Positions 1-64,000 of a stretch of 64,000 bases of DNA are shown here, in pieces. Location: positions 1 through 64,000 of IMG/VR virus record IMGVR_UViG_3300048995_000011, one strand, 5' to 3'. Both the position numbers and the translations under genes were made by a program. This stretch comes from a virus (taxonomy: Duplodnaviria; Caudoviricetes). The notes below the pieces were generated by a model. It had not been told where the DNA came from. It saw only the letters and a list, made by a program, of their open reading frames with translations, and did no database searches. Every line of letters starts with the position of its first letter. Within the stretch, counting starts at the first letter, position 1.

Positions 1-13
1 GGGCGGCCACCCG

Positions 14-607
14 GTGCCCCGATGCTGCAGCGGCCCGCTCGCCGACGGCACCCACGCGGTCAACTGCTGGCAGCGATGCCAGGACTGCGAAGGCGACGCG
101 GCGGGGCCGCGACGCTGCCGCTGCAACGACACTGCGACCGAGGACCCGAAGCCCCGAGTCTGGGTTCACCGCGCCGTGGACAACCCGCCGCGCATTAGCC
201 CTCGCGAGGCGGCCGAGACGGGCGTAAGGCTACGCAACGACACAGGCCACATCTGGCACTGCCGGGACGGCGCCTGGCAGCTCGAAGGCAAGCAGGCCGA
301 ACAGCACGGTCGAGACACCCGCTGGGGGTTCTGGGGCCTACTGGAGCACTGCGGGCGCCTAACCGAGGTTCCGCCGCCACCCGACCCGATGAGCGCCGGG
401 ACGCCGCTGCGTGAGCGGCACCGCCTCGCCCGCAACGTCAAGAAGGGCATGGAAGTCCAGACGAGCGCGGGTGACTGGGTCGAGGTCATCGACGCCGTGC
501 ACATCTCCGCGCCGCTCTCGGTGAGTCGACTCGACCTCGCCGATGGCACTGCGGTCGCGGTGCACCCCACCACGAAGATCATGAGCCGCCGGAACGGTGC
601 GCGATGA
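14..607 (+). CDS. hypothetical phage protein
   Basis: 197-aa ORF whose stop overlaps the next start (ATGA at 604-607); true start uncertain. Confidence 0.5.
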   Translation: MPRCCSGPLADGTHAVNCWQRCQDCEGDAAGPRRCRCNDTATEDPKPRVWVHRAVDNPPRISPREAAETGVRLRNDTGHIWHCRDGAWQLEGKQAEQHGRDTRWGFWGLLEHCGRLTEVPPPPDPMSAGTPLRERHRLARNVKKGMEVQTSAGDWVEVIDAVHISAPLSVSRLDLADGTAVAVHPTTKIMSRRNGAR

Positions 608-831
608 CCGATCCTCGCGTGTTCGCGCCGGAAGGCCCGGAACCTCCACAGCCTGTGGAGGTGTTGCAGGACTCTGCTGGCCCGGAGTGGCTGGTGAGGG
701 CCGGGAAGTCGTGGACGTGGTCCCGGTTCCCGTACCCGCAGTTGCATGACGGCACCCCATGGGCGCCGTGCGCATCCCGCGCGTTTGGGGTATTGGTGGA
801 GTTCGTTCCCGCCCTGGCAGGCGCAAGATGA
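604..831 (+). CDS. hypothetical protein
   Basis: ATGA-coupled to genes on both sides. Confidence 0.6.
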   Translation: MTDPRVFAPEGPEPPQPVEVLQDSAGPEWLVRAGKSWTWSRFPYPQLHDGTPWAPCASRAFGVLVEFVPALAGAR

Positions 832-1106
832 CCGCGCGCCGGCTGGGTTTCGCGAACGGCCTCCTCTGCGCCGTCCTCCCCGCCCTCGCTGCCGCGATCG
901 TGTTCGGTGGCCCCGCCCCACACCTCACCCTCACCCCGATCCCTATCCCGGGTGCCGCGACGGCGGGGGAGACGTGCGTACGGGATGACGACCTGTTCGA
1001 CTTTTGCGCCGGAGTGGACGCCACCCAGGTGAACGACCTGCGCGACCCCGGGCACGACTTCACTTTGGACCCCGCCACCGGCGAGGTCTCCCTTCTCGAG
1101 CCGTAA
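828..1106 (+). CDS. hypothetical membrane/secreted protein
   Basis: ATG at 828 overlaps the upstream stop; hydrophobic N-terminus (GFANGLLCAVLPALAAAIVFGG). Confidence 0.6.
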   Translation: MTARRLGFANGLLCAVLPALAAAIVFGGPAPHLTLTPIPIPGAATAGETCVRDDDLFDFCAGVDATQVNDLRDPGHDFTLDPATGEVSLLEP

Positions 1107-1125
1107 ACCACCAGACAGGAGCACC

Positions 1126-1569
1126 ATGACAGTCAAGATCGACGGCCCCAAGGCCATCCAGCTTCTGCGAGATGTTGTGCGGGGCCGAGAGGACCACATC
1201 GACGAGAACTCCCGCACGGGGTCGTGCGCGTACGGGTCCATGGGTGATGACTCCAACCCCATCCCGGGTTGCATCGTCGGCCACGCGGTGCACGCTGCGG
1301 GTCTGCCTATGCGGGTTTTGGACCTGATGGACTCACTGGGCTCCGTGACTTCCGTCTACGACGCTCTCGAAGAGTTCAAGAGCGGCGCGGTAGAGGACCC
1401 GGAGATTGTGAACGAGGCGACCGAACTCGGCGCCGAGTTAGAGCTGACCACCACCGCGGCGGGCATCTTTCGCTCGGCTCAGGACGTCCAGGACCACGTT
1501 GGAACGTGGGGCGAAGCTCTCGCCGCTGCCGAGAAGCGATTCGACCGTATCTACAACACCGAGGAGTAG
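1126..1569 (+). CDS. hypothetical protein
   Basis: AGGAG RBS before ATG; 147 aa; PGCIVGHA motif. Confidence 0.7.
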   Translation: MTVKIDGPKAIQLLRDVVRGREDHIDENSRTGSCAYGSMGDDSNPIPGCIVGHAVHAAGLPMRVLDLMDSLGSVTSVYDALEEFKSGAVEDPEIVNEATELGAELELTTTAAGIFRSAQDVQDHVGTWGEALAAAEKRFDRIYNTEE

Positions 1570-1941
1570 AGGCATGGCAAAGATCCCACAGCACAAGATC
1601 GAGGCCAAGTGCTCCGCCGATGCCACCGGGTGACACGTGCCAGCACTGGATCAGAGTGGACGGATGCCCGTCCCGCAGGGGTACCGACGGCGCGGAGTGT
1701 GAGCGTGAGCGGGGCCACGACGAGGACCACCGGATGACCGTCTGGGCGCCATGGCGCTACCTCGACTCCGACACTGGGGAGTGGGTCATCGAAACGGCTC
1801 CCTCGTACCCCGAGTTTTGGACTGACGAGCAGGAGGAGAAGACCGCATGAGTCAGGACCTGTTGCGAGAGAAGCGGCGCCGCGCGGGGCAGCAGCACCTA
1901 CAGCGGTCGGCCGGCAAGGCGACCGCGAGAGGAGCGAAAGC

Positions 1942-2145
1942 GTGATGGCCGATTCCATCAAGCTCGTTGCGGGGGCCGTCGTCGGCGTGCTCATCGGCGC
2001 CACGGCCGCCCTGGCGGTGTCTGCACCGGCTACCCAGCCGATCCAGGCCCCGCCCACTTCCCAGCCCGCGGTGTCTACCTCGGTGAACACGTCGTACACG
2101 GTGTGGATGGATGGCTACCTGGGCACGTTGCAGGGGCGACGATGA
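1942..2145 (+). CDS. small membrane protein
   Basis: single hydrophobic helix; GAGGAG RBS. Confidence 0.55.
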   Translation: MMADSIKLVAGAVVGVLIGATAALAVSAPATQPIQAPPTSQPAVSTSVNTSYTVWMDGYLGTLQGRR

Positions 2146-2534
2146 ACTGGCAAGAGCTCATGGCCAAAGTCCTCGTTCAGGACAACGTCATCGCAGCATC
2201 CACAGGATGTGCGCTCTACGGCAACATCCACGCCGGGCGGGTCAACGTCATACCCGGCCTGACCGCTTACAGCATGAGCCCTCTCTGCGTCCGCTACGTC
2301 AAGGCAAACGGTGAGGAGCTCGCGCCACACCGGAACGGCTGCTACCCGTCGTTGACTCGCGGCTTCCCCTATTCCTTCGCGGATCTGCGGGACGGCCGTA
2401 AAGACGCCGGGAGGTTGTGCAAGTACTGCGTGACCGTGTTCGACGCAGACCAGGCAGGCATGCCAGTTCAGGACTATGTGCTCCTGTCCCAGGAAGTCAA
2501 CCGCGCCATGAAGACAAAGGGCGGTGCTCAATGA
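2142..2534 (+). CDS. hypothetical Cys-containing protein
   Basis: ATGA overlap; LCKYC motif. Confidence 0.55.
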   Translation: MNWQELMAKVLVQDNVIAASTGCALYGNIHAGRVNVIPGLTAYSMSPLCVRYVKANGEELAPHRNGCYPSLTRGFPYSFADLRDGRKDAGRLCKYCVTVFDADQAGMPVQDYVLLSQEVNRAMKTKGGAQ

Positions 2535-2770
2535 CCGAGTACGCCCACCACCATCCCGTGCGTGTCTCCACCGAGGGTGCGATCGCTATCCGCAACGGCC
2601 GCTTCGGGGGTGAGAGTCGCCCGTGGACGGTGATGGACCTGGCTCAACGCCACGGCGCCAGCCACTCGTTCGAGGGCCAGGCCTTGTCGGACACGCAGGT
2701 GGCGAACTGGGTGCAGCTTGTCGCTGGCCCCGTGTTGGTTGTGTCTACCGACCTGCCGGCGGTGGCGTAA
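2531..2770 (+). CDS. hypothetical protein
   Basis: translationally coupled on both sides. Confidence 0.55.
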   Translation: MTEYAHHHPVRVSTEGAIAIRNGRFGGESRPWTVMDLAQRHGASHSFEGQALSDTQVANWVQLVAGPVLVVSTDLPAVA

Positions 2771-3018
2771 TGGAGTCCCGCGGCGAGTCCCTTGCCCACG
2801 AGGAGCGGCACACCCGTACTTGTCGTGAGATGTACGCCTTGGGCTATCTGCATGCCCTGTCCGATGTGCGCCACCGCTTGGCGGGTGGGTCGAGGGTGTG
2901 TGCCGAACGGGAGTTTGTGGAGGCGTATGCGGAGTCGGATGTGCCGCCGAGCGGGTTGCATGCGCTGTGGGCGGAGCACGCCTACATCCCGCCCGCCGCT
3001 GGGGAGGTGGCGGCGTGA
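2770..3018 (+). CDS. hypothetical protein
   Basis: TAATG overlap at 2768-2772. Confidence 0.5.
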   Translation: MESRGESLAHEERHTRTCREMYALGYLHALSDVRHRLAGGSRVCAEREFVEAYAESDVPPSGLHALWAEHAYIPPAAGEVAA

Positions 3019-3124
3019 GGCGCCTGTTCGACGCTGCCCTGTGGCGTGTCCTCTCCAGTGTGGAGTGGACCGTCAAGCGGGTGTGGCAAGCCAAAGTTGA
3101 CTACACGAGGAAGAGAGCGAACCG

Positions 3125-3727
3125 ATGATCAACCCCAAGCCCAAGTCCGGCGACTGGGTACGCGGCTACTCCGGCCCCGTCTTCGGGTGGCTCGAGGGCG
3201 AGCTGCTCGAACGTGACCCGGCGGACAGGCCGAGTTGGTTCGAGTCCCTGCGCGTGCCCGGGGAGCACACGCCCTACCTGGTCCAACGGAGCACCGTCGT
3301 CCCGGCCGAGCGGCCCGATGCGGCACCCGCTCAGCGTGCCGACTCCAGCGAGATGACGGCCCGTCAGGCGGCCGCCCACCTGCGTGACGTGGGCAGGTTC
3401 ATCACCGAACGGCTCACCAACCCCAGCGACCCCGGCCAGCCGATCTGGCAGATCGCCCCCGTGTACCTCGCTGGTCTCGCACAGGAGATCGAAGCCGCCG
3501 AACAGGCGCCGAACGTGCGCTACTACCGGCGCGAGTCCGGGGCGGTCGGCATATGGGCGTACTACCGCCAGCGCGGCGCGGAGCGGCTCGAGATCTGGCA
3601 CGCCCCGCACAGCAAGTGGGATGCGGCGGCGACCTGCGATATAGAGGGCCTTCGCAAGCTGCGGAGGGGCGCCGTAGTGATCGAAGAGATCGCCGTCGAC
3701 CAGCTGCCTGAGGAGGTGACCCGATGA
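3125..3727 (+). CDS. hypothetical protein; C-terminal domain paralogous to 3724-3972
   Basis: 200-aa ORF, coupled stop/start; shares YYRR...YYRQR...WHA with the next gene. Confidence 0.65.
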   Translation: MINPKPKSGDWVRGYSGPVFGWLEGELLERDPADRPSWFESLRVPGEHTPYLVQRSTVVPAERPDAAPAQRADSSEMTARQAAAHLRDVGRFITERLTNPSDPGQPIWQIAPVYLAGLAQEIEAAEQAPNVRYYRRESGAVGIWAYYRQRGAERLEIWHAPHSKWDAAATCDIEGLRKLRRGAVVIEEIAVDQLPEEVTR

Positions 3728-3972
3728 AGGGCGACCAGCCATCTGAGGTCGACCGCGCACCGAAGGCGCGCTACTACCGGCGAACGATCGGGACGCCAGC
3801 GGGGCACATGTACTACCGCCAGCGTGCCGGTGAGCCATTCGAGCGCTGGCATGCCCGGTCTCGCGGATGGACAAATTCCACGGCCAGTGACATAGCCGAT
3901 CTCCGCGAGATGTGGACCGGCAAGGTCGAGGAGATCACCGCCGCCGAGCTGCCCGCGGGGGTGTCCCGGTGA
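3724..3972 (+). CDS. hypothetical protein
   Basis: GAGGAGG RBS, ATGA overlap. Confidence 0.65.
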   Translation: MKGDQPSEVDRAPKARYYRRTIGTPAGHMYYRQRAGEPFERWHARSRGWTNSTASDIADLREMWTGKVEEITAAELPAGVSR

Positions 3973-4526
3973 TGCGTGACGAAACGCTCCGCGCCGAACT
4001 GGCCAACGCGCTGCACGAAGACTGGTGCGGCTGCGACTCGTGGGACGGCGCGAACTGCGACGCCTTCGACGAGGGGGAGTTCCAGGGGCAGGCAGACGCC
4101 GTGATGCCCATCCTCGCCCGCGCCGGGCGAGCTGAGGCCGATCTCGCCCAGGCTCGCCGTGAGCTGGCAGCAGCACGGCAGGCGAATCCAGCCCGTCACG
4201 CAGGCCACGCCCAGCGGGACCGGAGCATCGCGGACGCACTCACTGTGCTCCGTGACGATGCTCGCATGAGCGCACGCATCGAGCTCGACCACTTCACCCG
4301 CACCAAGCCGATGAACCGCGCCGCCCACGTGATGGCAGACGTGGTCCGTGCCCTACTTGACTGGTGCGACCTGACGGAGGAAGGCACCCGGGTGTGGCTG
4401 AAGACCCACAATCCGGACTGCGAGTGCGAGGTTGGCGAGACGACCTTGGAGATGGTCAGCATGGCCCGCTCGGTCATCGAGAAGGCGATCCCCGCCAGCG
4501 AGCTAACCGAGGAGGTGGACCGATGA
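3972..4526 (+). CDS. hypothetical protein with a coiled-coil segment
   Basis: coupled start; heptad-like AEADLAQARRELAAA. Confidence 0.6.
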   Translation: MRDETLRAELANALHEDWCGCDSWDGANCDAFDEGEFQGQADAVMPILARAGRAEADLAQARRELAAARQANPARHAGHAQRDRSIADALTVLRDDARMSARIELDHFTRTKPMNRAAHVMADVVRALLDWCDLTEEGTRVWLKTHNPDCECEVGETTLEMVSMARSVIEKAIPASELTEEVDR

Positions 4527-4843
4527 GCGGGAGGCTGCCCAAGGGGGGCCGGGTTCCCCCGCACGAGCACGAGTTCGGCGGCTGGTTGCCGTGCGACATG
4601 GGGCGCAAACAGTTCCGGGTGTGCCTGTCGGCGGACTGTGACTATGTGGATCCGGCGCGGCCGATCGAGTCGGAGGTGGCTCGCGACAATGCCGGGCTGA
4701 TTGAGTTCGGGCGACGGTTCATGGGTCAGGTTGAGGCCGATGTGGACGAGGCGCTGGAGCGCTACTACGCCCGGCCCGCGTGGCAGCGTGCCGCGATCCG
4801 CCAGTGGGAGCGTATCCGGATCTGGGGAGGGTGGAGGCGATGA
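4523..4843 (+). CDS. hypothetical protein
   Basis: GAGGAGG RBS, ATGA overlap. Confidence 0.55.
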   Translation: MSGRLPKGGRVPPHEHEFGGWLPCDMGRKQFRVCLSADCDYVDPARPIESEVARDNAGLIEFGRRFMGQVEADVDEALERYYARPAWQRAAIRQWERIRIWGGWRR

Positions 4844-4883
4844 CCGATCCGATCCCTGCCCCCGTGTCCAACGGGGACGAGCC

Positions 4884-5210
4884 GTGACTGCGCCGGCGAC
4901 TGTGCGGGCGGTACCCACCCACTGCCTCCGTTGCTCCCGCCCGATGGTGCCGTACCGCCAAGCCAAGCCTGGGGAGCTTCGGTACAGCGCCCGCGGGTTG
5001 TGCGTCAACTGCCGGCCCCGGTGTGACCGTGACGGCACCCTCGCCGACTACGAGCGAACGAACCGGTCGTTGGCTGACTCGTGGGATGCGGTGCGCGTGC
5101 TCAAGGCCCGCGGGTTGTCGCGCGCGGAGATCGCCGAGGCACTGCACATCAAGCCGAAGTCGGTGACACAGATCGTGTACCGGCACAGATCCCGGGGTGG
5201 CGACCGGTGA
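4884..5210 (+). CDS. zinc-finger plus helix-turn-helix DNA-binding protein
   Basis: CLRC...ARGLCVNC followed by GLSRAEIAEALHIKPKSVTQIVYR (HTH). Confidence 0.65.
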   Translation: MTAPATVRAVPTHCLRCSRPMVPYRQAKPGELRYSARGLCVNCRPRCDRDGTLADYERTNRSLADSWDAVRVLKARGLSRAEIAEALHIKPKSVTQIVYRHRSRGGDR

Positions 5211-5357
5211 TGGGCTTCCTCTTCCGTGTCCACGGCTGGGTCACGCGCTGCGTTCACCATGCCCGCCGTAGGGCCGCGCAGGTGCGGTCTACGCAGAGAC
5301 TCGAAGGGCGGAGACGGAGATGAGCCGTGAGTGCGTCAAGGGAAGGCTGGGGGGTAA

Positions 5358-6074
5358 GTGGTGAGCGCACCTGAGTGGGGAGTACTTCTGAGTGGGGTCG
5401 TGGGTTCTCAAGCCTACGGCCTCGCCGGACCCGAGTCGGACACAGACATCCTCGTCGTGGCGGCGGCGCCCACTGTGGAGTTCCACGGGCTCCGCCCGCC
5501 GACGGGCAAGGCTGCGTCCCGGGTCTTGCAGAACCCGGACATCACGACCCACGAGGCCGGGAAGTTCCTCGGACTGGCCCTGTCCTGCAACCCGACGATC
5601 ACTGAGCTGCTGTGGCTGCCGGCGGACGGGTACATCACCACCGAGCCGCTGGGCCGTGAGCTGGTCGAGATCCGACAGCGGCTGCTGAGCGCTCGCCGGG
5701 TGCGGGATGCGTACCTCGGGTACGCCACCCAGCAGTTCAAGCGCCTGTGCGACCGCGGAACGTCGTTCTCCTCGGACACGAGGAATCGCACGGAGAAGCA
5801 CGCACGGCATCTGCTGCGTTTGGTCCACTCCGGGCTGTCGCTGCACCTGACCGGCACGCTGGAGGTCCGGCTCTCGGACCCGGACCGGTACCGGGAGTTC
5901 GGTCGGATCGTTGCCACGGACCGGGAACGCGGGCTACAGCTCGCCGAAGCGGCCATCTCCACCACAGCGGACGCCATGGATTCCAGTCCGTCCGTGCTGT
6001 CCGACCACGCAGACGAGGAAGCGGCCGAGCAGTGGCTCCGCCGTGTCCGACGAGAGTTTCTGGAGGACAAGTGA
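5358..6074 (+). CDS. DNA polymerase beta-superfamily nucleotidyltransferase (PF10127/RlaP-like)
   Basis: GSQAYGLAGPESDTD signature; later KHARHLLRL motif. Confidence 0.85.
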   Translation: MVSAPEWGVLLSGVVGSQAYGLAGPESDTDILVVAAAPTVEFHGLRPPTGKAASRVLQNPDITTHEAGKFLGLALSCNPTITELLWLPADGYITTEPLGRELVEIRQRLLSARRVRDAYLGYATQQFKRLCDRGTSFSSDTRNRTEKHARHLLRLVHSGLSLHLTGTLEVRLSDPDRYREFGRIVATDRERGLQLAEAAISTTADAMDSSPSVLSDHADEEAAEQWLRRVRREFLEDK

Positions 6075-6412
6075 CCGACGAAGAGATCGATGCCGCGATA
6101 GAGCGGGCCGCGGAGCTGTTCCCCCCGAGGCTGGCTTACATGCTGGAGGATGCCCTCCTCGACGACTACTGGAAGCCCGGGTTTCGCGCCGAGGTCGCCG
6201 ACGAGATTCTGGCCATGTCCGATCGTTCCACTGCTATCGCCGACGAGTTGGACCGTCTCGCTCGTGAGCTGAAGAAGCCCGTGGACAAGATGATCGAGCA
6301 GGCTGAGTACGAGGACGCCCACGACGGTCATGCGATGCGTGGCGAGGCGTACGGGCGGGACTTCGCCGCTGAAGAGTTGAAGCGTCGCGCGACCGAACTG
6401 CGAGGCAAGTGA
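6071..6412 (+). CDS. hypothetical protein
   Basis: GTGA overlap; helical acidic ORF. Confidence 0.6.
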   Translation: MTDEEIDAAIERAAELFPPRLAYMLEDALLDDYWKPGFRAEVADEILAMSDRSTAIADELDRLARELKKPVDKMIEQAEYEDAHDGHAMRGEAYGRDFAAEELKRRATELRGK

Positions 6413-6516
6413 TGGCCGCCGAGTTCGTGGCGACCACGGCCGCGTGCGCCAGACGAACAGACGGAGGCCGCGATCAAGCGGTCCTGGATACCAGATCTAC
6501 GAGAAGGGGCAACTCG

Positions 6517-6789
6517 ATGAGTGACGTGTGTTTCTGGTACGCGGACGACAGTGGCCGCGTGGAGGATCATTTCCCCTCCGCCGGGCAGGCCGAGGATGGC
6601 CTGAGGGGCGAGGCCCTGGAGGCGTCTGGTGCCCGTCTGGTGAAGGGTGAGGAGCCCTGCCTGGTTGTGGAGTGTCGTTCCCCGCGGTGTCTGGTGGAGA
6701 CCCATCTGCAGCCGGGGGACGAACCGCTGTGTGCGGGGTGCGGTGAGGCGTTGATCCCTGAGGCGGAGATCCTGGTGACCCGTCCATGA
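6517..6789 (+). CDS. hypothetical zinc-ribbon protein
   Basis: CRSPRC...CAGC; GAAGGGG RBS. Confidence 0.55.
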   Translation: MSDVCFWYADDSGRVEDHFPSAGQAEDGLRGEALEASGARLVKGEEPCLVVECRSPRCLVETHLQPGDEPLCAGCGEALIPEAEILVTRP

Positions 6790-6877
6790 CTGCAGCCAGA
6801 GAGACCGAGGACGGCCCCACGTGCCGCCCGGGAGTGAAGCCCCCCACCAGGTCAAGGCTCGTCGGCGGGGAGTCGTG

Positions 6878-7198
6878 ATGACCTCCATGTCAGAGGCCCA
6901 GTGGCAACAGCGCGTCATGGATACGGCCGCCCTGCTCGGCTACCGCGCCGCACACTTCCGCCCCGCACAGGCTCGCTCAGGGCGCTGGGCGACACCAATG
7001 CAGGGTGACCGCGGGTTCCCTGATCTCGTCTTGGCAAAGTCGGGACGGCTACTGGTGGTGGAGTTGAAGTCCGATACGGGGAGGCTCGGCCCTGGGCAGC
7101 GGGAGTGGCTGGACGAGCTGGGGGAGCACGGAAGGTTATGGCGTCCTCGCGATTGGTCTGAGGTGTTGGCCGAGCTGAAAGAGCAGCGGGCGGCGTGA
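6878..7198 (+). CDS. VRR-NUC domain (PD-(D/E)XK) nuclease, probable Holliday junction resolvase
   Basis: GFPDLVL...VVELKSDTGRL..GQREWL motif. Confidence 0.85.
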   Translation: MTSMSEAQWQQRVMDTAALLGYRAAHFRPAQARSGRWATPMQGDRGFPDLVLAKSGRLLVVELKSDTGRLGPGQREWLDELGEHGRLWRPRDWSEVLAELKEQRAA

Positions 7199-7259
7199 CC
7201 AGGCAGGGGTGTCAGCGGCGGTTGTGGCTTGAGGTTGAGGTCACTGTGGAGCGGGCGGC

Positions 7260-7454
7260 CTAGTCCTCGTGGATGGTGCGGCCGTGGTCCTTGGCCCAGC
7301 GGTGGACATCTTCGGCGCGCCAGATGTTGCCGATGGCGAGTCTTTCGACTGGTTCGGGGAAGTCGTCGCGTTTGACGAGTTCGTTGACGCGTTGGCGGGA
7401 TATGCCTCCGAGCATCTCTCGGATCTCGACGGTGCTGACGAATTCGCGGGGCAT
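7260..7454 (-). CDS. AlpA/excisionase-like HTH regulator
   Basis: EIREMLGGISRQRVNELVKRDDFPEPV..L..G.IW AlpA pattern. Confidence 0.8.
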   Translation of the reverse strand: MPREFVSTVEIREMLGGISRQRVNELVKRDDFPEPVERLAIGNIWRAEDVHRWAKDHGRTIHED

Positions 7455-7460
7455 GGAATG

Positions 7461-7503
7461 AGTGTACTTGACGCTAGACAGGTTGACGAGCGTCAAGTAT
7501 GAT
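7461..7503. promoter_or_regulatory. divergent promoter region with an 11-bp inverted repeat (operator)
   Basis: TACTTGACGCT (7465-7475) / AGCGTCAAGTA (7489-7499); rightward TAGACA-N17-TATGAT (7475-7503); leftward -10 TACACT (7466-7461) just upstream of the ATG at 7454. Confidence 0.7.
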
Positions 7504-7576
7504 GAACCTATGCCCGCTGACGGGGGCAGCAGGCCCCCATCTCCCGGCAAAACGCTAAAACTGGAGGACATCCGAC

Positions 7577-7870
7577 ATGGGTGCCAAGCAGATTACCAAC
7601 GACATCACCTGGTTTCTCGAAGACAGCGGGCTCACCAGCCACCCCGACTTCAAGGTCACCACCGGCCTCATTGGCGGCAGCACCGAAGGAACGTGGCGCA
7701 CACGGGTCTGGGGCGTCAACGCCGACCTCGCATGCGCTGCTCTGGCCGAGTACCTGTCGCACAGAGACGGGTCGACCTTCGGCAGTCAGGTAGCCAGCAA
7801 CGGTCAGGACATCGTGCTGATCACTCAGCCGGTGGCGCTGCGAACTGGCCCCAAGACCCGCCGCCCGTGA
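7577..7870 (+). CDS. hypothetical protein
   Basis: GGAGG RBS; first gene after the TAGACA promoter. Confidence 0.7.
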   Translation: MGAKQITNDITWFLEDSGLTSHPDFKVTTGLIGGSTEGTWRTRVWGVNADLACAALAEYLSHRDGSTFGSQVASNGQDIVLITQPVALRTGPKTRRP

Positions 7871-7925
7871 TCCACCCAGCCCCTCAGTGTGTGGTGTGTG
7901 CCCGGTTCGAATCCGGGAGGGGCAC
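7868..7925 (+). repeat. intergenic element copy 1 with a tRNA T-arm-like hairpin
   Basis: TGATCCACCCAGCCCCTCAG, then CCCGG-TTCGAAT-CCGGG; GCCCCT/AGGGGC outer stem. Confidence 0.6.
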
Positions 7926-7956
7926 GGCAAGCAGAGACAACCGAACGGAGAGGGCA

Positions 7957-8160
7957 ATGAACGAGAAGTTCGAGATCGCACCATACGGCGCCCGCGACGG
8001 AGACTGGGTTTCCGCCCACCTCCCGGACCGGATGGGGACCGTCGTGGTCGGCGAGCTGATGCCTTACGACGATACCCAGGGCGAGCGGGTCCGCGATGCG
8101 AATGGCGCCGTGTGGTGCGTGATCGCGGACTCGGTTCGCGGTCTTCCCGAGCAGTCCTGA
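7957..8160 (+). CDS. hypothetical protein
   Basis: GGAGAGGG RBS; 67 aa. Confidence 0.6.
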   Translation: MNEKFEIAPYGARDGDWVSAHLPDRMGTVVVGELMPYDDTQGERVRDANGAVWCVIADSVRGLPEQS

Positions 8161-8210
8161 TCCACCCCGCCCCTCAGGTGCATTGCCGTGGGTTCGATTC
8201 CCCCGGGCGG
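8158..8210 (+). repeat. intergenic element copy 2 with a T-arm-like hairpin
   Basis: TGATCCACCCCGCCCCTCAG (19/20 identical to copy 1), then GTGGG-TTCGATT-CCCCC; CCGCCC/GGGCGG outer stem. Confidence 0.55.
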
Positions 8211-8246
8211 TACTCAGAAGACGCGCACGAAGGGAAAGGATCCACA

Positions 8247-8675
8247 GTGGACAACACCACCGCCACCATCGGACACCCCAACCGCAAGCTCTTCCGAGTC
8301 CTCGGCACCACCGACGAGGTCACCCGCTGCGACTACTGCGGCCGGACCGAGCTCAAGGGCACCGTGGAGCTGGAGCTTCTCGACGAGGACGGCGGCAGCG
8401 AGGGCACCGTGTTCTACGGCTCTGGCTGCGCGGCGACCGCCGGGAAGCGCACGGTCAAGGACATTCGCGACGAGGCAAAGGCAGCCGACGAGGCAACCCG
8501 CGAGCGCCGCCGCGCCGAGAAGGATGCCCGCTCGGGCGTCTTCACCGCCGCCCGTGACGCGTGGATCGCCGAGAACGTCGGCCCCGATGCGATGGACCTC
8601 CCCCGCAAGTACGGGTTCTCCTCGGTGGTCCGGCTGGTGGACCACTACATCCAAACCACCGGCGACAAGCCCTGA
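8247..8675 (+). CDS. hypothetical zinc-binding protein
   Basis: AAAGGA RBS; CDYCGR...YGSGCA. Confidence 0.65.
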   Translation: MDNTTATIGHPNRKLFRVLGTTDEVTRCDYCGRTELKGTVELELLDEDGGSEGTVFYGSGCAATAGKRTVKDIRDEAKAADEATRERRRAEKDARSGVFTAARDAWIAENVGPDAMDLPRKYGFSSVVRLVDHYIQTTGDKP

Positions 8676-8737
8676 CCAGCCCGTCCCCCGCCACTCGGCG
8701 GGGCAAGGCTAGACCCCCGAGACGACGAGGAGACATC

Positions 8738-9181
8738 ATGACGAAGTTCAAGATCGGCGACCGAGTCCGACACGTCATCCCCAACTACTGGTTATCGGGC
8801 AACCCGACAGGGACGGTCGTGTCGGTGGCGGAGCCGCGTGGCCCGGGCGGACTGGCTCTCTACGGCGTCGAGGTGGACGGAGACACCTTCCCTGAGCCAT
8901 GGAAGCAGAGGGAGAAGGAGCTTGTCGTCGCTCCGGAGACTCAGGAAGTCCCCGATTCCGAGATCTGGTCCATGATCTACGACCTTCGCGGCACTCGTCC
9001 CTGCCGCGCATGCGGTGCCACGGCCCATTGGGCTGTGTGCAACCTGGAGGGCCCAGACTCGGTCCCCGTTGTCCGAGGTTACGCCTGCGGGCGACACCTC
9101 CACAGTGTGCTGGACACCATGGACTGGCACACGGACTGTGTCCAGGTGTACGACCTCAGCGTGCTCGTCCACACCAGCTAA
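8738..9181 (+). CDS. hypothetical protein (SH3-like N-terminus, Cys-rich C-terminus)
   Basis: GAGGAG RBS; FKIGDRVR...GTVV; CRACG...C...CGRH. Confidence 0.65.
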   Translation: MTKFKIGDRVRHVIPNYWLSGNPTGTVVSVAEPRGPGGLALYGVEVDGDTFPEPWKQREKELVVAPETQEVPDSEIWSMIYDLRGTRPCRACGATAHWAVCNLEGPDSVPVVRGYACGRHLHSVLDTMDWHTDCVQVYDLSVLVHTS

Positions 9182-9212
9182 CCATTCGCAACATCGACGA
9201 AGCGAGGAAGAC

Positions 9213-9497
9213 ATGGCGACAGCAATGGAAGTGGAGGCGGTGACCGTCTCCGACATTCGGACAGCGCGAGCGCACGTGACAGGGATGCCCGAGCTGTGCA
9301 CGTCGAAGGGGCGCAACCCGATCGTCCCAAGCTGGATCGAGGCCGTTTACAACATCACGTCGGGTCGGATCTACGGAGTTACCGTTGGCGGTCTGCGGGT
9401 ATCTAGCGGACGGACGTGTCTCCGCCGTATCGACGTCGACAACCTGGAGGCGACCCCGGAGTGGGTGCGCGAATTTGTTGAGGTGCATCGGCCATGA
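9213..9497 (+). CDS. hypothetical protein
   Basis: GAGGA RBS; coupled to next gene. Confidence 0.6.
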   Translation: MATAMEVEAVTVSDIRTARAHVTGMPELCTSKGRNPIVPSWIEAVYNITSGRIYGVTVGGLRVSSGRTCLRRIDVDNLEATPEWVREFVEVHRP

Positions 9498-9682
9498 GCG
9501 AGCTGAAGGTGTGGAGCGACAAGTTCGGCCAGCTCTGGGAGGACCGCCCTGGGGGTCGACTGGAGCTGGTCCGAGACGAGCACGGGCAGCCGATCACAGA
9601 CGACGAGCGCCGCATGACCTTCGAGCGTGTCCGTGTCGAGCATCAGAACGGACCGCTGAGTGAGGTGTCGTCCGATGTCTGA
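9494..9682 (+). CDS. hypothetical protein
   Basis: ATGA overlap. Confidence 0.55.
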   Translation: MSELKVWSDKFGQLWEDRPGGRLELVRDEHGQPITDDERRMTFERVRVEHQNGPLSEVSSDV

Positions 9683-10229
9683 TCTTCGCCGCGCCCTCGA
9701 CGCTGTCCGCTATGCCGGGGAGACGTTGGCGGGCTACGGGCTCCCCACGGACGGGGTGATCACCACCGACATGCTGGCCGCTGCTGGACGCAAGTACGGC
9801 CTGGACAACCCTGGGACGACACCCGACTCGGCCCTTGAGGCCGTCATGGACATGGTCGCCCGGCACCGCAGCCTGGTGTCCTTTCGTCCCGTGGTTTCGC
9901 ACCCCAGGCCTCGCTTGTGTGCTCACGCCGACGACGAGGGTCGGGGCATGCACGTGCTACAGCCGGGCGAGCAATGCTCGAGCGCTCCCATCCCCGTCCA
10001 CAGAGGAGACACCGTGACTGAGCTTCGGTACACGCCGCTGCGGCACAAGGTGCTGGACGCGTTGTCCAAAGGCAGACAGGACCGGTCAAGCACACCCGCG
10101 CAGATCAGCCGGGCCGAGAACTCCTTGTATGAAGCGGGGTTGGTCAGCGGGACACCGATCGAACCGACCGAGAAGGGCTACCGAGTCCTGTACCTGTGGA
10201 ACACCAAGCACGGGAGGGTGGGGCTGTGA
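9675..10229 (+). CDS. hypothetical protein, possible C-terminal winged helix
   Basis: overlapping start; internal in-frame RBS+GTG near 10014. Confidence 0.55.
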   Translation: MSDLRRALDAVRYAGETLAGYGLPTDGVITTDMLAAAGRKYGLDNPGTTPDSALEAVMDMVARHRSLVSFRPVVSHPRPRLCAHADDEGRGMHVLQPGEQCSSAPIPVHRGDTVTELRYTPLRHKVLDALSKGRQDRSSTPAQISRAENSLYEAGLVSGTPIEPTEKGYRVLYLWNTKHGRVGL

Positions 10230-10744
10230 GGGTTCGAGTGGACGTGTCGATCAGCTACGAGACCGAGGTTCCGGACGACCCGGAATGCTACGAGGGTGCC
10301 GCGACCCCTGAGGGGCGCATGGGGAAGGAGCGGGAGTACATCGAGGAGGGCGGCGACTACCTGATCTCGGAGCTGAACTCCGTCCACAGCGTCATCAAGG
10401 CGACGGTCACGCAGATCGAGCACGGCAGCCCCGACGTGATGGCCGCCGACGAGATGCTGTCCCACTACTCGGCAGCACTGGACGAGATCTACCGCCTCCG
10501 CCGTGCGCTGGCTTTCGAGGCCCGTGTGGTTGAGGCACACCTGGGCCTGAAGTCGTTCCCGAAGTCTCGCCGCCGTTTCGCTGAGGAGCAGGTGGAGCGG
10601 ATGCGCGAGTCGGCTCGGGGCCATGCGGAGCGCGTGTACGCAGGGCGGGACTACTGGAAGCTGGATGAGGCACTTCGCTCCGCTGGAGCTGGATTCCTGA
10701 CCCGCCACCAGTGGGAGCACCGCAACGACGAGGACGCGGCATGA
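10226..10744 (+). CDS. hypothetical protein
   Basis: GTGA overlap; helical C-terminal half. Confidence 0.6.
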   Translation: MRVRVDVSISYETEVPDDPECYEGAATPEGRMGKEREYIEEGGDYLISELNSVHSVIKATVTQIEHGSPDVMAADEMLSHYSAALDEIYRLRRALAFEARVVEAHLGLKSFPKSRRRFAEEQVERMRESARGHAERVYAGRDYWKLDEALRSAGAGFLTRHQWEHRNDEDAA

Positions 10745-10860
10745 TGCCCTCCTTCCCGATCACTCTCCTCTCCCTCGGCGCCGTCTACAGCACCGCCGAG
10801 GACGACGAGCCTGCTGGTGTGGAACTGGACGACCGCGACGAGACGGAAGAGGACTGAGCC

Positions 10861-11463
10861 GTGAACCGCCTCGCCGCCCCGGTCCTCGCAGTCGTCTTTC
10901 TGGCCTCTGCGTGCACCGTCCTGCCCGCTGAGTCCTCCTCTCCCACCCTGTCGGCCACTGCGGGTCTGGATGCCCTGACGGTCCGTGTGGAGGACACGGG
11001 CGCCCACTACGACCGCGAGGCGTGGGGCGACTGGACCGTGGAGGGTGGCTGCGACACCCGGGAGCGGGTGCTGAAGACACAGGGGCGGGATGTGCGCACC
11101 GGCGCCGGCTGCAAGATCACGGCGGGCACGTGGGTGTCGAGCTACGACGGTGTGACCGTCACCCGCGCCGGCGACCTGGACATCGACCACATCGTGCCGG
11201 TGAAGGAAGCGAACCGCTCCGGTGCCCGCAACTGGGATGCGGCACGGCGGTCGGCGTTCTACAACGACACCGACAACCTGGTTGCTGTGACGGCCCGCTC
11301 CAACCGCAGCAAGGGAGATGACGACCCCGCGAAGTACCTGCCCGCGCACGACCGTTGCGGGTATGCCACCCGATATGTGGCGGTCAAAGTCGAGTACCGG
11401 CTGTCGGTGGACCAGGCCGAACACGACGCGCTGGAGACAGTGCTGCGGCACTGCCCGAAGTGA
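10861..11463 (+). CDS. lipoprotein HNH nuclease (DUF1524-type)
   Basis: lipobox-like LASA|C; YDREAWGDW, CDTRERVL, LDIDHIVP, NLVAVTARSNRSKGD. Confidence 0.85.
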   Translation: MNRLAAPVLAVVFLASACTVLPAESSSPTLSATAGLDALTVRVEDTGAHYDREAWGDWTVEGGCDTRERVLKTQGRDVRTGAGCKITAGTWVSSYDGVTVTRAGDLDIDHIVPVKEANRSGARNWDAARRSAFYNDTDNLVAVTARSNRSKGDDDPAKYLPAHDRCGYATRYVAVKVEYRLSVDQAEHDALETVLRHCPK

Positions 11464-11782
11464 AATGGCCGCAGGCGCAGCACCCAGCCACTGAAGGTCG
11501 GCCGTGAACGCGCAGGATAGGACCATGGATCAGCAGCCAGCGGAAACGATCTGTTCGAAGTGCGGCACTACCCCTGCGGGACCTGGGGGGATTCTGTGCC
11601 CGCCGTGTCTGGAGCGGTTGCAGTCCCGGGCCCCGCGCGAGTGCTACGACGCGGCGGCGGGACAGCGGTAGCGGGGCGCATGACAACGCCCCCGTGATCA
11701 ACCGGGGGCGTGGTCTGTTTGACTTCTTCCCCGCCGTGGACGGCCAGGAGGAAGTCAAGGTCCCGCTCACCCGTCAGCCCTT

Positions 11783-11823
11783 CCTGTATAGCACTAGACA
11801 CGGTAGCCGCCGACCTGTATAGT
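11783..11823 (+). promoter_or_regulatory. sigma70-type promoter for a probably leaderless transcript, with CCTGTATAG direct repeats
   Basis: TAGACA (11795-11800)-N17-TATAGT (11818-11823), ATG at 11831; repeats at 11783-11791 and 11814-11822. Confidence 0.7.
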
Positions 11824-11830
11824 CCTATAC

Positions 11831-12181
11831 ATGACGACGACGTACTTCCGGATCCAGACCGCCGGCCGCGAGATCACCGATCTCCTCGACCCCACCGAGC
11901 AGGTCTCCCGCGCCTGGCACCGCGACGACCTGGACCGCGACGGCGTCTCCGTCTGCGACAGCCTCGAAACCCTCGCCGCCTATCTCGCCAGCGCCGGAAG
12001 CGGAATCCCCTACGGCGCAGGCGAATGGGTCATCGTCGAGGTCTCCGGGACCCCGTCCTGCGCCACCCCGCTCGACGCCGAGTATGGCGAAATGCTTGTT
12101 CACCCCACCGAGATCGTCTCCGTCATCCCGATGGATGACGCGTTTTTCGAGATGATCGCCGCAGCCTACGAGGAGAACTGA
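11831..12181 (+). CDS. hypothetical protein, possible ADP-ribosyltransferase-like fold
   Basis: YFRIQ ... DGVSVC ... EYGEMLV spacing reminiscent of the R-S-E pattern. Confidence 0.55.
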   Translation: MTTTYFRIQTAGREITDLLDPTEQVSRAWHRDDLDRDGVSVCDSLETLAAYLASAGSGIPYGAGEWVIVEVSGTPSCATPLDAEYGEMLVHPTEIVSVIPMDDAFFEMIAAAYEEN

Positions 12182-12182
12182 T

Positions 12183-12545
12183 ATGCAGCGCTACGAGCTG
12201 GATACCTGGCTCGGCGACGACCACGGCCTCACCGAAGACCAGATCACCGAGCTCCTCGCGATCGCCGACGACATCGACGTGGCCTACCCCGACCTCGACG
12301 ACCAGGCCGACGCGGAGCAGGCTCTCGTCGGCGCGTACCGCGCCATGGTCGAGGATCCGACCGATCTGGCCACGACCCTCGGCAGCGCGCTTTTCCGGGC
12401 CCGCTTGGCGGAGCTGGAGGCCAAGGCTGCGCTGCGAGGCGCTGCGATCGCGCTCGTCGGACGAGGCGAGATGGCCGAAGCCGAATTCGCGAGAGCCTCC
12501 GGGGTCACGCGGATGACCGTCCGGTCCTGGCTCGGGAAGCGCTAG
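12183..12545 (+). CDS. HTH DNA-binding protein
   Basis: C-terminal MAEAEFARASGVTRMTVRSWLGK. Confidence 0.75.
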   Translation: MQRYELDTWLGDDHGLTEDQITELLAIADDIDVAYPDLDDQADAEQALVGAYRAMVEDPTDLATTLGSALFRARLAELEAKAALRGAAIALVGRGEMAEAEFARASGVTRMTVRSWLGKR

Positions 12546-12597
12546 CCGGCTCGCCGACGCGGCGGGCCCATACCCGCCGCCTTCCGTTAGGAGACCC

Positions 12598-13110
12598 ATG
12601 CGCTACCGAATCGTCGTCGACGGGCGCGAGATCAGCACGAAGGGTCGCGCACCCGAGATCACCCAGGCCGCCTACGACGCCGCCTGCCGCTACCGAGATC
12701 AGCATGGCGACCTGCTCGTCCCCGACGACTACGAAGACCCCGACACCGGCCTGAAATTGGGCGTCTACCTCGGTCACCGCCGCGCCCTGCGTAAGGCTGG
12801 CGAGCTCGACGCCGAGCAGGTCGCGGTCTGGGATGCCCTCGGCATGGAGTGGGACCCGCTCGAGGCCGCGTGGGCGGAGGCCTATCGGTACGCCGTGCAC
12901 TATCGCGCCACTCGTGGTGACCTGCTCGTGCCGCGGAGCTACACCGTCCCCGGCGCCGGATTTGAGCTGGGCAAGTGGATCGCCCGGCAGCGCGCGGTAC
13001 GCCGTGGCCAGCGCACGGGCAGCCTCACACCGGAGCGCATCGCCAAGCTCGACTCCCTCGGCATGGTCTGGCACATCGGCCGCACTGGGCTCAACCCCCG
13101 CACCCACTAG
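12598..13110 (+). CDS. tandem helicase-associated (HA, PF03457) domain protein
   Basis: two repeats of Y...GDLLVP..Y.....LG.(Y/W)...(R/Q)R.......L......(W/L)D.LGM.W. Confidence 0.85.
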   Translation: MRYRIVVDGREISTKGRAPEITQAAYDAACRYRDQHGDLLVPDDYEDPDTGLKLGVYLGHRRALRKAGELDAEQVAVWDALGMEWDPLEAAWAEAYRYAVHYRATRGDLLVPRSYTVPGAGFELGKWIARQRAVRRGQRTGSLTPERIAKLDSLGMVWHIGRTGLNPRTH

Positions 13111-13370
13111 CCAGAGAGCAACCCCGGGAAGACGCAATCCTCCTGGCCATCCGGAACGGCCGGACGCCCCGCGAGGCCGCCGAGCGGTATGGCGTCCCCT
13201 TCCAGATGATCTACGCGCAGAGCCGGGTGCATCCCGACCGGGCAGTGCAGCTCGACATGGCGCTCCTCTATGGACGGGATCAGTCAATTCCCCACGGCAC
13301 CGAGAGCTCCTACCGACGGCAGGGCTGTCGCTGCCCTGAATGCCGCGTGGCGAAGTACGCCAGCCGGTGA
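13111..13370 (+). CDS. HTH plus HGT..Y..GCRC..CR motif segment lacking a clear own start
   Basis: GRTPREAAERYGVPFQMIY; HGTESSYRRQGCRCPECR; open frame extends back into the HA gene. Confidence 0.45.
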
Positions 13371-13460
13371 AGATCCGCTCGCAGGCGACGGTCTGCCACC
13401 CGTAGGCGGCGTGGACTGGGACGCCCCACTATCGCGCGGCGACGTGGGCGTTTCTGCGGC

Positions 13461-13958
13461 TCAGGCCAGGCTGTACACGTCGTCGCCGCTCAGGTATCCG
13501 CCGGACTCCCGCAGCGCCTCAGCCACCTCCACGATCCGATCCCATGCCCCTGCCACCATGTCCTGCGTCGTCCGCTCCAGCCGGCGCGCCAGCCGGCCAT
13601 TCGCCCCCACCAGCTTCAAGCACTTCTGTGCGCCCGCGAGGTCATCCGCCGCGCCCGACGCGTAGGCGTAGTCCCGTGCCTCCCCAATCGTCATGCCGTG
13701 GTAGTGCTCATGCCACCACGCCTGTGCCTCACCGCCGGCCAGGAACACCACCACCATCTCGATCAGCCCCCGGTCGTCCAACTCCTCAATCTCGTGTGGC
13801 GTCGACACAGCCCCGTCGCTGGTGGGGTCACCGAGCCACGGGGTGTGGACATCGATACGCACTTGGGTGATCGGATGCCCAAACTCCACCAACACCACCC
13901 CATGCCCCGCCTCGTGATACGAACAGGAAAGCCACTTCTCTTCCACGGATTCAGCCAT
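13461..13958 (-). CDS. stand-alone peptidase M41 (FtsH protease domain)-like zinc metalloprotease
   Basis: SYHEAGHG (HExxH), FLAGGEAQ, GAADDL motifs; no AAA or TM domain. Confidence 0.75.
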   Translation of the reverse strand: MAESVEEKWLSCSYHEAGHGVVLVEFGHPITQVRIDVHTPWLGDPTSDGAVSTPHEIEELDDRGLIEMVVVFLAGGEAQAWWHEHYHGMTIGEARDYAYASGAADDLAGAQKCLKLVGANGRLARRLERTTQDMVAGAWDRIVEVAEALRESGGYLSGDDVYSLA

Positions 13959-13968
13959 CACGGGTCTC

Positions 13969-14736
13969 CTATGCGGGTAGCTGGTTGTAGAGGGCGTGGG
14001 CGATGGTGAGGGTCAGCGGCCACACCCCGGGGATCAACAGGACGCCGAGCACAGTGAAGGCGGGGAAAAGGCACGCCGTTTCGACCGTGCCACCGGTCCG
14101 GAACCGCATCCACCGCGGCGGCCGGATCTCGTACCAGGTTTCACCAGCGATCGGTATGGGCCACAGCCACGGGCAGCCGCTGAGCGTAGCCGAGTCCCCA
14201 AGGCAGTGCGTGAAGCAACCGAGCGCGACGGCGATCCCAATCCATCCACCCACATCCGCCAGAACGGCAGGGATGGATGTCGTCATAGCTATGGCGCCTG
14301 CTGCGACGGCCGTCACCGGGAGCACCCAGTCGCCGAGTGCGGTTTCCGCCAGGAGCACACCCAGGATGAGCACAACTCCCACGGCCCACGGACCCCACAT
14401 GGCTGCTGCCGCGGTCGTCAGCAAGCCGAGGAGCACGGCGGCTACGAGGGTGTGGGATGCGTGGCGGTGGGTTCCGGTGACGTTCTCGTCCCGTGGGCCT
14501 TTGGTGTGGCGGTAGATGGTGGCGGATGCACGGCGCAGGAGCCACGACGCGCCTTGGGAGAAGGGGCCGAGGAGGCGGGACGCGCTCGCACCTGGGTGGT
14601 CGAGGTCGGGCCCAAGTGCCCAGCCGGCGGTGGCCACCGCGAACAGCGCCACCTCGGGCAGGGTGTGCAGCCCGACGATCGGTGCCACCGCCAGGCCGGC
14701 ACACCAGCCGCTGGCCGCGTGGGAACGTCCGAGCAC
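13969..14736 (-). CDS. membrane-bound metal-dependent hydrolase (YdjM/PF04307-like)
   Basis: GRSHAASG, PDLDHP, HRHASHT, HCLGDSAT.SG.PWLWP; several TM helices. Confidence 0.85.
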   Translation of the reverse strand: MLGRSHAASGWCAGLAVAPIVGLHTLPEVALFAVATAGWALGPDLDHPGASASRLLGPFSQGASWLLRRASATIYRHTKGPRDENVTGTHRHASHTLVAAVLLGLLTTAAAAMWGPWAVGVVLILGVLLAETALGDWVLPVTAVAAGAIAMTTSIPAVLADVGGWIGIAVALGCFTHCLGDSATLSGCPWLWPIPIAGETWYEIRPPRWMRFRTGGTVETACLFPAFTVLGVLLIPGVWPLTLTIAHALYNQLPA

Positions 14737-14737
14737 C

Positions 14738-15469
14738 TCAGCTCACCCGCTTGTAGATCTTCAGGCGGTCGTGGATTCCCCGCCACTGGGGGATGTCCAC
14801 CGAGTCGACCTCCCCGAACAGCGGTTCAGGCGCCGGCGGGCAGTCGCATTCGTCGGTGAGGCACCAGCACCCGGAGTGTTCACCGAGCAGGGAGTGGAAG
14901 CGGCCATTGGCGGTGCAGCCTCCGGGGCCCTCGCCGACGTAGACGACGGTGTCCCCACTGAACAGTTCCAGGGCGGCGGCAGCCCACCCTTCGCTATAGC
15001 TGGGCCACACCGTCAGCAGTGTCCGGTCAGGGTGGCCGAGCACGGCCGTGTGATCGCCCAGGAGCACCTCGGACCATGCCTTGCCGCTGTGCCATTCAGG
15101 CTCCCCGCGCCCCGGCGGGGCAGGGTCATACGCGATGACATCGACGCCACGGTCCCGGAGCATCTTCGCCCAGTACCCGCCGCCGGCCCCGATCTCCACC
15201 ACACCCTTCGGGGAGTGCTTGGCGATCGCGTCCAGCGCCGCGCCGTTGGGGACAGCCCACGAGTAGCGCTTCTTGACGCCGTTCGTGGCCTCGTCCCGGT
15301 ACTTGTTCGGGTCCTCGCACATGCACCTCAGGCACCGGTCCCACGGCTGCATCGGCGTCCCAGGGAACACGATGTGCGCGTGGTCGCTGTGGTGCTTCTG
15401 GTGCTCGAGCTGGCTGAGGTAGTAGGCCAGCAGCGGGTTGGCTGTACTAGCCATCACGTCTTCGGTCAT
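14738..15469 (-). CDS. class I SAM-dependent methyltransferase-like protein
   Basis: VVEIGAGGGYWA glycine motif; VIAYD; LLTVWP; VVYVGE. Confidence 0.75.
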   Translation of the reverse strand: MTEDVMASTANPLLAYYLSQLEHQKHHSDHAHIVFPGTPMQPWDRCLRCMCEDPNKYRDEATNGVKKRYSWAVPNGAALDAIAKHSPKGVVEIGAGGGYWAKMLRDRGVDVIAYDPAPPGRGEPEWHSGKAWSEVLLGDHTAVLGHPDRTLLTVWPSYSEGWAAAALELFSGDTVVYVGEGPGGCTANGRFHSLLGEHSGCWCLTDECDCPPAPEPLFGEVDSVDIPQWRGIHDRLKIYKRVS

Positions 15470-15544
15470 TGCCTCTCCCCAGCGGTTGGGTACCGCCTGT
15501 CTGGCTGTACCGGGGGCACAGCCAGACAGGCGACTAGCGGTGGT

Positions 15545-15805
15545 TCAGCTCTCCGCGGGCCGACGACGTGCCTCAGCCCGCCGAATCTCGGCCGCGAGGT
15601 ACCGCTGCTCTGCGCAGAGGTCGGCGTACTCGGCATACGCCTTGTCGCTTCCCCGACACTCAACTCGATCGAGGCTGGCGCCTTTCTTGGCCGGGACAGT
15701 GATCGAGTGCCGGGGGATCAGGCCATCCGCGGCGATCTCGAATCCCTGCTTGCAGTGGAAACACGTCCCGAACGTGGGGTGCACGACGCCGTTGCTGTCG
15801 GGCAT
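15545..15805 (-). CDS. hypothetical zinc-binding protein
   Basis: CFHC...H...CRGS; AGGAG RBS. Confidence 0.6.
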   Translation of the reverse strand: MPDSNGVVHPTFGTCFHCKQGFEIAADGLIPRHSITVPAKKGASLDRVECRGSDKAYAEYADLCAEQRYLAAEIRRAEARRRPAES

Positions 15806-15823
15806 TGCTTTCTCCTTGTCTCG

Positions 15824-16081
15824 CTATCGGTTGGTGGTCTGCACTGCTGTCTTCAGCTCGCGGCGCTCGCGCTCGTCGTAGCCGCCGAAGATGCCCCAGG
15901 CGAGACCCTCGTCCAGCGCGTACGCGAGGCACTGCTCGCGTACCGGGCAACCCCAGCACACTGCCTTCGCCTCAGCGGCCTGCACCATCGCGGGCCCGGA
16001 GCTGCCCACAGGGAACCAACGGTCAGGGTCCTCCGCCTCGCGGCACAGGGCGTCGAGCATCCAATCCATCATCGTGGACAC
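15824..16081 (-). CDS. whiB: WhiB family Fe-S transcriptional regulator
   Basis: four Cys (LCRE, CWGC, CL), DPDRWFP, GIFGG and ERERREL. Confidence 0.95.
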   Translation of the reverse strand: MSTMMDWMLDALCREAEDPDRWFPVGSSGPAMVQAAEAKAVCWGCPVREQCLAYALDEGLAWGIFGGYDERERRELKTAVQTTNR

Positions 16082-16208
16082 CTCCTCGGTGATCAGGTTG
16101 AGCGGTCAGGGTGTAGAGGTCGAACGGTTTACCAGCGCGACGTCAGCGCACGGGCCTCGTCGCGGCTCTTGCCGGCGAGCCCCCAGTGGGTGAGCCTTGG
16201 CCAACCCG

Positions 16209-16409
16209 TCAGTCCTCCAACGCCTTCGCGATGGCGGTGCGGCGCTGCTCGTCGCCGTCGTTCATCGCCTCGGTCACGTAGTCGTTCAATGCGACCTTGA
16301 GAACCTCACGGAGAGCGGCGAATGCCTTGGGGGAATCGGCCGCACGGTTTCCCCCCGTGAACGGGAACTCGTTTGCGTCCTCGTTGAGGGCGGAACGGAG
16401 GTCACTCAT
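16209..16409 (-). CDS. hypothetical protein
   Basis: AAGGAG RBS; 66 aa. Confidence 0.55.
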   Translation of the reverse strand: MSDLRSALNEDANEFPFTGGNRAADSPKAFAALREVLKVALNDYVTEAMNDGDEQRRTAIAKALED

Positions 16410-16496
16410 TGCTTTCTCCTTGGACTCGTCAGGACCGTTCTCAACGGCCGACACCCCGAAGGGTGTTTCGTCCTGTGGGCCAGCCCTCACCGGGCG

Positions 16497-16874
16497 TCAG
16501 CTGCGCGTCCTCCGCGCTAGTGCGTCAGCCACGGTATGACCGTTGACCGTCATGTTCGGGGCTGCTTCCTTCGCCAGCCGCAGCGCGGTGTCCAGGTCGT
16601 GCCGATACGCGGCCCGCCACGCTTCTTGTCCTTCGCTCTCCTCGCGGAAGTCCTCGTCTGTCGTCGGCTCCTCGTTGCCGTCGCGCCAGCTGTAGCCCTC
16701 GGACCAGGTGCCGTCACGGCCGAGGAAACTGCCGTGGTCCGTCACCGCCCACAAGCCGAAGCCTCGGTACTCGACCTTCAGCGTGAAGTGACGGGCGTTG
16801 ATGTCGTCCTCAGGGATGCAGGACACCGAGTAGGTGGTGGGCCGCACCTGGGGCTCCGGGATCAGGTCGGTCAT
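16497..16874 (-). CDS. hypothetical protein
   Basis: AAGGAG RBS; 125 aa. Confidence 0.65.
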   Translation of the reverse strand: MTDLIPEPQVRPTTYSVSCIPEDDINARHFTLKVEYRGFGLWAVTDHGSFLGRDGTWSEGYSWRDGNEEPTTDEDFREESEGQEAWRAAYRHDLDTALRLAKEAAPNMTVNGHTVADALARRTRS

Positions 16875-16901
16875 CGGTTTCTCCTTGCTGGTGGAATACA
16901 T

Positions 16902-16960
16902 CAAAGTTAGCACACTTGGCAGACTAGCCACAAGACCCAAAGTGAGCACACTTGGCAGAC
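16902..16960. repeat. two 23-bp direct repeats in a divergent intergenic region (probable operator)
   Basis: CAAAGT(T/G)AGCACACTTGGCAGAC at 16902-16924 and 16938-16960; -10 TATGAT at 16965-16970. Confidence 0.85.
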
Positions 16961-16976
16961 CCTCTATGATCGGCGC

Positions 16977-17387
16977 ATGCAGACCCGCAGCGCTCTCGAC
17001 ATACGCCGACACTGGACACAGTTCCTCGACGATGTAGAGCGCCACGGCCACACCATCGCCATCACCTACCGGCACAAGCCAGCCATGCAGGCGCTCCCGC
17101 CCGCCATCTACCGCGCCTATGCGGAGGCGCTCGATGACCGCCGCGGCGAACCCCAAAACATCGCCACCCCAGAACGGAAAGGCACCACCACGCCCAGCGT
17201 CACCCTCGACGACGTCACAGCTCCCGCCATCCGAGTCGACTCACAAACAGCCCGATCGTCGTGGCGCGAGGTGCAGCTCTACGCCATGGACAAAGGCCAC
17301 GTGCACATCACCCGATGGAAGAAGACCGCGCTCGTGCTGGTGCCCAGCGAGTGGGGGGAACGCGGCGCCCAAGCAGCCACCAGCTAG
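16977..17387 (+). CDS. tandem Phd/YefM-like DNA-binding protein
   Basis: two Phd-type modules: SALDIRRHWTQFLDDVERHGHTIAITYRHKP and DSQTARSSWREVQLYAMDKGHVHITRWKKTALVLVP. Confidence 0.7.
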   Translation: MQTRSALDIRRHWTQFLDDVERHGHTIAITYRHKPAMQALPPAIYRAYAEALDDRRGEPQNIATPERKGTTTPSVTLDDVTAPAIRVDSQTARSSWREVQLYAMDKGHVHITRWKKTALVLVPSEWGERGAQAATS

Positions 17388-17422
17388 CCCCTAGCGTGCG
17401 TCCCGATACGCCCGAATCGCCA

Positions 17423-17644
17423 CATCCTGACGACCCCGACAAGAGACGCTGTCGCGACGGCGACATGCGGAAACATCTCCACCCACCGCCGGGTGGTCCT
17501 GACGGTCAGGACCACCCGATCATCCTGCCGAAACCACTGTTCCCGCAGGCCAACGATCCTGCCGTGGATCGTGACGGGCATCCTGTCGGGATCGTGGCGG
17601 ACAGGACCTCGTCAGGATCCACGGCAGGATGGATCCTGACGAGG
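17423..17644. repeat. array of about 11 (G/C)(A/G)TC(C/G)TGNC(G/C) motifs in both orientations with nested inverted repeats; candidate clt/TRS locus
   Basis: copies at 17423, 17495, 17521, 17555, 17567, 17579, 17590, 17632 (+) and about 17599, 17610, 17622 (-); 14-bp IRs at 17490-17518 and 17607-17644. Confidence 0.65.
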
Positions 17645-17647
17645 TGG

Positions 17648-20179
17648 TTAGGACGCCCACCGGGCCATCGCTACCCGAAGCTCCCCGAGTCGGTAGGACA
17701 TGCTTCGGTCTCCCCCGCTGGGGCGTTCCGCCTCGATCTGGATGTCCCGCAGCGCGGCTGCGACCCGCCTGGAACCGTCCGTGTTCGCCGGCCAGTCGAG
17801 TTCGTCGGCGGCGACACGGAGCACGATCGCAGACTTCAGGTACTCCCCGTCCTCCGGGATCTGGGGGGATTTGGCGAGCGCGTCGAGGAGCCGCACCGTG
17901 TCCTCCGAGGGGGACGGTTGGGGAGATGCGGGGGCACCAAGGTAGGTGCGGATCGCGGCCAGAATGTCCCGCTTCCACCACCCCTGCTGTCCCTCAAACT
18001 CGACCGTGCTCAGTCCCCACGGCGGGGACGACAGTTCCCGCTGGAGTCCCTCCGCGTCGTCCCGTTCAATGACCCGCGCAAGGAGGGGACAGGGGACAAA
18101 GTCGGGTGCGTTTTCGGCGCGGATTTTCCCGAACACCGCGGTCATGGTTTCCCCGAGTGTCCCGTACTTGCGGATCTGGTCCCGGGCGTGCGCCATCTGC
18201 GCCGCTCCCTGGTCCAGCAGTTCCTCAGCCGTCAGTCTCACCTGTCCCGTGTCCCCGGTGTCCCCGCGCTGCGGTTGCTCGGGGACGGTCCCAGCCACTT
18301 CTACGGTGACAGATTCCCCGGGGGGAAGCGAGGGGGGAGCCGGCCAGGTGACTCCGTAGGTGACGTGCGCGGCCCGCGCAAGTTCGGGGAGGTACTCCGG
18401 GGACCACCGCCGGTGGTAGGCGTCCCCCAGTTGGCTGGTCACGTACTCAGGGAGCCGCGGCTTGTTGCGTGTGTTGCGGGTCGCGACCGGTGCGATCAAC
18501 TCGTCCCCGTCGAGGTGGAACGCTTTCGCGGGAATTGCGCGGGGGGTTTCCACCGACGGCTGCACCAACTGCTCGTTGTTGGATAGCTGGGTGGTGTCGA
18601 CGTGGTCCATGCGGACGAGGGTTGAGGTGCCGTCGAAAGCGGTCTCGGTGCGCCCGGCGATGCGGACCGTGATGTTGCGTTTCACCTTGCTGCCGTGGGT
18701 GCCGAGTGCGTCCATCAGACCGAACTGGGTCAGCAGGTACAGCCCGTCACCTGCGGCGCGGAGTTCCCGCGCGCAGGCGTTGATGATCTGGGATGCGTTC
18801 CAGTCATGCCCGTCGAACGTCCTTGACTTGATCGATGAGTAGTCCTCCAGCAGCGCGGAGGCTTCCTCCAGGAAGAACATCACCGACGGATCGTCGGGGG
18901 TGGCGATGCGTTGCCCAGTGGCGCCGATCTGCTCGTTGTGGATGCACACCACGTGGTAGAACTCGGCCAGCAGGTCGGTGACGCGTTGCGCGTTCTGCCC
19001 GGCGATGGCGTCCACCACGGGTTCGTCGGTGTGTCCGAGCAGCCACGGTGCCAACCAGGGGATCGACAGGGGGGTGAGTTTCGATGTCGCCCCGAACCAC
19101 GGCACCGCGTTGTTGGTGCGCCCCACGCCGGCGATGATGTTGTTCGCCCACACCGTCTTCCCGCCGCCGGTGGTGGCGACGTGCACCACGGTTTTCCCGT
19201 ACAAGGTCAATTCGACGGGTTTCCCGTCCTCGTACACTCCGGGCACGATGGGTTTCAGGAACGACGAAATTGGCTGGTCAAACCGGTAGGGCAAGTCCTG
19301 CCCGAACACGTTCTTGGTGGATACGTGCAGGTAAAACATGTGTGCCGCACCGGACTCTTCGGCCCGGACATGGTGCGCGGCGAGCGCGATCCCCTGCAAC
19401 GCGTATTCGTGGGCGAGAATCGATGCGATCGAACCGCACGCGTCCTGCAGCTTCCCGAACTTGTACGGCGTGTCGGGGTTGTCGAGGATCGTCAACCGGA
19501 ACCCAGCGTCGGTTTCCTTCTTGTCGATGACCTTCATCCCTGGCACCCCGCCGCGGTCCATGAGCGGGGCGTATTCGGATGCGATCTTCTCCTGGTAGGC
19601 GGCGAGTTGCGACGCCGAATGCAGTGCCAGGTCCTCAGCCTTCGCCTCGCTGATATCAGCCTTCCGGCCAGGAGCCTTGGTGGTGATCATCCCGTAGAAC
19701 GCGCCCAACGCCGCACCGCCAACCACAAGCAAACCGAGGGCGTTGATGTGTACCAGCAGCCACCGCGACTCCGGCGGGCGGGATGCCGCGTACACCATCC
19801 ATGCGGTCGTGACCAGCCCCGCGCCCCACATAAACCAGGTCGCTTCCTTGGTGTGCTGCGCCCCGTATTCAATCTCGTTGTAGAACTTCCGCACCGTGAG
19901 CACGGCGGCGACGGTGGTGGCCGTGCCGGGGAGGATCATCAGCCACATGTTGAGGTGGGTCCAGTGCGCCAACCCGAGGACGGCGTACAACCACAGGACT
20001 GCGGCGAACGGGTGCAGCCACCGCGCGTCCGGATCCCACTCGCGTGCCGCATCGCCGACGGATCGCTTCACCCCAGGAATGGCAGGAGTGGTCGATGTTG
20101 TCGGTTGCACGCGACGGGGCGGACTCGCGCCACCAGATCTGGGTGGACCCGGCGGCCGGGACTTCAGGGGGGTTGTCAC
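17648..20179 (-). CDS. traB: FtsK/SpoIIIE-family conjugative DNA translocase (TraB-like)
   Basis: N-terminal TM helices, Walker A ATTGGGKT, Walker B FFLEEA, RAAG..L.LLTQ, probable C-terminal winged helix; GAGGAG RBS before GTG at 20179 (843 aa). Confidence 0.8.
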   Translation of the reverse strand: MTTPLKSRPPGPPRSGGASPPRRVQPTTSTTPAIPGVKRSVGDAAREWDPDARWLHPFAAVLWLYAVLGLAHWTHLNMWLMILPGTATTVAAVLTVRKFYNEIEYGAQHTKEATWFMWGAGLVTTAWMVYAASRPPESRWLLVHINALGLLVVGGAALGAFYGMITTKAPGRKADISEAKAEDLALHSASQLAAYQEKIASEYAPLMDRGGVPGMKVIDKKETDAGFRLTILDNPDTPYKFGKLQDACGSIASILAHEYALQGIALAAHHVRAEESGAAHMFYLHVSTKNVFGQDLPYRFDQPISSFLKPIVPGVYEDGKPVELTLYGKTVVHVATTGGGKTVWANNIIAGVGRTNNAVPWFGATSKLTPLSIPWLAPWLLGHTDEPVVDAIAGQNAQRVTDLLAEFYHVVCIHNEQIGATGQRIATPDDPSVMFFLEEASALLEDYSSIKSRTFDGHDWNASQIINACARELRAAGDGLYLLTQFGLMDALGTHGSKVKRNITVRIAGRTETAFDGTSTLVRMDHVDTTQLSNNEQLVQPSVETPRAIPAKAFHLDGDELIAPVATRNTRNKPRLPEYVTSQLGDAYHRRWSPEYLPELARAAHVTYGVTWPAPPSLPPGESVTVEVAGTVPEQPQRGDTGDTGQVRLTAEELLDQGAAQMAHARDQIRKYGTLGETMTAVFGKIRAENAPDFVPCPLLARVIERDDAEGLQRELSSPPWGLSTVEFEGQQGWWKRDILAAIRTYLGAPASPQPSPSEDTVRLLDALAKSPQIPEDGEYLKSAIVLRVAADELDWPANTDGSRRVAAALRDIQIEAERPSGGDRSMSYRLGELRVAMARWAS

Positions 20180-20241
20180 TGCTGCTCTCCTCGGAATGAT
20201 TCCGCCCCGCACCCCAACCGGGGTGCGGGGCGGCCGGCTGG

Positions 20242-21732
20242 TTAGCCGAGCGGGTTCTGGCCGACGTCCCACGCCTTGTCGAGCGGGGACTGCCGGGCAA
20301 GCTTCTCGATCTCGTCCTCGTGCTTGCGGTGCCAGATCTGCCCGGTCTCCCCGACTTCGTCCGCGATGCGTTTCTCCGCCGCACCGAGAGACTGCAATGC
20401 AGCCCCGAACGCTGGGTCCACCCGCACTGATTCGGGGATCTTCTCCGCCGCCGACTGCCAGATCGCCGCGTGCTGCTCGGCGTGGTTCGACGCCCCCGCC
20501 ACGAAGTCCATGACGGACGTGGCGTTCTCGTAGTCCTTGTTCTTGATGCTGGCCATCGCTTCGTTGACCGGCTCGAACGGATCGGCCATGTTCGGTGTTC
20601 CTTTCGGTGTCCCCGTGGTTGCCCCGTTGCGGCGTGCAGCGGGGGGTTCTGGTGATGGACCAACCCGGTCCGGTCTCGGTTTCAACCGTTCCCGTACAGG
20701 TGGCGTGCGGCGGGACGCGTCGGCGGCTTCCAGCCCTTCCTTCGTCGCTGCCCGCGTGTCTTTTCTGGTGCCGCGGTTCCGGCGGGCGTCTCGGGCACGC
20801 TCCCTTGCCTTGCGGCTGATGCGGGTCAGCGCGGATAGCTTCCGGCCGCCAGCGCCACTGCGTTGCGACTTGCCACGGAACAAGCCCCCATCGGACCGGC
20901 CACTGCTGCGGTGGCCCGTTCCACCGCCGAACAACTTCCCCCAGCCGCGTCCCCGAGTGCGGCTTCCCGACCCGGTGGAGCGTCCCCGAGACGCCCCGCT
21001 GCCGCGGCCCTTGCCGAACGTCGACCCAAGTCGCCCGGCTCCCCGGCCCCCCGTGGTCCTGCCGGCGCCCAATCGTCGACGTCCCGACCCAGCCGCACCA
21101 CTGGACCGCCCTTTCGTTGTGCCCCGGCCACCCAGCGGCGAACCCGTGCCGCGACCACGGCCGGACTTCAACAGGCCAGAACCACGCCCCGACTTTTTCC
21201 CCGTGGGTGCTCCACCGGTGCGGGACGCGCCACCGGAACGGGACTTGCCGAGCAGTCCCCGTCGACCCGCTGAACCCGCACCTGGCCGGGAGTCTGCGCT
21301 GCGGCCGTTCCCGAGGAGTCCCTTACCTCCGCCTGCGCTGCGGCCGCGGCCTAGTAGAGCACCGGACCTGCTGCCGCCGCTTGATCCCCGGCGGGCACCC
21401 TTGCCGAGCAGCCCTCCGCCTCCGCTGCGGGAACCGCCGCCGCGGCTACCGACCCTGCTGCCTGTTGGGCGATGTCCACCGCCAGCGCCGAGGCGTGGAC
21501 GACTGGATCGGTTCAACCCGACGCGCGCCGCCACGCTGGGAGCGAACCGACGCAGCGCCATTACACCCCCAGCGCTGGCTGCGGTCACCCCGGTAGCGAC
21601 TGCCAACCCGACAGGACCGAACGCTCCGCCGAGGGTCTCGGCCATCACCACCGCAGTGGGGGCGGCAGCAGTAACAGCGGCCCGCGCGGTCTTGCGGTCT
21701 TCGGTGGCCGTGTCGTCGTTGTCGGGCATCAC
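20242..21732 (-). CDS. membrane-anchored Gly/Arg/Ser-rich protein with a helical C-terminal domain (transfer/spread-associated)
   Basis: hydrophobic N-terminal segment, long low-complexity basic linker, internal RBS+ATG at 20589. Confidence 0.7.
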   Translation of the reverse strand: MMPDNDDTATEDRKTARAAVTAAAPTAVVMAETLGGAFGPVGLAVATGVTAASAGGVMALRRFAPSVAARVGLNRSSRPRLGAGGGHRPTGSRVGSRGGGSRSGGGGLLGKGARRGSSGGSRSGALLGRGRSAGGGKGLLGNGRSADSRPGAGSAGRRGLLGKSRSGGASRTGGAPTGKKSGRGSGLLKSGRGRGTGSPLGGRGTTKGRSSGAAGSGRRRLGAGRTTGGRGAGRLGSTFGKGRGSGASRGRSTGSGSRTRGRGWGKLFGGGTGHRSSGRSDGGLFRGKSQRSGAGGRKLSALTRISRKARERARDARRNRGTRKDTRAATKEGLEAADASRRTPPVRERLKPRPDRVGPSPEPPAARRNGATTGTPKGTPNMADPFEPVNEAMASIKNKDYENATSVMDFVAGASNHAEQHAAIWQSAAEKIPESVRVDPAFGAALQSLGAAEKRIADEVGETGQIWHRKHEDEIEKLARQSPLDKAWDVGQNPLG

Positions 21733-21769
21733 TGCCTCCCCTCTCGATCAGTCGCTGGGTTTGGTGTGG

Positions 21770-22075
21770 TCAGTAGCGCTGCGGGTAGCCGTTTCTGGCC
21801 GGGTAGGTCGGCTGCCCATGGGGCACCAGGTGCCGTGCGGTTTTCGTCTCCACCCACACGTTTTTCGAGTAGTATCCGAGCGCAGTGGCGGCGGCGAGGG
21901 CGACCTCTTCCAGCTTCTCCCGCAGCGCTTCCATGGTTTCCTCCCCGAACGGGAGGTCCCCCGCACTGTCGCGGGGGAGCACGTTCTCGAGGTGGTTGGC
22001 GAGCTCGTCCCAGTCGGCGGCGTGTTCAGCCCAGTAGTTCACTGCCTCGGTGGCGGTGTCGAGTTTCGGGATCAT
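21770..22075 (-). CDS. hypothetical protein in transfer operon
   Basis: AGGAAAGGA RBS; 101 aa. Confidence 0.65.
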   Translation of the reverse strand: MIPKLDTATEAVNYWAEHAADWDELANHLENVLPRDSAGDLPFGEETMEALREKLEEVALAAATALGYYSKNVWVETKTARHLVPHGQPTYPARNGYPQRY

Positions 22076-22091
22076 GACGTGAATTCCTTTC

Positions 22092-22280
22092 CTACTTGGC
22101 AATGCTGCGGACGAATGTGGCGATGGCAGTGATGCAGTCCTTGCCCCATCCGATGATGGTGTTGGCCAGGTCCGCGGCCTGGTCCCCGGCGGTGACGGGT
22201 TGGGTGACGATGTAGCTGATGAGGCCGACGACGAGGACTGCGGACACGAACCCTCGCAGTGTCAACAGGTTGCGGATCAT
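22092..22280 (-). CDS. small membrane protein (spread/pilin-like)
   Basis: 62 aa; hydrophobic helix FVSAVLVVGLISYIV. Confidence 0.6.
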   Translation of the reverse strand: MIRNLLTLRGFVSAVLVVGLISYIVTQPVTAGDQAADLANTIIGWGKDCITAIATFVRSIAK

Positions 22281-22282
22281 GT

Positions 22283-23512
22283 CTATGGTCTCCCTGGGTT
22301 GGTGGCTTCGGTGCACCATGTCTTGACGTGCTTCTTGCAGTAGCCCGCGGCCGCACCGATTGCCCGGTCGACTTCGGCGCCTTTGATGCTGTCGGCCGGG
22401 CGCCCGTTGGCGACTTGAGCCATGAACCACGCACGGCCCTGTTCCTTCAGCGATTTGGGCATGGAGGTGCGTTTCCCTGTCGTGGTTGCACGGCTCGTGC
22501 TGTTCCGCTTCGGCTGAGGCTTTGCGTGTTCGACTCGCTCAGGGACAGTAGGAGGTTCACCATCGGCGGCGGCACACGTCTGCGCTTCCGGCCAGAACCG
22601 CTCCAACACCTTCTCCACCGTGTTGATGGAGTCCCACCCGACCGGAAGTTCGATCACGTCGACCGTGGCCACAGCTGCCCCGCTGGCAGCTTCCCCAGCT
22701 AGTTCGGCTTCCTTCGACACGGACTCGTCCTCGCCGGGGTCGTCGGGCACTGCCAGGTGCTCGGTGGTGGGGGTGAAGATCCGGCCGAGTACGTCATCGG
22801 TGACGGCGACCGGGATGGTCGGGTTTCCGTGGCGACGGACGTAGGCCATCTGCCATGCCGTTTCCAGCGGCACCGCTGTACCGAACGTCGCCCGGATACG
22901 GCCGCACTCGCGCATCACCTTGAAGTGGCGTCGCCACCGCAGCGCCCACAGCTTGATCTCGTCGGCCGTCATGCCGGACTTCACGTGGCTGGTGCGGTGC
23001 ATGTACAGCTCCCACGCCCCGACACCCATCAACGAGGCCAACGCGTAGACGACACCCACCTTCACGTCGGTGCTGGAGCCGTGGGCGTAGTTGATTGCGG
23101 CGGCGAGGGCGGCGAACACGAACGTCACGGTGCGGTAGAGGCGCACGGGGGTGCCGTTGACGGAGTCGGCGTAGAGGAACGCACCCAACCAGCAGAGGCC
23201 CTCGATGAGGAGTGTGGCGACGATAGCCACAAGCGCTTCAGGGAACGTCCATTGGCCTCCGGTGAGCTGGTGCAGGAACCACTGCATCTGCGCGGGGACG
23301 GCGACCGCGACGGACAGGATGATGGCGGTGACGGTGGCGGCCAGGGCACGTCGACGGGCGAGTCCGGACAGCAGTTCGCGCCGTGACGTCCTGCGAGCGT
23401 CCCGTTTGGCGGTGCGGGCCTCGTCGCTGTCGGCGCGTAGGACACGCCTCTCCTCGATGCGTTCGAGGCGGCGGCGGTGCCTGCGCGTGGCGGAGGCCCT
23501 GGGTGTCTTCAC
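22283..23512 (-). CDS. multi-pass membrane protein, DUF2637/Spd-like plasmid transfer protein
   Basis: GTGA-coupled start; four TM helices with LIEGLCW and AAAINYAH motifs; soluble C-terminal tail. Confidence 0.65.
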   Translation of the reverse strand: MKTPRASATRRHRRRLERIEERRVLRADSDEARTAKRDARRTSRRELLSGLARRRALAATVTAIILSVAVAVPAQMQWFLHQLTGGQWTFPEALVAIVATLLIEGLCWLGAFLYADSVNGTPVRLYRTVTFVFAALAAAINYAHGSSTDVKVGVVYALASLMGVGAWELYMHRTSHVKSGMTADEIKLWALRWRRHFKVMRECGRIRATFGTAVPLETAWQMAYVRRHGNPTIPVAVTDDVLGRIFTPTTEHLAVPDDPGEDESVSKEAELAGEAASGAAVATVDVIELPVGWDSINTVEKVLERFWPEAQTCAAADGEPPTVPERVEHAKPQPKRNSTSRATTTGKRTSMPKSLKEQGRAWFMAQVANGRPADSIKGAEVDRAIGAAAGYCKKHVKTWCTEATNPGRP

Positions 23513-23772
23513 CGGGCTGGCTGCCTTTCCGACTGTCGAAGCTTGTCTTCGGCTCGGCGGGCGCGGGTGTGTCTGCCGTGGATCTCGGACCAGATGGCGT
23601 AGGCGCTGAGGGCGGCGAGGCTGGCGAGGCAGAGCACGAACCCGGCGGCGACGAGAAGGACACCCTTCACCAGCAGACCCTCGACTTGGGTGGCCAGGAG
23701 GGTCGTGGCGGCTGTTCCGCAGAGCGCGAGGAGGGCGGCGACGAGGTAGGGGCGGGGGTTGTCGTCGTTCAT
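23509..23772 (-). CDS. small two-TM membrane protein
   Basis: hydrophobic helices; coupled stop/start. Confidence 0.65.
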   Translation of the reverse strand: MNDDNPRPYLVAALLALCGTAATTLLATQVEGLLVKGVLLVAAGFVLCLASLAALSAYAIWSEIHGRHTRARRAEDKLRQSERQPAR

Positions 23773-24086
23773 CGGCTCTGCTCCTTGTCTGCACCGGTCT
23801 TCGCGTACTTCATGGCGTGGCGACCATCAAGAAATGCTCCGACGGCGTCGAGGCATTCACGAAGTGCGGAGCCCAGCGTGAACACGCTGAGGGCGAGCAG
23901 TGTCCAAGAGATGGCAACCCACAGGTCGGCGTCCGATCGACTGTCGTTCAGCGTTGTCAGTGCCATGGCAAGGCCGATGGATCCGATGGCGAAGTAGGCG
24001 AGGCTGGCGAAGGCGCTGCGAATCGCCTCTCTCGTAAAGAAGCGGTGAGCGCGTAGGGCTTCGCCTGCTCGGTTGTCGGCGTTCAC
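23769..24086 (-). CDS. two-TM membrane protein
   Basis: GTGA overlap; two hydrophobic helices. Confidence 0.65.
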   Translation of the reverse strand: MNADNRAGEALRAHRFFTREAIRSAFASLAYFAIGSIGLAMALTTLNDSRSDADLWVAISWTLLALSVFTLGSALRECLDAVGAFLDGRHAMKYAKTGADKEQSR

Positions 24087-24304
24087 TGCTGCTCCTGGGT
24101 GTCGCGGGCTTCTCGCGCCCATCGGCGGATGTTGCTGCGGGGGATGCCCGCTTCTCTGGCGATGGCCCGGGTGGACATGCCCTCATGAGTGGCGAGTTCG
24201 ACGACGATGGGTCCCGCTTGGGTTCGTGCTGTGGCCAGCCCCTTCAGTTGATCTAGGAGTTTTTGGGCGCGGTCACTCAATGCGGGGGGGTCGTCGCTCG
24301 CCAT
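24083..24304 (-). CDS. HTH regulator heading the transfer operon
   Basis: GMSTRAIAREAGIPRSNIRRW. Confidence 0.8.
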   Translation of the reverse strand: MASDDPPALSDRAQKLLDQLKGLATARTQAGPIVVELATHEGMSTRAIAREAGIPRSNIRRWAREARDTQEQQ

Positions 24305-24358
24305 GCGTCAATGAAAGCAGGGTGGGCCATTTTGGTCCACTGTCCACTAGCGAATCCC

Positions 24359-24378
24359 TATACACAATTTTGTGTATA
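24359..24378. promoter_or_regulatory. AT-rich palindrome, candidate operator
   Basis: TATACACAA-TT-TTGTGTATA perfect 9-bp inverted repeat. Confidence 0.6.
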
Positions 24379-24551
24379 AAACTGCCGTTGACCTGCAGTG
24401 GAAGATGGCCGAAAAAAGTTGCAGCAAGGTGCAGGTCTACCCACTGGCCGTGGGCTGGTGACGTACCGGGATCCGGTGTGGTTGAGCCACAACCAAGCGG
24501 GGACGGTCCACCATGGCGCCGCCATGAACAGCCAAAACCGTCGGACCCGGG

Positions 24552-24560
24552 TGATAGAAT
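24552..24560 (+). promoter_or_regulatory. extended -10 promoter element
   Basis: TG-A-TAGAAT upstream of the rightward operon starting at 24636. Confidence 0.4.
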
Positions 24561-24635
24561 GTGGAAATAGTCGGCCCCGTCCGACGGACCATCACGAACG
24601 TCGAACGGGGCCTTACCGCCAAGGAGGGCGGCACC

Positions 24636-24950
24636 ATGAATTCTACCGAACCAATCAACGAGATGGCCAAGGGCGACGCCGGATCACTCGCGCTTTGGCT
24701 CTACGTTGTGCTCTTCGAGCTGCACCCGTGTTACGGGAACACCAGCCGTCGAGGCAGGGGGATCGACGGCTCGACCATCACACAGCAGTGCAACGTCATC
24801 CGCCCTGAGGGTTGGGAGTCTGAGGCGGTCGAACGAGCCGAGTCCGCTATCCGCTCGTTCGCGCTGTCGAACCCGGGCCTCTGGGCGGATGCTCACGCGA
24901 TGATCGCTCACCTCCGTGCCTCTTTCGGTGGGGAGGCTGACGATGTCTGA
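24636..24950 (+). CDS. hypothetical protein
   Basis: AAGGAGG RBS. Confidence 0.6.
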   Translation: MNSTEPINEMAKGDAGSLALWLYVVLFELHPCYGNTSRRGRGIDGSTITQQCNVIRPEGWESEAVERAESAIRSFALSNPGLWADAHAMIAHLRASFGGEADDV

Positions 24951-25116
24951 TCTGGGTGCGACGGTCATGGCCTATCTGGTCGGGTTCTGCGCTCTGGTCG
25001 TTGGGGTTGGCCTTTCCACACAGGTCGACGCGTGGTTCATCCTGCTTGCCGTTGGTGGCGGGGTGTTGGTGATGTGCACCGTGTGCCGCATGTTCGGGAA
25101 GGGGCGTCATGTCTGA
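24943..25116 (+). CDS. small membrane protein
   Basis: two hydrophobic helices. Confidence 0.55.
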   Translation: MSDLGATVMAYLVGFCALVVGVGLSTQVDAWFILLAVGGGVLVMCTVCRMFGKGRHV

Positions 25117-25876
25117 AACCCCAGCAGAAGAACTCCAGGCATCGGCCGAAGCTGACGCGTCACCACCGCCACCCGACAGGAGAACCACCATGGCTGACCT
25201 TCCCTGCCCGCACAAGAACTTTGCCGCCAGCATCGCCGTCAACCGGATCGGTGAAACCGAAGACGGGCCCGCCGACGGCTACGTCGCCGACATCACCGTC
25301 CGCTGCACCGACTGCCACCAGCCATTTCACTGGATCGGGGCACCCGCCGGGCTGGACCCCGACAAGCCGTGCGTGAGCGCCGACAAGACCGAACTCCGCG
25401 CCCCGCTCCACGTCGGGCCGATCGCGGCGCGCCACCGCTCGGCGCGCACCTACCGCGCGGGGTCCATCGAGGTCCAGGCCATGCGGTGGGCGGGCGGCCC
25501 GGAGAGCGCCCGCCCCATCGTCAACTGGGCCCGCAGCGAGGGCGCGCGGGCCCGCTACGTCGGCGATCCGGAACGCCTGGAGGTGGACACCTCGGGGGGG
25601 ACGATGCGCATGCGGCAGGGATGGTGGCTGATCCAGGAGGCGGGCGAGTTCCGCCCCTGCGAGCCGGACATCTTCACCGCCATCTACGAGGCGGTCACCG
25701 CCGTGAAGCCCGACAGCGAGACCGAGTGGGGTTTCAGGCGGGCCACCGATCCGGAGTTCTACGTGCGGCAGTGCGCCGAGGAAGCAGCCCGCTCAGTGGT
25801 CGCCGATCCCGAGGGTGAGGACTGGGTCTTGGTCAGCCGTCGCAAGGCTGGCCCGTGGATCGAGGTGACCTCGTGA
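25109..25876 (+). CDS. two-domain hypothetical phage protein (Cys domain plus PGDYG-like domain)
   Basis: CPH...CTDC; EVQAMRW...GWWLIQEAGEFRPCEPDIF..YE; alternative start near 25190. Confidence 0.65.
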   Translation: MSETPAEELQASAEADASPPPPDRRTTMADLPCPHKNFAASIAVNRIGETEDGPADGYVADITVRCTDCHQPFHWIGAPAGLDPDKPCVSADKTELRAPLHVGPIAARHRSARTYRAGSIEVQAMRWAGGPESARPIVNWARSEGARARYVGDPERLEVDTSGGTMRMRQGWWLIQEAGEFRPCEPDIFTAIYEAVTAVKPDSETEWGFRRATDPEFYVRQCAEEAARSVVADPEGEDWVLVSRRKAGPWIEVTS

Positions 25877-26331
25877 CGCGCACCGTGGCCGTTGACTTCG
25901 ACGGCGTGATTCACCTGTACAGCCGTGGCTGGTTCGATGGCACGATCTACGACCCGCCTGTGCCCGGCACGATCGAAGCGCTCGCCGCGCTGCAGGCCGA
26001 CTACGCCGTCTTCGTCCACACGACCCGCCCTGCATTCGCCGTCGCCGAGTGGCTCGTCCGTCAAGGCGAGGGCCGCATCGAGTGCGTCACAGAGCACGAG
26101 CGCCCGCGCGCGGAGACCACCTGGCGCCTGACCGACTGGCCCGAGGAGGACCGCTGGACGGTCGTCGGCGACAGCACCCGCATCCGCAAGCAGCGCACCT
26201 TCTGGGACGACCAGACGAAGATCTTCGTCACCAACCGCAAGCTTCCGGCCGTGGCCTACATCGACGACCGAGGGATCCGCTTCGCCAACTGGAAGCAGGC
26301 CCTCAACGACCTCCGTGAGGTGACCTCGTGA
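25873..26331 (+). CDS. HAD-family phosphatase
   Basis: VAVDFDGVIH motif I; HTTR motif II; K..AVAYIDDR motifs III/IV. Confidence 0.85.
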   Translation: MTRTVAVDFDGVIHLYSRGWFDGTIYDPPVPGTIEALAALQADYAVFVHTTRPAFAVAEWLVRQGEGRIECVTEHERPRAETTWRLTDWPEEDRWTVVGDSTRIRKQRTFWDDQTKIFVTNRKLPAVAYIDDRGIRFANWKQALNDLREVTS

Positions 26332-26681
26332 CCGAGGACAACCGCATCACCGAAATTCGCGCCGTGCTCGACGGAGTCGACAACGCGCGCCGTAGCGAGT
26401 TCAGCGACCTGGTTGAGGCCCTTCGCCGAATCCGTGACCTCACCGCCGACAGCGCCCCGTCCGCGCCCCGGGTGTTCTTCCGGGGAGACTCGGTGCCCGC
26501 CGGAACGTATCTGCTGAACTGCGGCGGCGGCGTGATCATGCCGCCCGACGAGCCGTGGAAGGTGATCGGCGGGACGTACGTCGAGCTGCCCGTCATGACC
26601 CCAGAGGAGTGGCAGGCCGCAGTCGACCGGGCCACCTCGGCCCGCGCCATCCCCGAACCCACCGAAGGGCAGAACCCGTGA
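26328..26681 (+). CDS. hypothetical protein
   Basis: coupled stop/start. Confidence 0.6.
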   Translation: MTEDNRITEIRAVLDGVDNARRSEFSDLVEALRRIRDLTADSAPSAPRVFFRGDSVPAGTYLLNCGGGVIMPPDEPWKVIGGTYVELPVMTPEEWQAAVDRATSARAIPEPTEGQNP

Positions 26682-26935
26682 GCGACGAACGAGCAGTCAT
26701 CCTGCGCACCGTCGACAACGAACACTTCGCCGCGATCGAGGGTGTCGGGGAGCACCAGCCAACGTGGGCCGCGGCGTCGCTGGTTTGCCAGTGGTGCGAG
26801 GAAGCGTGGCCGTGCTCCACCCTCGAAGCAGTCATCGAGGAACTGGAGGCGCAGGCGGACGGGCTGTGCTGCAGTGGCATCCTCCGCGACCGGGTCGCTC
26901 AGCTTCGCGGCGAGGTGTCCCACGATGGCGAGTGA
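26678..26935 (+). CDS. hypothetical protein with a CxxC...WPC motif
   Basis: H..CQWCEEAWPCST. Confidence 0.6.
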   Translation: MSDERAVILRTVDNEHFAAIEGVGEHQPTWAAASLVCQWCEEAWPCSTLEAVIEELEAQADGLCCSGILRDRVAQLRGEVSHDGE

Positions 26936-27398
26936 CGAGCTGGCCGTGGCTGAGCCGACCACCCGACATGGACGTCCGGACTGCAAGGTCGAGGGCTGCT
27001 CGAACATGCGGGAGATCCGCGGTCCGATCTGTTCGAAGCACCGTCTCCGAAAGGCGGAGAACGGGCAGTTCGACCGGCCATGGGACACCGAGGTTGGACG
27101 CTTCTGGTCGAAGGTCGACAAGTCGGGCGAGTGCTGGGTTTGGACCGCGAAGGCGCTGTGCGAGAACGGGTACGGCAGGTTCTACGTGGGCAAGAAGCCG
27201 CTTCGCGCCCACCGGTACTCGTGGGAGCTGGCCAACGGGCCGATCGCTGACGGCCTGTTCGTCTGTCACCGCTGCGACAACCCGCCGTGCGTGAACCCTG
27301 CGCACCTGTTCCTCGGGACCCACCAGGAAAACATGCAGGACATGGTCACGAAGGGCCGCTCCAGGGATCGCAGGAAGGCATACCGCGATGCAGCGTGA
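26925..27398 (+). CDS. HNH homing-type endonuclease (HNH_3-like)
   Basis: RFWSKV....CW.W....GYGRF....AHR..W....G......VCHRCDNPPCVNPAHL.LGT..EN..D. Confidence 0.9.
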   Translation: MASDELAVAEPTTRHGRPDCKVEGCSNMREIRGPICSKHRLRKAENGQFDRPWDTEVGRFWSKVDKSGECWVWTAKALCENGYGRFYVGKKPLRAHRYSWELANGPIADGLFVCHRCDNPPCVNPAHLFLGTHQENMQDMVTKGRSRDRRKAYRDAA

Positions 27399-28449
27399 AG
27401 AAGATGAGGCCAGCAGGTTGCTCGCCGGCCCCGCGCAGACCACCGAACTGGAGGAACTGCTCGGCATCGGAGGCGGCGACAACATCATCCCCGCGGTGCG
27501 AGATGCGCTTCAGCGGTGGTACCGGATCGAAGCGCAGCGGGACGCAGCCGAGAGCAGCGCCGAGGAGGCATGCGGCGAGCTTGCCGACCGACAGCAGTTC
27601 CTCACCGACGTTGTGGCCGAGCGGGATGCCCTGTCGTTGCTGTTGCGGGGGATGGCCCGGAAGCTGGTCGCCGCGCGACGACACGGCGCCACGCTCTACC
27701 GCGAGATTCAGGACGGCAAGAGCGTCATCGACCGCCTGATTGCCGAGCGGGACGAGGCGCAGCAGTCCGCGAAGTTCTGGCAGGGCCAGGCGGAGTACTG
27801 GGAGCGAGAGCACCAGGAGACCGTGCTGCCCTACACCACGAAGCTGGAATCCGAGCTGTATCTCGCGCTGTGGCTGTACGCCGAGGCGAAGTGGTGGGCC
27901 GACCAGTACAAGCACGACGTTGTCTTGTGGAAACGGCAGGTCGACGACCTCACCGCCGAGCGGGATGAGCGGCAGGCCCGCCTCGACGAGATCGCCGATG
28001 TCCTCGGACGTGCCCCTGGCGACGCCACGTCTGCCGAGATCGTCGAGATCGTACGCACTGCTGTCGCGGTCAAGGGACGCCGTAGGGACGAGGCAATGGA
28101 GCTACGGGCCCGCATCGACGCGGTCCTCGCGCACCTCGAAACCCGCACGCGCGCGCTGGCCTCGGACCTGGTGTACGCGAACGAACGCGACACCATCCGG
28201 TTCGTCCGTGCTGCCCTGGAGGAGCCGAAGGCGGAGGACTCGAAGCCGAAGCACAAGACCGAGGGCGGCATGTGCTGCAACGGCAAGCGGGGCTGCGGCG
28301 GACCGGGCTCGTACTGCTGCTCCCAGACCGTCTACCTCCACCGGCACGCCGACGGATCACGAGGCCCGTGCGGTGTCCTCGGCGCCCTGTCCGGTGCTGC
28401 CCTGGTGGGTGGCCAGCCGAATGCGACTTCGGAGGTGTCTGGTGACTGA
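27388..28449 (+). CDS. long coiled-coil protein
   Basis: 353 aa; repeated AERD(E/A) heptads. Confidence 0.7.
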   Translation: MQREEDEASRLLAGPAQTTELEELLGIGGGDNIIPAVRDALQRWYRIEAQRDAAESSAEEACGELADRQQFLTDVVAERDALSLLLRGMARKLVAARRHGATLYREIQDGKSVIDRLIAERDEAQQSAKFWQGQAEYWEREHQETVLPYTTKLESELYLALWLYAEAKWWADQYKHDVVLWKRQVDDLTAERDERQARLDEIADVLGRAPGDATSAEIVEIVRTAVAVKGRRRDEAMELRARIDAVLAHLETRTRALASDLVYANERDTIRFVRAALEEPKAEDSKPKHKTEGGMCCNGKRGCGGPGSYCCSQTVYLHRHADGSRGPCGVLGALSGAALVGGQPNATSEVSGD

Positions 28450-28678
28450 CCCGCGGTGGAAAGTGATCTTCGAAGTTGGCGCACTGCTCGGGAACACCGA
28501 CCCGGCGAAGTTCGCGGATGCCCTGCTTGCCCCGCCGTGCCAGCACTACGGCGACTGGGACCACGACGACGAGGCCTGCCCCGCCCCGTGCGGCCTGACC
28601 CACGAGTGGTGCCGTGCATGCGGGCGCCCAATGAAGCCGCCCTGCCCGATCCTGGAGGAACTGGAGGCCACCCCATGA
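28442..28678 (+). CDS. small Cys-rich protein
   Basis: CQH..CPAPC..WCRACG..PC. Confidence 0.55.
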   Translation: MTDPRWKVIFEVGALLGNTDPAKFADALLAPPCQHYGDWDHDDEACPAPCGLTHEWCRACGRPMKPPCPILEELEATP

Positions 28679-28929
28679 GCAACGCGGCCAGACATCGACC
28701 GGTGGCCGCGATCGGCCACTACCGCCTCGACCTCCAGCGCTACCGAGCCGCTCGGTTCAGTTACTGGAGCGGTGGGCACGAGACTCCGTGGCCGTGGTGG
28801 GAGGTCACCGTTCCTCGTCTCGGGTCTCTGATCCTGGGGCGTCGCAAAGCTCGTCCAGCTCTGTCTGGTCTCGCTCTTCGTGATGTCGAGGAAGCCGACG
28901 AACCAGAGTCAAACGAGGAGACCCGGTGA
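28675..28929 (+). CDS. hypothetical protein
   Basis: ATGA overlap. Confidence 0.5.
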   Translation: MSNAARHRPVAAIGHYRLDLQRYRAARFSYWSGGHETPWPWWEVTVPRLGSLILGRRKARPALSGLALRDVEEADEPESNEETR

Positions 28930-29135
28930 GGGCGGGCGAGGACTTCTCCGACACCCGCGTCCACCAGCGTGTGATTGCGACGGTGGGTTTCGGTAACGAA
29001 CCGGACGCCGACACGGCTACGGCAGCCGCCCGGTACGTGACCCGGCACGCGAAGGACACCGCCGACCGGTTGCTGCTGTTGGAGGCGCTGGGGATCAGCG
29101 AGTGGGCAGACACAGAGAAGGGGCAAGCGGCATGA
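28926..29135 (+). CDS. hypothetical protein
   Basis: GTGA overlap; ARDLLEALG-like motif. Confidence 0.55.
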   Translation: MRAGEDFSDTRVHQRVIATVGFGNEPDADTATAAARYVTRHAKDTADRLLLLEALGISEWADTEKGQAA

Positions 29136-29734
29136 GGTACTTCTACGACACAGAGTTCATCGAGGACGGATCGACGATCGAGCTGATCTCTATCGGGATC
29201 GTGGCGGAGGACGGGCGCGAGTACTACGCCGTGAACCGGGATGCACCGTGGAAGCGGATCAAGCGGCACGACTGGCTCGTCAACAACGTCGTCCCCACCC
29301 TGCCGACCCTGCACGGGGACGCCCGCAACCACGCCGGACGCGGGCCGTTGGGGCTGCTGGACTGGCAGCACCCGGCGTTCAAGCGGCTGAGGGCGATCGT
29401 GGACCAGGTGCGGGGCTTCCTCCTGGCCGACGACGAGTCCAACCACGACCGCGAGTTGTGGGCCTACTACGGCGCCTACGATCACGTCGCCCTGTGCCAG
29501 TTGTGGGGCACCATGATGGACCTGCCTGACGGGGTTCCGATGTTCACGCACGAGTTGATGCAGGCGTGGGAGAACGCCGGCCGGCCGGAGCAGCCTGCGC
29601 AGCGCGACGAGCACAACGCACTCGGTGACGCCCGGTGGAACAAGGAACTGTTCGACTCGCTCCATAAATTGCGCATCAAAAAGCCGAGCCCGAGCCATGG
29701 GCGCATGTCCCGACCCGACGGACACAACAAATGA
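29132..29734 (+). CDS. 3'-5' exoribonuclease, Rv2179c/DEDDh-like
   Basis: FYDTEFIED, LISIGIVAEDGREYYA, WAYYGAYDHV, HNALGDARWN. Confidence 0.9.
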   Translation: MRYFYDTEFIEDGSTIELISIGIVAEDGREYYAVNRDAPWKRIKRHDWLVNNVVPTLPTLHGDARNHAGRGPLGLLDWQHPAFKRLRAIVDQVRGFLLADDESNHDRELWAYYGAYDHVALCQLWGTMMDLPDGVPMFTHELMQAWENAGRPEQPAQRDEHNALGDARWNKELFDSLHKLRIKKPSPSHGRMSRPDGHNK

Positions 29735-30084
29735 GCGACTGGCGTGAAGCGATCGACAACTACGACCCGCTGAACGAACCGAACAGGAGAGCCGAGATGA
29801 CCGCACGCGAGTGGGACGAAGGCGACCCCGAACCGAAGGGCCACCCGTCGATCGTGGACAGCCCCCGCAGCGCATCCATGCTGATGTCCGGCGCCCTGGC
29901 CCACCTCGACGTGATCCAGCCCCTGGACCTCCGCGGCCCGGTGCGGGACATCCTGCGCGCCGGCATCGAGCTTTGCGTGGGGTCGCGGTCGCTGCTCGGG
30001 AAGCCGATCCAGTACACGCTGGACCTGGCCCAAGCGGTCATGAACGCGGCCGCGTTCCAGGACGACGACGAGGTGCATCCCTGA
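29731..30084 (+). CDS. hypothetical protein
   Basis: coupled stop/start. Confidence 0.55.
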   Translation: MSDWREAIDNYDPLNEPNRRAEMTAREWDEGDPEPKGHPSIVDSPRSASMLMSGALAHLDVIQPLDLRGPVRDILRAGIELCVGSRSLLGKPIQYTLDLAQAVMNAAAFQDDDEVHP

Positions 30085-30359
30085 TGCGCCCGGCCCCGAT
30101 CCCCGACGACGCGATCTGGCCGGGCGCCAAGCGCATCGTGCTGTCCGCCCCGAACGGTGACCTGACCGACCCGGACATCGCGCCGGTCGAACTGCTCGCT
30201 GACGTCCCGCCGTCGATCGGCGGAGTCCGGTACTCCGCCCGCTGCATGCTCGAGCCGGGGGACCTGGAGAAGCTCGCCGACGGCGGCCACGTCTGGGTGT
30301 CGTTCTACGGCGGCGTCCCGCCGTTCTGCGTGGACGTGACCGACAAGGGCGGCCGCTGA
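30084..30359 (+). CDS. hypothetical protein
   Basis: TGATG overlap. Confidence 0.6.
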   Translation: MRPAPIPDDAIWPGAKRIVLSAPNGDLTDPDIAPVELLADVPPSIGGVRYSARCMLEPGDLEKLADGGHVWVSFYGGVPPFCVDVTDKGGR

Positions 30360-30487
30360 TGGGGAAGCGCGGTCCGGCGAAGACGCCGACGAACATCGCG
30401 GTCCTCCACGGCGAGCGCAAAGACCGAATCAACCAGGCGGAGCCGAAGCCGGGCACCCTGAGCGTCGACCCTCCCCGCGGACAGTAA
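30359..30487 (+). pseudogene. 5' remnant of a P27-family terminase small subunit
   Basis: MGKRGPAKTPTNIAVLHGERKDRINQAEPKP..DPP, then a stop at codon 43. Confidence 0.65.
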
Positions 30488-30625
30488 GTCCCTCGACTTC
30501 TGCACCCGGGAACACCAAGAGGCGTGGCACGCCGCCCGCTCCACCCCCATCCCCACTGTCCACACCACTCCCGCTGGGGACAGCGTGCCCCCGCCGGGGG
30601 TGTGGGCCGGCACCAGGAGGGCAGC

Positions 30626-30880
30626 ATGACGACCGACAACCACGAGTTGCCGTACCAGCCGTACAGCGGCCACAGCCACTGCCCCAAGTGCGCAGGCGAG
30701 CTGGACAGCAGATACATGGAGGCAGGCACCACGCACCTATCGGGGACCACGGTCATGTTCGCCCCGGGCCATCCGGAGTGGATGCTGCGCGAGTGCTTCG
30801 ACTGCGGATTCACCCGCCCTGAGATGTGCATGGACGCCTACCCGGAAACGGCTCTGATGGAAGGCAGGGAGGGCGCGTGA
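30626..30880 (+). CDS. zinc-ribbon protein
   Basis: CPKC...CFDCG; AGGAGG RBS. Confidence 0.65.
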   Translation: MTTDNHELPYQPYSGHSHCPKCAGELDSRYMEAGTTHLSGTTVMFAPGHPEWMLRECFDCGFTRPEMCMDAYPETALMEGREGA

Positions 30881-31182
30881 TCGTGAGCGACATCATCGAC
30901 CGGATCGACCAGGCCACCGGGTGCCAGCACTGCGGCGGCCCCCTGGCCGGGAGCGTGTCGGACGATTTTTGCCGGCCCGAATGCCAGAGCGCCTGGCACG
31001 CCACCCACGCCAAGCCCCTGATCGGCTACAGCGAGCCCACCGACCTCCCGATGCACGTCTACAACCAGGTAGAGGACCGCAGCCCCGAGGTGACGCCACC
31101 TTCGTGGTGGTCCGAGGCGATCTACCTACAGGCAACTCGATCGGCTCGCGAACGTGCCGCCGGCTCGAGAAGGGCGGCGTGA
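30877..31182 (+). CDS. hypothetical zinc-binding protein
   Basis: CQHCG...DFCRPECQ.AWH. Confidence 0.6.
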   Translation: MIVSDIIDRIDQATGCQHCGGPLAGSVSDDFCRPECQSAWHATHAKPLIGYSEPTDLPMHVYNQVEDRSPEVTPPSWWSEAIYLQATRSARERAAGSRRAA

Positions 31183-31369
31183 CCAGCCCTGAGCTCGCCT
31201 CCCATCCGACGCAGCGGGCGCCGCGAGTAGACCTCCACTAACACTGAGGTCCACCACCAACCCTGAGTTGCTCCCCGACGGCTACTCAAGCCGGCCGGAG
31301 CTTCAGGCGTGGCGCAGGTTGATGTTTCAACAAACCATCGGCCTTATCGGTTACGCTCCGTTGAGATCA

Positions 31370-31413
31370 CCTGAAAAGAAGAAAGCCCTCGGGCCGCGAC
31401 ACCCAAGGGCTTT
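31370..31413 (-). terminator. probable intrinsic terminator (reverse or bidirectional)
   Basis: AAAGCCCT...AGGGCTTT stem with an A-tract on the + strand 5' side. Confidence 0.45.
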
Positions 31414-31475
31414 CCGAGTCCCCGCACTCCACCACTCCTCGTCTCACATCGTACCTGACGTGGCGGAGGAAGATC

Positions 31476-32345
31476 GTGATTCACACCTGCACCGTTGCCT
31501 CTTGTGGCCGACCTACCCAGGACATGCTGTGCGCGAAGTGCACGCACGACCTCACTACGACACTCCACAAATTCATTCACGGACCGGACCGTGTTCGCAC
31601 ATGGACCGACGGGGCCGGCGCCGAACACACCGTCACGGAACGCACCCCCGGATTGGTGGAGGAACTGCAGATCACGCTCACCCGCCAGCATGTGCTGTCG
31701 CGGGGTTCGGAGATCCGCCAGAAGGCCCCAGAAACGGCCCTCATGTTCCACCAGGCAGCCTCGGACGCGGCGTGGGAGGTGGACAACACCATCGCCACGT
31801 GGGCGCGGGACCTGGCCACACTCAATCCGCACCTCACTTTGACTGCCACAACCACGGTTGGTGCAGCTCAGTGGATGTCCGGGTTCCCCAACCTGCTGGC
31901 CGCCCACCCGGCGGCGGGGGAGATGCTGGACGAACTGACGAGTATCGCGGTCAAGGCGGAACAAGTCATCGACACTGGACCGGACCGGGTGTTCCTCGGC
32001 AAGTGCGGGAACATCATTGAAGGCAAACGGTGCACGGCTGACCTTCACGGGGTTCAGGACAAGCCCTGGGTGTGCTGCAGGGAATGCGGCACCAGACACG
32101 ATGCGCTCGAGCGCTGGACGGATCTCCAGGCCAAGGTGCGTGACTCACTCGCCACGGCAGCAGAGATTGCGGAAGCGTCAAGACGGTTCTTCGGCCACAT
32201 GGTGAACGTCAAGACTGTGCGCACCTGGGCGAGGCGGGGAGTGATTGACACGTGCGGCCATAACCGCAATGACGAGCCGCTGCACAAGGTGGATGAGGTT
32301 TTGAAGGTCGCCGCCGCGCGTAGCGGTTTGCAAGCGGCCGCATGA
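31476..32345 (+). CDS. zinc-ribbon plus C-terminal HTH protein, probable late-gene regulator
   Basis: several CxxC pairs; C-terminal LATAAEIA..VKTVRTWARRG; last large gene before the late region. Confidence 0.65.
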   Translation: MIHTCTVASCGRPTQDMLCAKCTHDLTTTLHKFIHGPDRVRTWTDGAGAEHTVTERTPGLVEELQITLTRQHVLSRGSEIRQKAPETALMFHQAASDAAWEVDNTIATWARDLATLNPHLTLTATTTVGAAQWMSGFPNLLAAHPAAGEMLDELTSIAVKAEQVIDTGPDRVFLGKCGNIIEGKRCTADLHGVQDKPWVCCRECGTRHDALERWTDLQAKVRDSLATAAEIAEASRRFFGHMVNVKTVRTWARRGVIDTCGHNRNDEPLHKVDEVLKVAAARSGLQAAA

Positions 32346-32535
32346 TCTGGTTGAATCTTGGATTACAGGAGCACAACTGTCTCCTCATTCTTCCCGGTCC
32401 TGGTGTGCACGCCAGCCGGAAGCGACCCGATAGTCCCCTGGGAGCTCGGGCAACGTGATTGCAGGGGTAGGCGCTCTGTTTGGGCCGGGGATCTAAGTCC
32501 GCAACCCGGGTGAGAGGGCGCGACGCGGACAACAG

Positions 32536-32603
32536 ATCAGGGAGCCAAGGCGGCCATCCGACCTCCAAAGTCGGTGAAGAGGGTTCGACTCCTTCCCCTG
32601 GTG
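32536..32603 (+). tRNA. atypical tRNA-Trp (CCA) with a shortened D region
   Basis: acceptor ATCAGGG/CCCTGGT, anticodon arm CCGAC-CTCCAAA-GTCGG, T arm GAGGG-TTCGACT-CCTTC, G discriminator. Confidence 0.6.
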
Positions 32604-32895
32604 CTGCGGACTGATCTGACCGATACGTCAGGGTAGGCCAGCGATTCACGGGGTGTGTTCACTGCGGAATAGTGACGCACCCCCTTCCCATTAGCGGGGT
32701 CGTTCTCCCGGGGCATACGCACCCCCGGTCGAGGTAGCGGCCCTCACCCGATCCCAGCCCGCCTGTCACACGGGCACGGTCGATCGGGACCCCCGGCGGC
32801 TGGCATGGTGCCTGAGGAGATCTCAGGACGGGCGACTCGCAGGAGCCTCATGAAACACCACGCCGGGGCACAAAGCTTCACCATGCTTGAGGTTT

Positions 32896-33096
32896 ATGGG
32901 GGTCACGATGGACGACATGCTGCCGGCGTGGAAAGCGGCCCGCGAGCTGCGCGTGTCTGACCGGATGGTGTGGGACTTCCTCCGCGCCGGGCACCTCAAG
33001 GGCACTGGCGGGATGGTGACCCGCGAGTCAGTGGACGACCTGAAGTGGCACGTCGCCCTCGCAGCGGCGGAGAAGCAGGCCGTGGAGGCGGCGTGA
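32896..33096 (+). CDS. HTH (excisionase/MerR-like) DNA-binding protein
   Basis: AARELRVSDRMVWDFLRAGHL. Confidence 0.65.
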   Translation: MGVTMDDMLPAWKAARELRVSDRMVWDFLRAGHLKGTGGMVTRESVDDLKWHVALAAAEKQAVEAA

Positions 33097-33281
33097 CCCC
33101 CGACGAGATCCTCGCCGCCGCGTGGCGAGTTGGGGACCGGGACGGCATCCGCATCTACGCGATCCACCCCAACGGTGTCGTGGCCGAGGATGTGCGGGTT
33201 GGTACCGCGGTGACCGCCGAGATCGCGGCTCGCATCGTGGAAGACCACAACCAGTCCCGTTTTCGGGCCACGATCTTCTAG
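33093..33281 (+). CDS. hypothetical protein
   Basis: GTGA overlap; AARIVEDHN motif. Confidence 0.55.
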   Translation: MTPDEILAAAWRVGDRDGIRIYAIHPNGVVAEDVRVGTAVTAEIAARIVEDHNQSRFRATIF

Positions 33282-33433
33282 CCCCCAAGCACCTCGTCGT
33301 TGTGGCGAGGCGTTCGGGGTACGGCCAGTCGTCGGGGAGACGCCGGCCGTACCCCGAACACAAACCCCCAGCGAGAAGCTGGGGATGCAGTACCCAGCAG
33401 GCCGCGAAGGCCTATCCGAGAAGGAGAAACAAC

Positions 33434-33760
33434 ATGCCGATCGAGAACGTCTGGCCTGCCAGCGAGCACCGTGATGCCACTACCCGTGTCAGGGTGATCT
33501 GGGACAAGCAGTACGAGGACATACCCGCCACTGTGGCTGTCGCCGCTGGGCACACCGACGAGGTCGACAAGATCACCCAGGTGGAGTTCACCGACGGGAA
33601 GTCGATCGATCACCTGATCAAGGTGCTGAAGCGGGCCCGCAGGCAGGCGTTCCAGCCGCTGTCCGAGCCGCCGTCGGTGCTGGAGTTACAGCTCCGCGTT
33701 GAGGCGCTGGAAAGCGCTGTCCAGCAACTCACAGCCCGGTCCCTGATGCTGCCACGTTGA
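33434..33760 (+). CDS. hypothetical protein
   Basis: AAGGAG RBS; LIKVLKRARRQAF. Confidence 0.6.
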   Translation: MPIENVWPASEHRDATTRVRVIWDKQYEDIPATVAVAAGHTDEVDKITQVEFTDGKSIDHLIKVLKRARRQAFQPLSEPPSVLELQLRVEALESAVQQLTARSLMLPR

Positions 33761-33872
33761 GCCGCTGATCGGCTGGATCCGGGGCAAGCGCGAGTGCTTC
33801 ACCGGACGCCGACACGACACTCGCGGAGCCTGACTATCCTCGGGGGCTTTCACCACCTGGAGGTGGTCGTGA

Positions 33873-34142
33873 ATGCAGACTCCGACAGAGCCGCCCGCAC
33901 CACGCCCGACCACGCGTTGGGCTGCGTGGCTGATCGGCGTCCTCGCCACGTTCTTCGCACTGGAGGCCCCCGCCCTACGGCAACGAGTCGCTGAGAAGCC
34001 CTCAGGGACACTCACCGCCACGATGCGCAGGTGGTTGGGTATCGAACCCGCCGCGCGCCGCAGGACCATCCTGGGCCCCCTGTTCGGCGCGTTCTGCACC
34101 TACCTATTCGGGCATTTCCTCTTCGGATGGTGGAGGTCATGA
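33873..34142 (+). CDS. membrane protein
   Basis: two hydrophobic segments. Confidence 0.55.
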   Translation: MQTPTEPPAPRPTTRWAAWLIGVLATFFALEAPALRQRVAEKPSGTLTATMRRWLGIEPAARRRTILGPLFGAFCTYLFGHFLFGWWRS

Positions 34143-34306
34143 GCGACTACCGCCACACCCAGCTTCGTGTCATCAACACCCGCATAGACCGGGCGCTGGA
34201 CAGCGGGGACCGGCGGTCGTTCTTCTACGCATGCGAACAACGGCAGCGGATCCTGCGTCACCTCCGCCTCAACCCGCCCACGCCGGCACTTGAAGGGACA
34301 CCGTGA
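34139..34306 (+). CDS. hypothetical protein
   Basis: ATGA overlap. Confidence 0.45.
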   Translation: MSDYRHTQLRVINTRIDRALDSGDRRSFFYACEQRQRILRHLRLNPPTPALEGTP

Positions 34307-34458
34307 TGGACATCCTGCTGCTGTTGCTCGTCCTCGGCCTCATCTTCGCCGGCGTGGCCAACCTGGTCCTCGACGCCACGACCCGCCGCGTGTTCGGCGG
34401 CCTGACACTTCTGACCGCCGTGCTCATCCTGGTCGTGCACTTCAGCTCCGTGCACTGA
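34306..34458 (+). CDS. small two-TM protein
   Basis: very hydrophobic 50-aa ORF. Confidence 0.5.
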   Translation: MDILLLLLVLGLIFAGVANLVLDATTRRVFGGLTLLTAVLILVVHFSSVH

Positions 34459-34598
34459 TGCAAACCTGCCCCAACTGCGAGGGCAACAACACCTCGCACA
34501 AGCGGACCATCGACCCGGAGACCGGTAAGGACGCGGGCGGCTACGACCAGTGCAACGACTGCGGGCACATCTTCAACACCAACGTCGACATTCGCTGA
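34458..34598 (+). CDS. small zinc-ribbon protein
   Basis: CPNC...CNDCG. Confidence 0.55.
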   Translation: MQTCPNCEGNNTSHKRTIDPETGKDAGGYDQCNDCGHIFNTNVDIR

Positions 34599-34696
34599 TT
34601 GTCACGCTCCGTGTACCACGGCGGTGACCAGCGAGGCGTGAGGCTCGAAATCCACGGGGCTAAGACCCGTACTCGCCAGTAGGATAGATACAGGGA

Positions 34697-34861
34697 GTGA
34701 CAGTGAAGCTTTCGCAGACGGTCACGACCGTGGCCGAGCTGAAGCGGTTCGTGCAGATGCTCGAAGCCCAGCAGGTCCCCGACACCGCCGAGGTACGCGC
34801 CATGATCCGCATCGGCGGCAAGGTCAAAAGCCTCGAAGTGCGCACCGAAGGGGAGCGGTGA
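34697..34861 (+). CDS. hypothetical protein
   Basis: AGGGAG RBS; 54-aa ORF read by eye. Confidence 0.4.
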   Translation: MTVKLSQTVTTVAELKRFVQMLEAQQVPDTAEVRAMIRIGGKVKSLEVRTEGER

Positions 34862-35003
34862 TGTGGGTGCCCAGCGCCGAGACCGTGTCCGCACTCGACG
34901 GTACGGACCCTGCCGGCACCGAGCCGGCAGCCAGCCGCAACCTACGCGAGGCCCGTGAACAGGCCGCCCGCGAGGTCACCGCCATCCTCGAGGAACTGAA
35001 CAC

Positions 35004-35174
35004 CTAGCCCTGCTGCCTCTTGAGCAGCTTGTTCTGCTCCTTGATCAGCCGGTTCTGCCGCTTCGTCGCCCGCTTGTTCAACCGCGCCGACCGCGCCATC
35101 CGTTCCTTGTCCGACTGGAAATCGATGACACCCATCGACAGGACAGACATGAACTTCCGGGTGATCCCCACAGT
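35004..35174 (-). CDS. small basic protein, lone reverse-strand gene
   Basis: GITRKFMSVLSMGVIDFQSDKER...KEQNKLL; GAGG RBS. Confidence 0.5.
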   Translation of the reverse strand, partial: TVGITRKFMSVLSMGVIDFQSDKERMARSARLNKRATKRQNRLIKEQNKLLKRQQG

Positions 35175-35259
35175 GGCCTCCTCGCACACGGCTGATGTTG
35201 GACACAGTCGCCGCCAGGTTGGCCGGCGTTACAGCACTTCTCGATAGGGGTGGTTCACA

Positions 35260-35505
35260 GTGGCCTCCAAACTCCAGGTTGAACAGCCCCAGCTCTGGAA
35301 CTACTGGGTCCGCGGTGAGGGCTTGGCCCGCTGGGCCAGCCACACCCACCCTTGGACCCAGTTGCATCGCGAGCTGCTGAAGGAAGGCGTACCCCGCCAC
35401 ATGGCAGACGGGCTCGCCACGGAGATCTACATCGCAGCCAAAGGACACGCTCCGAACGAGGGCAAGGGCCGAAACCAGGGCAGCAGCCGCAAGCGATCCA
35501 CCTGA
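35260..35505 (+). CDS. conserved actinophage hypothetical protein
   Basis: YW.RGEGLARW..HPWT.L motif. Confidence 0.65.
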   Translation: MASKLQVEQPQLWNYWVRGEGLARWASHTHPWTQLHRELLKEGVPRHMADGLATEIYIAAKGHAPNEGKGRNQGSSRKRST

Positions 35506-35831
35506 TGACTCCCGGTCACTGGCAGCGCAACACCCCATGGCAACGCCCCAAGAACTGGGAATCCACCAAAGCCGCGGTGCGACGCCGCTCCGGTGGCCAA
35601 TGCGAAGCCACGACCAACGGCCACCGCTGCACCAACCCCGCAGCCCACTGCGACCACATCACCCCCGCCTACCTCGCCGGCCCCGAGACAGACCCAGACG
35701 GTTGCCAAGACCTCTGCCAACCCCACCACGCCGCCAAGTCGTCCCGTGAGGGCCACGACGCAGCCAGGGCCCGCCACGCACGCCGCTACCGCCCAACCAC
35801 CAGACACCCGGGGCTCAGGAGGACACCATGA
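35505..35831 (+). CDS. packaging-associated HNH endonuclease
   Basis: CE...C...A.HCDHI.......CQDLC.PHH..KS; located upstream of terS. Confidence 0.8.
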   Translation: MTPGHWQRNTPWQRPKNWESTKAAVRRRSGGQCEATTNGHRCTNPAAHCDHITPAYLAGPETDPDGCQDLCQPHHAAKSSREGHDAARARHARRYRPTTRHPGLRRTP

Positions 35832-36244
35832 AGATCCGATACACCCTCAACGTCGGCAACACCCAACAGGGAACCGTCACCGACGCAGACGACGCGGTCG
35901 CCGAACACCTCATCCGCTCCGGCTCCGCCGTCCCCGCAGACGGCGAACCCGCCCGCACCATCGACGTCGCCCTACCCGAGCCCGCAGAGTTCCAGCACAC
36001 CCCCGTCGGCGACAAGGCACTGGGCTCCGAAGGCAACAACGACGCCGGCAACGAGCAGAGCGAGAACCCCGACGCTGGGGACGGCGACCAGGCAGATGGT
36101 GACGTGATCGAGGGGATGAGCGTGAAGGAGCTCAAGTCGTTCGCGGAGACCTTCGACCCGCCTGTCCCGACGTACGGCACCAAGGCGGAGATCGCTGACC
36201 GCATCCGTGAACGACAGGGCGAAGAAGCCAACGCCGAGGACTAA
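35828..36244 (+). CDS. hypothetical protein with a C-terminal Rho-N/HeH-like motif
   Basis: MSVKELKSFA...GTKAEIADRI. Confidence 0.65.
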   Translation: MKIRYTLNVGNTQQGTVTDADDAVAEHLIRSGSAVPADGEPARTIDVALPEPAEFQHTPVGDKALGSEGNNDAGNEQSENPDAGDGDQADGDVIEGMSVKELKSFAETFDPPVPTYGTKAEIADRIRERQGEEANAED

Positions 36245-36298
36245 GGACTAAAACACGTCAGCCGTTCACGAGATAGACCCCCAAGGGGTGGGGTACCA

Positions 36299-36332
36299 CC
36301 CGATCATGATCGGGCCCGATACCGGTACGCAT
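36299..36332. other. candidate cos/packaging site region
   Basis: non-coding gap between the HNH block and terS; palindromes CCCGATCATGATCGGG and ATCGGGCCCGAT; CCGGTACGCAT resembles GCAT-ending actinophage 3' overhangs. Confidence 0.3.
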
Positions 36333-36388
36333 AGTGATCGCCAACCTGCTCCCCAAATACCTTTTCGTCCGAAACGTCGGGGGTGGTT

Positions 36389-36865
36389 ATGCCTGGCGTG
36401 AAGGGTGCCTCGGGTGGACACAACCGGAAGCGGTCGGATCAGAAGCTGGGTCACGCGAAGACCGCGAAGGATACGCAGGCGGTGGTGGACAAGCCGACTG
36501 CGGCGGCGGACGCGCCTCAACCCGACTTGGTGTTCCCGGATGGTGCTCTTCCTCCGTTGAGGATGACGCAGGACTTGTGGGATTCGATGGCCGTGTCTGG
36601 CTACAACGAGTTCTTCACCGCCTCGGACTGGGCTGCTGCCGCGGTGCAGATGTATGCGCTGGACCTGTTCATTCGGGACATGTTGGACAAGGGCAACTGG
36701 CGGGCCGGTCAGATGGCTGAGGTTCGCGGGTTGTTGGCGGACATGATGGTGATGGAGTCGGCGCGCCGGAAGTTGCGGATCGAGGTGCAGCGCCCCTCCG
36801 ACAACGAAGACCTCCCGGACAACGTCACGCCTATCCAGAGGGCAGCGGACATGTTCGGCGCGTAG
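36389..36865 (+). CDS. terS: terminase small subunit
   Basis: position; LW.S...SG....F..SDW...; RRKLRIEV. Confidence 0.8.
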   Translation: MPGVKGASGGHNRKRSDQKLGHAKTAKDTQAVVDKPTAAADAPQPDLVFPDGALPPLRMTQDLWDSMAVSGYNEFFTASDWAAAAVQMYALDLFIRDMLDKGNWRAGQMAEVRGLLADMMVMESARRKLRIEVQRPSDNEDLPDNVTPIQRAADMFGA

Positions 36866-36883
36866 TCGCGAGAGGGGGCCGCG

Positions 36884-39649
36884 GTGTTGAAGGCCCCGAA
36901 GAAGGTTGATCCGCGGTTCCTGAACACGTCTCCGCCTCCCGGGTATTTCCGGGACTTTTCGTGTGGCGCGTGGCGGTCGCTGCCGTTCCCTGACGATCCG
37001 ACGACGGATCCTCGCACTACCCGGTCGCTCGGTTATGTGGTGATCGACTGGGCGGAGAAGAACCTAGTCCACCACCTGTCGGGGAAGCCGTGGCGGTTCA
37101 CTCCGTCGCAGAAGCGCTTCTTGGTGCTCTGGTACGCGGTCGACGAGGATGGCCGTTGGGTGTATCGGCGTGGGGTTCGACGTGGAGCGAAAGGTCCGAT
37201 CGCGAATACCACTCCCGTCATGACGCCCACAGGTTGGGTGAAGCATGGGGACCTCGCTGCGGGCAGCGTCGTGTTCGCTGAAGATGGCACCCCGACTCGG
37301 GTCCTTGAGGTTCACCCGGAAGTTGACGAGGACTGCTACAGGATCGATTTCAGTGACGGGTCGTGGGTGGTGTCCACTGGCGGCCACCGTTGGCCTTTGG
37401 AGTTTCTGACCCCGCACGGGAACTACGTCGAGAAGATCACGAACGCGCGTGAGATGGCAGCGAATCTGACTCGCAAGGACGGTGCACGGCTGTGGCGTCA
37501 GCAGGTCGCGCCTGCTGTCGACCTTCCCCGGGCAGAGTTGCTGATCGACCCGTATGTGATGGGGGCGTGGCTGGGGGACGGATCAACCCACGACGGTCGA
37601 ATGGCCGGCATAGATCCGGAGGTGTGGAATCAGTTCGAGCGGCGCGGCTACGCCATAACGCATGATCCCCGGTACCAGCGGTGGACAGCGCACGGTCTAG
37701 TCACTCAACTCCGGGAACTCAACCTGCTGGGTGACAAGAGAATCCTGGCGGGCTACCTCCGTGGATCTGTCGAGCAGCGGTGGGAGCTGCTCCGCGGGCT
37801 GATGGACACCGATGGTGGGTGCGATCCGCGTAACGGAATCGCGGAGTTCACCACGACAAGTCCCGCATTGCGGGACGGCGTGTCCGAACTGCTGGCGTCC
37901 CTGGGTATCAAATTTGGTGTCCGGGACGGACGTGCCACATATTACGGGAGGGACTGCGGCCCCAAGTGGCGGTTCGGGTTCAAGGTCTACGCGGAGACTC
38001 CATTGTTTTACATAGAGCGGAAGCGGGCCCGTCAGAAGTCCCCGAGCGCCGGCCACCGGGGTTTGTCTTTGACCCGCCGGGTTGTTGCGGTCACGCCTGT
38101 CGCGTCAGTCCCGGCTCGGTGTATCACCGTGGCGCATCCGTCGCACCGCTACATGGTGGGCGAGCGGAACATCGTCACATGCAACACAGGCAAGTCGCCC
38201 CTGCTCGCCGCGAAGCTGCTGTGCGAGCTCGCCGGCCCGGTGCGGTTCTCCCACTTCGACGAGCTGGGTAACCCCATCGGCGTACCGCATCGGATGGCGT
38301 TGGTGCAGGTCGCGGCGAACTCGGAGGCTCAGGCGAAGGATGTGCTTCGGGTCGCGAACGCGATGGTCCCGAAGAAGCTGAAAGCTGAGATCAAGTTCGA
38401 GGCTGGCCAGACCGCGTCGACCGCAGCATCGGGGCGTATTGAGGTTTTGACATCGTCGATGTCCTCGGCTGAGGGTGACCCCGCGACGTTCATCGGTTTC
38501 GACGAGCCGCATCACGCGAAGAAGTCGAACGGTGGCCACGACATGGCTGGCGTGGTTCGACGCAACGTGGTGAAGTCGCCGGGCGGCCAGGCGCGGGTGT
38601 GTGAGTTCACGAACGCGCACGAAGAGGGTGAAGACTCGGTCGCTGAGCGCACCTATCTGGCGTGGCAGGACCAGGTTGCGGGGAAGACGAACTACCAGGA
38701 CATCCTGTATGACTCGACCGAAGCCCCGGCGTATCTGAGTTTGCACACGGAAGCGGATGTGTGGGCTGGTCTGCGGGCGTCGTATGCGGACTCCCCGTGG
38801 AATGACTTGCAGGCGATAGCGCAGGAGATCGACATGACGGATACGTCCGTCGCCGACTCCATCAGGTACTACCTGAATGCTTTGGCTGCGAACGAGTCGA
38901 GTTGGGTTGACCCGCGTCGTTTCGACGACCGTGGACGCCCGGAAATCGTGGTGGCCGATCAGGATGAGATCGCCCTGTTCCTCGACTGTTCGAAGTCGGG
39001 TGACGCAACCACGCTGTCGGGGTGTCGCATCTCCGATGGCCATGTGATCTCGCTGGGTGGGTGGCAGAAGCCGCACGGTCACCGCGGTAAGGGGTGGTTG
39101 GCTCCGCGGGAGCAGGTGGACGCCAAGGTTCGTGAGGCGTTCGACCGCTACAAGGTCGTGTGGTTCGGGGTTGATCCGTCGCCCGCGAAGGACGACGACA
39201 CGGAGGCCTCGTACTGGCGGCCGCTGGTGGACGATTGGCATCGGGATTTCCGGGCCACGCTGTTGGTGTGGGCTTCGCCGCAGAACGCGGTGGAGTTCGA
39301 CATGCGCCTGTCCAGCCCGGGTGGCCGGGATCGGAACCGTCTGTTCACTGAGGCTGCGATGCAGACCGCGGTGGACATCGACGGTGAGGTTGACGAGTTC
39401 GGGCAGGTTGTTGTCGCCCCCACGTTGACGCATGACGGGGATTCGATGCTGCGGGTTCATGTGCACGCGGCTCGGCGCCGGCCGAATCAGTGGGGTTTCA
39501 CCCTCGGCAAGGAGAACCGGGATTCGAACCGGAAGGTCGACTACGCGGTGACGATGGTCGGTGCCCGTCTGGGCCGGCGGTTGGTGTTGAACTCGGCGGC
39601 GTGGCAGAAGCGGGCGAAGAAGCGAACCGGTAGGGCATTCCTGATATAG
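36884..39649 (+). CDS. terL: terminase large subunit with an intein
   Basis: reconstituted Walker A RGAKG|TGKSP, Walker B FIGFDE, nuclease LFLDCSKSGD and KVDYA motifs. Confidence 0.95.
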   Translation: MLKAPKKVDPRFLNTSPPPGYFRDFSCGAWRSLPFPDDPTTDPRTTRSLGYVVIDWAEKNLVHHLSGKPWRFTPSQKRFLVLWYAVDEDGRWVYRRGVRRGAKGPIANTTPVMTPTGWVKHGDLAAGSVVFAEDGTPTRVLEVHPEVDEDCYRIDFSDGSWVVSTGGHRWPLEFLTPHGNYVEKITNAREMAANLTRKDGARLWRQQVAPAVDLPRAELLIDPYVMGAWLGDGSTHDGRMAGIDPEVWNQFERRGYAITHDPRYQRWTAHGLVTQLRELNLLGDKRILAGYLRGSVEQRWELLRGLMDTDGGCDPRNGIAEFTTTSPALRDGVSELLASLGIKFGVRDGRATYYGRDCGPKWRFGFKVYAETPLFYIERKRARQKSPSAGHRGLSLTRRVVAVTPVASVPARCITVAHPSHRYMVGERNIVTCNTGKSPLLAAKLLCELAGPVRFSHFDELGNPIGVPHRMALVQVAANSEAQAKDVLRVANAMVPKKLKAEIKFEAGQTASTAASGRIEVLTSSMSSAEGDPATFIGFDEPHHAKKSNGGHDMAGVVRRNVVKSPGGQARVCEFTNAHEEGEDSVAERTYLAWQDQVAGKTNYQDILYDSTEAPAYLSLHTEADVWAGLRASYADSPWNDLQAIAQEIDMTDTSVADSIRYYLNALAANESSWVDPRRFDDRGRPEIVVADQDEIALFLDCSKSGDATTLSGCRISDGHVISLGGWQKPHGHRGKGWLAPREQVDAKVREAFDRYKVVWFGVDPSPAKDDDTEASYWRPLVDDWHRDFRATLLVWASPQNAVEFDMRLSSPGGRDRNRLFTEAAMQTAVDIDGEVDEFGQVVVAPTLTHDGDSMLRVHVHAARRRPNQWGFTLGKENRDSNRKVDYAVTMVGARLGRRLVLNSAAWQKRAKKRTGRAFLI
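37196..38185 (+). mobile_element. class 3 intein (330 aa) with LAGLIDADG homing endonuclease
   Basis: starts PIANTTPVMTPTGW; block B GHRW, block F RCI, block G VTCN|T; LRGLMDTDG and GAWLGDG motifs. Confidence 0.9.
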
Positions 39650-39684
39650 ACGATTCGGGCTGGACGCCCAGGAAGGGGCGTCCA

Positions 39685-41100
39685 GTGGCGTTTCACGAGT
39701 TGACCAATTCGAAGCTGAAAGCGCTACTGAAGAAGTCCGAAGGCGACCGGGCGAAGGAAGCGGACCGGCTGGAGAAGATCCGATCTTATGTGCTCGGGGA
39801 CCACCCGGGCCCGTACCGCCCCAAGACTGCGAATGCCGAATACAACTTGCTGATTGAGCGTTCGATCACGAATCTGCTGCCGATGGTGCGGAACGCGAGT
39901 GCCCAGCAGCTGTTTATCGAGGGGTACCGGACGTCACCGAAGGCTGGAGGGGTGCCTTCGACGGCGGCCAACGCTACGGGGTGGACGTACTGGCAGGCGA
40001 ACCAGTTCGACTCCCGTCAGTCGCAGATCTTCACGTCGTCGTTGACGTACGGGTATGCGTGGGGGACGGCTCTGCCGGGCACTCGCGGGCCGGTGATGCG
40101 TGGCGTGTCTGCGCGGAAGATGTTTTGCCTGTGGGAAGACCCGGTCGACGATGAGTTCCCGCAGTACGCGCTGTCGACGAAGCCGGGTACAGGCGAGGTC
40201 ACGGCAGTTCTCGACAGCCAGTTCCGCTACAAGGTGGGTCGCACGTCGGGCGATTTCGGGCCTCAGATCGTCGGTCAGGAACGTCACGGCGTGGGGGTGT
40301 GTCCGGTGGTGCGGTATGCGCCGGATATCGACTTGGACGGTCGCTGCACGGGCGAGATCGAGCCCCTGTATGCGGTGCAGGACCGCATCAACCAGACTTC
40401 TTTCGACCTTCTGATCGCGCAGACGTACGGCTCGTTCAAGATCCGCGGCATCTCGGGGCTCGCGGCGCCTGTCGATCCGTCTACTGGTCAACCTGTCCCC
40501 ATCACGTTCGATGTGCGGCGGTTTCTGTTCGCTGAGGACGCGGATGTGAAGCCGTGGCAGTTGGACGGAACCCCGCTGGACGGGTATATCGCGGCGTTTG
40601 ACCTCGCGGTGCACCACTTGGCGGTGAAGTCGCAGACCCCGCCCCACTACCTGCTCGGGAAGATGGCGAACCTGTCCGCGGATGCGCTGGCCGCGGCAGA
40701 AACCACTCTCACGCGGAAGGTCGCCGGCTACAAGCACACGTTGGGCGAGGCGGCGGAGCAGCACATTCGGCTGGCGTCCGCAGTGGCAAAGGATCCGCCC
40801 ACGGAGCAGGACGTGCACGCCCAGGTGGTGTGGGCGGACATGGAGTCCCGGTCCCTGTCTCAGGTCGCGGATGCGCTGGGGAAGATGAAGGACTCGCTGG
40901 AGATTCCCGCTGTCGGGTTGTGGACGAAGCTGCCGGGCGTCACGCAGGCGGACATCGACCAGTGGAAGGCGCTGCGCGCCGCGGAGGACCCGATTCAGGC
41001 GATGCGGGCAGAGTTGGACCGCCAGGCCGGGGACATAGCCACCCAGCGAGCCACCTCCCGCAACGGTGGTGTTTCCGTGAACGGATCGGCTGTTGCCTAG
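39685..41100 (+). CDS. portal protein (SPP1 Gp6-like)
   Basis: follows terL; W..NQFDSRQ, QDRIN, LGKMANLSADALAAAE. Confidence 0.9.
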   Translation: MAFHELTNSKLKALLKKSEGDRAKEADRLEKIRSYVLGDHPGPYRPKTANAEYNLLIERSITNLLPMVRNASAQQLFIEGYRTSPKAGGVPSTAANATGWTYWQANQFDSRQSQIFTSSLTYGYAWGTALPGTRGPVMRGVSARKMFCLWEDPVDDEFPQYALSTKPGTGEVTAVLDSQFRYKVGRTSGDFGPQIVGQERHGVGVCPVVRYAPDIDLDGRCTGEIEPLYAVQDRINQTSFDLLIAQTYGSFKIRGISGLAAPVDPSTGQPVPITFDVRRFLFAEDADVKPWQLDGTPLDGYIAAFDLAVHHLAVKSQTPPHYLLGKMANLSADALAAAETTLTRKVAGYKHTLGEAAEQHIRLASAVAKDPPTEQDVHAQVVWADMESRSLSQVADALGKMKDSLEIPAVGLWTKLPGVTQADIDQWKALRAAEDPIQAMRAELDRQAGDIATQRATSRNGGVSVNGSAVA

Positions 41101-41866
41101 CACCGCGGAGCTCGCGGAACAGGCCAAGGCTGACCAGTTGGCTGTCCGGGCCGTGCTGCTGAAGGAGCTGCTCGACCTGTGGGCATTGCTGGATCCGGAG
41201 AACGTGCAGGGGTCTGGTCCGGAGTGGCTGCGTGAAGTGGTACCGCTGATCTTGCGCTATCGGGATCTGTCGGTGGCGCGGGCGGAGGATTCGTACAACG
41301 AGATGCGTCGCGAAGCGGTGCCGGGTGCTGGGGTCTTTCGTCTGCCGCTGGTGGATGACCCGGACCTGCGTGACCTGCAGAAGACTCTGCTTATCACGGG
41401 CCCGGGACGGGTTGCTCAGCTGCAGAACCAGGGCAAGTCTCCGGCGCAGGCGAAGCGGGATGCGGTCCCGCTGCTGTCGGGGTCCGCGAGCAAAGCGGTG
41501 CTGGATGCCGGCCGTGAAGCGGTGATGCAGGGTGTCGAGAAGGACCCGAAGGCGATTGCTTACGCCCGGCTACCGTCTCCTGGCGCGTGCGGCTGGTGCC
41601 TGATGTTGAGTTCCCGCGGAGCGGTCTACTCGGCACGGACGGTGGTGAAAACGACCAGTCGTAGCCAGAAGCAAGGCTCAGGCAAGTCATTCCACGACTT
41701 CTGTAGCTGTGTCCCGTTCGCGGTGTACAGCCGAGACACTGAAATGCCGCCGATCATCGACGAAGCCGAGCGCCTGTGGATCGAGTCCACCCAAGGCATG
41801 TCCGGTAAAGCTGCCCTCGCTGCCTACCGGGTGGCTGTGGGTGAAACCCCAGGCACCACTAGATAA
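41093..41866 (+). CDS. head morphogenesis / capsid maturation protein (VG15/MuF-like)
   Basis: ACGWCLMLSSRG..Y, FHDFCSC; position after portal. Confidence 0.8.
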   Translation: MPSTAELAEQAKADQLAVRAVLLKELLDLWALLDPENVQGSGPEWLREVVPLILRYRDLSVARAEDSYNEMRREAVPGAGVFRLPLVDDPDLRDLQKTLLITGPGRVAQLQNQGKSPAQAKRDAVPLLSGSASKAVLDAGREAVMQGVEKDPKAIAYARLPSPGACGWCLMLSSRGAVYSARTVVKTTSRSQKQGSGKSFHDFCSCVPFAVYSRDTEMPPIIDEAERLWIESTQGMSGKAALAAYRVAVGETPGTTR

Positions 41867-41875
41867 GGAGCACCT

Positions 41876-42106
41876 ATGCCCACGCCCCCCAAGCCGAGCC
41901 CGCCGACTCCCAAAGCCCCGCCCGCGGGTGACTTCGAGATCGTCGACGAGGCGTCGCTGCAGACCGCGGTCGACGCGGTGGCGATGGTCGAGGACCCCGA
42001 CGAGCAGCGGCAGCTGCGGGAGTTCATCGTCGAGAAGGCCCTTGAGTTGGGCCTCGAGGACAAACTGCCCGCTGACTGGCCTGAGGTTTCCGGCAACCCC
42101 GCCTAA
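41876..42106 (+). CDS. small head-module protein
   Basis: AAGGAG RBS; FI..KA.ELG..D.LP.DW motif. Confidence 0.6.
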   Translation: MPTPPKPSPPTPKAPPAGDFEIVDEASLQTAVDAVAMVEDPDEQRQLREFIVEKALELGLEDKLPADWPEVSGNPA

Positions 42107-42172
42107 GCGCCCCGTCCCATCCGTTCATTGCCGGTCTCGTGGACTGGCACCCTCGTAGGGAGAACAAACGCA

Positions 42173-42895
42173 ATGGCTGACGCCCAGGAGATCCTGAATC
42201 GTGCCGTGGCTGCCCGTGAGCAGGCCCAGAACGGTAAGCAGGATCCGGAGAAGCCGAACGACGACAACCCGGATGCCGCGAAGAACGAACCTGAGCCTGG
42301 CAAGCCAGCGGAGCCGGACGAGCCGCTGGGGCCGGCGGGTGTGCGCGCCCTCGAGCGTGTCCGTCGCGAGCGGGACGAGCTGAAGCAGGCCCGCTCGGAC
42401 CTGGATAAGACGATCGCGGATCTGACGCGGGAACGTGATCAGCTCAAGGTCGATCTCGAAGCGGCCCCGAAGGGGGAATCGGGCGAGCCGGACGAGCAGC
42501 ACGCTGCCGCACTGGATGAGCTACGCGCGGAAATCGAGACCTTGACCAGCCAAAACAAGAAGCTCGCCGACGAGCACGCAGCGGACGCATCGAGCTTGAT
42601 GCGGCTGCGGGTCGCCATGCGCAAGGGACTCGACGAGCCCGAAGCGAAGCGCCTGGAGGCCACCGCGCGCCGTCTCGTGGGCGGCACCGAGGAGGAGCTG
42701 GAAGCGGATGCCGACGAGTTCTTCGAGTACGTCGGCGCTGGACGATCTTCCATCGACGGACTGTTGCAGAAGCCGCAGGAGAACCTCCGTGGCGGCGCAC
42801 AGCCGGATGAGGAGCCGGATGAGATGGATCCGGACAAGTTGGCTGCGGGTGTCCGCAGCCGGCAGGGTGGAGTTGCTTTCCGCCTCGCCCAGTAG
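42173..42895 (+). CDS. capsid scaffolding protein
   Basis: acidic coiled coil, RL.GGTEEELEADAD, P.ENLRGGA; precedes MCP. Confidence 0.85.
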   Translation: MADAQEILNRAVAAREQAQNGKQDPEKPNDDNPDAAKNEPEPGKPAEPDEPLGPAGVRALERVRRERDELKQARSDLDKTIADLTRERDQLKVDLEAAPKGESGEPDEQHAAALDELRAEIETLTSQNKKLADEHAADASSLMRLRVAMRKGLDEPEAKRLEATARRLVGGTEEELEADADEFFEYVGAGRSSIDGLLQKPQENLRGGAQPDEEPDEMDPDKLAAGVRSRQGGVAFRLAQ

Positions 42896-43015
42896 GGCAT
42901 TTCCTGTAACCACGTCGCCGTCGCGACGGACAACGAGGGATTCGTAATCACCTCGTCTCTCGCAGTTATTCGAATGGCGCATTGCGATCAGTGCGCCCAA
43001 AAAACGAGGTGATTC

Positions 43016-43951
43016 ATGGGCTTCACAGCTGTCAAATCGGTCAAGATCGCTCGAACGGGCTTGGGTCTCCTGCGCCGGGACTTGGTTCTGCCCCAGCTCG
43101 TCTGGCGCGACGCGGGTGGCGACTTCACGGGCTCCGCCGGCGACGTGGTCAACATCCGCATCCCCGCCATCGCAGTGGCGCGCAAGAACGCGCTGCGGGC
43201 GACCGGTGAGTCGCGGAAGAAGGTGATGGACGACCTGGCGGAGGGCTCCGTGCAGGTCGCGCTGACCCACGACGTGTACCACGGCACGTCCATCACCGAC
43301 GAGCAGATGGACCTCGACGTCGAGGACTTCAACGCCCAGGTGCTGGACCCGCAGGTGCGGGCCGTCGCCGAGGGCCTGGAGCAGACCGTCGCCGACGTGA
43401 TGGTGGGTTCCACCTACCCGGCCGCGAACAAGCTGGCCGCGATCACCACGGACGACCCGTACGCAGTGTTCGTCGACGCCAAGACGGTGCTCGGCAAGAG
43501 CTTCGTGCCGCTGCAGGACCGGTTCGCGGTCGTGGGTGCGGACGTGGAGGCGTGGATCCTCAAGTCGGACCACCTGGCCCGGTATGACCAGGCCGGTTCG
43601 GACACCGCCCTTCGGGAGGCCACGATCGGTCGCCTCGCGGGCATGACCACCACCACGTCGTACGCGCTGCCGGCGAACAAGGCGTACATCTTCCACAAGA
43701 CGGCGTTCGTCCTGTCCACGCAGGCCCCGAAGGTCCCGAAGGGTGCTTCGTTCGGGGACTCGCAGTCCTACCAGGGGTTCTCCCTGCGCTGGATCATGGA
43801 CTACGACGCCGACTACAGCTCGGACCGGTCGATCGTGAACACCTTCGCCGGTGCGAACGCGGTCACCGACTACGCCCCGGGTGACATTGCTCGTTCCGGG
43901 GCGAAGAGCCTGGTGCGTGCGGTGGAGATCACCCTGACCGCGGCTCCGTGA
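43016..43951 (+). CDS. major capsid protein
   Basis: GDVVNIRIP, TDEQMDLD, LREATIGRLAG; 311 aa after scaffold. Confidence 0.85.
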   Translation: MGFTAVKSVKIARTGLGLLRRDLVLPQLVWRDAGGDFTGSAGDVVNIRIPAIAVARKNALRATGESRKKVMDDLAEGSVQVALTHDVYHGTSITDEQMDLDVEDFNAQVLDPQVRAVAEGLEQTVADVMVGSTYPAANKLAAITTDDPYAVFVDAKTVLGKSFVPLQDRFAVVGADVEAWILKSDHLARYDQAGSDTALREATIGRLAGMTTTTSYALPANKAYIFHKTAFVLSTQAPKVPKGASFGDSQSYQGFSLRWIMDYDADYSSDRSIVNTFAGANAVTDYAPGDIARSGAKSLVRAVEITLTAAP

Positions 43952-44421
43952 TGATTGGGCTGTTGGCGGACGTGGAAGACCTCGCCGCCCGGGTGGGTCG
44001 TGAACTCGTTGAGGGCACGACCGAGCACGCCCGGGCGGTGGCGGCGATCGCTGACGCCTCAGCGCTGGTGTGCGCGGAGACGGGACAGACCTGGGACACC
44101 GAGAGTGCCCCGCAGGTTCCGTCTCCCGTCGTGGTGGTGGTGTTGCAGGCGGCGGAACGCAAGTGGCGCAATCCGGCCGGCAACACCACCCGCACCGCTG
44201 GCCCTCTCGGGGAGGGGTTCACCCAGCAGGCCGCATCTGGTGTGTACCTGACCGAGGATGAGCGGCGGATCCTGTTCCGCTTCTCTACCCGCAAGTCGGG
44301 TTTGGTGTCGGTGCCTGTGGAGCGCGCGGACGTGGTGTCCGATGCGTGGTCGCGGGTGCCGATCCAGTACTCGGACGGCACGTCTGGCCAGTCGTTCCCC
44401 TACTTCACCGAGCCGCTGTAG
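43948..44421 (+). CDS. head-to-tail adaptor
   Basis: DASALV, RKWRNPAG, GVYLTEDE. Confidence 0.8.
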   Translation: MMIGLLADVEDLAARVGRELVEGTTEHARAVAAIADASALVCAETGQTWDTESAPQVPSPVVVVVLQAAERKWRNPAGNTTRTAGPLGEGFTQQAASGVYLTEDERRILFRFSTRKSGLVSVPVERADVVSDAWSRVPIQYSDGTSGQSFPYFTEPL

Positions 44422-44429
44422 GGGGACTG

Positions 44430-44759
44430 GTGCAGTTCGACAACGGGATCACCGTCGAGGTCATCACGATGGACACCGACAAGTTCGGCGACCGCGCCGA
44501 GTCGACGGTGTCGACGATCCCGAACTGCATGTTCGCCCCCTCCTCGAGCGTCGAAGACAACGCCGGTCGCACCCAAGTGGACCGGACCGCGTCCCTGATC
44601 GTCGGCGCCGGCTACGGCGCCCTCCTCCCGTCTGCCTCAGCCCGTGTCCGCGTTCCAGGGCGCGGGGTGTGGGAGGTCGACGGCTACCCCGACCAGTGGA
44701 CCGCATTGGACGGCACCGATATGGGTGGCGAGATCAAGCTGAGGAGGGTGATCGGCTAG
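44430..44759 (+). CDS. head-to-tail stopper
   Basis: D.FGD, ARVRVPG..WEVDG.P; position. Confidence 0.7.
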   Translation: MQFDNGITVEVITMDTDKFGDRAESTVSTIPNCMFAPSSSVEDNAGRTQVDRTASLIVGAGYGALLPSASARVRVPGRGVWEVDGYPDQWTALDGTDMGGEIKLRRVIG

Positions 44760-45058
44760 TGGAGTACCAACGGGATTCGAAAGAGACCGCGAAGTTCCTC
44801 CTCGGCCCCGAACTGCGGAAGGTCACCACCCTGGCTGCAGGGAAGGTGCTGGCGAAGGCTCGAGCCAATCTCGCGGCGCACGTCGACACGGGCGAAACCA
44901 TGCGGTCTGGGCGTCTCGTCCACTCCGCACGGGGCGGGGTCAAGAAGGACCGTGTCTCGGTTTCCGTCGTGTTCGGCGGGCAGGCCGTTCCGCTGCAGTT
45001 CGGCAACCGCCGCGTCAGGGCCACCAGGTTCCTCACCCGCGCGTTGGAGGGGGACTGA
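44759..45058 (+). CDS. neck/tail completion protein (HK97 gp10-like)
   Basis: VDTG, LQFG, RFLTRAL; position. Confidence 0.65.
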   Translation: MEYQRDSKETAKFLLGPELRKVTTLAAGKVLAKARANLAAHVDTGETMRSGRLVHSARGGVKKDRVSVSVVFGGQAVPLQFGNRRVRATRFLTRALEGD

Positions 45059-45474
45059 TGGCCTTCCCTGACGTTGAAGTCGCCTTGATGGAGCTGCTTG
45101 AGCCCATCGCACCCACCTACAACCAGCCCCCATCGTTCCTTGCTGACGCCGACGAACCACCAGCGCAGGGCGAGGACGAAGGGATCGCACCCCCGTTCAT
45201 CTCCGTCATCCGTATCCCGGGTGGGGGAACGAACCGGCAGGGCTGGGAGGACACCGCGATCGTCGAGGTCGCCGTGTTCGGTGTCCGACGCGCCGAGTCC
45301 CAGCAGATGCTCAACACCGTCCGCACCGCTCTCGCCGGCCGGCGCCTGATCGAAACGTCCGTTGGTCTGCTCGATCGGATCGACGAGAACAACGGTCCCG
45401 GGCAGATCCCGTACGAGCAGCGGGACATCCGCCGCATCCCGTCCACCTGGACGGTTGTTTCACGCGCCCAGTAG
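45058..45474 (+). CDS. tail terminator protein
   Basis: FPDVE, PFISVIRIPGGG; position before MTP. Confidence 0.75.
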   Translation: MAFPDVEVALMELLEPIAPTYNQPPSFLADADEPPAQGEDEGIAPPFISVIRIPGGGTNRQGWEDTAIVEVAVFGVRRAESQQMLNTVRTALAGRRLIETSVGLLDRIDENNGPGQIPYEQRDIRRIPSTWTVVSRAQ

Positions 45475-45549
45475 CGCACTGACACCCAGGGACTCCCACT
45501 CACCGGCCCGTGGTCGGTTTCTTACCCGTCCAGAAAGGACCGGAACACA

Positions 45550-46218
45550 ATGGTCGCAGCCAGTTTTGACACCGTTGCCGACTTCCAGCAGGGCAACATC
45601 AAGAAGCCCATGCGGGGAGCCGTGCTGCTCGGCAAGTACGGCACCGCCGCCGCAATCACCACCCTCGTCGCCACCGGCGGGCAGATCGACGTGGCAGACA
45701 CCTACGAGTCCGCGGGCCGGATCTCCGAGGACGGCCTGACGCTCTCGAAGTCCCGTGAGATCAGCGAGGTCCGCGGCTGGGGTTCCGCCTCCGTGCTTCG
45801 CCGCGACATCCGCTCGGAGGATCACACGCTGCAGTTCGCGGCGATCGAGAACAAGCGCATCACCCACGAGCTGAAAACCAACCGGGACTTCACCGGTACC
45901 GCTGCGGAGATGTCCGCGGCGGGGGAGTGGAAGTACGACATCCTCGACCGCCCCGACATTCTGTGGTGGCGTGTCTGCGCCCTGGGTGTGGACGGTTCGG
46001 GTGCTTCGCTGTACTACATCGCCCGCGTCTACCACAAGATGCTGGTCACGGAGGTCGGCGACGAGTCGTGGTCCGACGGGGATGACCCGCTGATGACGGA
46101 TGTGACGCTCGGCGCGGTCCCGGACGAGGTACTGGGGACTCTGGGTACGGAGTTCATCTTCGGTCCGGGCGCGAAGGCCGCTGCGGTGGCGATGGGGTTG
46201 ACGGTCGCGGTCGCGTGA
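45550..46218 (+). CDS. major tail protein
   Basis: GRISEDG, EVRGWG, R.DI; GAAAGGA RBS. Confidence 0.8.
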   Translation: MVAASFDTVADFQQGNIKKPMRGAVLLGKYGTAAAITTLVATGGQIDVADTYESAGRISEDGLTLSKSREISEVRGWGSASVLRRDIRSEDHTLQFAAIENKRITHELKTNRDFTGTAAEMSAAGEWKYDILDRPDILWWRVCALGVDGSGASLYYIARVYHKMLVTEVGDESWSDGDDPLMTDVTLGAVPDEVLGTLGTEFIFGPGAKAAAVAMGLTVAVA

Positions 46219-46225
46219 GTTGTGG

Positions 46226-46263
46226 TCCGGGCGTCGTCTCTTCCTGGGTGTACGGCGCCCGGA
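46226..46263 (+). terminator. GC-rich hairpin after the major tail gene
   Basis: TCCGGGCGTCGT / ACGGCGCCCGGA; no U-tract. Confidence 0.4.
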
Positions 46264-46304
46264 TCACTTCACCAACACCCAGGAACACCCCGTGAGGACA
46301 GGTC

Positions 46305-46502
46305 ATGCCTGAGTTCAAGTTGAAGAACCCGGAGGACGGCGAAGTCTACGTCGCCGGCAGCCCGGGCGAGCGGGCCCTGCTGGTCTCCCGCGGCTACGAA
46401 GAGGTGGGCAAGTCCTACCCGAAGCCGCCGAAGCCCCTGATCGACGAGCCGCAGGAGCCCCCGAAGGACACCTCGCCGCAGGCCCGTAACGCCGGCAAGT
46501 AG
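46305..46502 (+). CDS. small hypothetical tail-module protein
   Basis: GAGGA RBS; LVSRGYEE then Pro-rich tail. Confidence 0.55.
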   Translation: MPEFKLKNPEDGEVYVAGSPGERALLVSRGYEEVGKSYPKPPKPLIDEPQEPPKDTSPQARNAGK

Positions 46503-46537
46503 CAACACCAACCCAGGAAAGCACCCAGGAGAAGCAC

Positions 46538-46831
46538 ATGCGCAAGTCCCGTAAGGATTTCAAGGTCGTCGCCGAGAAGGCGAAGTTTGAGCTGGATCTC
46601 GAGAATGCCCCCGAGGGGCACCGCGGGTTCGTCACCTTCCTGGACCCCAACAAGCTCCCCACGCACGGCGGTTTCGACCTGCAGCGTGAGCGGGACCCGG
46701 AGAAGGTGTTCCGCAAGATCCTTTCCGCAGAAGACTTCGCCGCGTGGTGGGAGGAGTGGAAGGACACCCCCACCGACGAGACGAACAAGCTCCTGGAGGA
46801 CGTCCTGGAGCACTACGGCTCGAATCGATGA
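46538..46831 (+). CDS. tail assembly chaperone
   Basis: AGGAG RBS; position between MTP and TMP. Confidence 0.75.
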   Translation: MRKSRKDFKVVAEKAKFELDLENAPEGHRGFVTFLDPNKLPTHGGFDLQRERDPEKVFRKILSAEDFAAWWEEWKDTPTDETNKLLEDVLEHYGSNR

Positions 46832-46837
46832 CCTGCG

Positions 46838-47623
46838 GTGGGGTCCCGGGACTACCACGCTGAGGCGACCCGTGAGCCGTTCGAGCTGAGCCTCGACAGC
46901 GGCGAGATTGTTACGTTCCGGGACCCCACCCGCATCCCGGGCATGTCCGTGTTCACGCTGGTGCAGATCCGGGACCCTCAGCATCTGCTGGCGATCCTCC
47001 TCGACGACGCGTTCAATACCGCGTGGGTCGAGTTGTCGACGTGGGAGTGGGTCGAGGTAGCCAACCTAGTTGATGCGGTGTTCGCCCACTTCGGCGCCGA
47101 CATGGCGAGAACCCGGAACCTCGCGATGGATCTCGACCGCTACGGGGATGCGATCGAACGGGATCTGGCGCTTCACACCCACTACCGGTTGCGGGAGTTC
47201 TTCGACGGTACGGAGACCCCGAACACGCTCGCCAACCTGGTGGACGCGTTCGACCGGATGAGCACTTCGTACTTCACCGAGGCCCGCGCCATGGACATGG
47301 AGTTGTTCGAGGCCACGAAGGACATGCCGCGGCGGAAGTCGCTTGGCCCTTCGTTGGTGGAGGAGACCCCCGTGGTGGCGATCCTCAAGGGCATCCACGA
47401 GCTGTTGCAGCAGAACGTGCACTTCGCGGCCGGCGCGTCGATGAGCAAGAAGAAGCCGAAGGTGACGAAGCTGCCCCGCCCGAAAACCTCGAAGGACGCG
47501 TGGGAGCAGGAACAGGCTCGGCAGGCATACCTGCATCTGGAAGCCGTCCTCAACTTCGTGCCGCAGGAACAGTTCGAACAGAGCATCGCGAACGCGCCCG
47601 AAGGGGCCATTGAGCTGCGGTAA
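46838..47623 (+). CDS. second tail assembly chaperone (duplicated G-like domain plus T-like domain)
   Basis: N-terminus paralogous to 46538-46831; LDRYGDAIERDL typical of the T part; same frame as the upstream gene. Confidence 0.75.
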   Translation: MGSRDYHAEATREPFELSLDSGEIVTFRDPTRIPGMSVFTLVQIRDPQHLLAILLDDAFNTAWVELSTWEWVEVANLVDAVFAHFGADMARTRNLAMDLDRYGDAIERDLALHTHYRLREFFDGTETPNTLANLVDAFDRMSTSYFTEARAMDMELFEATKDMPRRKSLGPSLVEETPVVAILKGIHELLQQNVHFAAGASMSKKKPKVTKLPRPKTSKDAWEQEQARQAYLHLEAVLNFVPQEQFEQSIANAPEGAIELR

Positions 47624-47672
47624 CACCCCTGCCCTGTAGCCGCCCGAGTCGACTGGCATTTGGGAGGCATAC

Positions 47673-50600
47673 ATGGCTGGCAGCTACCACGCCGGAGAAG
47701 CCCTCGTTTCCGTGATGCCCTCTATGAAGGGCTTCCATCAGCGGATCCGCTCAGAGCTGAAGGGTATAAACCCGCAGGTAGATGTCGTGGTGAATCCCGC
47801 AATGAAGGGGTTTCAGCAGAAGCTGCGCAGCGGCATCGGCAAGGCCCCGATCGTCGAGGTCAAGGCCGAGGTCAACAAGGCGAGCCTGAAGAAGGCCGAG
47901 TCCGAGGTCACCGCTGCCGAGAAGCGCATGGCGGCAGCAAGGAACTCCTCTTCGGACTCGGTGAAGCAGCTGCTGATCGCCGAGAAGCAACTGGAGGAGA
48001 CCCGCGCGAAGTCGGGCGTGAAGCAGTCGCAGATCCTCGCGGGGGAGTTGCGTGTCGCTCAGGCGCGCCGTGCCGCCGCTGCTGCGACGAACGACTCCCG
48101 TAATGCGGAGTCCGCGCTGAATGCTGCCCGAGTCGCAGCGCGTGACGCGAAAATCAAGATGCAGGCTGACGCCGACACTGGCGGCTTGGCGGCGAAGCTA
48201 CGCGCGTTCTCCGCCAACGCGGGTCGCGCGTACGCCATCAATCTTGGCGTTGACGCCGACACTACTGGTGCGCGGATGCAGATGCAGGCGTTCGCGCTCA
48301 CCGCGAAGCGTCTCGCGACCGTGTCCGGGTCCGTCACCATGGACACCGGGGCGGCGATCGCGAAGCTCACCCTGCTGGATGCCGTGTCGAGCGCGGTCAC
48401 CACCAGGATGCATCTCAAGTGGACTGCGATCGGTGTGGCCGCCGTCGCGGCGTTCGCCGGTATCGGTGCCGCGCTAGTTGCGCTGCCTGGTCTTGTCGCA
48501 GCCGCGTTGGGCCCTGTCGCCGCGTTGGTTGTGGGGTTCCAGGGTGTCGGTGACGCGCTATCCGCGTTCACCGACGCTCAGGATCAGGCCGCGACTGGTG
48601 CAACGGCGAACGCGAAGGCGCAGGCTTCCGCAGCCCGCCAGATCGCGTCCGCCCAGCAGCAGGTCACCCAGGCGCAGACGGGTGCGAGCCGCGCCTACGA
48701 GGACGCCGAGTGGGCGGCGGCGTCATCCTTGCGGCGCACCCAGGATGCGGAGCGGTCTCTCCTCAACGCACAGAAGGCGCGGTTGCAGGCGCAACGTGAC
48801 TTGACGCGTGCCGTGGAGGACGCTCGCCGCGCCCAGCAGGACCTCAATTTCGAGGTCGAGGGCGGGACGCTGGCGGAGCGTCAGGCCGTGTTGGACCTAG
48901 CGGACGCCCAGCAGGCTTTGGAGGCTGCCCGAGCGGGCGGTACCAGCGGTGCCGCCTTCGAGCGGGTCCAGCTCGCCTACGAGCAGCAGAAGCTTTCCCT
49001 GGACGAGATTCGGGCCCGCAACGCCAACCTCGCGCAGGACAAAGCTGTTTCCGACGCTGCTGGCATCAGCGGTTCCCAGCAGGTCACGCAGGCGCAGGAC
49101 CAGGTCACCCAAGCCACTGAGGGTGTCGCCGCGGCGCAGCGGGATGTGGCGGACGCGCAGACGGCGGCGGCGCAGCAGCAGATCCAGTCTCAGCGGTCCA
49201 TCGCGGACGCCCAGTTGGCGGTGACGCAGGCCCAGACGCAGCTGACGCAGGCCATGCAGGACGCCGGCACGGTGGGTGCCGCCTCGGGCGACAAGATCGC
49301 CGCGGCGATGGCGAAACTGTCGCCGAATGCGCGCGAGTTCGTTACCGCGATCCAGGCGTTGAAGCCCGCGTTCGCCGAGATGAAGAACTCGGTGCAGGAC
49401 GCCCTCTTCGCCGGCATGGGGCCCGCGTTTACCCAGTTCTCGAGCCAGATCTTGCCCGCCATGGGCCAGAATCTGGGTGTTGTCGCGTCTGCGATGAACG
49501 GCGCCACGAAGGAAATGTTCATTTTCCTGTCGTCGGTGCCGATGATGGACGCCTTCCAGCAACTGTTCGCCGGCATCGGGCAGGTCATCACCGCCGTCGC
49601 CCCAGTATTGATGACGTTTATCACGCTGTTCATGCAGTTGGCGACAGCGGCGATGCCGGGGATCATCGCCATCGTTGAGGCTCTCGGCACGGTCGGCACG
49701 GCGATCATGCAGGCATTGCAGCCGCTGATCAGCACTGGTGTGTTCGAGCAAGCGTTAACATCGATCGCGAACCTGATCGCCGCCCTGGGGCCGGTGATCG
49801 GCGCAATTTTGACGGCCGCGTTGCAGCTGATGAACGCGTTGGGCCCGTCGCTGGTGTCCTTGGCGGATGCGTTGACGCCTGCGTTCCAGGCGCTGGGCGC
49901 GGTCCTGGTGACGATGGCCCCGTTTGTGGGTCAGCTGGCCACGCTGTTGGTGTCCGCGTTGACCCCGGTCCTGCAGGCCCTACAGCCTGTGATTGCCGCG
50001 TTGATGCCGGTGCTCGTGCAGCTGGTGCAGACCGGGCTGGCGATCCTGGTGCCGATCATTCAGGCCCTCGCCCCCGTTATCACGGCCCTGTTGCCTGTGG
50101 TGTCGATGCTGGCTGGCGCGTTCGGGCAGATCTTCACCGCCCTCAGTCCCATCATCGCGATGCTGGGCACCGTCCTGACTGGGGTGATCACGGCGCTGGT
50201 GCCGATGGTGACGCAGCTCGTGCAGATGTTCGTGCCGTTCATCAACCAGCTGATGGGCCAGCTCGCCCCCGTGTTGGGCCAGTTGGTCACGATTTTGGGT
50301 ACGGCGCTGATGACCGCCTTGCAGGCCATCATGCCCGCGCTGGGGATGTTGATGCAGGCGTTCATGGGGATCGTGTCGGCGGTGTTGCCGTTCGTGCCGA
50401 TCCTGGCTCAGATCGCCGGGCAGCTGCTGACCGCGCTGGCGCCGATCCTGCCGACCATCGCGGGTTTGTTCTTGACGCTGGTGAACGCGGTGCTGCCGCT
50501 CGTGCCGCCGCTGCTGAACCTGGCCGCGACGTTGCTGCCCACGATCGTCTCCGTGATCAACACGTTGATGCCGATCATCACCATGTTGGCGAACCTCCTC

Positions 50601-53141
50601 GGCGGGGTTCTCGCCGTGGTGCTGCAGACCGTTGTTGTGCCGATCCTCAACCTGGTCATCAACACGATCAAGATCTTGGCGGACATTTTCGACTTCCTGT
50701 GGAACGTGGCGGTCAAGCCCGCACTCGACGCGATCGGCATCGGCCTGCAACTGCTCTGGGAGCACTTCTTCTCCCCGATCTTCTCGTGGATCTCGGACAA
50801 GGTCGGTGCTGTCGGTGACGCGTTCAAGGCCATGGGCGACAAGATCGGTGGCATCTGGGACGGTCTGAAGACACTCATCCGGGGCGGTATTCAGGGCGTC
50901 ATCGACCTGGTGTGGAACGACGGTTTGCTGGGGCTGTGGCGGGCCGCGAACGACAGCCCGCTGGGTGGGATCATCCCCGACCCGCCCGGTCGGTGGGTTG
51001 TTCCCGCGTTCGCTTCCGGCGGCCCGGTGTTCGGTGCCGGCACCGGTACGAGCGACTCTATCGCCGCCCTGTTGTCCAACGGCGAGTACGTGGTCAACGC
51101 GGCAGCGACCGCACGATGGTTGCCGCTGCTCGAGTCGATGAACGCCAACCGGTTCGCCGACGGCGGCATCGTGGCCGGCGGATCCACTCCGTCCGTGCCG
51201 ATGCCCACGGTTGCTGCCACTGGTCAGGCTGCGGTGGCCGCGTCGCTGACCGTGGACCCCGCGGCGCTGACCGCTCTCGGTGGGACGGTGGACGCGGTCA
51301 CCGCATCGATGGTCGCGCTCACGACCGAGCTCAACACCATCGTCATGCCCACGCTGACCGCCCTCAACACCATGACGGTCACCCTGGCGTTGGCGATGCA
51401 GCAGCTGGCCATGTCGAACACGCTGAGCTGGTTGCAGATCCAAACGACCATCGTCCTCACCGAGGACACCATCGCCGCCCGGCAGTTGTTCCTGCAGGCG
51501 CAGTTGGCCACGTCGTGGGGTTTGATCACCGCGAACGTGTGGGCCAACGTCAACGGCCAAAACGCCGCGTTCAACGCCCTCATGGCTGGCATGGGCAACC
51601 TGCGGTTGGCGATGGCGTTCACCGCCGACTGGGCCGGGCAGCAATACGGGCGAATCCGTGCAGCCGCCGCTGACCCGGTCCGCTGGGTGCTGCAGTTCCC
51701 GTTCAACGCGGGCCTGATCAGCGCCTGGAACGCCCTGGATGGCCAGTTCGCGTTCGGCAAGCACGTCAACCCCGTCCCGATCGCGTTCGCTTCCGGCGGT
51801 CGCGTGTCCGGGCCGGGGACGGGCACATCGGACTCGATCGACGCCCGCCTGTCGCGGGGCGAGTTCGTGGTGCGCGAGAAGATCGCCAACCAGATCTACC
51901 CGTTCCTCAACGCCCTCAACTCTGGCCAGGCCGAGGCACTGCAGGCCACCGGATACGCGCAGGGTGGCGTGGTCGCCGACACAGGGTCCGCGTTGAACGC
52001 CGCCGTGTTGCGGGGTCTCGCGTTCGCGAAAGCCCAGGACGGCAAACCCTACATTTGGGGTGCTGCCGGGCCGGTCGGATTCGACTGTTCCGGCCTGATG
52101 AGCGCCGTCACCAACGTCCTGCGTGGCGAATCCAACCCCTACCGGCGGCTCGGTGTCGCAGCCTCCGCACCGTGGCCCGGGTTCGTGCGTGGACTGTCGT
52201 CCTCGTTCGCCATGGGATCCAGCCCAACGCACACGGCCGGCACCCTCGGCGGGGTCAACATCGAGTCGACCGGCAACCACGTCCGGTTCGCCGGGGACGC
52301 CCACGGCGCCGACGATCGACAGTTCCCAGTGCAGTCGTCACTGCCTGTGGTGGGCGGCCAGTTCGTATCCGGCGGCGGCGGGGGTATCGACGTCGGCCAG
52401 ATCGTGGGGACCGCGTTCGCCGACACATACAAGATGATCGGCCAAATCGCCACCATGTTCGCCGGGAACTTCATGGGCGGGCAGGCCGGCGGGGTCGCTA
52501 ACCAGGCGACGGATCGGGTGAAGAACGCGGCCACCCAGAAGCTGACCGAGCTGACCTCGGCGTTCAGCGGTGCCGCGGGTTCCCCCGAGGTTGTCGCTGC
52601 GGTGCGGGCGGTCGCCAGCCGGTACGGGTGGGGTCAGGGACCCCAGTGGGACTCCCTCAACGCGCTCATCGCGAAGGAGTCGAGCTGGAACCCGGCCGCC
52701 GCGAATCCCACCTCCAGTGCCCGCGGCCTGTTCCAGAAGATGACGAGCGCCCACGGGCCCCTGGAGTCGACCATCGCCGGGCAGGCCGAATGGGGCCTGA
52801 ACTACATCAGGTCCCGCTACAGCGACCCGATCGGCGCGTGGGCCTTCCACCGGGCACACAACTGGTACGACAAGGGCGGCATGTTGCAGGGGGTTGGTGC
52901 TTTCTACAAGGGCACCAACGAGCCCGAGCGGGTCCTGTCCCCCCCGGATACACGAAACTTTGACCGACTCGTGTCCCATATCGGTTCGAGTTCTTTCGCC
53001 CTGCCCGACAGTGCCCGACTCACGGGCCCCTTCGAACTCTCCGGTGACATCACCGTGAACGGTTTGGACGGGCACATCGACGGCCGTATCAACGCCGCGA
53101 ACCACGCAACCGGCACCGCGATCCTTCACGGGTCTCGCTAA
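47673..53141 (+). CDS. tape measure protein with NlpC/P60-like and lytic transglycosylase domains
   Basis: 1822 aa, Ala-rich helical; GKPYIWG..GFDCSGL; IAKESSWNP.A.N..SSARGLFQ. Confidence 0.95.
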   Translation: MAGSYHAGEALVSVMPSMKGFHQRIRSELKGINPQVDVVVNPAMKGFQQKLRSGIGKAPIVEVKAEVNKASLKKAESEVTAAEKRMAAARNSSSDSVKQLLIAEKQLEETRAKSGVKQSQILAGELRVAQARRAAAAATNDSRNAESALNAARVAARDAKIKMQADADTGGLAAKLRAFSANAGRAYAINLGVDADTTGARMQMQAFALTAKRLATVSGSVTMDTGAAIAKLTLLDAVSSAVTTRMHLKWTAIGVAAVAAFAGIGAALVALPGLVAAALGPVAALVVGFQGVGDALSAFTDAQDQAATGATANAKAQASAARQIASAQQQVTQAQTGASRAYEDAEWAAASSLRRTQDAERSLLNAQKARLQAQRDLTRAVEDARRAQQDLNFEVEGGTLAERQAVLDLADAQQALEAARAGGTSGAAFERVQLAYEQQKLSLDEIRARNANLAQDKAVSDAAGISGSQQVTQAQDQVTQATEGVAAAQRDVADAQTAAAQQQIQSQRSIADAQLAVTQAQTQLTQAMQDAGTVGAASGDKIAAAMAKLSPNAREFVTAIQALKPAFAEMKNSVQDALFAGMGPAFTQFSSQILPAMGQNLGVVASAMNGATKEMFIFLSSVPMMDAFQQLFAGIGQVITAVAPVLMTFITLFMQLATAAMPGIIAIVEALGTVGTAIMQALQPLISTGVFEQALTSIANLIAALGPVIGAILTAALQLMNALGPSLVSLADALTPAFQALGAVLVTMAPFVGQLATLLVSALTPVLQALQPVIAALMPVLVQLVQTGLAILVPIIQALAPVITALLPVVSMLAGAFGQIFTALSPIIAMLGTVLTGVITALVPMVTQLVQMFVPFINQLMGQLAPVLGQLVTILGTALMTALQAIMPALGMLMQAFMGIVSAVLPFVPILAQIAGQLLTALAPILPTIAGLFLTLVNAVLPLVPPLLNLAATLLPTIVSVINTLMPIITMLANLLGGVLAVVLQTVVVPILNLVINTIKILADIFDFLWNVAVKPALDAIGIGLQLLWEHFFSPIFSWISDKVGAVGDAFKAMGDKIGGIWDGLKTLIRGGIQGVIDLVWNDGLLGLWRAANDSPLGGIIPDPPGRWVVPAFASGGPVFGAGTGTSDSIAALLSNGEYVVNAAATARWLPLLESMNANRFADGGIVAGGSTPSVPMPTVAATGQAAVAASLTVDPAALTALGGTVDAVTASMVALTTELNTIVMPTLTALNTMTVTLALAMQQLAMSNTLSWLQIQTTIVLTEDTIAARQLFLQAQLATSWGLITANVWANVNGQNAAFNALMAGMGNLRLAMAFTADWAGQQYGRIRAAAADPVRWVLQFPFNAGLISAWNALDGQFAFGKHVNPVPIAFASGGRVSGPGTGTSDSIDARLSRGEFVVREKIANQIYPFLNALNSGQAEALQATGYAQGGVVADTGSALNAAVLRGLAFAKAQDGKPYIWGAAGPVGFDCSGLMSAVTNVLRGESNPYRRLGVAASAPWPGFVRGLSSSFAMGSSPTHTAGTLGGVNIESTGNHVRFAGDAHGADDRQFPVQSSLPVVGGQFVSGGGGGIDVGQIVGTAFADTYKMIGQIATMFAGNFMGGQAGGVANQATDRVKNAATQKLTELTSAFSGAAGSPEVVAAVRAVASRYGWGQGPQWDSLNALIAKESSWNPAAANPTSSARGLFQKMTSAHGPLESTIAGQAEWGLNYIRSRYSDPIGAWAFHRAHNWYDKGGMLQGVGAFYKGTNEPERVLSPPDTRNFDRLVSHIGSSSFALPDSARLTGPFELSGDITVNGLDGHIDGRINAANHATGTAILHGSR

Positions 53142-53153
53142 GAAAGGCCGACG

Positions 53154-53906
53154 ATGAGCTACGAGCTGCGCGACTCGAAGAACTATTTCTTCGGGATCCT
53201 CGACAACCCCGCCGCGATCAGTGACACGACCTTGTCGTCCGCGCAGTTCGCGGCCCTGGGAACGGGCTATTCGGCGGCCAACGGGGGAACCTACATTCCG
53301 CTGGTGCTTCATGACCCTTCAGTGGGGGCCTACGAGATCGTGTGGGTCGTGGGCCACTCTTCTGGTGGCACGACGGTCACCGTGGTGCGAGGACGGGAAG
53401 GTACTGCAGCGCAGGCGTGGAATGCGGGGACCCAGGTCACCATCGCCCCCACCGCCGGTCGGGACGTTCTCGCGGTGGCCCTGTCCAACGGGCTCCCCCC
53501 GGACGCCCACTACGGGATGCGGGTCGCCCGCACCGACAAGGGTGACGTGATCGAACGAACCAAAACGGGCTGGGGACCCAGTGTTGGTGCCGGCATCGCC
53601 GCCGACCAGCACAAAAACATGTCCCAACTCGCTGTTCCGGACGGTGCCGCGCTGCTGCTGCGCGCCGGTTCGACACCGTCGACGTTCACCACCGCCTCCG
53701 ATGGAAACTTCAACGTCACCTACAAGACCCCGTTCCCGAACGGCACCCTGGCGATCTCGTGCACCTCAACCGCCTACGCCGCGAACGGCGCCTTCGTGTG
53801 CTACCAGCAGCGGGCCGACGGGTGCAGCATGACGGCGCTGAACGGCACAGGCGGGCGGTTGGCGAGCACAGTCATTTCGGTGCAGTACATCGCCTTTGGA
53901 TGGTGA
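53154..53906 (+). CDS. minor tail protein
   Basis: EIVWV..VVRGREGT; YKTPFP; position. Confidence 0.6.
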   Translation: MSYELRDSKNYFFGILDNPAAISDTTLSSAQFAALGTGYSAANGGTYIPLVLHDPSVGAYEIVWVVGHSSGGTTVTVVRGREGTAAQAWNAGTQVTIAPTAGRDVLAVALSNGLPPDAHYGMRVARTDKGDVIERTKTGWGPSVGAGIAADQHKNMSQLAVPDGAALLLRAGSTPSTFTTASDGNFNVTYKTPFPNGTLAISCTSTAYAANGAFVCYQQRADGCSMTALNGTGGRLASTVISVQYIAFGW

Positions 53907-53909
53907 CCC

Positions 53910-55331
53910 GTGTGGACGCAAGGCGCGTACGCCCGGCAACCGTTCGCGGCGGGGGCGGGCACTGAATCCCCCGCACCTCCCGGGCAGCAGCAAATCCCCC
54001 CACCTCTACCGGGTGGGACGACGACGTTCCTGTATCAGCCGCACCCGATCATCACCCTCGGGTGGCGGTCCTACGCCGGCAGGCAAGGCGCCAACGTCTA
54101 CCCGGGTGGTGGGGTGTCGATCGCCCCCGACCCCGAGCGTGGGGTCATGCAGGTCACCGGGTGGTGGCCCGACGCGGAGGTGTTGCAGTTCCATCGGCAA
54201 CACCAGGACGGGTCCATGTATCGGGTGCGTACCGCCGCCCCGTTGACCATCACCCAAGCCACGCGCCGCAACTTTTGCACCAACCCCAACTTCGAGAAGG
54301 GGCTGAACGGGTATGTACCGGACGCCGGCAACCCTGCCCTGACCCCAATCGGCGATGCCGTGCGCGGCGACACGGCTCTGCGCGCCACCATCGCCTCGGC
54401 AGGTGCTTGTGGCGTCACCATCCCTCACGCGTTGACCGCCGGCAAGGACATCACCGAGGGCATCGACCTGCGGTTCTCCCACCGCCCCACGGGGGTGACC
54501 CTGCAAATCTCGTGGACCGACAGCACAGGCGCCCCCATCACTCCCGCCTCCACGCAGTTGCTGACCGCGAACCAGATCAACCAGTCCGTGTCCCAGTGGG
54601 CCCGGCAGGTCGTCACCATCACCACACCCCCGAACGGTGTGAACGCGACCGTGAAGGTCGTCGCAGCCGGGTTGCCGGCAGCCGGCTACATGGATGTTGA
54701 CGGCGTCACGCTTGAGCGTGGCAGCAGCGACGGGTCCTTCTTCGACGGGAACCTGCCCACTGCGGTGTGGCTGGGTGTTCCAGGGTTCTCGGTGTCGGTC
54801 CTCGCCCCGATGCTCACCATCGAGGACGGGGAATGCCCCACCGATGTCCCGGTCCGGTACATCGTCGCGAACCTCGAGGCGACGGGCGGCACCATGACCT
54901 CCGCGCAAGCGGTGCTCGAGTCGCGTGGGGTCACGTGGATGACGCATCCCCGCTGGTTGACGCAACCGATCCGGGTGACGGTCGCGGAAGTTCCGAAACT
55001 CACCCGCAAGGCACCCCAGGGGAAGTTCCGGCCCATCGGTGGCCGCTACGCGATTGTGGTGTCCGCCGCGAACCGTCAATCCCCCGACGGTCAGATCAAA
55101 CTCTGGGCCAGAAGCTGGGAAGAGCGGGACCTTCTCCTGGAAATGTTCGACGACCTCTCACCCGTGCTGGTGCGCGCCCCCGGCGACTACCACTTCGGGG
55201 ACCGCTGGCTGTCGCTGGAGGACATGGACGAGGACGCCGAAGGCCGGCTGGCTTTCACCGACGTGCGCTCCTTCACCGCCAACTTTTCCGAGGTTCTCGC
55301 CCCCAGCGAGATCCCCGCCGCCGGCACATAG
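53910..55331 (+). CDS. distal-tail-like minor tail protein with a carbohydrate-binding-like domain
   Basis: RNFCTNPNFE..., DGVTLE.GS..FFDG; C-terminal Dit-like part. Confidence 0.65.
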   Translation: MWTQGAYARQPFAAGAGTESPAPPGQQQIPPPLPGGTTTFLYQPHPIITLGWRSYAGRQGANVYPGGGVSIAPDPERGVMQVTGWWPDAEVLQFHRQHQDGSMYRVRTAAPLTITQATRRNFCTNPNFEKGLNGYVPDAGNPALTPIGDAVRGDTALRATIASAGACGVTIPHALTAGKDITEGIDLRFSHRPTGVTLQISWTDSTGAPITPASTQLLTANQINQSVSQWARQVVTITTPPNGVNATVKVVAAGLPAAGYMDVDGVTLERGSSDGSFFDGNLPTAVWLGVPGFSVSVLAPMLTIEDGECPTDVPVRYIVANLEATGGTMTSAQAVLESRGVTWMTHPRWLTQPIRVTVAEVPKLTRKAPQGKFRPIGGRYAIVVSAANRQSPDGQIKLWARSWEERDLLLEMFDDLSPVLVRAPGDYHFGDRWLSLEDMDEDAEGRLAFTDVRSFTANFSEVLAPSEIPAAGT

Positions 55332-55341
55332 AGGGGGCCTC

Positions 55342-56448
55342 GTGTGGTCGATGTCCACCCAAGCGCAGATCGCCCTCGGCCAGTCCCACTCCATGTCAGC
55401 CCGGGCGGTCATCACCTCACCGGGATTCGGGGTACGGGCGATCGGCATCTCTGGGGGCAGTGTCGTCGCCGACGCCACCAGCCAAGTGCGGCGCACCGCC
55501 ACCATCGAATGCGACCCACGGCTGTGGCCCGCCAACCCCACTGACCTGTTGGCGCCGTACGGGTCGGCATGTCAAATCGACTACGGCATCGTCCTCCCCA
55601 ACGGCAACACCGAATGGGTACCCCTCGGCCTGTTCTCGCTTGACGAAACCACCCGTACACGGCCCTACACCGCAGACGGGTCGATCTCGGTGAAACTCGT
55701 CGACATCGCAGCCCGGGTCGCGGATGACCGACTGGATTCACCCACGCAGACAGTCCCCAACGCCACCACCGTTGCCGAGATCGCACGCCTAGTGCGCGCC
55801 ACCGTCGGATCCAACCTCGAAGTCGTGGACCTCACCGGATCCAGCCACATCGCACCGCAGATCGAGATCGAACGGGAACGGTGGAAGGACGGCGTGGAGA
55901 AGTTGGCCGACTCCATCGGCGCCGAAGCCTACTTCGACCAGCTGGGCCGGCTGGTGATCCGGCCACAACCGGTACTCGACCAGGTCCCGGTGTGGACTAT
56001 CAGCACCGGGGACCGCGGCAATTTGTTGTCCCAAAAGCAGACCCTGACCAGGGAACGGGTCTACAACCGGGTGGTGGCTTCGGGGCAGAGAAGTGACGGC
56101 ACGTTACCGGTGTTCGCGGCCGTGTCGGACACCGACCCGGCGAGCCCCACCCGATACAACGGGCCGTTCGGGAAGAAACCCCGCTTCTACTCGTCCCCGT
56201 CGTTGACGACAGTCGCCCAGTGCACCAGCGCGGCTCAGGCGTTCCTGGACCGGGTGAGGGGTGTCGCAGCGCAGGTCACGAACGAGATCCTCGTCAACCC
56301 GGCCCTCGATCCGGGGGATGTGCTGTTGGTGCGCGACGACGAGACGGGCGAGTCGCGCCACATCATCGACAAGGTCACGACCCCGCTCACCCCTGGGGGG
56401 ACGCAGCCGATCGAAACCCGCTCCGACGAACTGCCCGCAGAGCAGTAG
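55342..56448 (+). CDS. baseplate hub / minor tail protein (DUF5047-like)
   Basis: GGSVVADATSQVRRTA, VPLGLF, VYNRVVASG, NPALDPGD. Confidence 0.8.
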   Translation: MWSMSTQAQIALGQSHSMSARAVITSPGFGVRAIGISGGSVVADATSQVRRTATIECDPRLWPANPTDLLAPYGSACQIDYGIVLPNGNTEWVPLGLFSLDETTRTRPYTADGSISVKLVDIAARVADDRLDSPTQTVPNATTVAEIARLVRATVGSNLEVVDLTGSSHIAPQIEIERERWKDGVEKLADSIGAEAYFDQLGRLVIRPQPVLDQVPVWTISTGDRGNLLSQKQTLTRERVYNRVVASGQRSDGTLPVFAAVSDTDPASPTRYNGPFGKKPRFYSSPSLTTVAQCTSAAQAFLDRVRGVAAQVTNEILVNPALDPGDVLLVRDDETGESRHIIDKVTTPLTPGGTQPIETRSDELPAEQ

Positions 56449-56456
56449 GAGGTGCT

Positions 56457-56681
56457 GTGGACACCGCGAAAGCCATCCACGCACTCATAGAGGACGTGGT
56501 GGGGTCGATGCACAAAACCGGGGTTGTCACCGCACTCTCAGGCAACCAAGTGGTCGTGTCCATCGACGGCGGCTCGATCACCCTCCCCAGGCTGGCCAGC
56601 TACACGCCCGCAGTGGACGACGTGGTGCAGATCCTCGCCCTCCGCAGAGGCTCATGGCTCGTGCTGGGCAAGACGGCGTGA
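56457..56681 (+). CDS. small tail protein
   Basis: AGGAGG RBS; LASYTPAVDDVV. Confidence 0.6.
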   Translation: MDTAKAIHALIEDVVGSMHKTGVVTALSGNQVVVSIDGGSITLPRLASYTPAVDDVVQILALRRGSWLVLGKTA

Positions 56682-57097
56682 CCGCCGGCAATACCTCCAC
56701 CAACGTGGAGGGCATGCCGCGGATGGGTATCTCCCCAATCCTGCGCGCCATCCTCGTCGTCCACCTCGAGGTTGTCGGCTTCGGCTACCTCCTCAACGGC
56801 CCCCAGGCGTACAGCGCCGACTCCTTCACCAACATCCGCGAGCTCGGTGTTCCCATGTGGATGTGGTTCGCCGCCTACATCGCGGCCGGCGTGCTCATCG
56901 CCATCGGACAACACGCCCTGGGGCACAGCCTCGCGATCATCGTGTTCACCTTCTGGGGAGTGTGCTTCCTCGCCGCGTGGTTCCAAGGCCACCTCGACGG
57001 GTGGGGGTCTGTGGCACACCCCAATTTCCTCGCACTGCCTCTACATGTCCTCGGCGCTTGGCGTCGCACCAGTTCGCGAGTCCGGGGGGACGCATGA
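56678..57097 (+). CDS. multi-pass membrane protein
   Basis: about four hydrophobic helices. Confidence 0.6.
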   Translation: MTAGNTSTNVEGMPRMGISPILRAILVVHLEVVGFGYLLNGPQAYSADSFTNIRELGVPMWMWFAAYIAAGVLIAIGQHALGHSLAIIVFTFWGVCFLAAWFQGHLDGWGSVAHPNFLALPLHVLGAWRRTSSRVRGDA

Positions 57098-57115
57098 GAC
57101 GGAGGGGGCTGAACG

Positions 57116-57472
57116 GTGGATGTCGCCGCCGAGGCCGCACCGGCGGGACCGCCGTGGCTATCAATTATTGCCATCGTGTCGGCAGTCCTCGTCGCACTGA
57201 TCACAGCCCGGGGCCCTGTCTGGCTGGAGAGGGCCAAAGCTAGATACGGCAAGGACAAGGGCGCGGCGGAGAGCAAGTCGAACACCTCAACACCTCCGGT
57301 GATCGAGCGAACCGATAGAGCAATCGACCTGGTGGGTGAGGCAATGTCGGACTACCGCAAGGAACGCGACGAGTTCCGTGAAGAACTCCGCCTGGCTCGG
57401 CTGAGGATTGACTACCTCGAAGGGCAGCTCTATCTGCGTGGCTGGAAGGGGGACTCCAGCTGTGGACGATGA
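57116..57472 (+). CDS. membrane-anchored coiled-coil protein (lysis-associated)
   Basis: N-terminal TM; C-terminal coiled coil. Confidence 0.6.
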   Translation: MDVAAEAAPAGPPWLSIIAIVSAVLVALITARGPVWLERAKARYGKDKGAAESKSNTSTPPVIERTDRAIDLVGEAMSDYRKERDEFREELRLARLRIDYLEGQLYLRGWKGDSSCGR

Positions 57473-58346
57473 GCGTCTCAAGAGAGGCCTGGACGAGCTG
57501 CGAGAGACAACCCACGAACTGGTCGAACAGGCACCGGAGCAAGCCCACCAGGTGGCGAAGGAAACCGCCACGGATGTGGTGAACCGACGCTGGCCGAAGC
57601 TGTTCATCGCAAGCCTCGTCGCGAACGTGGTCATCTTCGCCCTGCTCGCACTTGGGCTGTTCAACGTCATGTCCGAACTGGCGTCCACTCAGGCTGCGCA
57701 AGCCCAAACCAGCGCCGATGTGGATGCGCTGCGCAAGGCCGCGGAGCAGTCGAAGCCGTTGGGTGACCAGGCGAACAAGGAACTTCAGCAGCGCGGCCAA
57801 AACCCGGTGCCTATCCCGGAGCCGGGGAAAGGCGCCGACACGGATGTGATCGTGTCCGCCGCCACCGCACGGGTGTTGGCGTCCATACCGAACCCCACAC
57901 CGTCGAACGCCCAGCTGGGGCAGGCGGTGGCGCAGTACCTTGCGGCGAATCCGGTGCGTCCGGGCCAGCCGACACCGCAGCAGATCTCCGCGAGTCTCGC
58001 CGGCTACTTCACCACGAACCCGCCGCCGAGTGGCGAGCCGGGAAAGCCGGGCGCCGATGGCCAGCCCGGCCAGGATGGCCAACCGGGTGCGAAGGGCGAC
58101 AAGGGTGACACGGGCGAGCAGGGGCAACCGCCGACCGCCGAGCAAATCGAAGCTGCGGTGGCCGACTACCTGCGTGACCACCCGGAGGCGCTGTGCCCGA
58201 ACGGCGGCACCTTCTCGCAGCTGCGGGTGATGCTCGCTGACGGTGGCACTGCGGATGTGTGGTCCTGCGTCGTGTCCACGACTTCGGCACCGATCTCACC
58301 CACCCCACCCGACCTTCCCCAGATCATCCCTCCGTCCACGAACTGA
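57462..58346 (+). CDS. membrane protein with a collagen-like repeat
   Basis: one TM, then GEPGKPGADGQPGQDGQPGAKGDKGDTGEQG. Confidence 0.75.
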   Translation: MDDERLKRGLDELRETTHELVEQAPEQAHQVAKETATDVVNRRWPKLFIASLVANVVIFALLALGLFNVMSELASTQAAQAQTSADVDALRKAAEQSKPLGDQANKELQQRGQNPVPIPEPGKGADTDVIVSAATARVLASIPNPTPSNAQLGQAVAQYLAANPVRPGQPTPQQISASLAGYFTTNPPPSGEPGKPGADGQPGQDGQPGAKGDKGDTGEQGQPPTAEQIEAAVADYLRDHPEALCPNGGTFSQLRVMLADGGTADVWSCVVSTTSAPISPTPPDLPQIIPPSTN

Positions 58347-58393
58347 GGTACGCGCCGGGATCCCCTCGATACTCCCGAGAGCTTGTGAGGTAA

Positions 58394-59242
58394 ATGATGG
58401 CGAACAGTTCATCCCGTAGCGGCGCCCGGGTCCTGTGGGTGGTGGTGCACACCGCCGAGGGCATCCGTAAGGCGTCCGACCTGAAGTCGTTCTTCGAACG
58501 GTCGACGAACTCCAGCTCGCACGCGGTCGCGGACGACGTGACACTGCTGGACAACCTCGTCCCCTACGACCGGGCTGCGTGGACGCTGCGCAACGGCAAC
58601 TCCCGCTCGGACAACCTCGAGCTGTGCGGGTTCGCCAGCTGGTCGCGGGCCGAGTGGCTCAACAACCACCAGGGCATGTTGAACAACGCTGCCGCATGGA
58701 TCCGCTCCCGCTGCCTCGCCCGGGGCATCCCCATCCGCAAGATCGACGCCGCCGCTGTCGGCCGGAACGAGGCTGGGGTGATCGGCCACGTCGACTACAC
58801 CAACGGCAAACACGACGGCTCCCACTGGGACCCGGGCCCCGGATTCCCGTGGGACGTTGTCATCGCACGCGCCGCACAGGGCGGCGCTGCATCAAACCCG
58901 GAGGATGACATGCCACTCAATGACGCCGACAAGGCGTGGATCGCCGGCCAGTTCAAGACCAACACCGGCTGGTGGTATGACCCGCGTTTCCGCGGCAACG
59001 AGAACTACGCCCAGGTCATCCACGCGATCGCTGCCGACGCCGCGGCCGCGCGCCAGTTGCTCATCAGCAAGTCCTCGGCGACCGCCACGGAGATCGCCGA
59101 GGCGCTCAAGCCCGGATTGGCCGCTGCGGTCCTCCCGTCGGTTCAGGAAGCGGTCAAGGCCGCCCTCGGCGCGGACAACGAAGCTCTCGCCCAGGACATC
59201 GTGACCAAGCTCGGCGAACGCATCGCCCAGCCCAGCGCTTGA
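58394..59242 (+). CDS. endolysin, N-acetylmuramoyl-L-alanine amidase (Amidase_2)
   Basis: VVVHTAEG, SSHAVAD, AWT..NGN..S.NLELCG, GHVD..HWDPG..FPWD. Confidence 0.9.
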   Translation: MMANSSSRSGARVLWVVVHTAEGIRKASDLKSFFERSTNSSSHAVADDVTLLDNLVPYDRAAWTLRNGNSRSDNLELCGFASWSRAEWLNNHQGMLNNAAAWIRSRCLARGIPIRKIDAAAVGRNEAGVIGHVDYTNGKHDGSHWDPGPGFPWDVVIARAAQGGAASNPEDDMPLNDADKAWIAGQFKTNTGWWYDPRFRGNENYAQVIHAIAADAAAARQLLISKSSATATEIAEALKPGLAAAVLPSVQEAVKAALGADNEALAQDIVTKLGERIAQPSA

Positions 59243-59279
59243 ACCGTTCCGACCCAACGCTTCGAAAGGTGCTCCGCCC

Positions 59280-59498
59280 ATGAGTGACCACAGTGCAGTG
59301 CAGCCGGTGTCGGTGTTCCAGCGCTACCGCAAGGCCGTCGCCGCCGGCCTCGGCGCCCTGACCCCACCCGTCGCCGCCGGCCTCCTCGCACTCGTCGGAG
59401 TCAACATCGACGCCAGCGTTGCCGCGGTGCTGATCGGTGTGCTGTCTCCCGTGCTCGCGGTTGGCAGCACGGTGCGCGCGAAGCCGAACGCCGAATAA
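59280..59498 (+). CDS. holin
   Basis: 72 aa, YRKAVAAG, two TM helices; directly after endolysin. Confidence 0.75.
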   Translation: MSDHSAVQPVSVFQRYRKAVAAGLGALTPPVAAGLLALVGVNIDASVAAVLIGVLSPVLAVGSTVRAKPNAE

Positions 59499-59584
59499 CC
59501 CCGGATCGGGCTCTACAGGCATTCGTGCCTGCACCCCACCGGGGTTGTGACCAAACCGCTCGCGAGCACTAAGCGTCGCGAGTC

Positions 59585-59666
59585 GGCGCCGTCGTCCAGC
59601 TAGAAGGACACCGTTCCGGGGACGCCCGGGTAGACGGAAACGCAGGTGCAAATCCTGTCGACGCCA
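59585..59666 (+). ncRNA. tRNA-like RNA with a non-canonical anticodon arm
   Basis: acceptor GGCGCCG/CGACGCC, D arm GTCC-AGCTAGAA-GGAC, T arm GCAGG-TGCAAAT-CCTGT; extended central arm with a 4-nt loop. Confidence 0.55.
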
Positions 59667-59741
59667 CTTTAATTTCACCGCCTCAATTTAAAGCGAAACG
59701 CCTTTTACTTTAATTCCAAACCCCGCAGGAGTTGTCGACCG

Positions 59742-60233
59742 ATGCCCTTCGCAGACCACAGCCGCGTCGTCGTTGAGCAGGTCTCCGACAACACCTTTTG
59801 CCTCCAGGAGCCCCTGGTCTACCACGGCCACTACGAGACCTTCACCGTGCCCGCCGGCTACGTCACAGACTTCGCCAGCGTCCCCCGCCCTCTCGTGTGG
59901 CTAATTCCGACCTACGGCAAGTACACGCAGGCCGCGATCCTCCACGATTACCTGATCACCGATGCGCAGCCAGCCAGACTGATCACCTCGACGGACACGG
60001 ATGGCATGTTTCGGCGCGTCATGCGCGAGCTGGGTGTTCCCTTCGGGCGCCGGTGGCTGATGTGGTGCGGTGTCCGGTGGGGGGCGATCTTCAACCCCCG
60101 CCGACGCGAAGGCTCGTTGCGCACGCTACCGAAGGTGGCGTTGGTCAGCCTGCTCGCGCTGCCGATCGTGCTCCCCGGCGTGCTCGGCGTGGCCGTCAGT
60201 CTGCTCATCAGTGCCAGCACCTGGCGCACCTAG
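59742..60233 (+). CDS. DUF1353 family protein
   Basis: VPAGYVTDFASVPR, AAILHDYL, D.MFR..M. Confidence 0.9.
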   Translation: MPFADHSRVVVEQVSDNTFCLQEPLVYHGHYETFTVPAGYVTDFASVPRPLVWLIPTYGKYTQAAILHDYLITDAQPARLITSTDTDGMFRRVMRELGVPFGRRWLMWCGVRWGAIFNPRRREGSLRTLPKVALVSLLALPIVLPGVLGVAVSLLISASTWRT

Positions 60234-60260
60234 CAACGCCACACCCCCCCAAAACAACCC

Positions 60261-60298
60261 GAAGGGCCGACCACACATCCCGTGGTCGGCCCTTCTTT
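60261..60298 (+). terminator. intrinsic terminator
   Basis: 14-bp stem GAAGGGCCGACCAC/GTGGTCGGCCCTTC followed by TTT. Confidence 0.8.
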
Positions 60299-60314
60299 AC
60301 ACCCAGGAGGACTC

Positions 60315-61880
60315 GTGGCACTGCCCGCCGATCTCGACCAGATTCGCGTCTACGGAACCTACGTGGACTACAACGGTGACGCGCGATCCGGGAAGTACAC
60401 GTTCACCTCAGCCGTGCGCGTCCGGTCGGCAGCACACCACACCGCCGTCGTGGAGTCCTCCGTCATCGGCATCCTCGACGCCACGGGGCTTCTGAAAGCC
60501 GAAGACGGCACCACCGATCTCAAGCTGGTCGCCACCGACGACGCCGACGGCAACCCCACCGGATGGACGTGGACCGTCAAGGAGGAGATCACGGGCCTCT
60601 CGCCGCGGGTGTTCAACCTCTCGGTACCGGCCGATGGGGGCGACCTGGACCTGACGGGCGCCGCACCTGATGTTCCCCCAGTGAACCCGGGCGTGGTGGC
60701 CGTGACCAGGGTGAACAGCAAGTTCCCCGACTCCACAGGCAAGGTCACGTTGGTGGCGGGCGACATTCCCGCCGCACCCGTCAGCCACAACCACTCCGCC
60801 ACGGACATCACCTCCGGAACCGTCGGCTACGGCCGGCTCCCGGTCGGCACCACGGCCGGCTCGGTGGCCGCTGGCGACGACACTCGCATCACCAGCGCGG
60901 TGCAGCCCGCCCGCCAGGTCATCGCGGGCACCGGCCTCACCGGTGGGGGGAATCTCGCCGCGGACCGGACACTGTCCGTGGCTTACGGTACCGCTGCCGG
61001 GACCGCTGCCCAGGGCAACGACCCGCGGCTCTCGGACGCGCGGATGCCCACCGCGCACGCACACGCGATCGGTGACACCACCGGCCTCCAGGGAGCGCTC
61101 GACGGCAAGGAAGCCGCCGGCACTGCCGCCGCTGGGGACGCGGCACACGTCGCCGCGGTCGACCCGCACACCCAGTACCACAACAACACTCGCGGTGACG
61201 CCCGCTATGCGCTGATCACCCACGCGCACACCGTCTCCGACGTGACCGGGCTGCAGACTGCATTGGACGGCAAGTCCGATAGCGGTCACACCCACGACTA
61301 CAGCACCCTCACCGACATTCCGGCCAGCTTCCCCCCGGACGCCCACGTGCACCCCGTGGCGGATGTGACAGGCCTGCAGGTCGCCCTCGACGGCAAGGAA
61401 ACCGTGGGGGCGGCGTCCGGGGCGATATCGGCGCATCTCGCTGCAGGTGACCCGCACCCGCAGTACCTGACCCCCAGTGAGGCGAACACCGTCTACGCCC
61501 CGGTGTCCCACGCCCACAACGCCACGGACATCACCGGCATCCCGATGCACGCCGAGTTCTCCCGGTCGGGGACGGTCACGGTCGGGTCGGGAACGTTCCG
61601 CTGGTACAACGACTCAGGGAGAACCGTGTCGATCACCGCTGTGCGGGCTTCGGCGGGGACCGCCCCCACCGGGGCGCCCTTGGCGGTAGCGGTGAAGAAG
61701 AACGGTGCCGCGATCCCGGGTGCGAACGCGTCTCTCGCGGCGGGCAGCAACTCCGCGAAGAACACCGTCAGCGGACAAACCGTGGCGGACGGGGACTACC
61801 TGACGGTGGATGTGACCGCGGTCGGCAGCACCGTCCCCGGCTCTGACCTCGTCGTACAGGTGTGGGCGGTGATTGTGTAG
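60315..61880 (+). CDS. tail fibre protein with HxH repeats
   Basis: AGGAGG RBS; repeated H.H...D(I/V)TGL; D.H.QY repeats. Confidence 0.8.
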   Translation: MALPADLDQIRVYGTYVDYNGDARSGKYTFTSAVRVRSAAHHTAVVESSVIGILDATGLLKAEDGTTDLKLVATDDADGNPTGWTWTVKEEITGLSPRVFNLSVPADGGDLDLTGAAPDVPPVNPGVVAVTRVNSKFPDSTGKVTLVAGDIPAAPVSHNHSATDITSGTVGYGRLPVGTTAGSVAAGDDTRITSAVQPARQVIAGTGLTGGGNLAADRTLSVAYGTAAGTAAQGNDPRLSDARMPTAHAHAIGDTTGLQGALDGKEAAGTAAAGDAAHVAAVDPHTQYHNNTRGDARYALITHAHTVSDVTGLQTALDGKSDSGHTHDYSTLTDIPASFPPDAHVHPVADVTGLQVALDGKETVGAASGAISAHLAAGDPHPQYLTPSEANTVYAPVSHAHNATDITGIPMHAEFSRSGTVTVGSGTFRWYNDSGRTVSITAVRASAGTAPTGAPLAVAVKKNGAAIPGANASLAAGSNSAKNTVSGQTVADGDYLTVDVTAVGSTVPGSDLVVQVWAVIV

Positions 61881-63877
61881 TGGCCGCCACTCTCGCCGGC
61901 ACGGACGCCTCGCACGTCACTACCGCCACTGGAACCTCCGGCGCGCTGGTCGTGGCGAAGCCGAGCGGGCTCGCGGACCACCAGCTCATGGTGGCCGTGT
62001 GCTACGCCCGCAACCGGCCCACCACGGGGGAAGCGACGTTCACACCTCCCACCGGTTGGGTTGAGGCGACCCACAACGTCGGCAACGCGTCCCTGGCGGT
62101 GTACACGCGCTACGTGGAAACCGCGGTCGACGAAGCAGCAACCAGCTACACGTTCGCGAGCATCAACGGTGGGCGTTGGTTGGCGACGATCTTCCTCGTC
62201 GACGGGGTGGAATCCGCCACCCCCATCGACGTGTCCGCGATCAACGCGTCGTTCTCCGCCAACGCCGGTCTCACGGTGCCGTCGCTCACCCCCACCGCCA
62301 ACAGCGGGCTGTATGTGGGGGTAGCGCAAGGCCACCAGTCCAGCGCGTCGTTTACGTTCACCCCCAACGCGGGGATGACGGAAGTCGCGGACTTCAACAT
62401 CACCTCCGGTACCTCGTTCTCGGCGCTGCACGTCACCGCCGAACCCCTGTCCAGCTCGAGCTCCGGGGTCGCGACCGGCACCCGCACCTCCGTCCCGTCC
62501 TCCGCCGCATCGAACTCCTCGGGCCTCTCTCTCGTCATCAAGGCAGGCGTGTTCACCCCGCCCCCGGCGACGCTGGTGTCCATGGCGGTCGCCGCTGTCC
62601 AGGCGGACCGGTTCCGTGCCGCGGCGCACGCCCTGGATGCGACGGACGGGCGCCTCGCCGTGTCCACGTCGGCGGACATGTCCAGCCCCGCCTACGGCCC
62701 AACCGCCACCCCCGATTCCCGGGGCAGGTTGCACTTCACCTCGCCCACCGGGCTTCTCCCGGATCACGACTACTGGTGGTGCGTGGAGCTGAACACCGCC
62801 CTCCACGACGAAATCGTCGGGCGGGTGCACACCCTGCCGGCGACAGGCCAGAACTCCTCGTTCTCGTTCGCCGCTGCCTCGTGTGCCCGCACCAACTCGA
62901 ATCAGCCCGTGTTCGGCGCGGTCCGTTCGAGGACCGGCAGTACCGGACAGCGGGCTCTGTTCTTCATGCACCTCGGAGACATGGGCTACTGGGACCTTGC
63001 GGACCATGGCAACGCCACCCTGGACGCCACCTACACCGCCTACGAGGGGGTGTTCGCGCAACCGGAGCAGGCGCAGCTGTACCGGGAAGTCCCGCTGGTG
63101 TACATGCCCTCCGACCACGATTTTGGCGGGTCGAACGCGGACAAGGACAACCCCAACGGGGCCAACTTTCAGGCCGCCTACCGGGGCATCTTCCCCCACT
63201 ACGACCTGGTTCCGGACACCAACGCGGACGGGCAGGGCATCTACCACTCGTTCGCGATCGGGCGGGTCCTGTTCATCGTCACCGACGGCCGCTCGTACAT
63301 GTCCAGCCCACTGGACGCGGACGGGCCGACGAAAACGAAGCTCGGCTCAGTGCAGAAACAGTGGTTGAAGGACCAGCTCGCCGACCCCGACTACCCCGTG
63401 AAAGTCTGGTTCGGGGACTCGGGGTGGAACAACCTCACCACCTGGGTCCCAGAGCAGCCCGAAAACCGGTACGCCGACGACACCTGGTCCGGGTACAACA
63501 CCGAACGCACCGAGATCGGCAACTTCATCGAGGACAACTCGATCTCCGTGTGGTATGTGCACGGAGACTTCCACGCCTTGGCGGCCGAGACCGGCACCAA
63601 CAACCAGTGGGGCAGGTTCCCCATCGTCTGCAGTAGCCCCCTCGACCAGACCACGTTCATCGGCAACGGAACCTGGTCCGAGGGCTACTACCCGAACCCT
63701 GTGGACGAGACCACCCAGAGCCAGCAGTACGGGTGGTTCGATGTGGTCGACAACGGAGACTCCATCACCCTCGCGTTCACCGGCTACGGCCAGGACGGGT
63801 CGGCGCCCATCGCCATGGCCGCCACCTACCTCCTCGACGGTGGCGCCGAGTTCACCGGATGGGGGATCCCCCTCTAA
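61880..63877 (+). CDS. tail-associated N-terminal domain fused to a PhoD-like metallophosphoesterase
   Basis: FMHLGDMGYWD, PSDHDFG, TDGRSY, VHGDFH; N-terminal PSG....LM.AV..PPTGW beta-rich domain. Confidence 0.8.
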   Translation: MAATLAGTDASHVTTATGTSGALVVAKPSGLADHQLMVAVCYARNRPTTGEATFTPPTGWVEATHNVGNASLAVYTRYVETAVDEAATSYTFASINGGRWLATIFLVDGVESATPIDVSAINASFSANAGLTVPSLTPTANSGLYVGVAQGHQSSASFTFTPNAGMTEVADFNITSGTSFSALHVTAEPLSSSSSGVATGTRTSVPSSAASNSSGLSLVIKAGVFTPPPATLVSMAVAAVQADRFRAAAHALDATDGRLAVSTSADMSSPAYGPTATPDSRGRLHFTSPTGLLPDHDYWWCVELNTALHDEIVGRVHTLPATGQNSSFSFAAASCARTNSNQPVFGAVRSRTGSTGQRALFFMHLGDMGYWDLADHGNATLDATYTAYEGVFAQPEQAQLYREVPLVYMPSDHDFGGSNADKDNPNGANFQAAYRGIFPHYDLVPDTNADGQGIYHSFAIGRVLFIVTDGRSYMSSPLDADGPTKTKLGSVQKQWLKDQLADPDYPVKVWFGDSGWNNLTTWVPEQPENRYADDTWSGYNTERTEIGNFIEDNSISVWYVHGDFHALAAETGTNNQWGRFPIVCSSPLDQTTFIGNGTWSEGYYPNPVDETTQSQQYGWFDVVDNGDSITLAFTGYGQDGSAPIAMAATYLLDGGAEFTGWGIPL

Positions 63878-63913
63878 CACCCACCTGCAAGACCCGGCCC
63901 TTGTGGCCGGGGG

Positions 63914-63974
63914 AGAGCCCCAGCGCTCCCCAGCCCACTCCCCAGGGCCGGGTTGAGCGCTGGGGCTCTTCTTT
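63914..63974 (+). terminator. intrinsic terminator ending the late operon
   Basis: 15-bp stem AGAGCCCCAGCGCTC/GAGCGCTGGGGCTCT followed by TCTTT. Confidence 0.75.
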
Positions 63975-64000
63975 GCGTCCAGGGGTCAGCCCCGGCGTCG

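What the first reader, a model, noticed from the sequence alone, without database searches (positions are those of the whole stretch)
17648..24304. Tailed phage carrying a Streptomyces-type TraB/Spd conjugation operon (possible conjugative phage-plasmid)
Seen: an eight-gene coupled operon of an HTH regulator, three small membrane proteins, a DUF2637/Spd-like multi-pass protein, a Gly/Arg-rich anchored protein, one unknown and an 843-aa membrane-anchored FtsK-type ATPase. It sits in a genome whose head, tail and lysis genes all appear intact. Established: in mycelial actinomycetes a single TraB translocase transfers dsDNA between hyphae and Spd proteins support intramycelial spreading, in plasmids and AICEs. 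Inference: this element could spread both as virions and by hyphal conjugation, bypassing receptor- and entry-level defences. I know of no characterised example but cannot check the literature.
Basis: partly seen in the sequence, partly recalled or inferred. Interest (0 to 1): 0.88.

Follow-up and report, generated by a model that had tools for sequence, protein, structure and literature searches.

The report
Plasmid-type DNA pump operon in actinophage
A complete temperate tailed phage of a high-GC actinomycete carries the membrane DNA pump, helper membrane proteins and repeat-rich docking site that actinomycete plasmids use to push double-stranded DNA between cells. It may therefore also spread without virus particles, but a Streptomyces plasmid-phage with such transfer genes (pZL12) is already described.

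Summary
Window 17648-24304 (minus strand) holds eight tightly coupled genes: an HTH protein, three small membrane proteins, a DUF2637-like protein, a 101-aa protein, a Gly/Arg-rich anchored protein and an 843-aa membrane-anchored ATPase. They lie in a complete 90.8-kb siphovirus genome with intact head, tail and lysis genes.

The ATPase matches no Pfam or NCBIfam model, but its predicted fold is the FtsK motor. In trees it groups with plasmid Tra proteins (pSQ10) and a pZL12-like plasmid-prophage ATPase, not with chromosomal FtsK or EccC.

Directly after its stop codon lies a dense ATCCTGNCG repeat array. Relatives, plasmid pSQ10 and bona fide TraB loci carry arrays with their own motifs, as plasmid clt sites do. 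The protein upstream of the ATPase shares a C-terminal domain with its pSQ10 counterpart.

"Phage-plasmid" is not supported: there is a tyrosine integrase and no ParA or ParB. "No characterised example" is wrong: pZL12/phiZL12 (Zhong 2010) is a characterised transferable Streptomyces plasmid-phage with a homologous ATPase.

This scan has noted the same kind of module in at least 21 other genomes. I file it as a new member of a known kind. Virion-independent transfer remains untested.

The parts
24083..24304 (-). First gene: 73-aa helix-turn-helix protein, the likely regulator of the operon
   Evidence: Weak HTH_28, CENP-B_N and sigma-70 region 4 matches at residues 34-67. A 71-aa protein sits in the same position in relative L006. 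It is not GntR-type.
23769..24122 (-). Small membrane protein, up to 117 aa with two hydrophobic helices (start uncertain; overlaps the HTH gene by 40 nt)
   Evidence: Hydropathy peaks at residues 37-55 and 69-87. No family match.
23509..23772 (-). Small membrane protein, 87 aa with two hydrophobic helices; ATGA overlap with both neighbours
   Evidence: Hydropathy peaks at residues 10-28 and 37-55; junctions of -4 and -4 nt. Only sub-threshold Pfam hits.
22283..23512 (-). DUF2637-like multi-pass membrane protein (409 aa) with a basic N-terminus and a long C-terminal domain; candidate SpdB2 analogue
   Evidence: PF10935 scores 22.1 bits against a cut-off of 22.8; the PIS 136 orthologue reaches 22.8. 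Orthologues lie next to the ATPase in PIS 136 and in an Amycolatopsis prophage (38-41% identity). DUF2637 genes lie within 2.1 kb of 3 of 8 TraB-like genes and of one AICE-type FtsK-like gene in Streptomyces genomes. SpdB2 of pSVH1 is a 4-TM, 409-aa protein (PMC4447253).
22092..22280 (-). 62-aa single-pass membrane protein
   Evidence: Its start lies 2 nt after the upstream stop. One hydrophobic helix. Homologue of 60 aa at the same position in L006.
21770..22075 (-). 101-aa soluble protein of unknown function, conserved in the module
   Evidence: Homologues at the same position in L006, L009, L010 and L014 (33-39% identity). No family match.
20242..21732 (-). 496-aa anchored protein: N-terminal TM helix, Gly/Arg/Ser-rich low-complexity middle, and a conserved helical C-terminal domain of about 115 aa
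   Evidence: Composition and TM helix; family alignment A3. Its C-terminal residues 437-493 match the C-terminus of the 563-aa protein encoded directly upstream of tra on plasmid pSQ10 (hhalign 96%, E 3.4e-9). The match to pZL12-72 is weak.
17648..20179 (-). 843-aa membrane-anchored FtsK-fold ATPase of the plasmid Tra clade: TM helices, coiled coil, alpha/beta motor, two C-terminal winged-helix-like units
   Evidence: Motifs: Walker A TGGGKT, Walker B FFLEEAS, TQ motif. AF2 model pLDDT 80. Best Foldseek match is the FtsK motor at 1e-12, then EccC and TcpA. hhalign E-values: pSQ10 Tra 3.4e-17, pZL12-71 1.9e-10, pIJ101 Tra 4.6e-8, chromosomal FtsK 1.1e-6. Trees. C-terminal model.
17420..17645 (.). 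clt-like array: at least 8 copies of [A/G]TCCTGNCG in both orientations, partly arranged as palindromes, starting 3-4 nt past the ATPase stop in a convergent intergenic region
   Evidence: Sequence. 10 of 66 one-mismatch hits in the window fall within 217 bp. 8 of 17 genome-wide hits fall within 226 bp, against about 0.02 expected. No terminator-like T-run. Analogous private arrays occur beside the ATPase in L006, L014, L009 and pSQ10 and after bona fide traB genes.

Best explanation
The eight-gene operon and the repeat array after it form a plasmid/AICE-type dsDNA translocation module. This module is a conserved backbone part of a lineage of temperate siphoviruses of Pseudonocardiaceae-like actinomycetes (PIS 136 relatives).

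Shown by computation:
- The last gene encodes a membrane-anchored ATPase with the FtsK motor fold, belonging to the clade of actinomycete plasmid Tra proteins.
- A dense array of short repeats lies directly after that gene, and the repeat motif differs between related elements.
- A DUF2637-type membrane protein and a protein sharing a domain with the pSQ10 transfer region accompany it.

Inferred mechanism:
- The ATPase forms a hexameric pore in the membrane.
- Its two C-terminal winged-helix units bind the ATCCTGNCG repeats on phage DNA, as TraB binds clt.
- The motor then pumps unprocessed double-stranded phage DNA (excised or replicating) across hyphal cross-walls or into adjoining hyphae.
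- The DUF2637 protein and the small membrane proteins act like Spd proteins.

The phage would thus spread within or between mycelia without virions, in addition to normal infection. I put 0.8 on homology to the Tra/clt module and about 0.5 on the function being cell-to-cell or compartment-to-compartment movement of the phage genome.
For: Fold: the FtsK motor is the top match (E 1e-12, TM about 0.65 of the target).

Motif order: Walker A, Walker B and the TQ-R motifs align to FtsK.

Profile comparisons: the match to pSQ10 Tra covers 328 columns, from the TM region through a shared PWLxPW insertion (E 3.4e-17). The match to pZL12-71 is E 1.9e-10. Chromosomal FtsK gives only 1.1e-6 over 175 columns.

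Trees:
- All 88 family hits plus pSQ10 Tra form a clade with support 99, excluding FtsK, EccC and the NF041214 TraB clade.
- With LG+C20, the Tra-plus-phage clade has SH-aLRT 80 and excludes FtsK (100). The group of pSQ10, the pZL12-like plasmid-prophage and the phage family has support 94-96.

Array. Positive controls show 6-8 private 7-mers right after bona fide traB genes. The literature states that clt regions hold direct 8-bp repeats bound by the cognate TraB (PMC4447253; PMC3583192).

Partners: the link between DUF2637 and Tra-like genes, and the Gly/Arg-rich protein's domain shared with pSQ10.

Conservation: the module is conserved in phage-like contexts.
Against: - No experiment exists for this lineage.
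- The ATPase matches neither PF01580 nor the TraB equivalog.
- The DUF2637 match is just under Pfam's cut-off, and no operon protein resembles pIJ101 SpdA, SpdB or KilB.
- The regulator is not GntR-type.
- The deep tree backbone is weakly resolved (SH-aLRT 80).
- The repeat motif was defined after seeing it.
- FtsK-like genes are common in Streptomyces phages, including 131-134-kb phages. This suggests some function useful in ordinary infection.
- The C-terminal winged-helix assignment rests on modest scores (Z 5.5-7.5).
Confidence: 0.55

Rival explanations
1. The pump moves phage DNA, but for segregation rather than horizontal spread. It loads on the repeat array and carries phage genomes across closing sporulation or vegetative septa, so that every compartment or spore inherits a copy (carriage or pseudolysogeny).
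For: The same anatomy fits this reading: membrane-anchored FtsK-fold motor, cis array and tandem winged helices. FtsK and SpoIIIE do exactly this for chromosomes. TraB is also implicated in intramycelial spreading (PMC4447253).
Against: An integrating prophage (integrase) is inherited with the chromosome and would not need this. The nearest characterised relatives are transfer genes (pZL12 tra; PMC3583192).
Confidence: 0.17
2. The ATPase is an auxiliary 'FtsK-like' host-takeover gene that perturbs host cell division, development or chromosome segregation during infection. This is the reading commonly given for actinophage ftsK genes. The repeats would then be a regulatory or terminator region.
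For: PHROG 31069 files it under moron/host takeover. Reviews list ftsK among phage genes that may manipulate development (PMC10117723). 57 Streptomyces phage records carry FtsK-like translocases.
Against: It does not group with chromosomal FtsK. The private repeat arrays change with the protein across relatives and also occur after plasmid tra genes. There is no T-run terminator. Accessory genes are shared with a plasmid transfer region.
Confidence: 0.12
3. The module acts in defence or exclusion: a membrane translocase complex that blocks or expels incoming DNA of competing phages or plasmids in the lysogen.
For: It is a membrane complex placed in a leftward operon apart from the virion genes. 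Prophages often carry exclusion genes.
Against: No PADLOC-type or known exclusion homology was seen in the searches run. A cis array on the phage's own DNA is not expected for exclusion. The PADLOC library itself was not searched.
Confidence: 0.05
4. The contig is an assembly chimera of a phage and a plasmid or AICE.
For: It is a metagenome-derived virus record.
Against: The record has 127-bp terminal repeats and a CheckV completeness of 100%, and GC content is even across the window. The same module lies in the isolated phage PIS 136 and in several independent phage-like contigs and prophages.
Confidence: 0.02

Closest known systems
pZL12 / phiZL12, Streptomyces plasmid-phage (Zhong et al. 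2010, J Bacteriol 192:3747; NC_013420)
   Same: A roughly 90-kb element with a full set of tailed-phage genes plus a transfer locus. It has a membrane-anchored FtsK-like ATPase (pZL12-71, 725 aa) homologous to this one (hhalign 96.9%, E 1.9e-10, 330 columns). That gene is preceded by a large unknown protein and a membrane protein and followed by the packaging genes. [quoted passage not shown] A pZL12-like 90-kb plasmid-prophage ATPase falls in the same clade.
   Different: pZL12 replicates as a plasmid with ParAB and has a GntR regulator (PMC4487206). This phage has an integrase, no ParA or ParB and a small HTH protein. Its ATPase is only distantly related, its host family is different, and it has a clear repeat array directly after the gene. 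I could not read the pZL12 paper itself.
Tra/TraB-clt-Spd transfer systems of actinomycete plasmids and AICEs (pSVH1, pIJ101, pJV1, pWTY27, pSQ10)
   Same: A single FtsK-like membrane ATPase; a clt made of short repeats next to the 3' end of tra, seen here and in the pSQ10 and TraB controls; and accompanying small membrane proteins, including a multi-pass one. The pSQ10 Tra is the nearest named protein (E 3.4e-17), and the gene upstream of it shares a domain with the Gly/Arg-rich protein.
   Different: The module lies in a virion-encoding genome. There is no match to the NF041214 TraB equivalog or to PF01580, no detectable similarity to pIJ101 SpdA, SpdB or KilB, and no GntR Kil-Kor partner.
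Saccharomonospora phage PIS 136 (JX006077), gp41 'FtsK Spo IIIE protein'
   Same: An isolated 94.9-kb phage of the same lineage. Its ATPase is 31-32% identical over more than 80% of the length, and the DUF2637-like protein is about 41% identical overall and 61% in the core. It also has a repeat array (GTGGAAC, 11 copies) near the module.
   Different: In PIS 136 the DUF2637 gene is divergent from the ATPase gene, the array lies upstream rather than downstream, and a second truncated ATPase paralogue follows. The record annotates the gene only as FtsK/SpoIIIE.
Chromosomal FtsK/SpoIIIE
   Same: The motor fold, membrane anchoring, and sequence-directed dsDNA pumping through winged-helix recognition of short motifs.
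   Different: Chromosomal FtsK forms a separate, fully supported clade and matches PF01580 at E about 1e-72, whereas this protein gives no match. Its recognition sites are dispersed over the chromosome, not clustered in one array.

Membership tests
Actinomycete Tra/TraB-clt dsDNA transfer system | Single FtsK-fold P-loop motor ATPase | tested here: met
   AF2 model with pLDDT 80. Foldseek's best matches are FtsK motor domains at E 1e-12. Walker A, Walker B and TQ motifs are invariant in the family.
Actinomycete Tra/TraB-clt dsDNA transfer system | N-terminal membrane anchor | tested here: met
   Long N-terminal helices in the model and hydropathy peaks. The region is conserved and aligns with the TM region of pSQ10 and pZL12 Tra.
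Actinomycete Tra/TraB-clt dsDNA transfer system | C-terminal winged-helix domain that reads clt | tested here: inconclusive
   The C-terminal 200-aa model (pLDDT 86) shows two helix-helix-helix-hairpin units. VIA-align matches Rex, MarR, IclR and an oriT-binding accessory protein at Z 5.5-7.5. Foldseek matches are weak: ScpB, TubR. DNA binding was not tested.
Actinomycete Tra/TraB-clt dsDNA transfer system | cis-acting locus of short repeats beside the 3' end of tra | tested here: met
   8 of the genome's 17 [AG]TCCTGNCG sites lie in the 226 bp directly after the stop codon. Relatives and pSQ10 have their own arrays, and TraB control loci do too. The function of the array is untested.
Actinomycete Tra/TraB-clt dsDNA transfer system | Groups with plasmid/AICE Tra proteins rather than FtsK or EccC | tested here: met
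   FastTree with 114 rows and IQ-TREE LG+C20 with 50 rows. Support is 94-99 for the pSQ10/plasmid-phage/phage clade but only 80 for the wider Tra clade.
Actinomycete Tra/TraB-clt dsDNA transfer system | Spd proteins, including a multi-pass SpdB2-type protein | tested here: inconclusive
   The DUF2637 match is 22.1 bits against a cut-off of 22.8. DUF2637 genes lie next to Tra-like genes in Streptomyces. There is no similarity to pIJ101 SpdB, which itself has no Pfam match. No pSVH1 SpdB2 sequence was at hand.
Actinomycete Tra/TraB-clt dsDNA transfer system | GntR-type TraR/KorA repressor forming a Kil-Kor pair | tested here: not met
   The only regulator in the operon is a 73-aa HTH protein with transposase- or sigma-like HTH matches.
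Actinomycete Tra/TraB-clt dsDNA transfer system | Demonstrated virion-independent transfer or pock formation | not testable with these tools
   Needs matings.
NCBIfam NF041214 plasmid_TraB (equivalog) | Score over the 800-bit cut-off | tested here: not met
   No match at E <= 0.1. pSQ10 Tra scores only 56.5 bits, and pIJ101 Tra gives no match.
Pfam PF01580 FtsK_SpoIIIE | Match over the 24-bit cut-off | tested here: not met
   No match at E <= 0.1 on the protein or at E <= 10 on the genome. In one genome, bona fide TraB also fell outside a 1e-8 search.
Phage-plasmid | Plasmid maintenance genes (ParA/ParB or a plasmid Rep) instead of integration | tested here: not met
   A tyrosine integrase lies at genome 69873-71075. 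There is no ParB_N or ParA (AAA_31) match at E <= 1 in the whole genome. Replication genes are the DnaB and DnaC-like type. A plasmid Rep was not searched for specifically.
Type VII secretion EccC/EssC | Three tandem FtsK-like ATPase domains | tested here: not met
   There is one ATPase domain. EccC is a separate clade with support 100.

The most novel reading that the evidence does not exclude
A whole lineage of integrating temperate actinophages (PIS 136 relatives) keeps a TraB-like pump with a private clt-type loading site as backbone equipment. These phages use it to move excised or replicating phage genomes through cross-walls and into neighbouring hyphae. They would thus spread lysogeny or infection without virions and bypass receptor- and entry-level defences, making them in effect AICEs with capsids.
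Probability: 0.4. Interest if true: 0.75.

Novelty: new member of a known kind. Interest (0 to 1): 0.47.

Why it matters
If the pump really moves phage DNA between hyphal compartments or cells, temperate actinophages would have a second, particle-free transmission route. That would change how plaque spread, lysogenisation, host range and receptor-based resistance are understood in mycelial bacteria, and it would blur the line between phages and AICEs. The clear pairing of a pump with a private repeat array in several related elements gives a direct, cheap test: binding specificity first, then matings. PIS 136 is a cultured relative in which to run it. The concept has a precedent in pZL12, and this scan has met the module repeatedly, so this case adds breadth rather than a new principle.

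Tried and rejected
- Pfam, PHROGs and NCBIfam scans of all eight proteins gave only sub-threshold or generic hits, apart from PHROG 31069 for the ATPase.
- PF01580 does not detect the ATPase even at E 10.
- Megablast of the region against phage records found nothing.
- The word-indexed protein search found only 16 relatives, none with a functional name (two are labelled 'hypothetical protein'). Names for ten distant cluster representatives were almost all absent.
- I recalled that Smith et al. 2013 proposed phage FtsK as an adaptation to mycelial growth. The paper is not held, and from my memory of its abstract the adaptation concerns the TTA codon, so I dropped this lead.
- The pZL12 paper (PMC2897331) and any pSQ10 paper could not be read.
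- BLASTP of the operon proteins against the pIJ101, pSQ10 and pZL12-like loci found only the ATPase.
- A global 7-mer clustering statistic does not by itself exceed Markov simulations for this genome (maximum 7, against up to 8 in simulations). The case for the array rests on the degenerate 9-mer, its position, and its recurrence in relatives and controls.
- No clear array lies directly after the ATPase of the pZL12-like plasmid CP108469.
- I considered that the array could be an intrinsic terminator and rejected this because there is no T-run.
- I considered that the array could be the replication origin and judged this less likely, because a separate repeat cluster lies in a gene-free gap next to the DnaC-like and DnaB genes at genome 85.47 kb.
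- The Microcystis host label of the second phage hit was set aside because that locus is 74% GC.
Full report
WHAT IS THERE

The window is bases 1-64000 of a 90,793-bp IMG/VR virus record with 127-bp direct terminal repeats and a CheckV completeness of 100%. GC content is about 66% throughout.

On the minus strand between 24304 and 17648 lie eight genes with coding-type third-position GC. Gaps between consecutive genes are -40, -4, -4, +2, +16, +37 and +62 nt, and purine-rich ribosome-binding motifs precede most starts. In order, the genes are:
- a 73-aa HTH protein
- two small proteins with two hydrophobic helices each
- a 409-aa DUF2637-like protein
- a 62-aa single-pass protein
- a 101-aa soluble protein
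- a 496-aa protein with one TM helix, a Gly/Arg/Ser-rich middle (28% G, 19% R) and a conserved C-terminal domain
- a large ATPase

It restores the family's MT.P N-terminus and follows a GAGGAG motif.

The virion and lysis genes are complete: TerL (interrupted by a LAGLIDADG intein), SPP1-type portal, protease, scaffold, coat protein, major tail protein, chaperone, an 1805-aa tape measure, tail and fibre proteins and an endolysin.

THE ATPASE

No Pfam or NCBIfam model matches it. PF01580 finds nothing in the whole genome even at E 10. Only PHROG 31069, 'FtsK/SpoIIIE-like', matches, at 1e-10.

A 16-member family alignment (A1) shows an invariant Walker A (T-G-x-G-K), a Walker B (EEAS) and a TQ...RN...R block in the FtsK order. 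The profile finds FtsK in the PDB only weakly, at E 0.01.

The AlphaFold model (pLDDT 80) has N-terminal membrane helices, a long coiled coil, an alpha/beta motor and a C-terminal region. Foldseek places the motor on Pseudomonas and E. coli FtsK (E 1e-12, about 420 columns), ahead of EccC, the pCW3 coupling protein TcpA and HerA.

The C-terminal 200 residues were modelled alone (pLDDT 86). They form two helix-helix-helix-hairpin units that match winged-helix DNA binders at modest scores (Rex Z 7.0, MarR about 6, an oriT-binding accessory protein 5.5).

WHICH FTSK-LIKE PROTEINS IS IT KIN TO?

Profile-profile comparison of A1 gave the following:

| Compared with | E-value | Aligned columns |
|---|---|---|
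| Tra of Nocardiopsis plasmid pSQ10 | 3.4e-17 | 328 |
| pZL12-71 | 1.9e-10 | 330 |
| pIJ101 Tra | 4.6e-8 | 279 |
| Chromosomal FtsK (Pseudonocardiaceae) | 1.1e-6 | 175 |

The pSQ10 match includes the TM region and a shared PWLxPW-G insertion after Walker A.

An exhaustive profile search found 1028 cluster representatives at E <= 1e-3. Those listed are mostly 600-900 aa long and matched from the membrane region through the motor. pSQ10 Tra hits 154 of the 169 proteins held by BLASTP, whereas chromosomal FtsK hits 21, largely through its gamma domain.

Two motor-domain trees were built:
- FastTree, 114 rows: all family hits plus pSQ10 Tra form a clade with support 99. It excludes chromosomal FtsK (100), EccC (100) and the NF041214 TraB clade (100).
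- IQ-TREE, LG+C20, 50 rows: plasmid and AICE Tra proteins plus the phage family form a clade that excludes FtsK, with SH-aLRT 80. Within it, pSQ10 Tra, a pZL12-like plasmid-prophage ATPase and the phage family group at 94-96.

The deep backbone is weak, and these are quick searches.

THE CIS SITE

The 260-bp convergent intergenic region directly after the ATPase stop holds at least eight copies of [A/G]TCCTGNCG in both orientations, some arranged as 14-21-nt palindromes.
- Ten of the 66 one-mismatch matches in 64 kb fall within 217 bp.
- Eight of the 17 genome-wide matches fall within 226 bp, where about 0.02 is expected.
- No terminator-like T-run is present.

I defined the motif after seeing it, so the stronger argument is recurrence. 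Relatives carry arrays of their own beside the same gene:

| Element | Motif | Copies in array / in locus | Position |
|---|---|---|---|
| L006 | ATCCTG (most copies read ATCCTGCC) | 9 / 11 | downstream of the ATPase |
| L014 | GTGGACC | 11 / 14 | downstream of the ATPase |
| L009 | CCTGCCAC | 8 / 8 | one gene further on |
| pSQ10 | CGTAACG | 6 / 6 | starts 4 nt after tra |

As positive controls, loci with bona fide TraB (NF041214 above its cut-off) and TraB-like genes show six to eight copies of a private 7-mer right after the gene.

The literature describes clt in the same terms. Direct 8-bp repeats are bound by the cognate TraB (PMC4447253). In pWTY27, TraA footprints on a 175-bp clt that begins inside traA (PMC3583192).

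L006, whose ATPase is 52% identical to this one, has a similar motif. More distant relatives have different motifs, as expected if the protein and its site co-evolve.

THE PARTNERS

The DUF2637 match is marginal: 22.1 bits against a cut-off of 22.8. The PIS 136 orthologue reaches the cut-off.

In five Streptomyces-type genomes, DUF2637 genes lie within 2.1 kb of 3 of 8 TraB-like genes and next to one 522-aa AICE-type FtsK-like gene. The family is therefore linked to transfer modules.

Thoma et al. describe SpdB2 as a 4-TM protein with N- and C-terminal domains. [quoted passage not shown]

The conserved C-terminal 57 residues of the Gly/Arg-rich protein match the C-terminus of the 563-aa protein encoded directly upstream of tra on pSQ10 (96%, E 3.4e-9). 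Two adjacent genes of the operon thus have counterparts, in the same order, in a plasmid transfer region.

No operon protein resembles pIJ101 SpdA, SpdB or KilB, and there is no GntR regulator.

LIFESTYLE AND KIN

Outside the window the genome encodes:
- a tyrosine integrase (69873-71075) beside an XRE/DUF5753 regulator
- DnaB, a DnaC-like loader, an AAA_24 protein and an exonuclease
- RNase H and methylases

No ParB_N or ParA match exists at E <= 1. This is an integrating temperate phage, not a phage-plasmid.

The module is conserved in the following elements:
- the isolated Saccharomonospora phage PIS 136
- metagenomic phage-like contigs
- a complete 76-kb IMG/VR genome
- an Amycolatopsis thermophila-type prophage with WhiB, Tad3 and 7-deazaguanine genes
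- an Actinosynnema contig
- a Pseudonocardiaceae contig end that also carries ParA, ParB and an integrase

In 151 sampled genomes of that family, 31 had a match at E <= 1e-5, and four or five of these were close. That tally includes one unpublished genome, G062; no other claim rests on it.

PRIOR KNOWLEDGE

pZL12/phiZL12 is a characterised Streptomyces plasmid-phage (Zhong et al. 2010). I could not read the paper.
- PMC4487206 and PMC7157519 describe it as a plasmid with phage particle genes and ParAB.
- Its record shows a GntR regulator, small genes, a membrane protein, a 766-aa protein, a 725-aa FtsK-like protein, and then terminase and portal.
- A 90-kb Streptomyces plasmid with terminase, capsid and a type III PKS carries a clade member.
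- 57 Streptomyces phage records carry annotated FtsK-like translocases detectable with that protein.

Reviews read phage ftsK genes as possible developmental manipulators (PMC10117723). This scan has flagged the same kind of module in at least 21 other genomes, with follow-ups reaching the same closest relative. I had found both the array and pZL12 before opening those notes.

VERDICT

The operon is a real, conserved, plasmid-type DNA-pump module with a clt-like site inside a complete integrating phage. The most likely function is sequence-directed pumping of phage dsDNA across membranes or septa. Whether that serves horizontal, virion-free spread (my preferred reading), vertical segregation or something else is untested. 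It is a new member of a known kind.

Noticed in passing
window 37037-39649: The large terminase subunit is 870 aa. The two terminase halves flank a LAGLIDADG-type insertion, so an intein interrupts the gene (Pfam LAGLIDADG_3 at residues 249-295; PHROG terminase matches on both sides).
   Followed up: partly
L027 (PP395638.1, 'Microcystis phage Mwe-JY05'): This record carries a family member (30% identity), but the locus is 74% GC. That is far from what I recall for Microcystis (about 42% GC), so the stated host looks doubtful; an actinomycete-like host is more plausible.
   Followed up: partly
L001:11435-12637 (PIS 136, PIS_039): PIS 136 has a second, truncated paralogue of the ATPase (motor region only, 31% identity to residues 259-577) directly after the full-length gene.
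   Followed up: no
genome 85470-85900 (outside the window; L005 about 5470-5900): A second repeat cluster (CCGGTCACG-like, six copies) lies in a gene-free gap between an AAA_24 gene region and the DnaC-like and DnaB genes. It is a candidate replication origin.
   Followed up: no
window 61880-63877: A 665-aa protein at the end of the tail module carries a PhoD-like phosphatase domain (Pfam PF09423, E 2e-15).
   Followed up: no
window 16902-16960: Two 23-nt direct repeats (96% identical, 36 nt apart) lie just upstream of the plus-strand ORF 16977-17387, which converges on the ATPase gene.
   Followed up: no
L008 / L013 (QZFT01000111.1, Pseudonocardiaceae bacterium YIM PH 21723): A family member (39% identity) sits at the end of a 185-kb contig, with ParB, ParA and an integrase 6-10 kb upstream. 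This may be a plasmid-borne or plasmid-prophage version of the module.
   Followed up: no
window 13969-15469: Beyond the convergent ORF 16977-17387, further along the minus strand, lie a YdjM-like inner-membrane protein gene and a methyltransferase-like gene.
   Followed up: no
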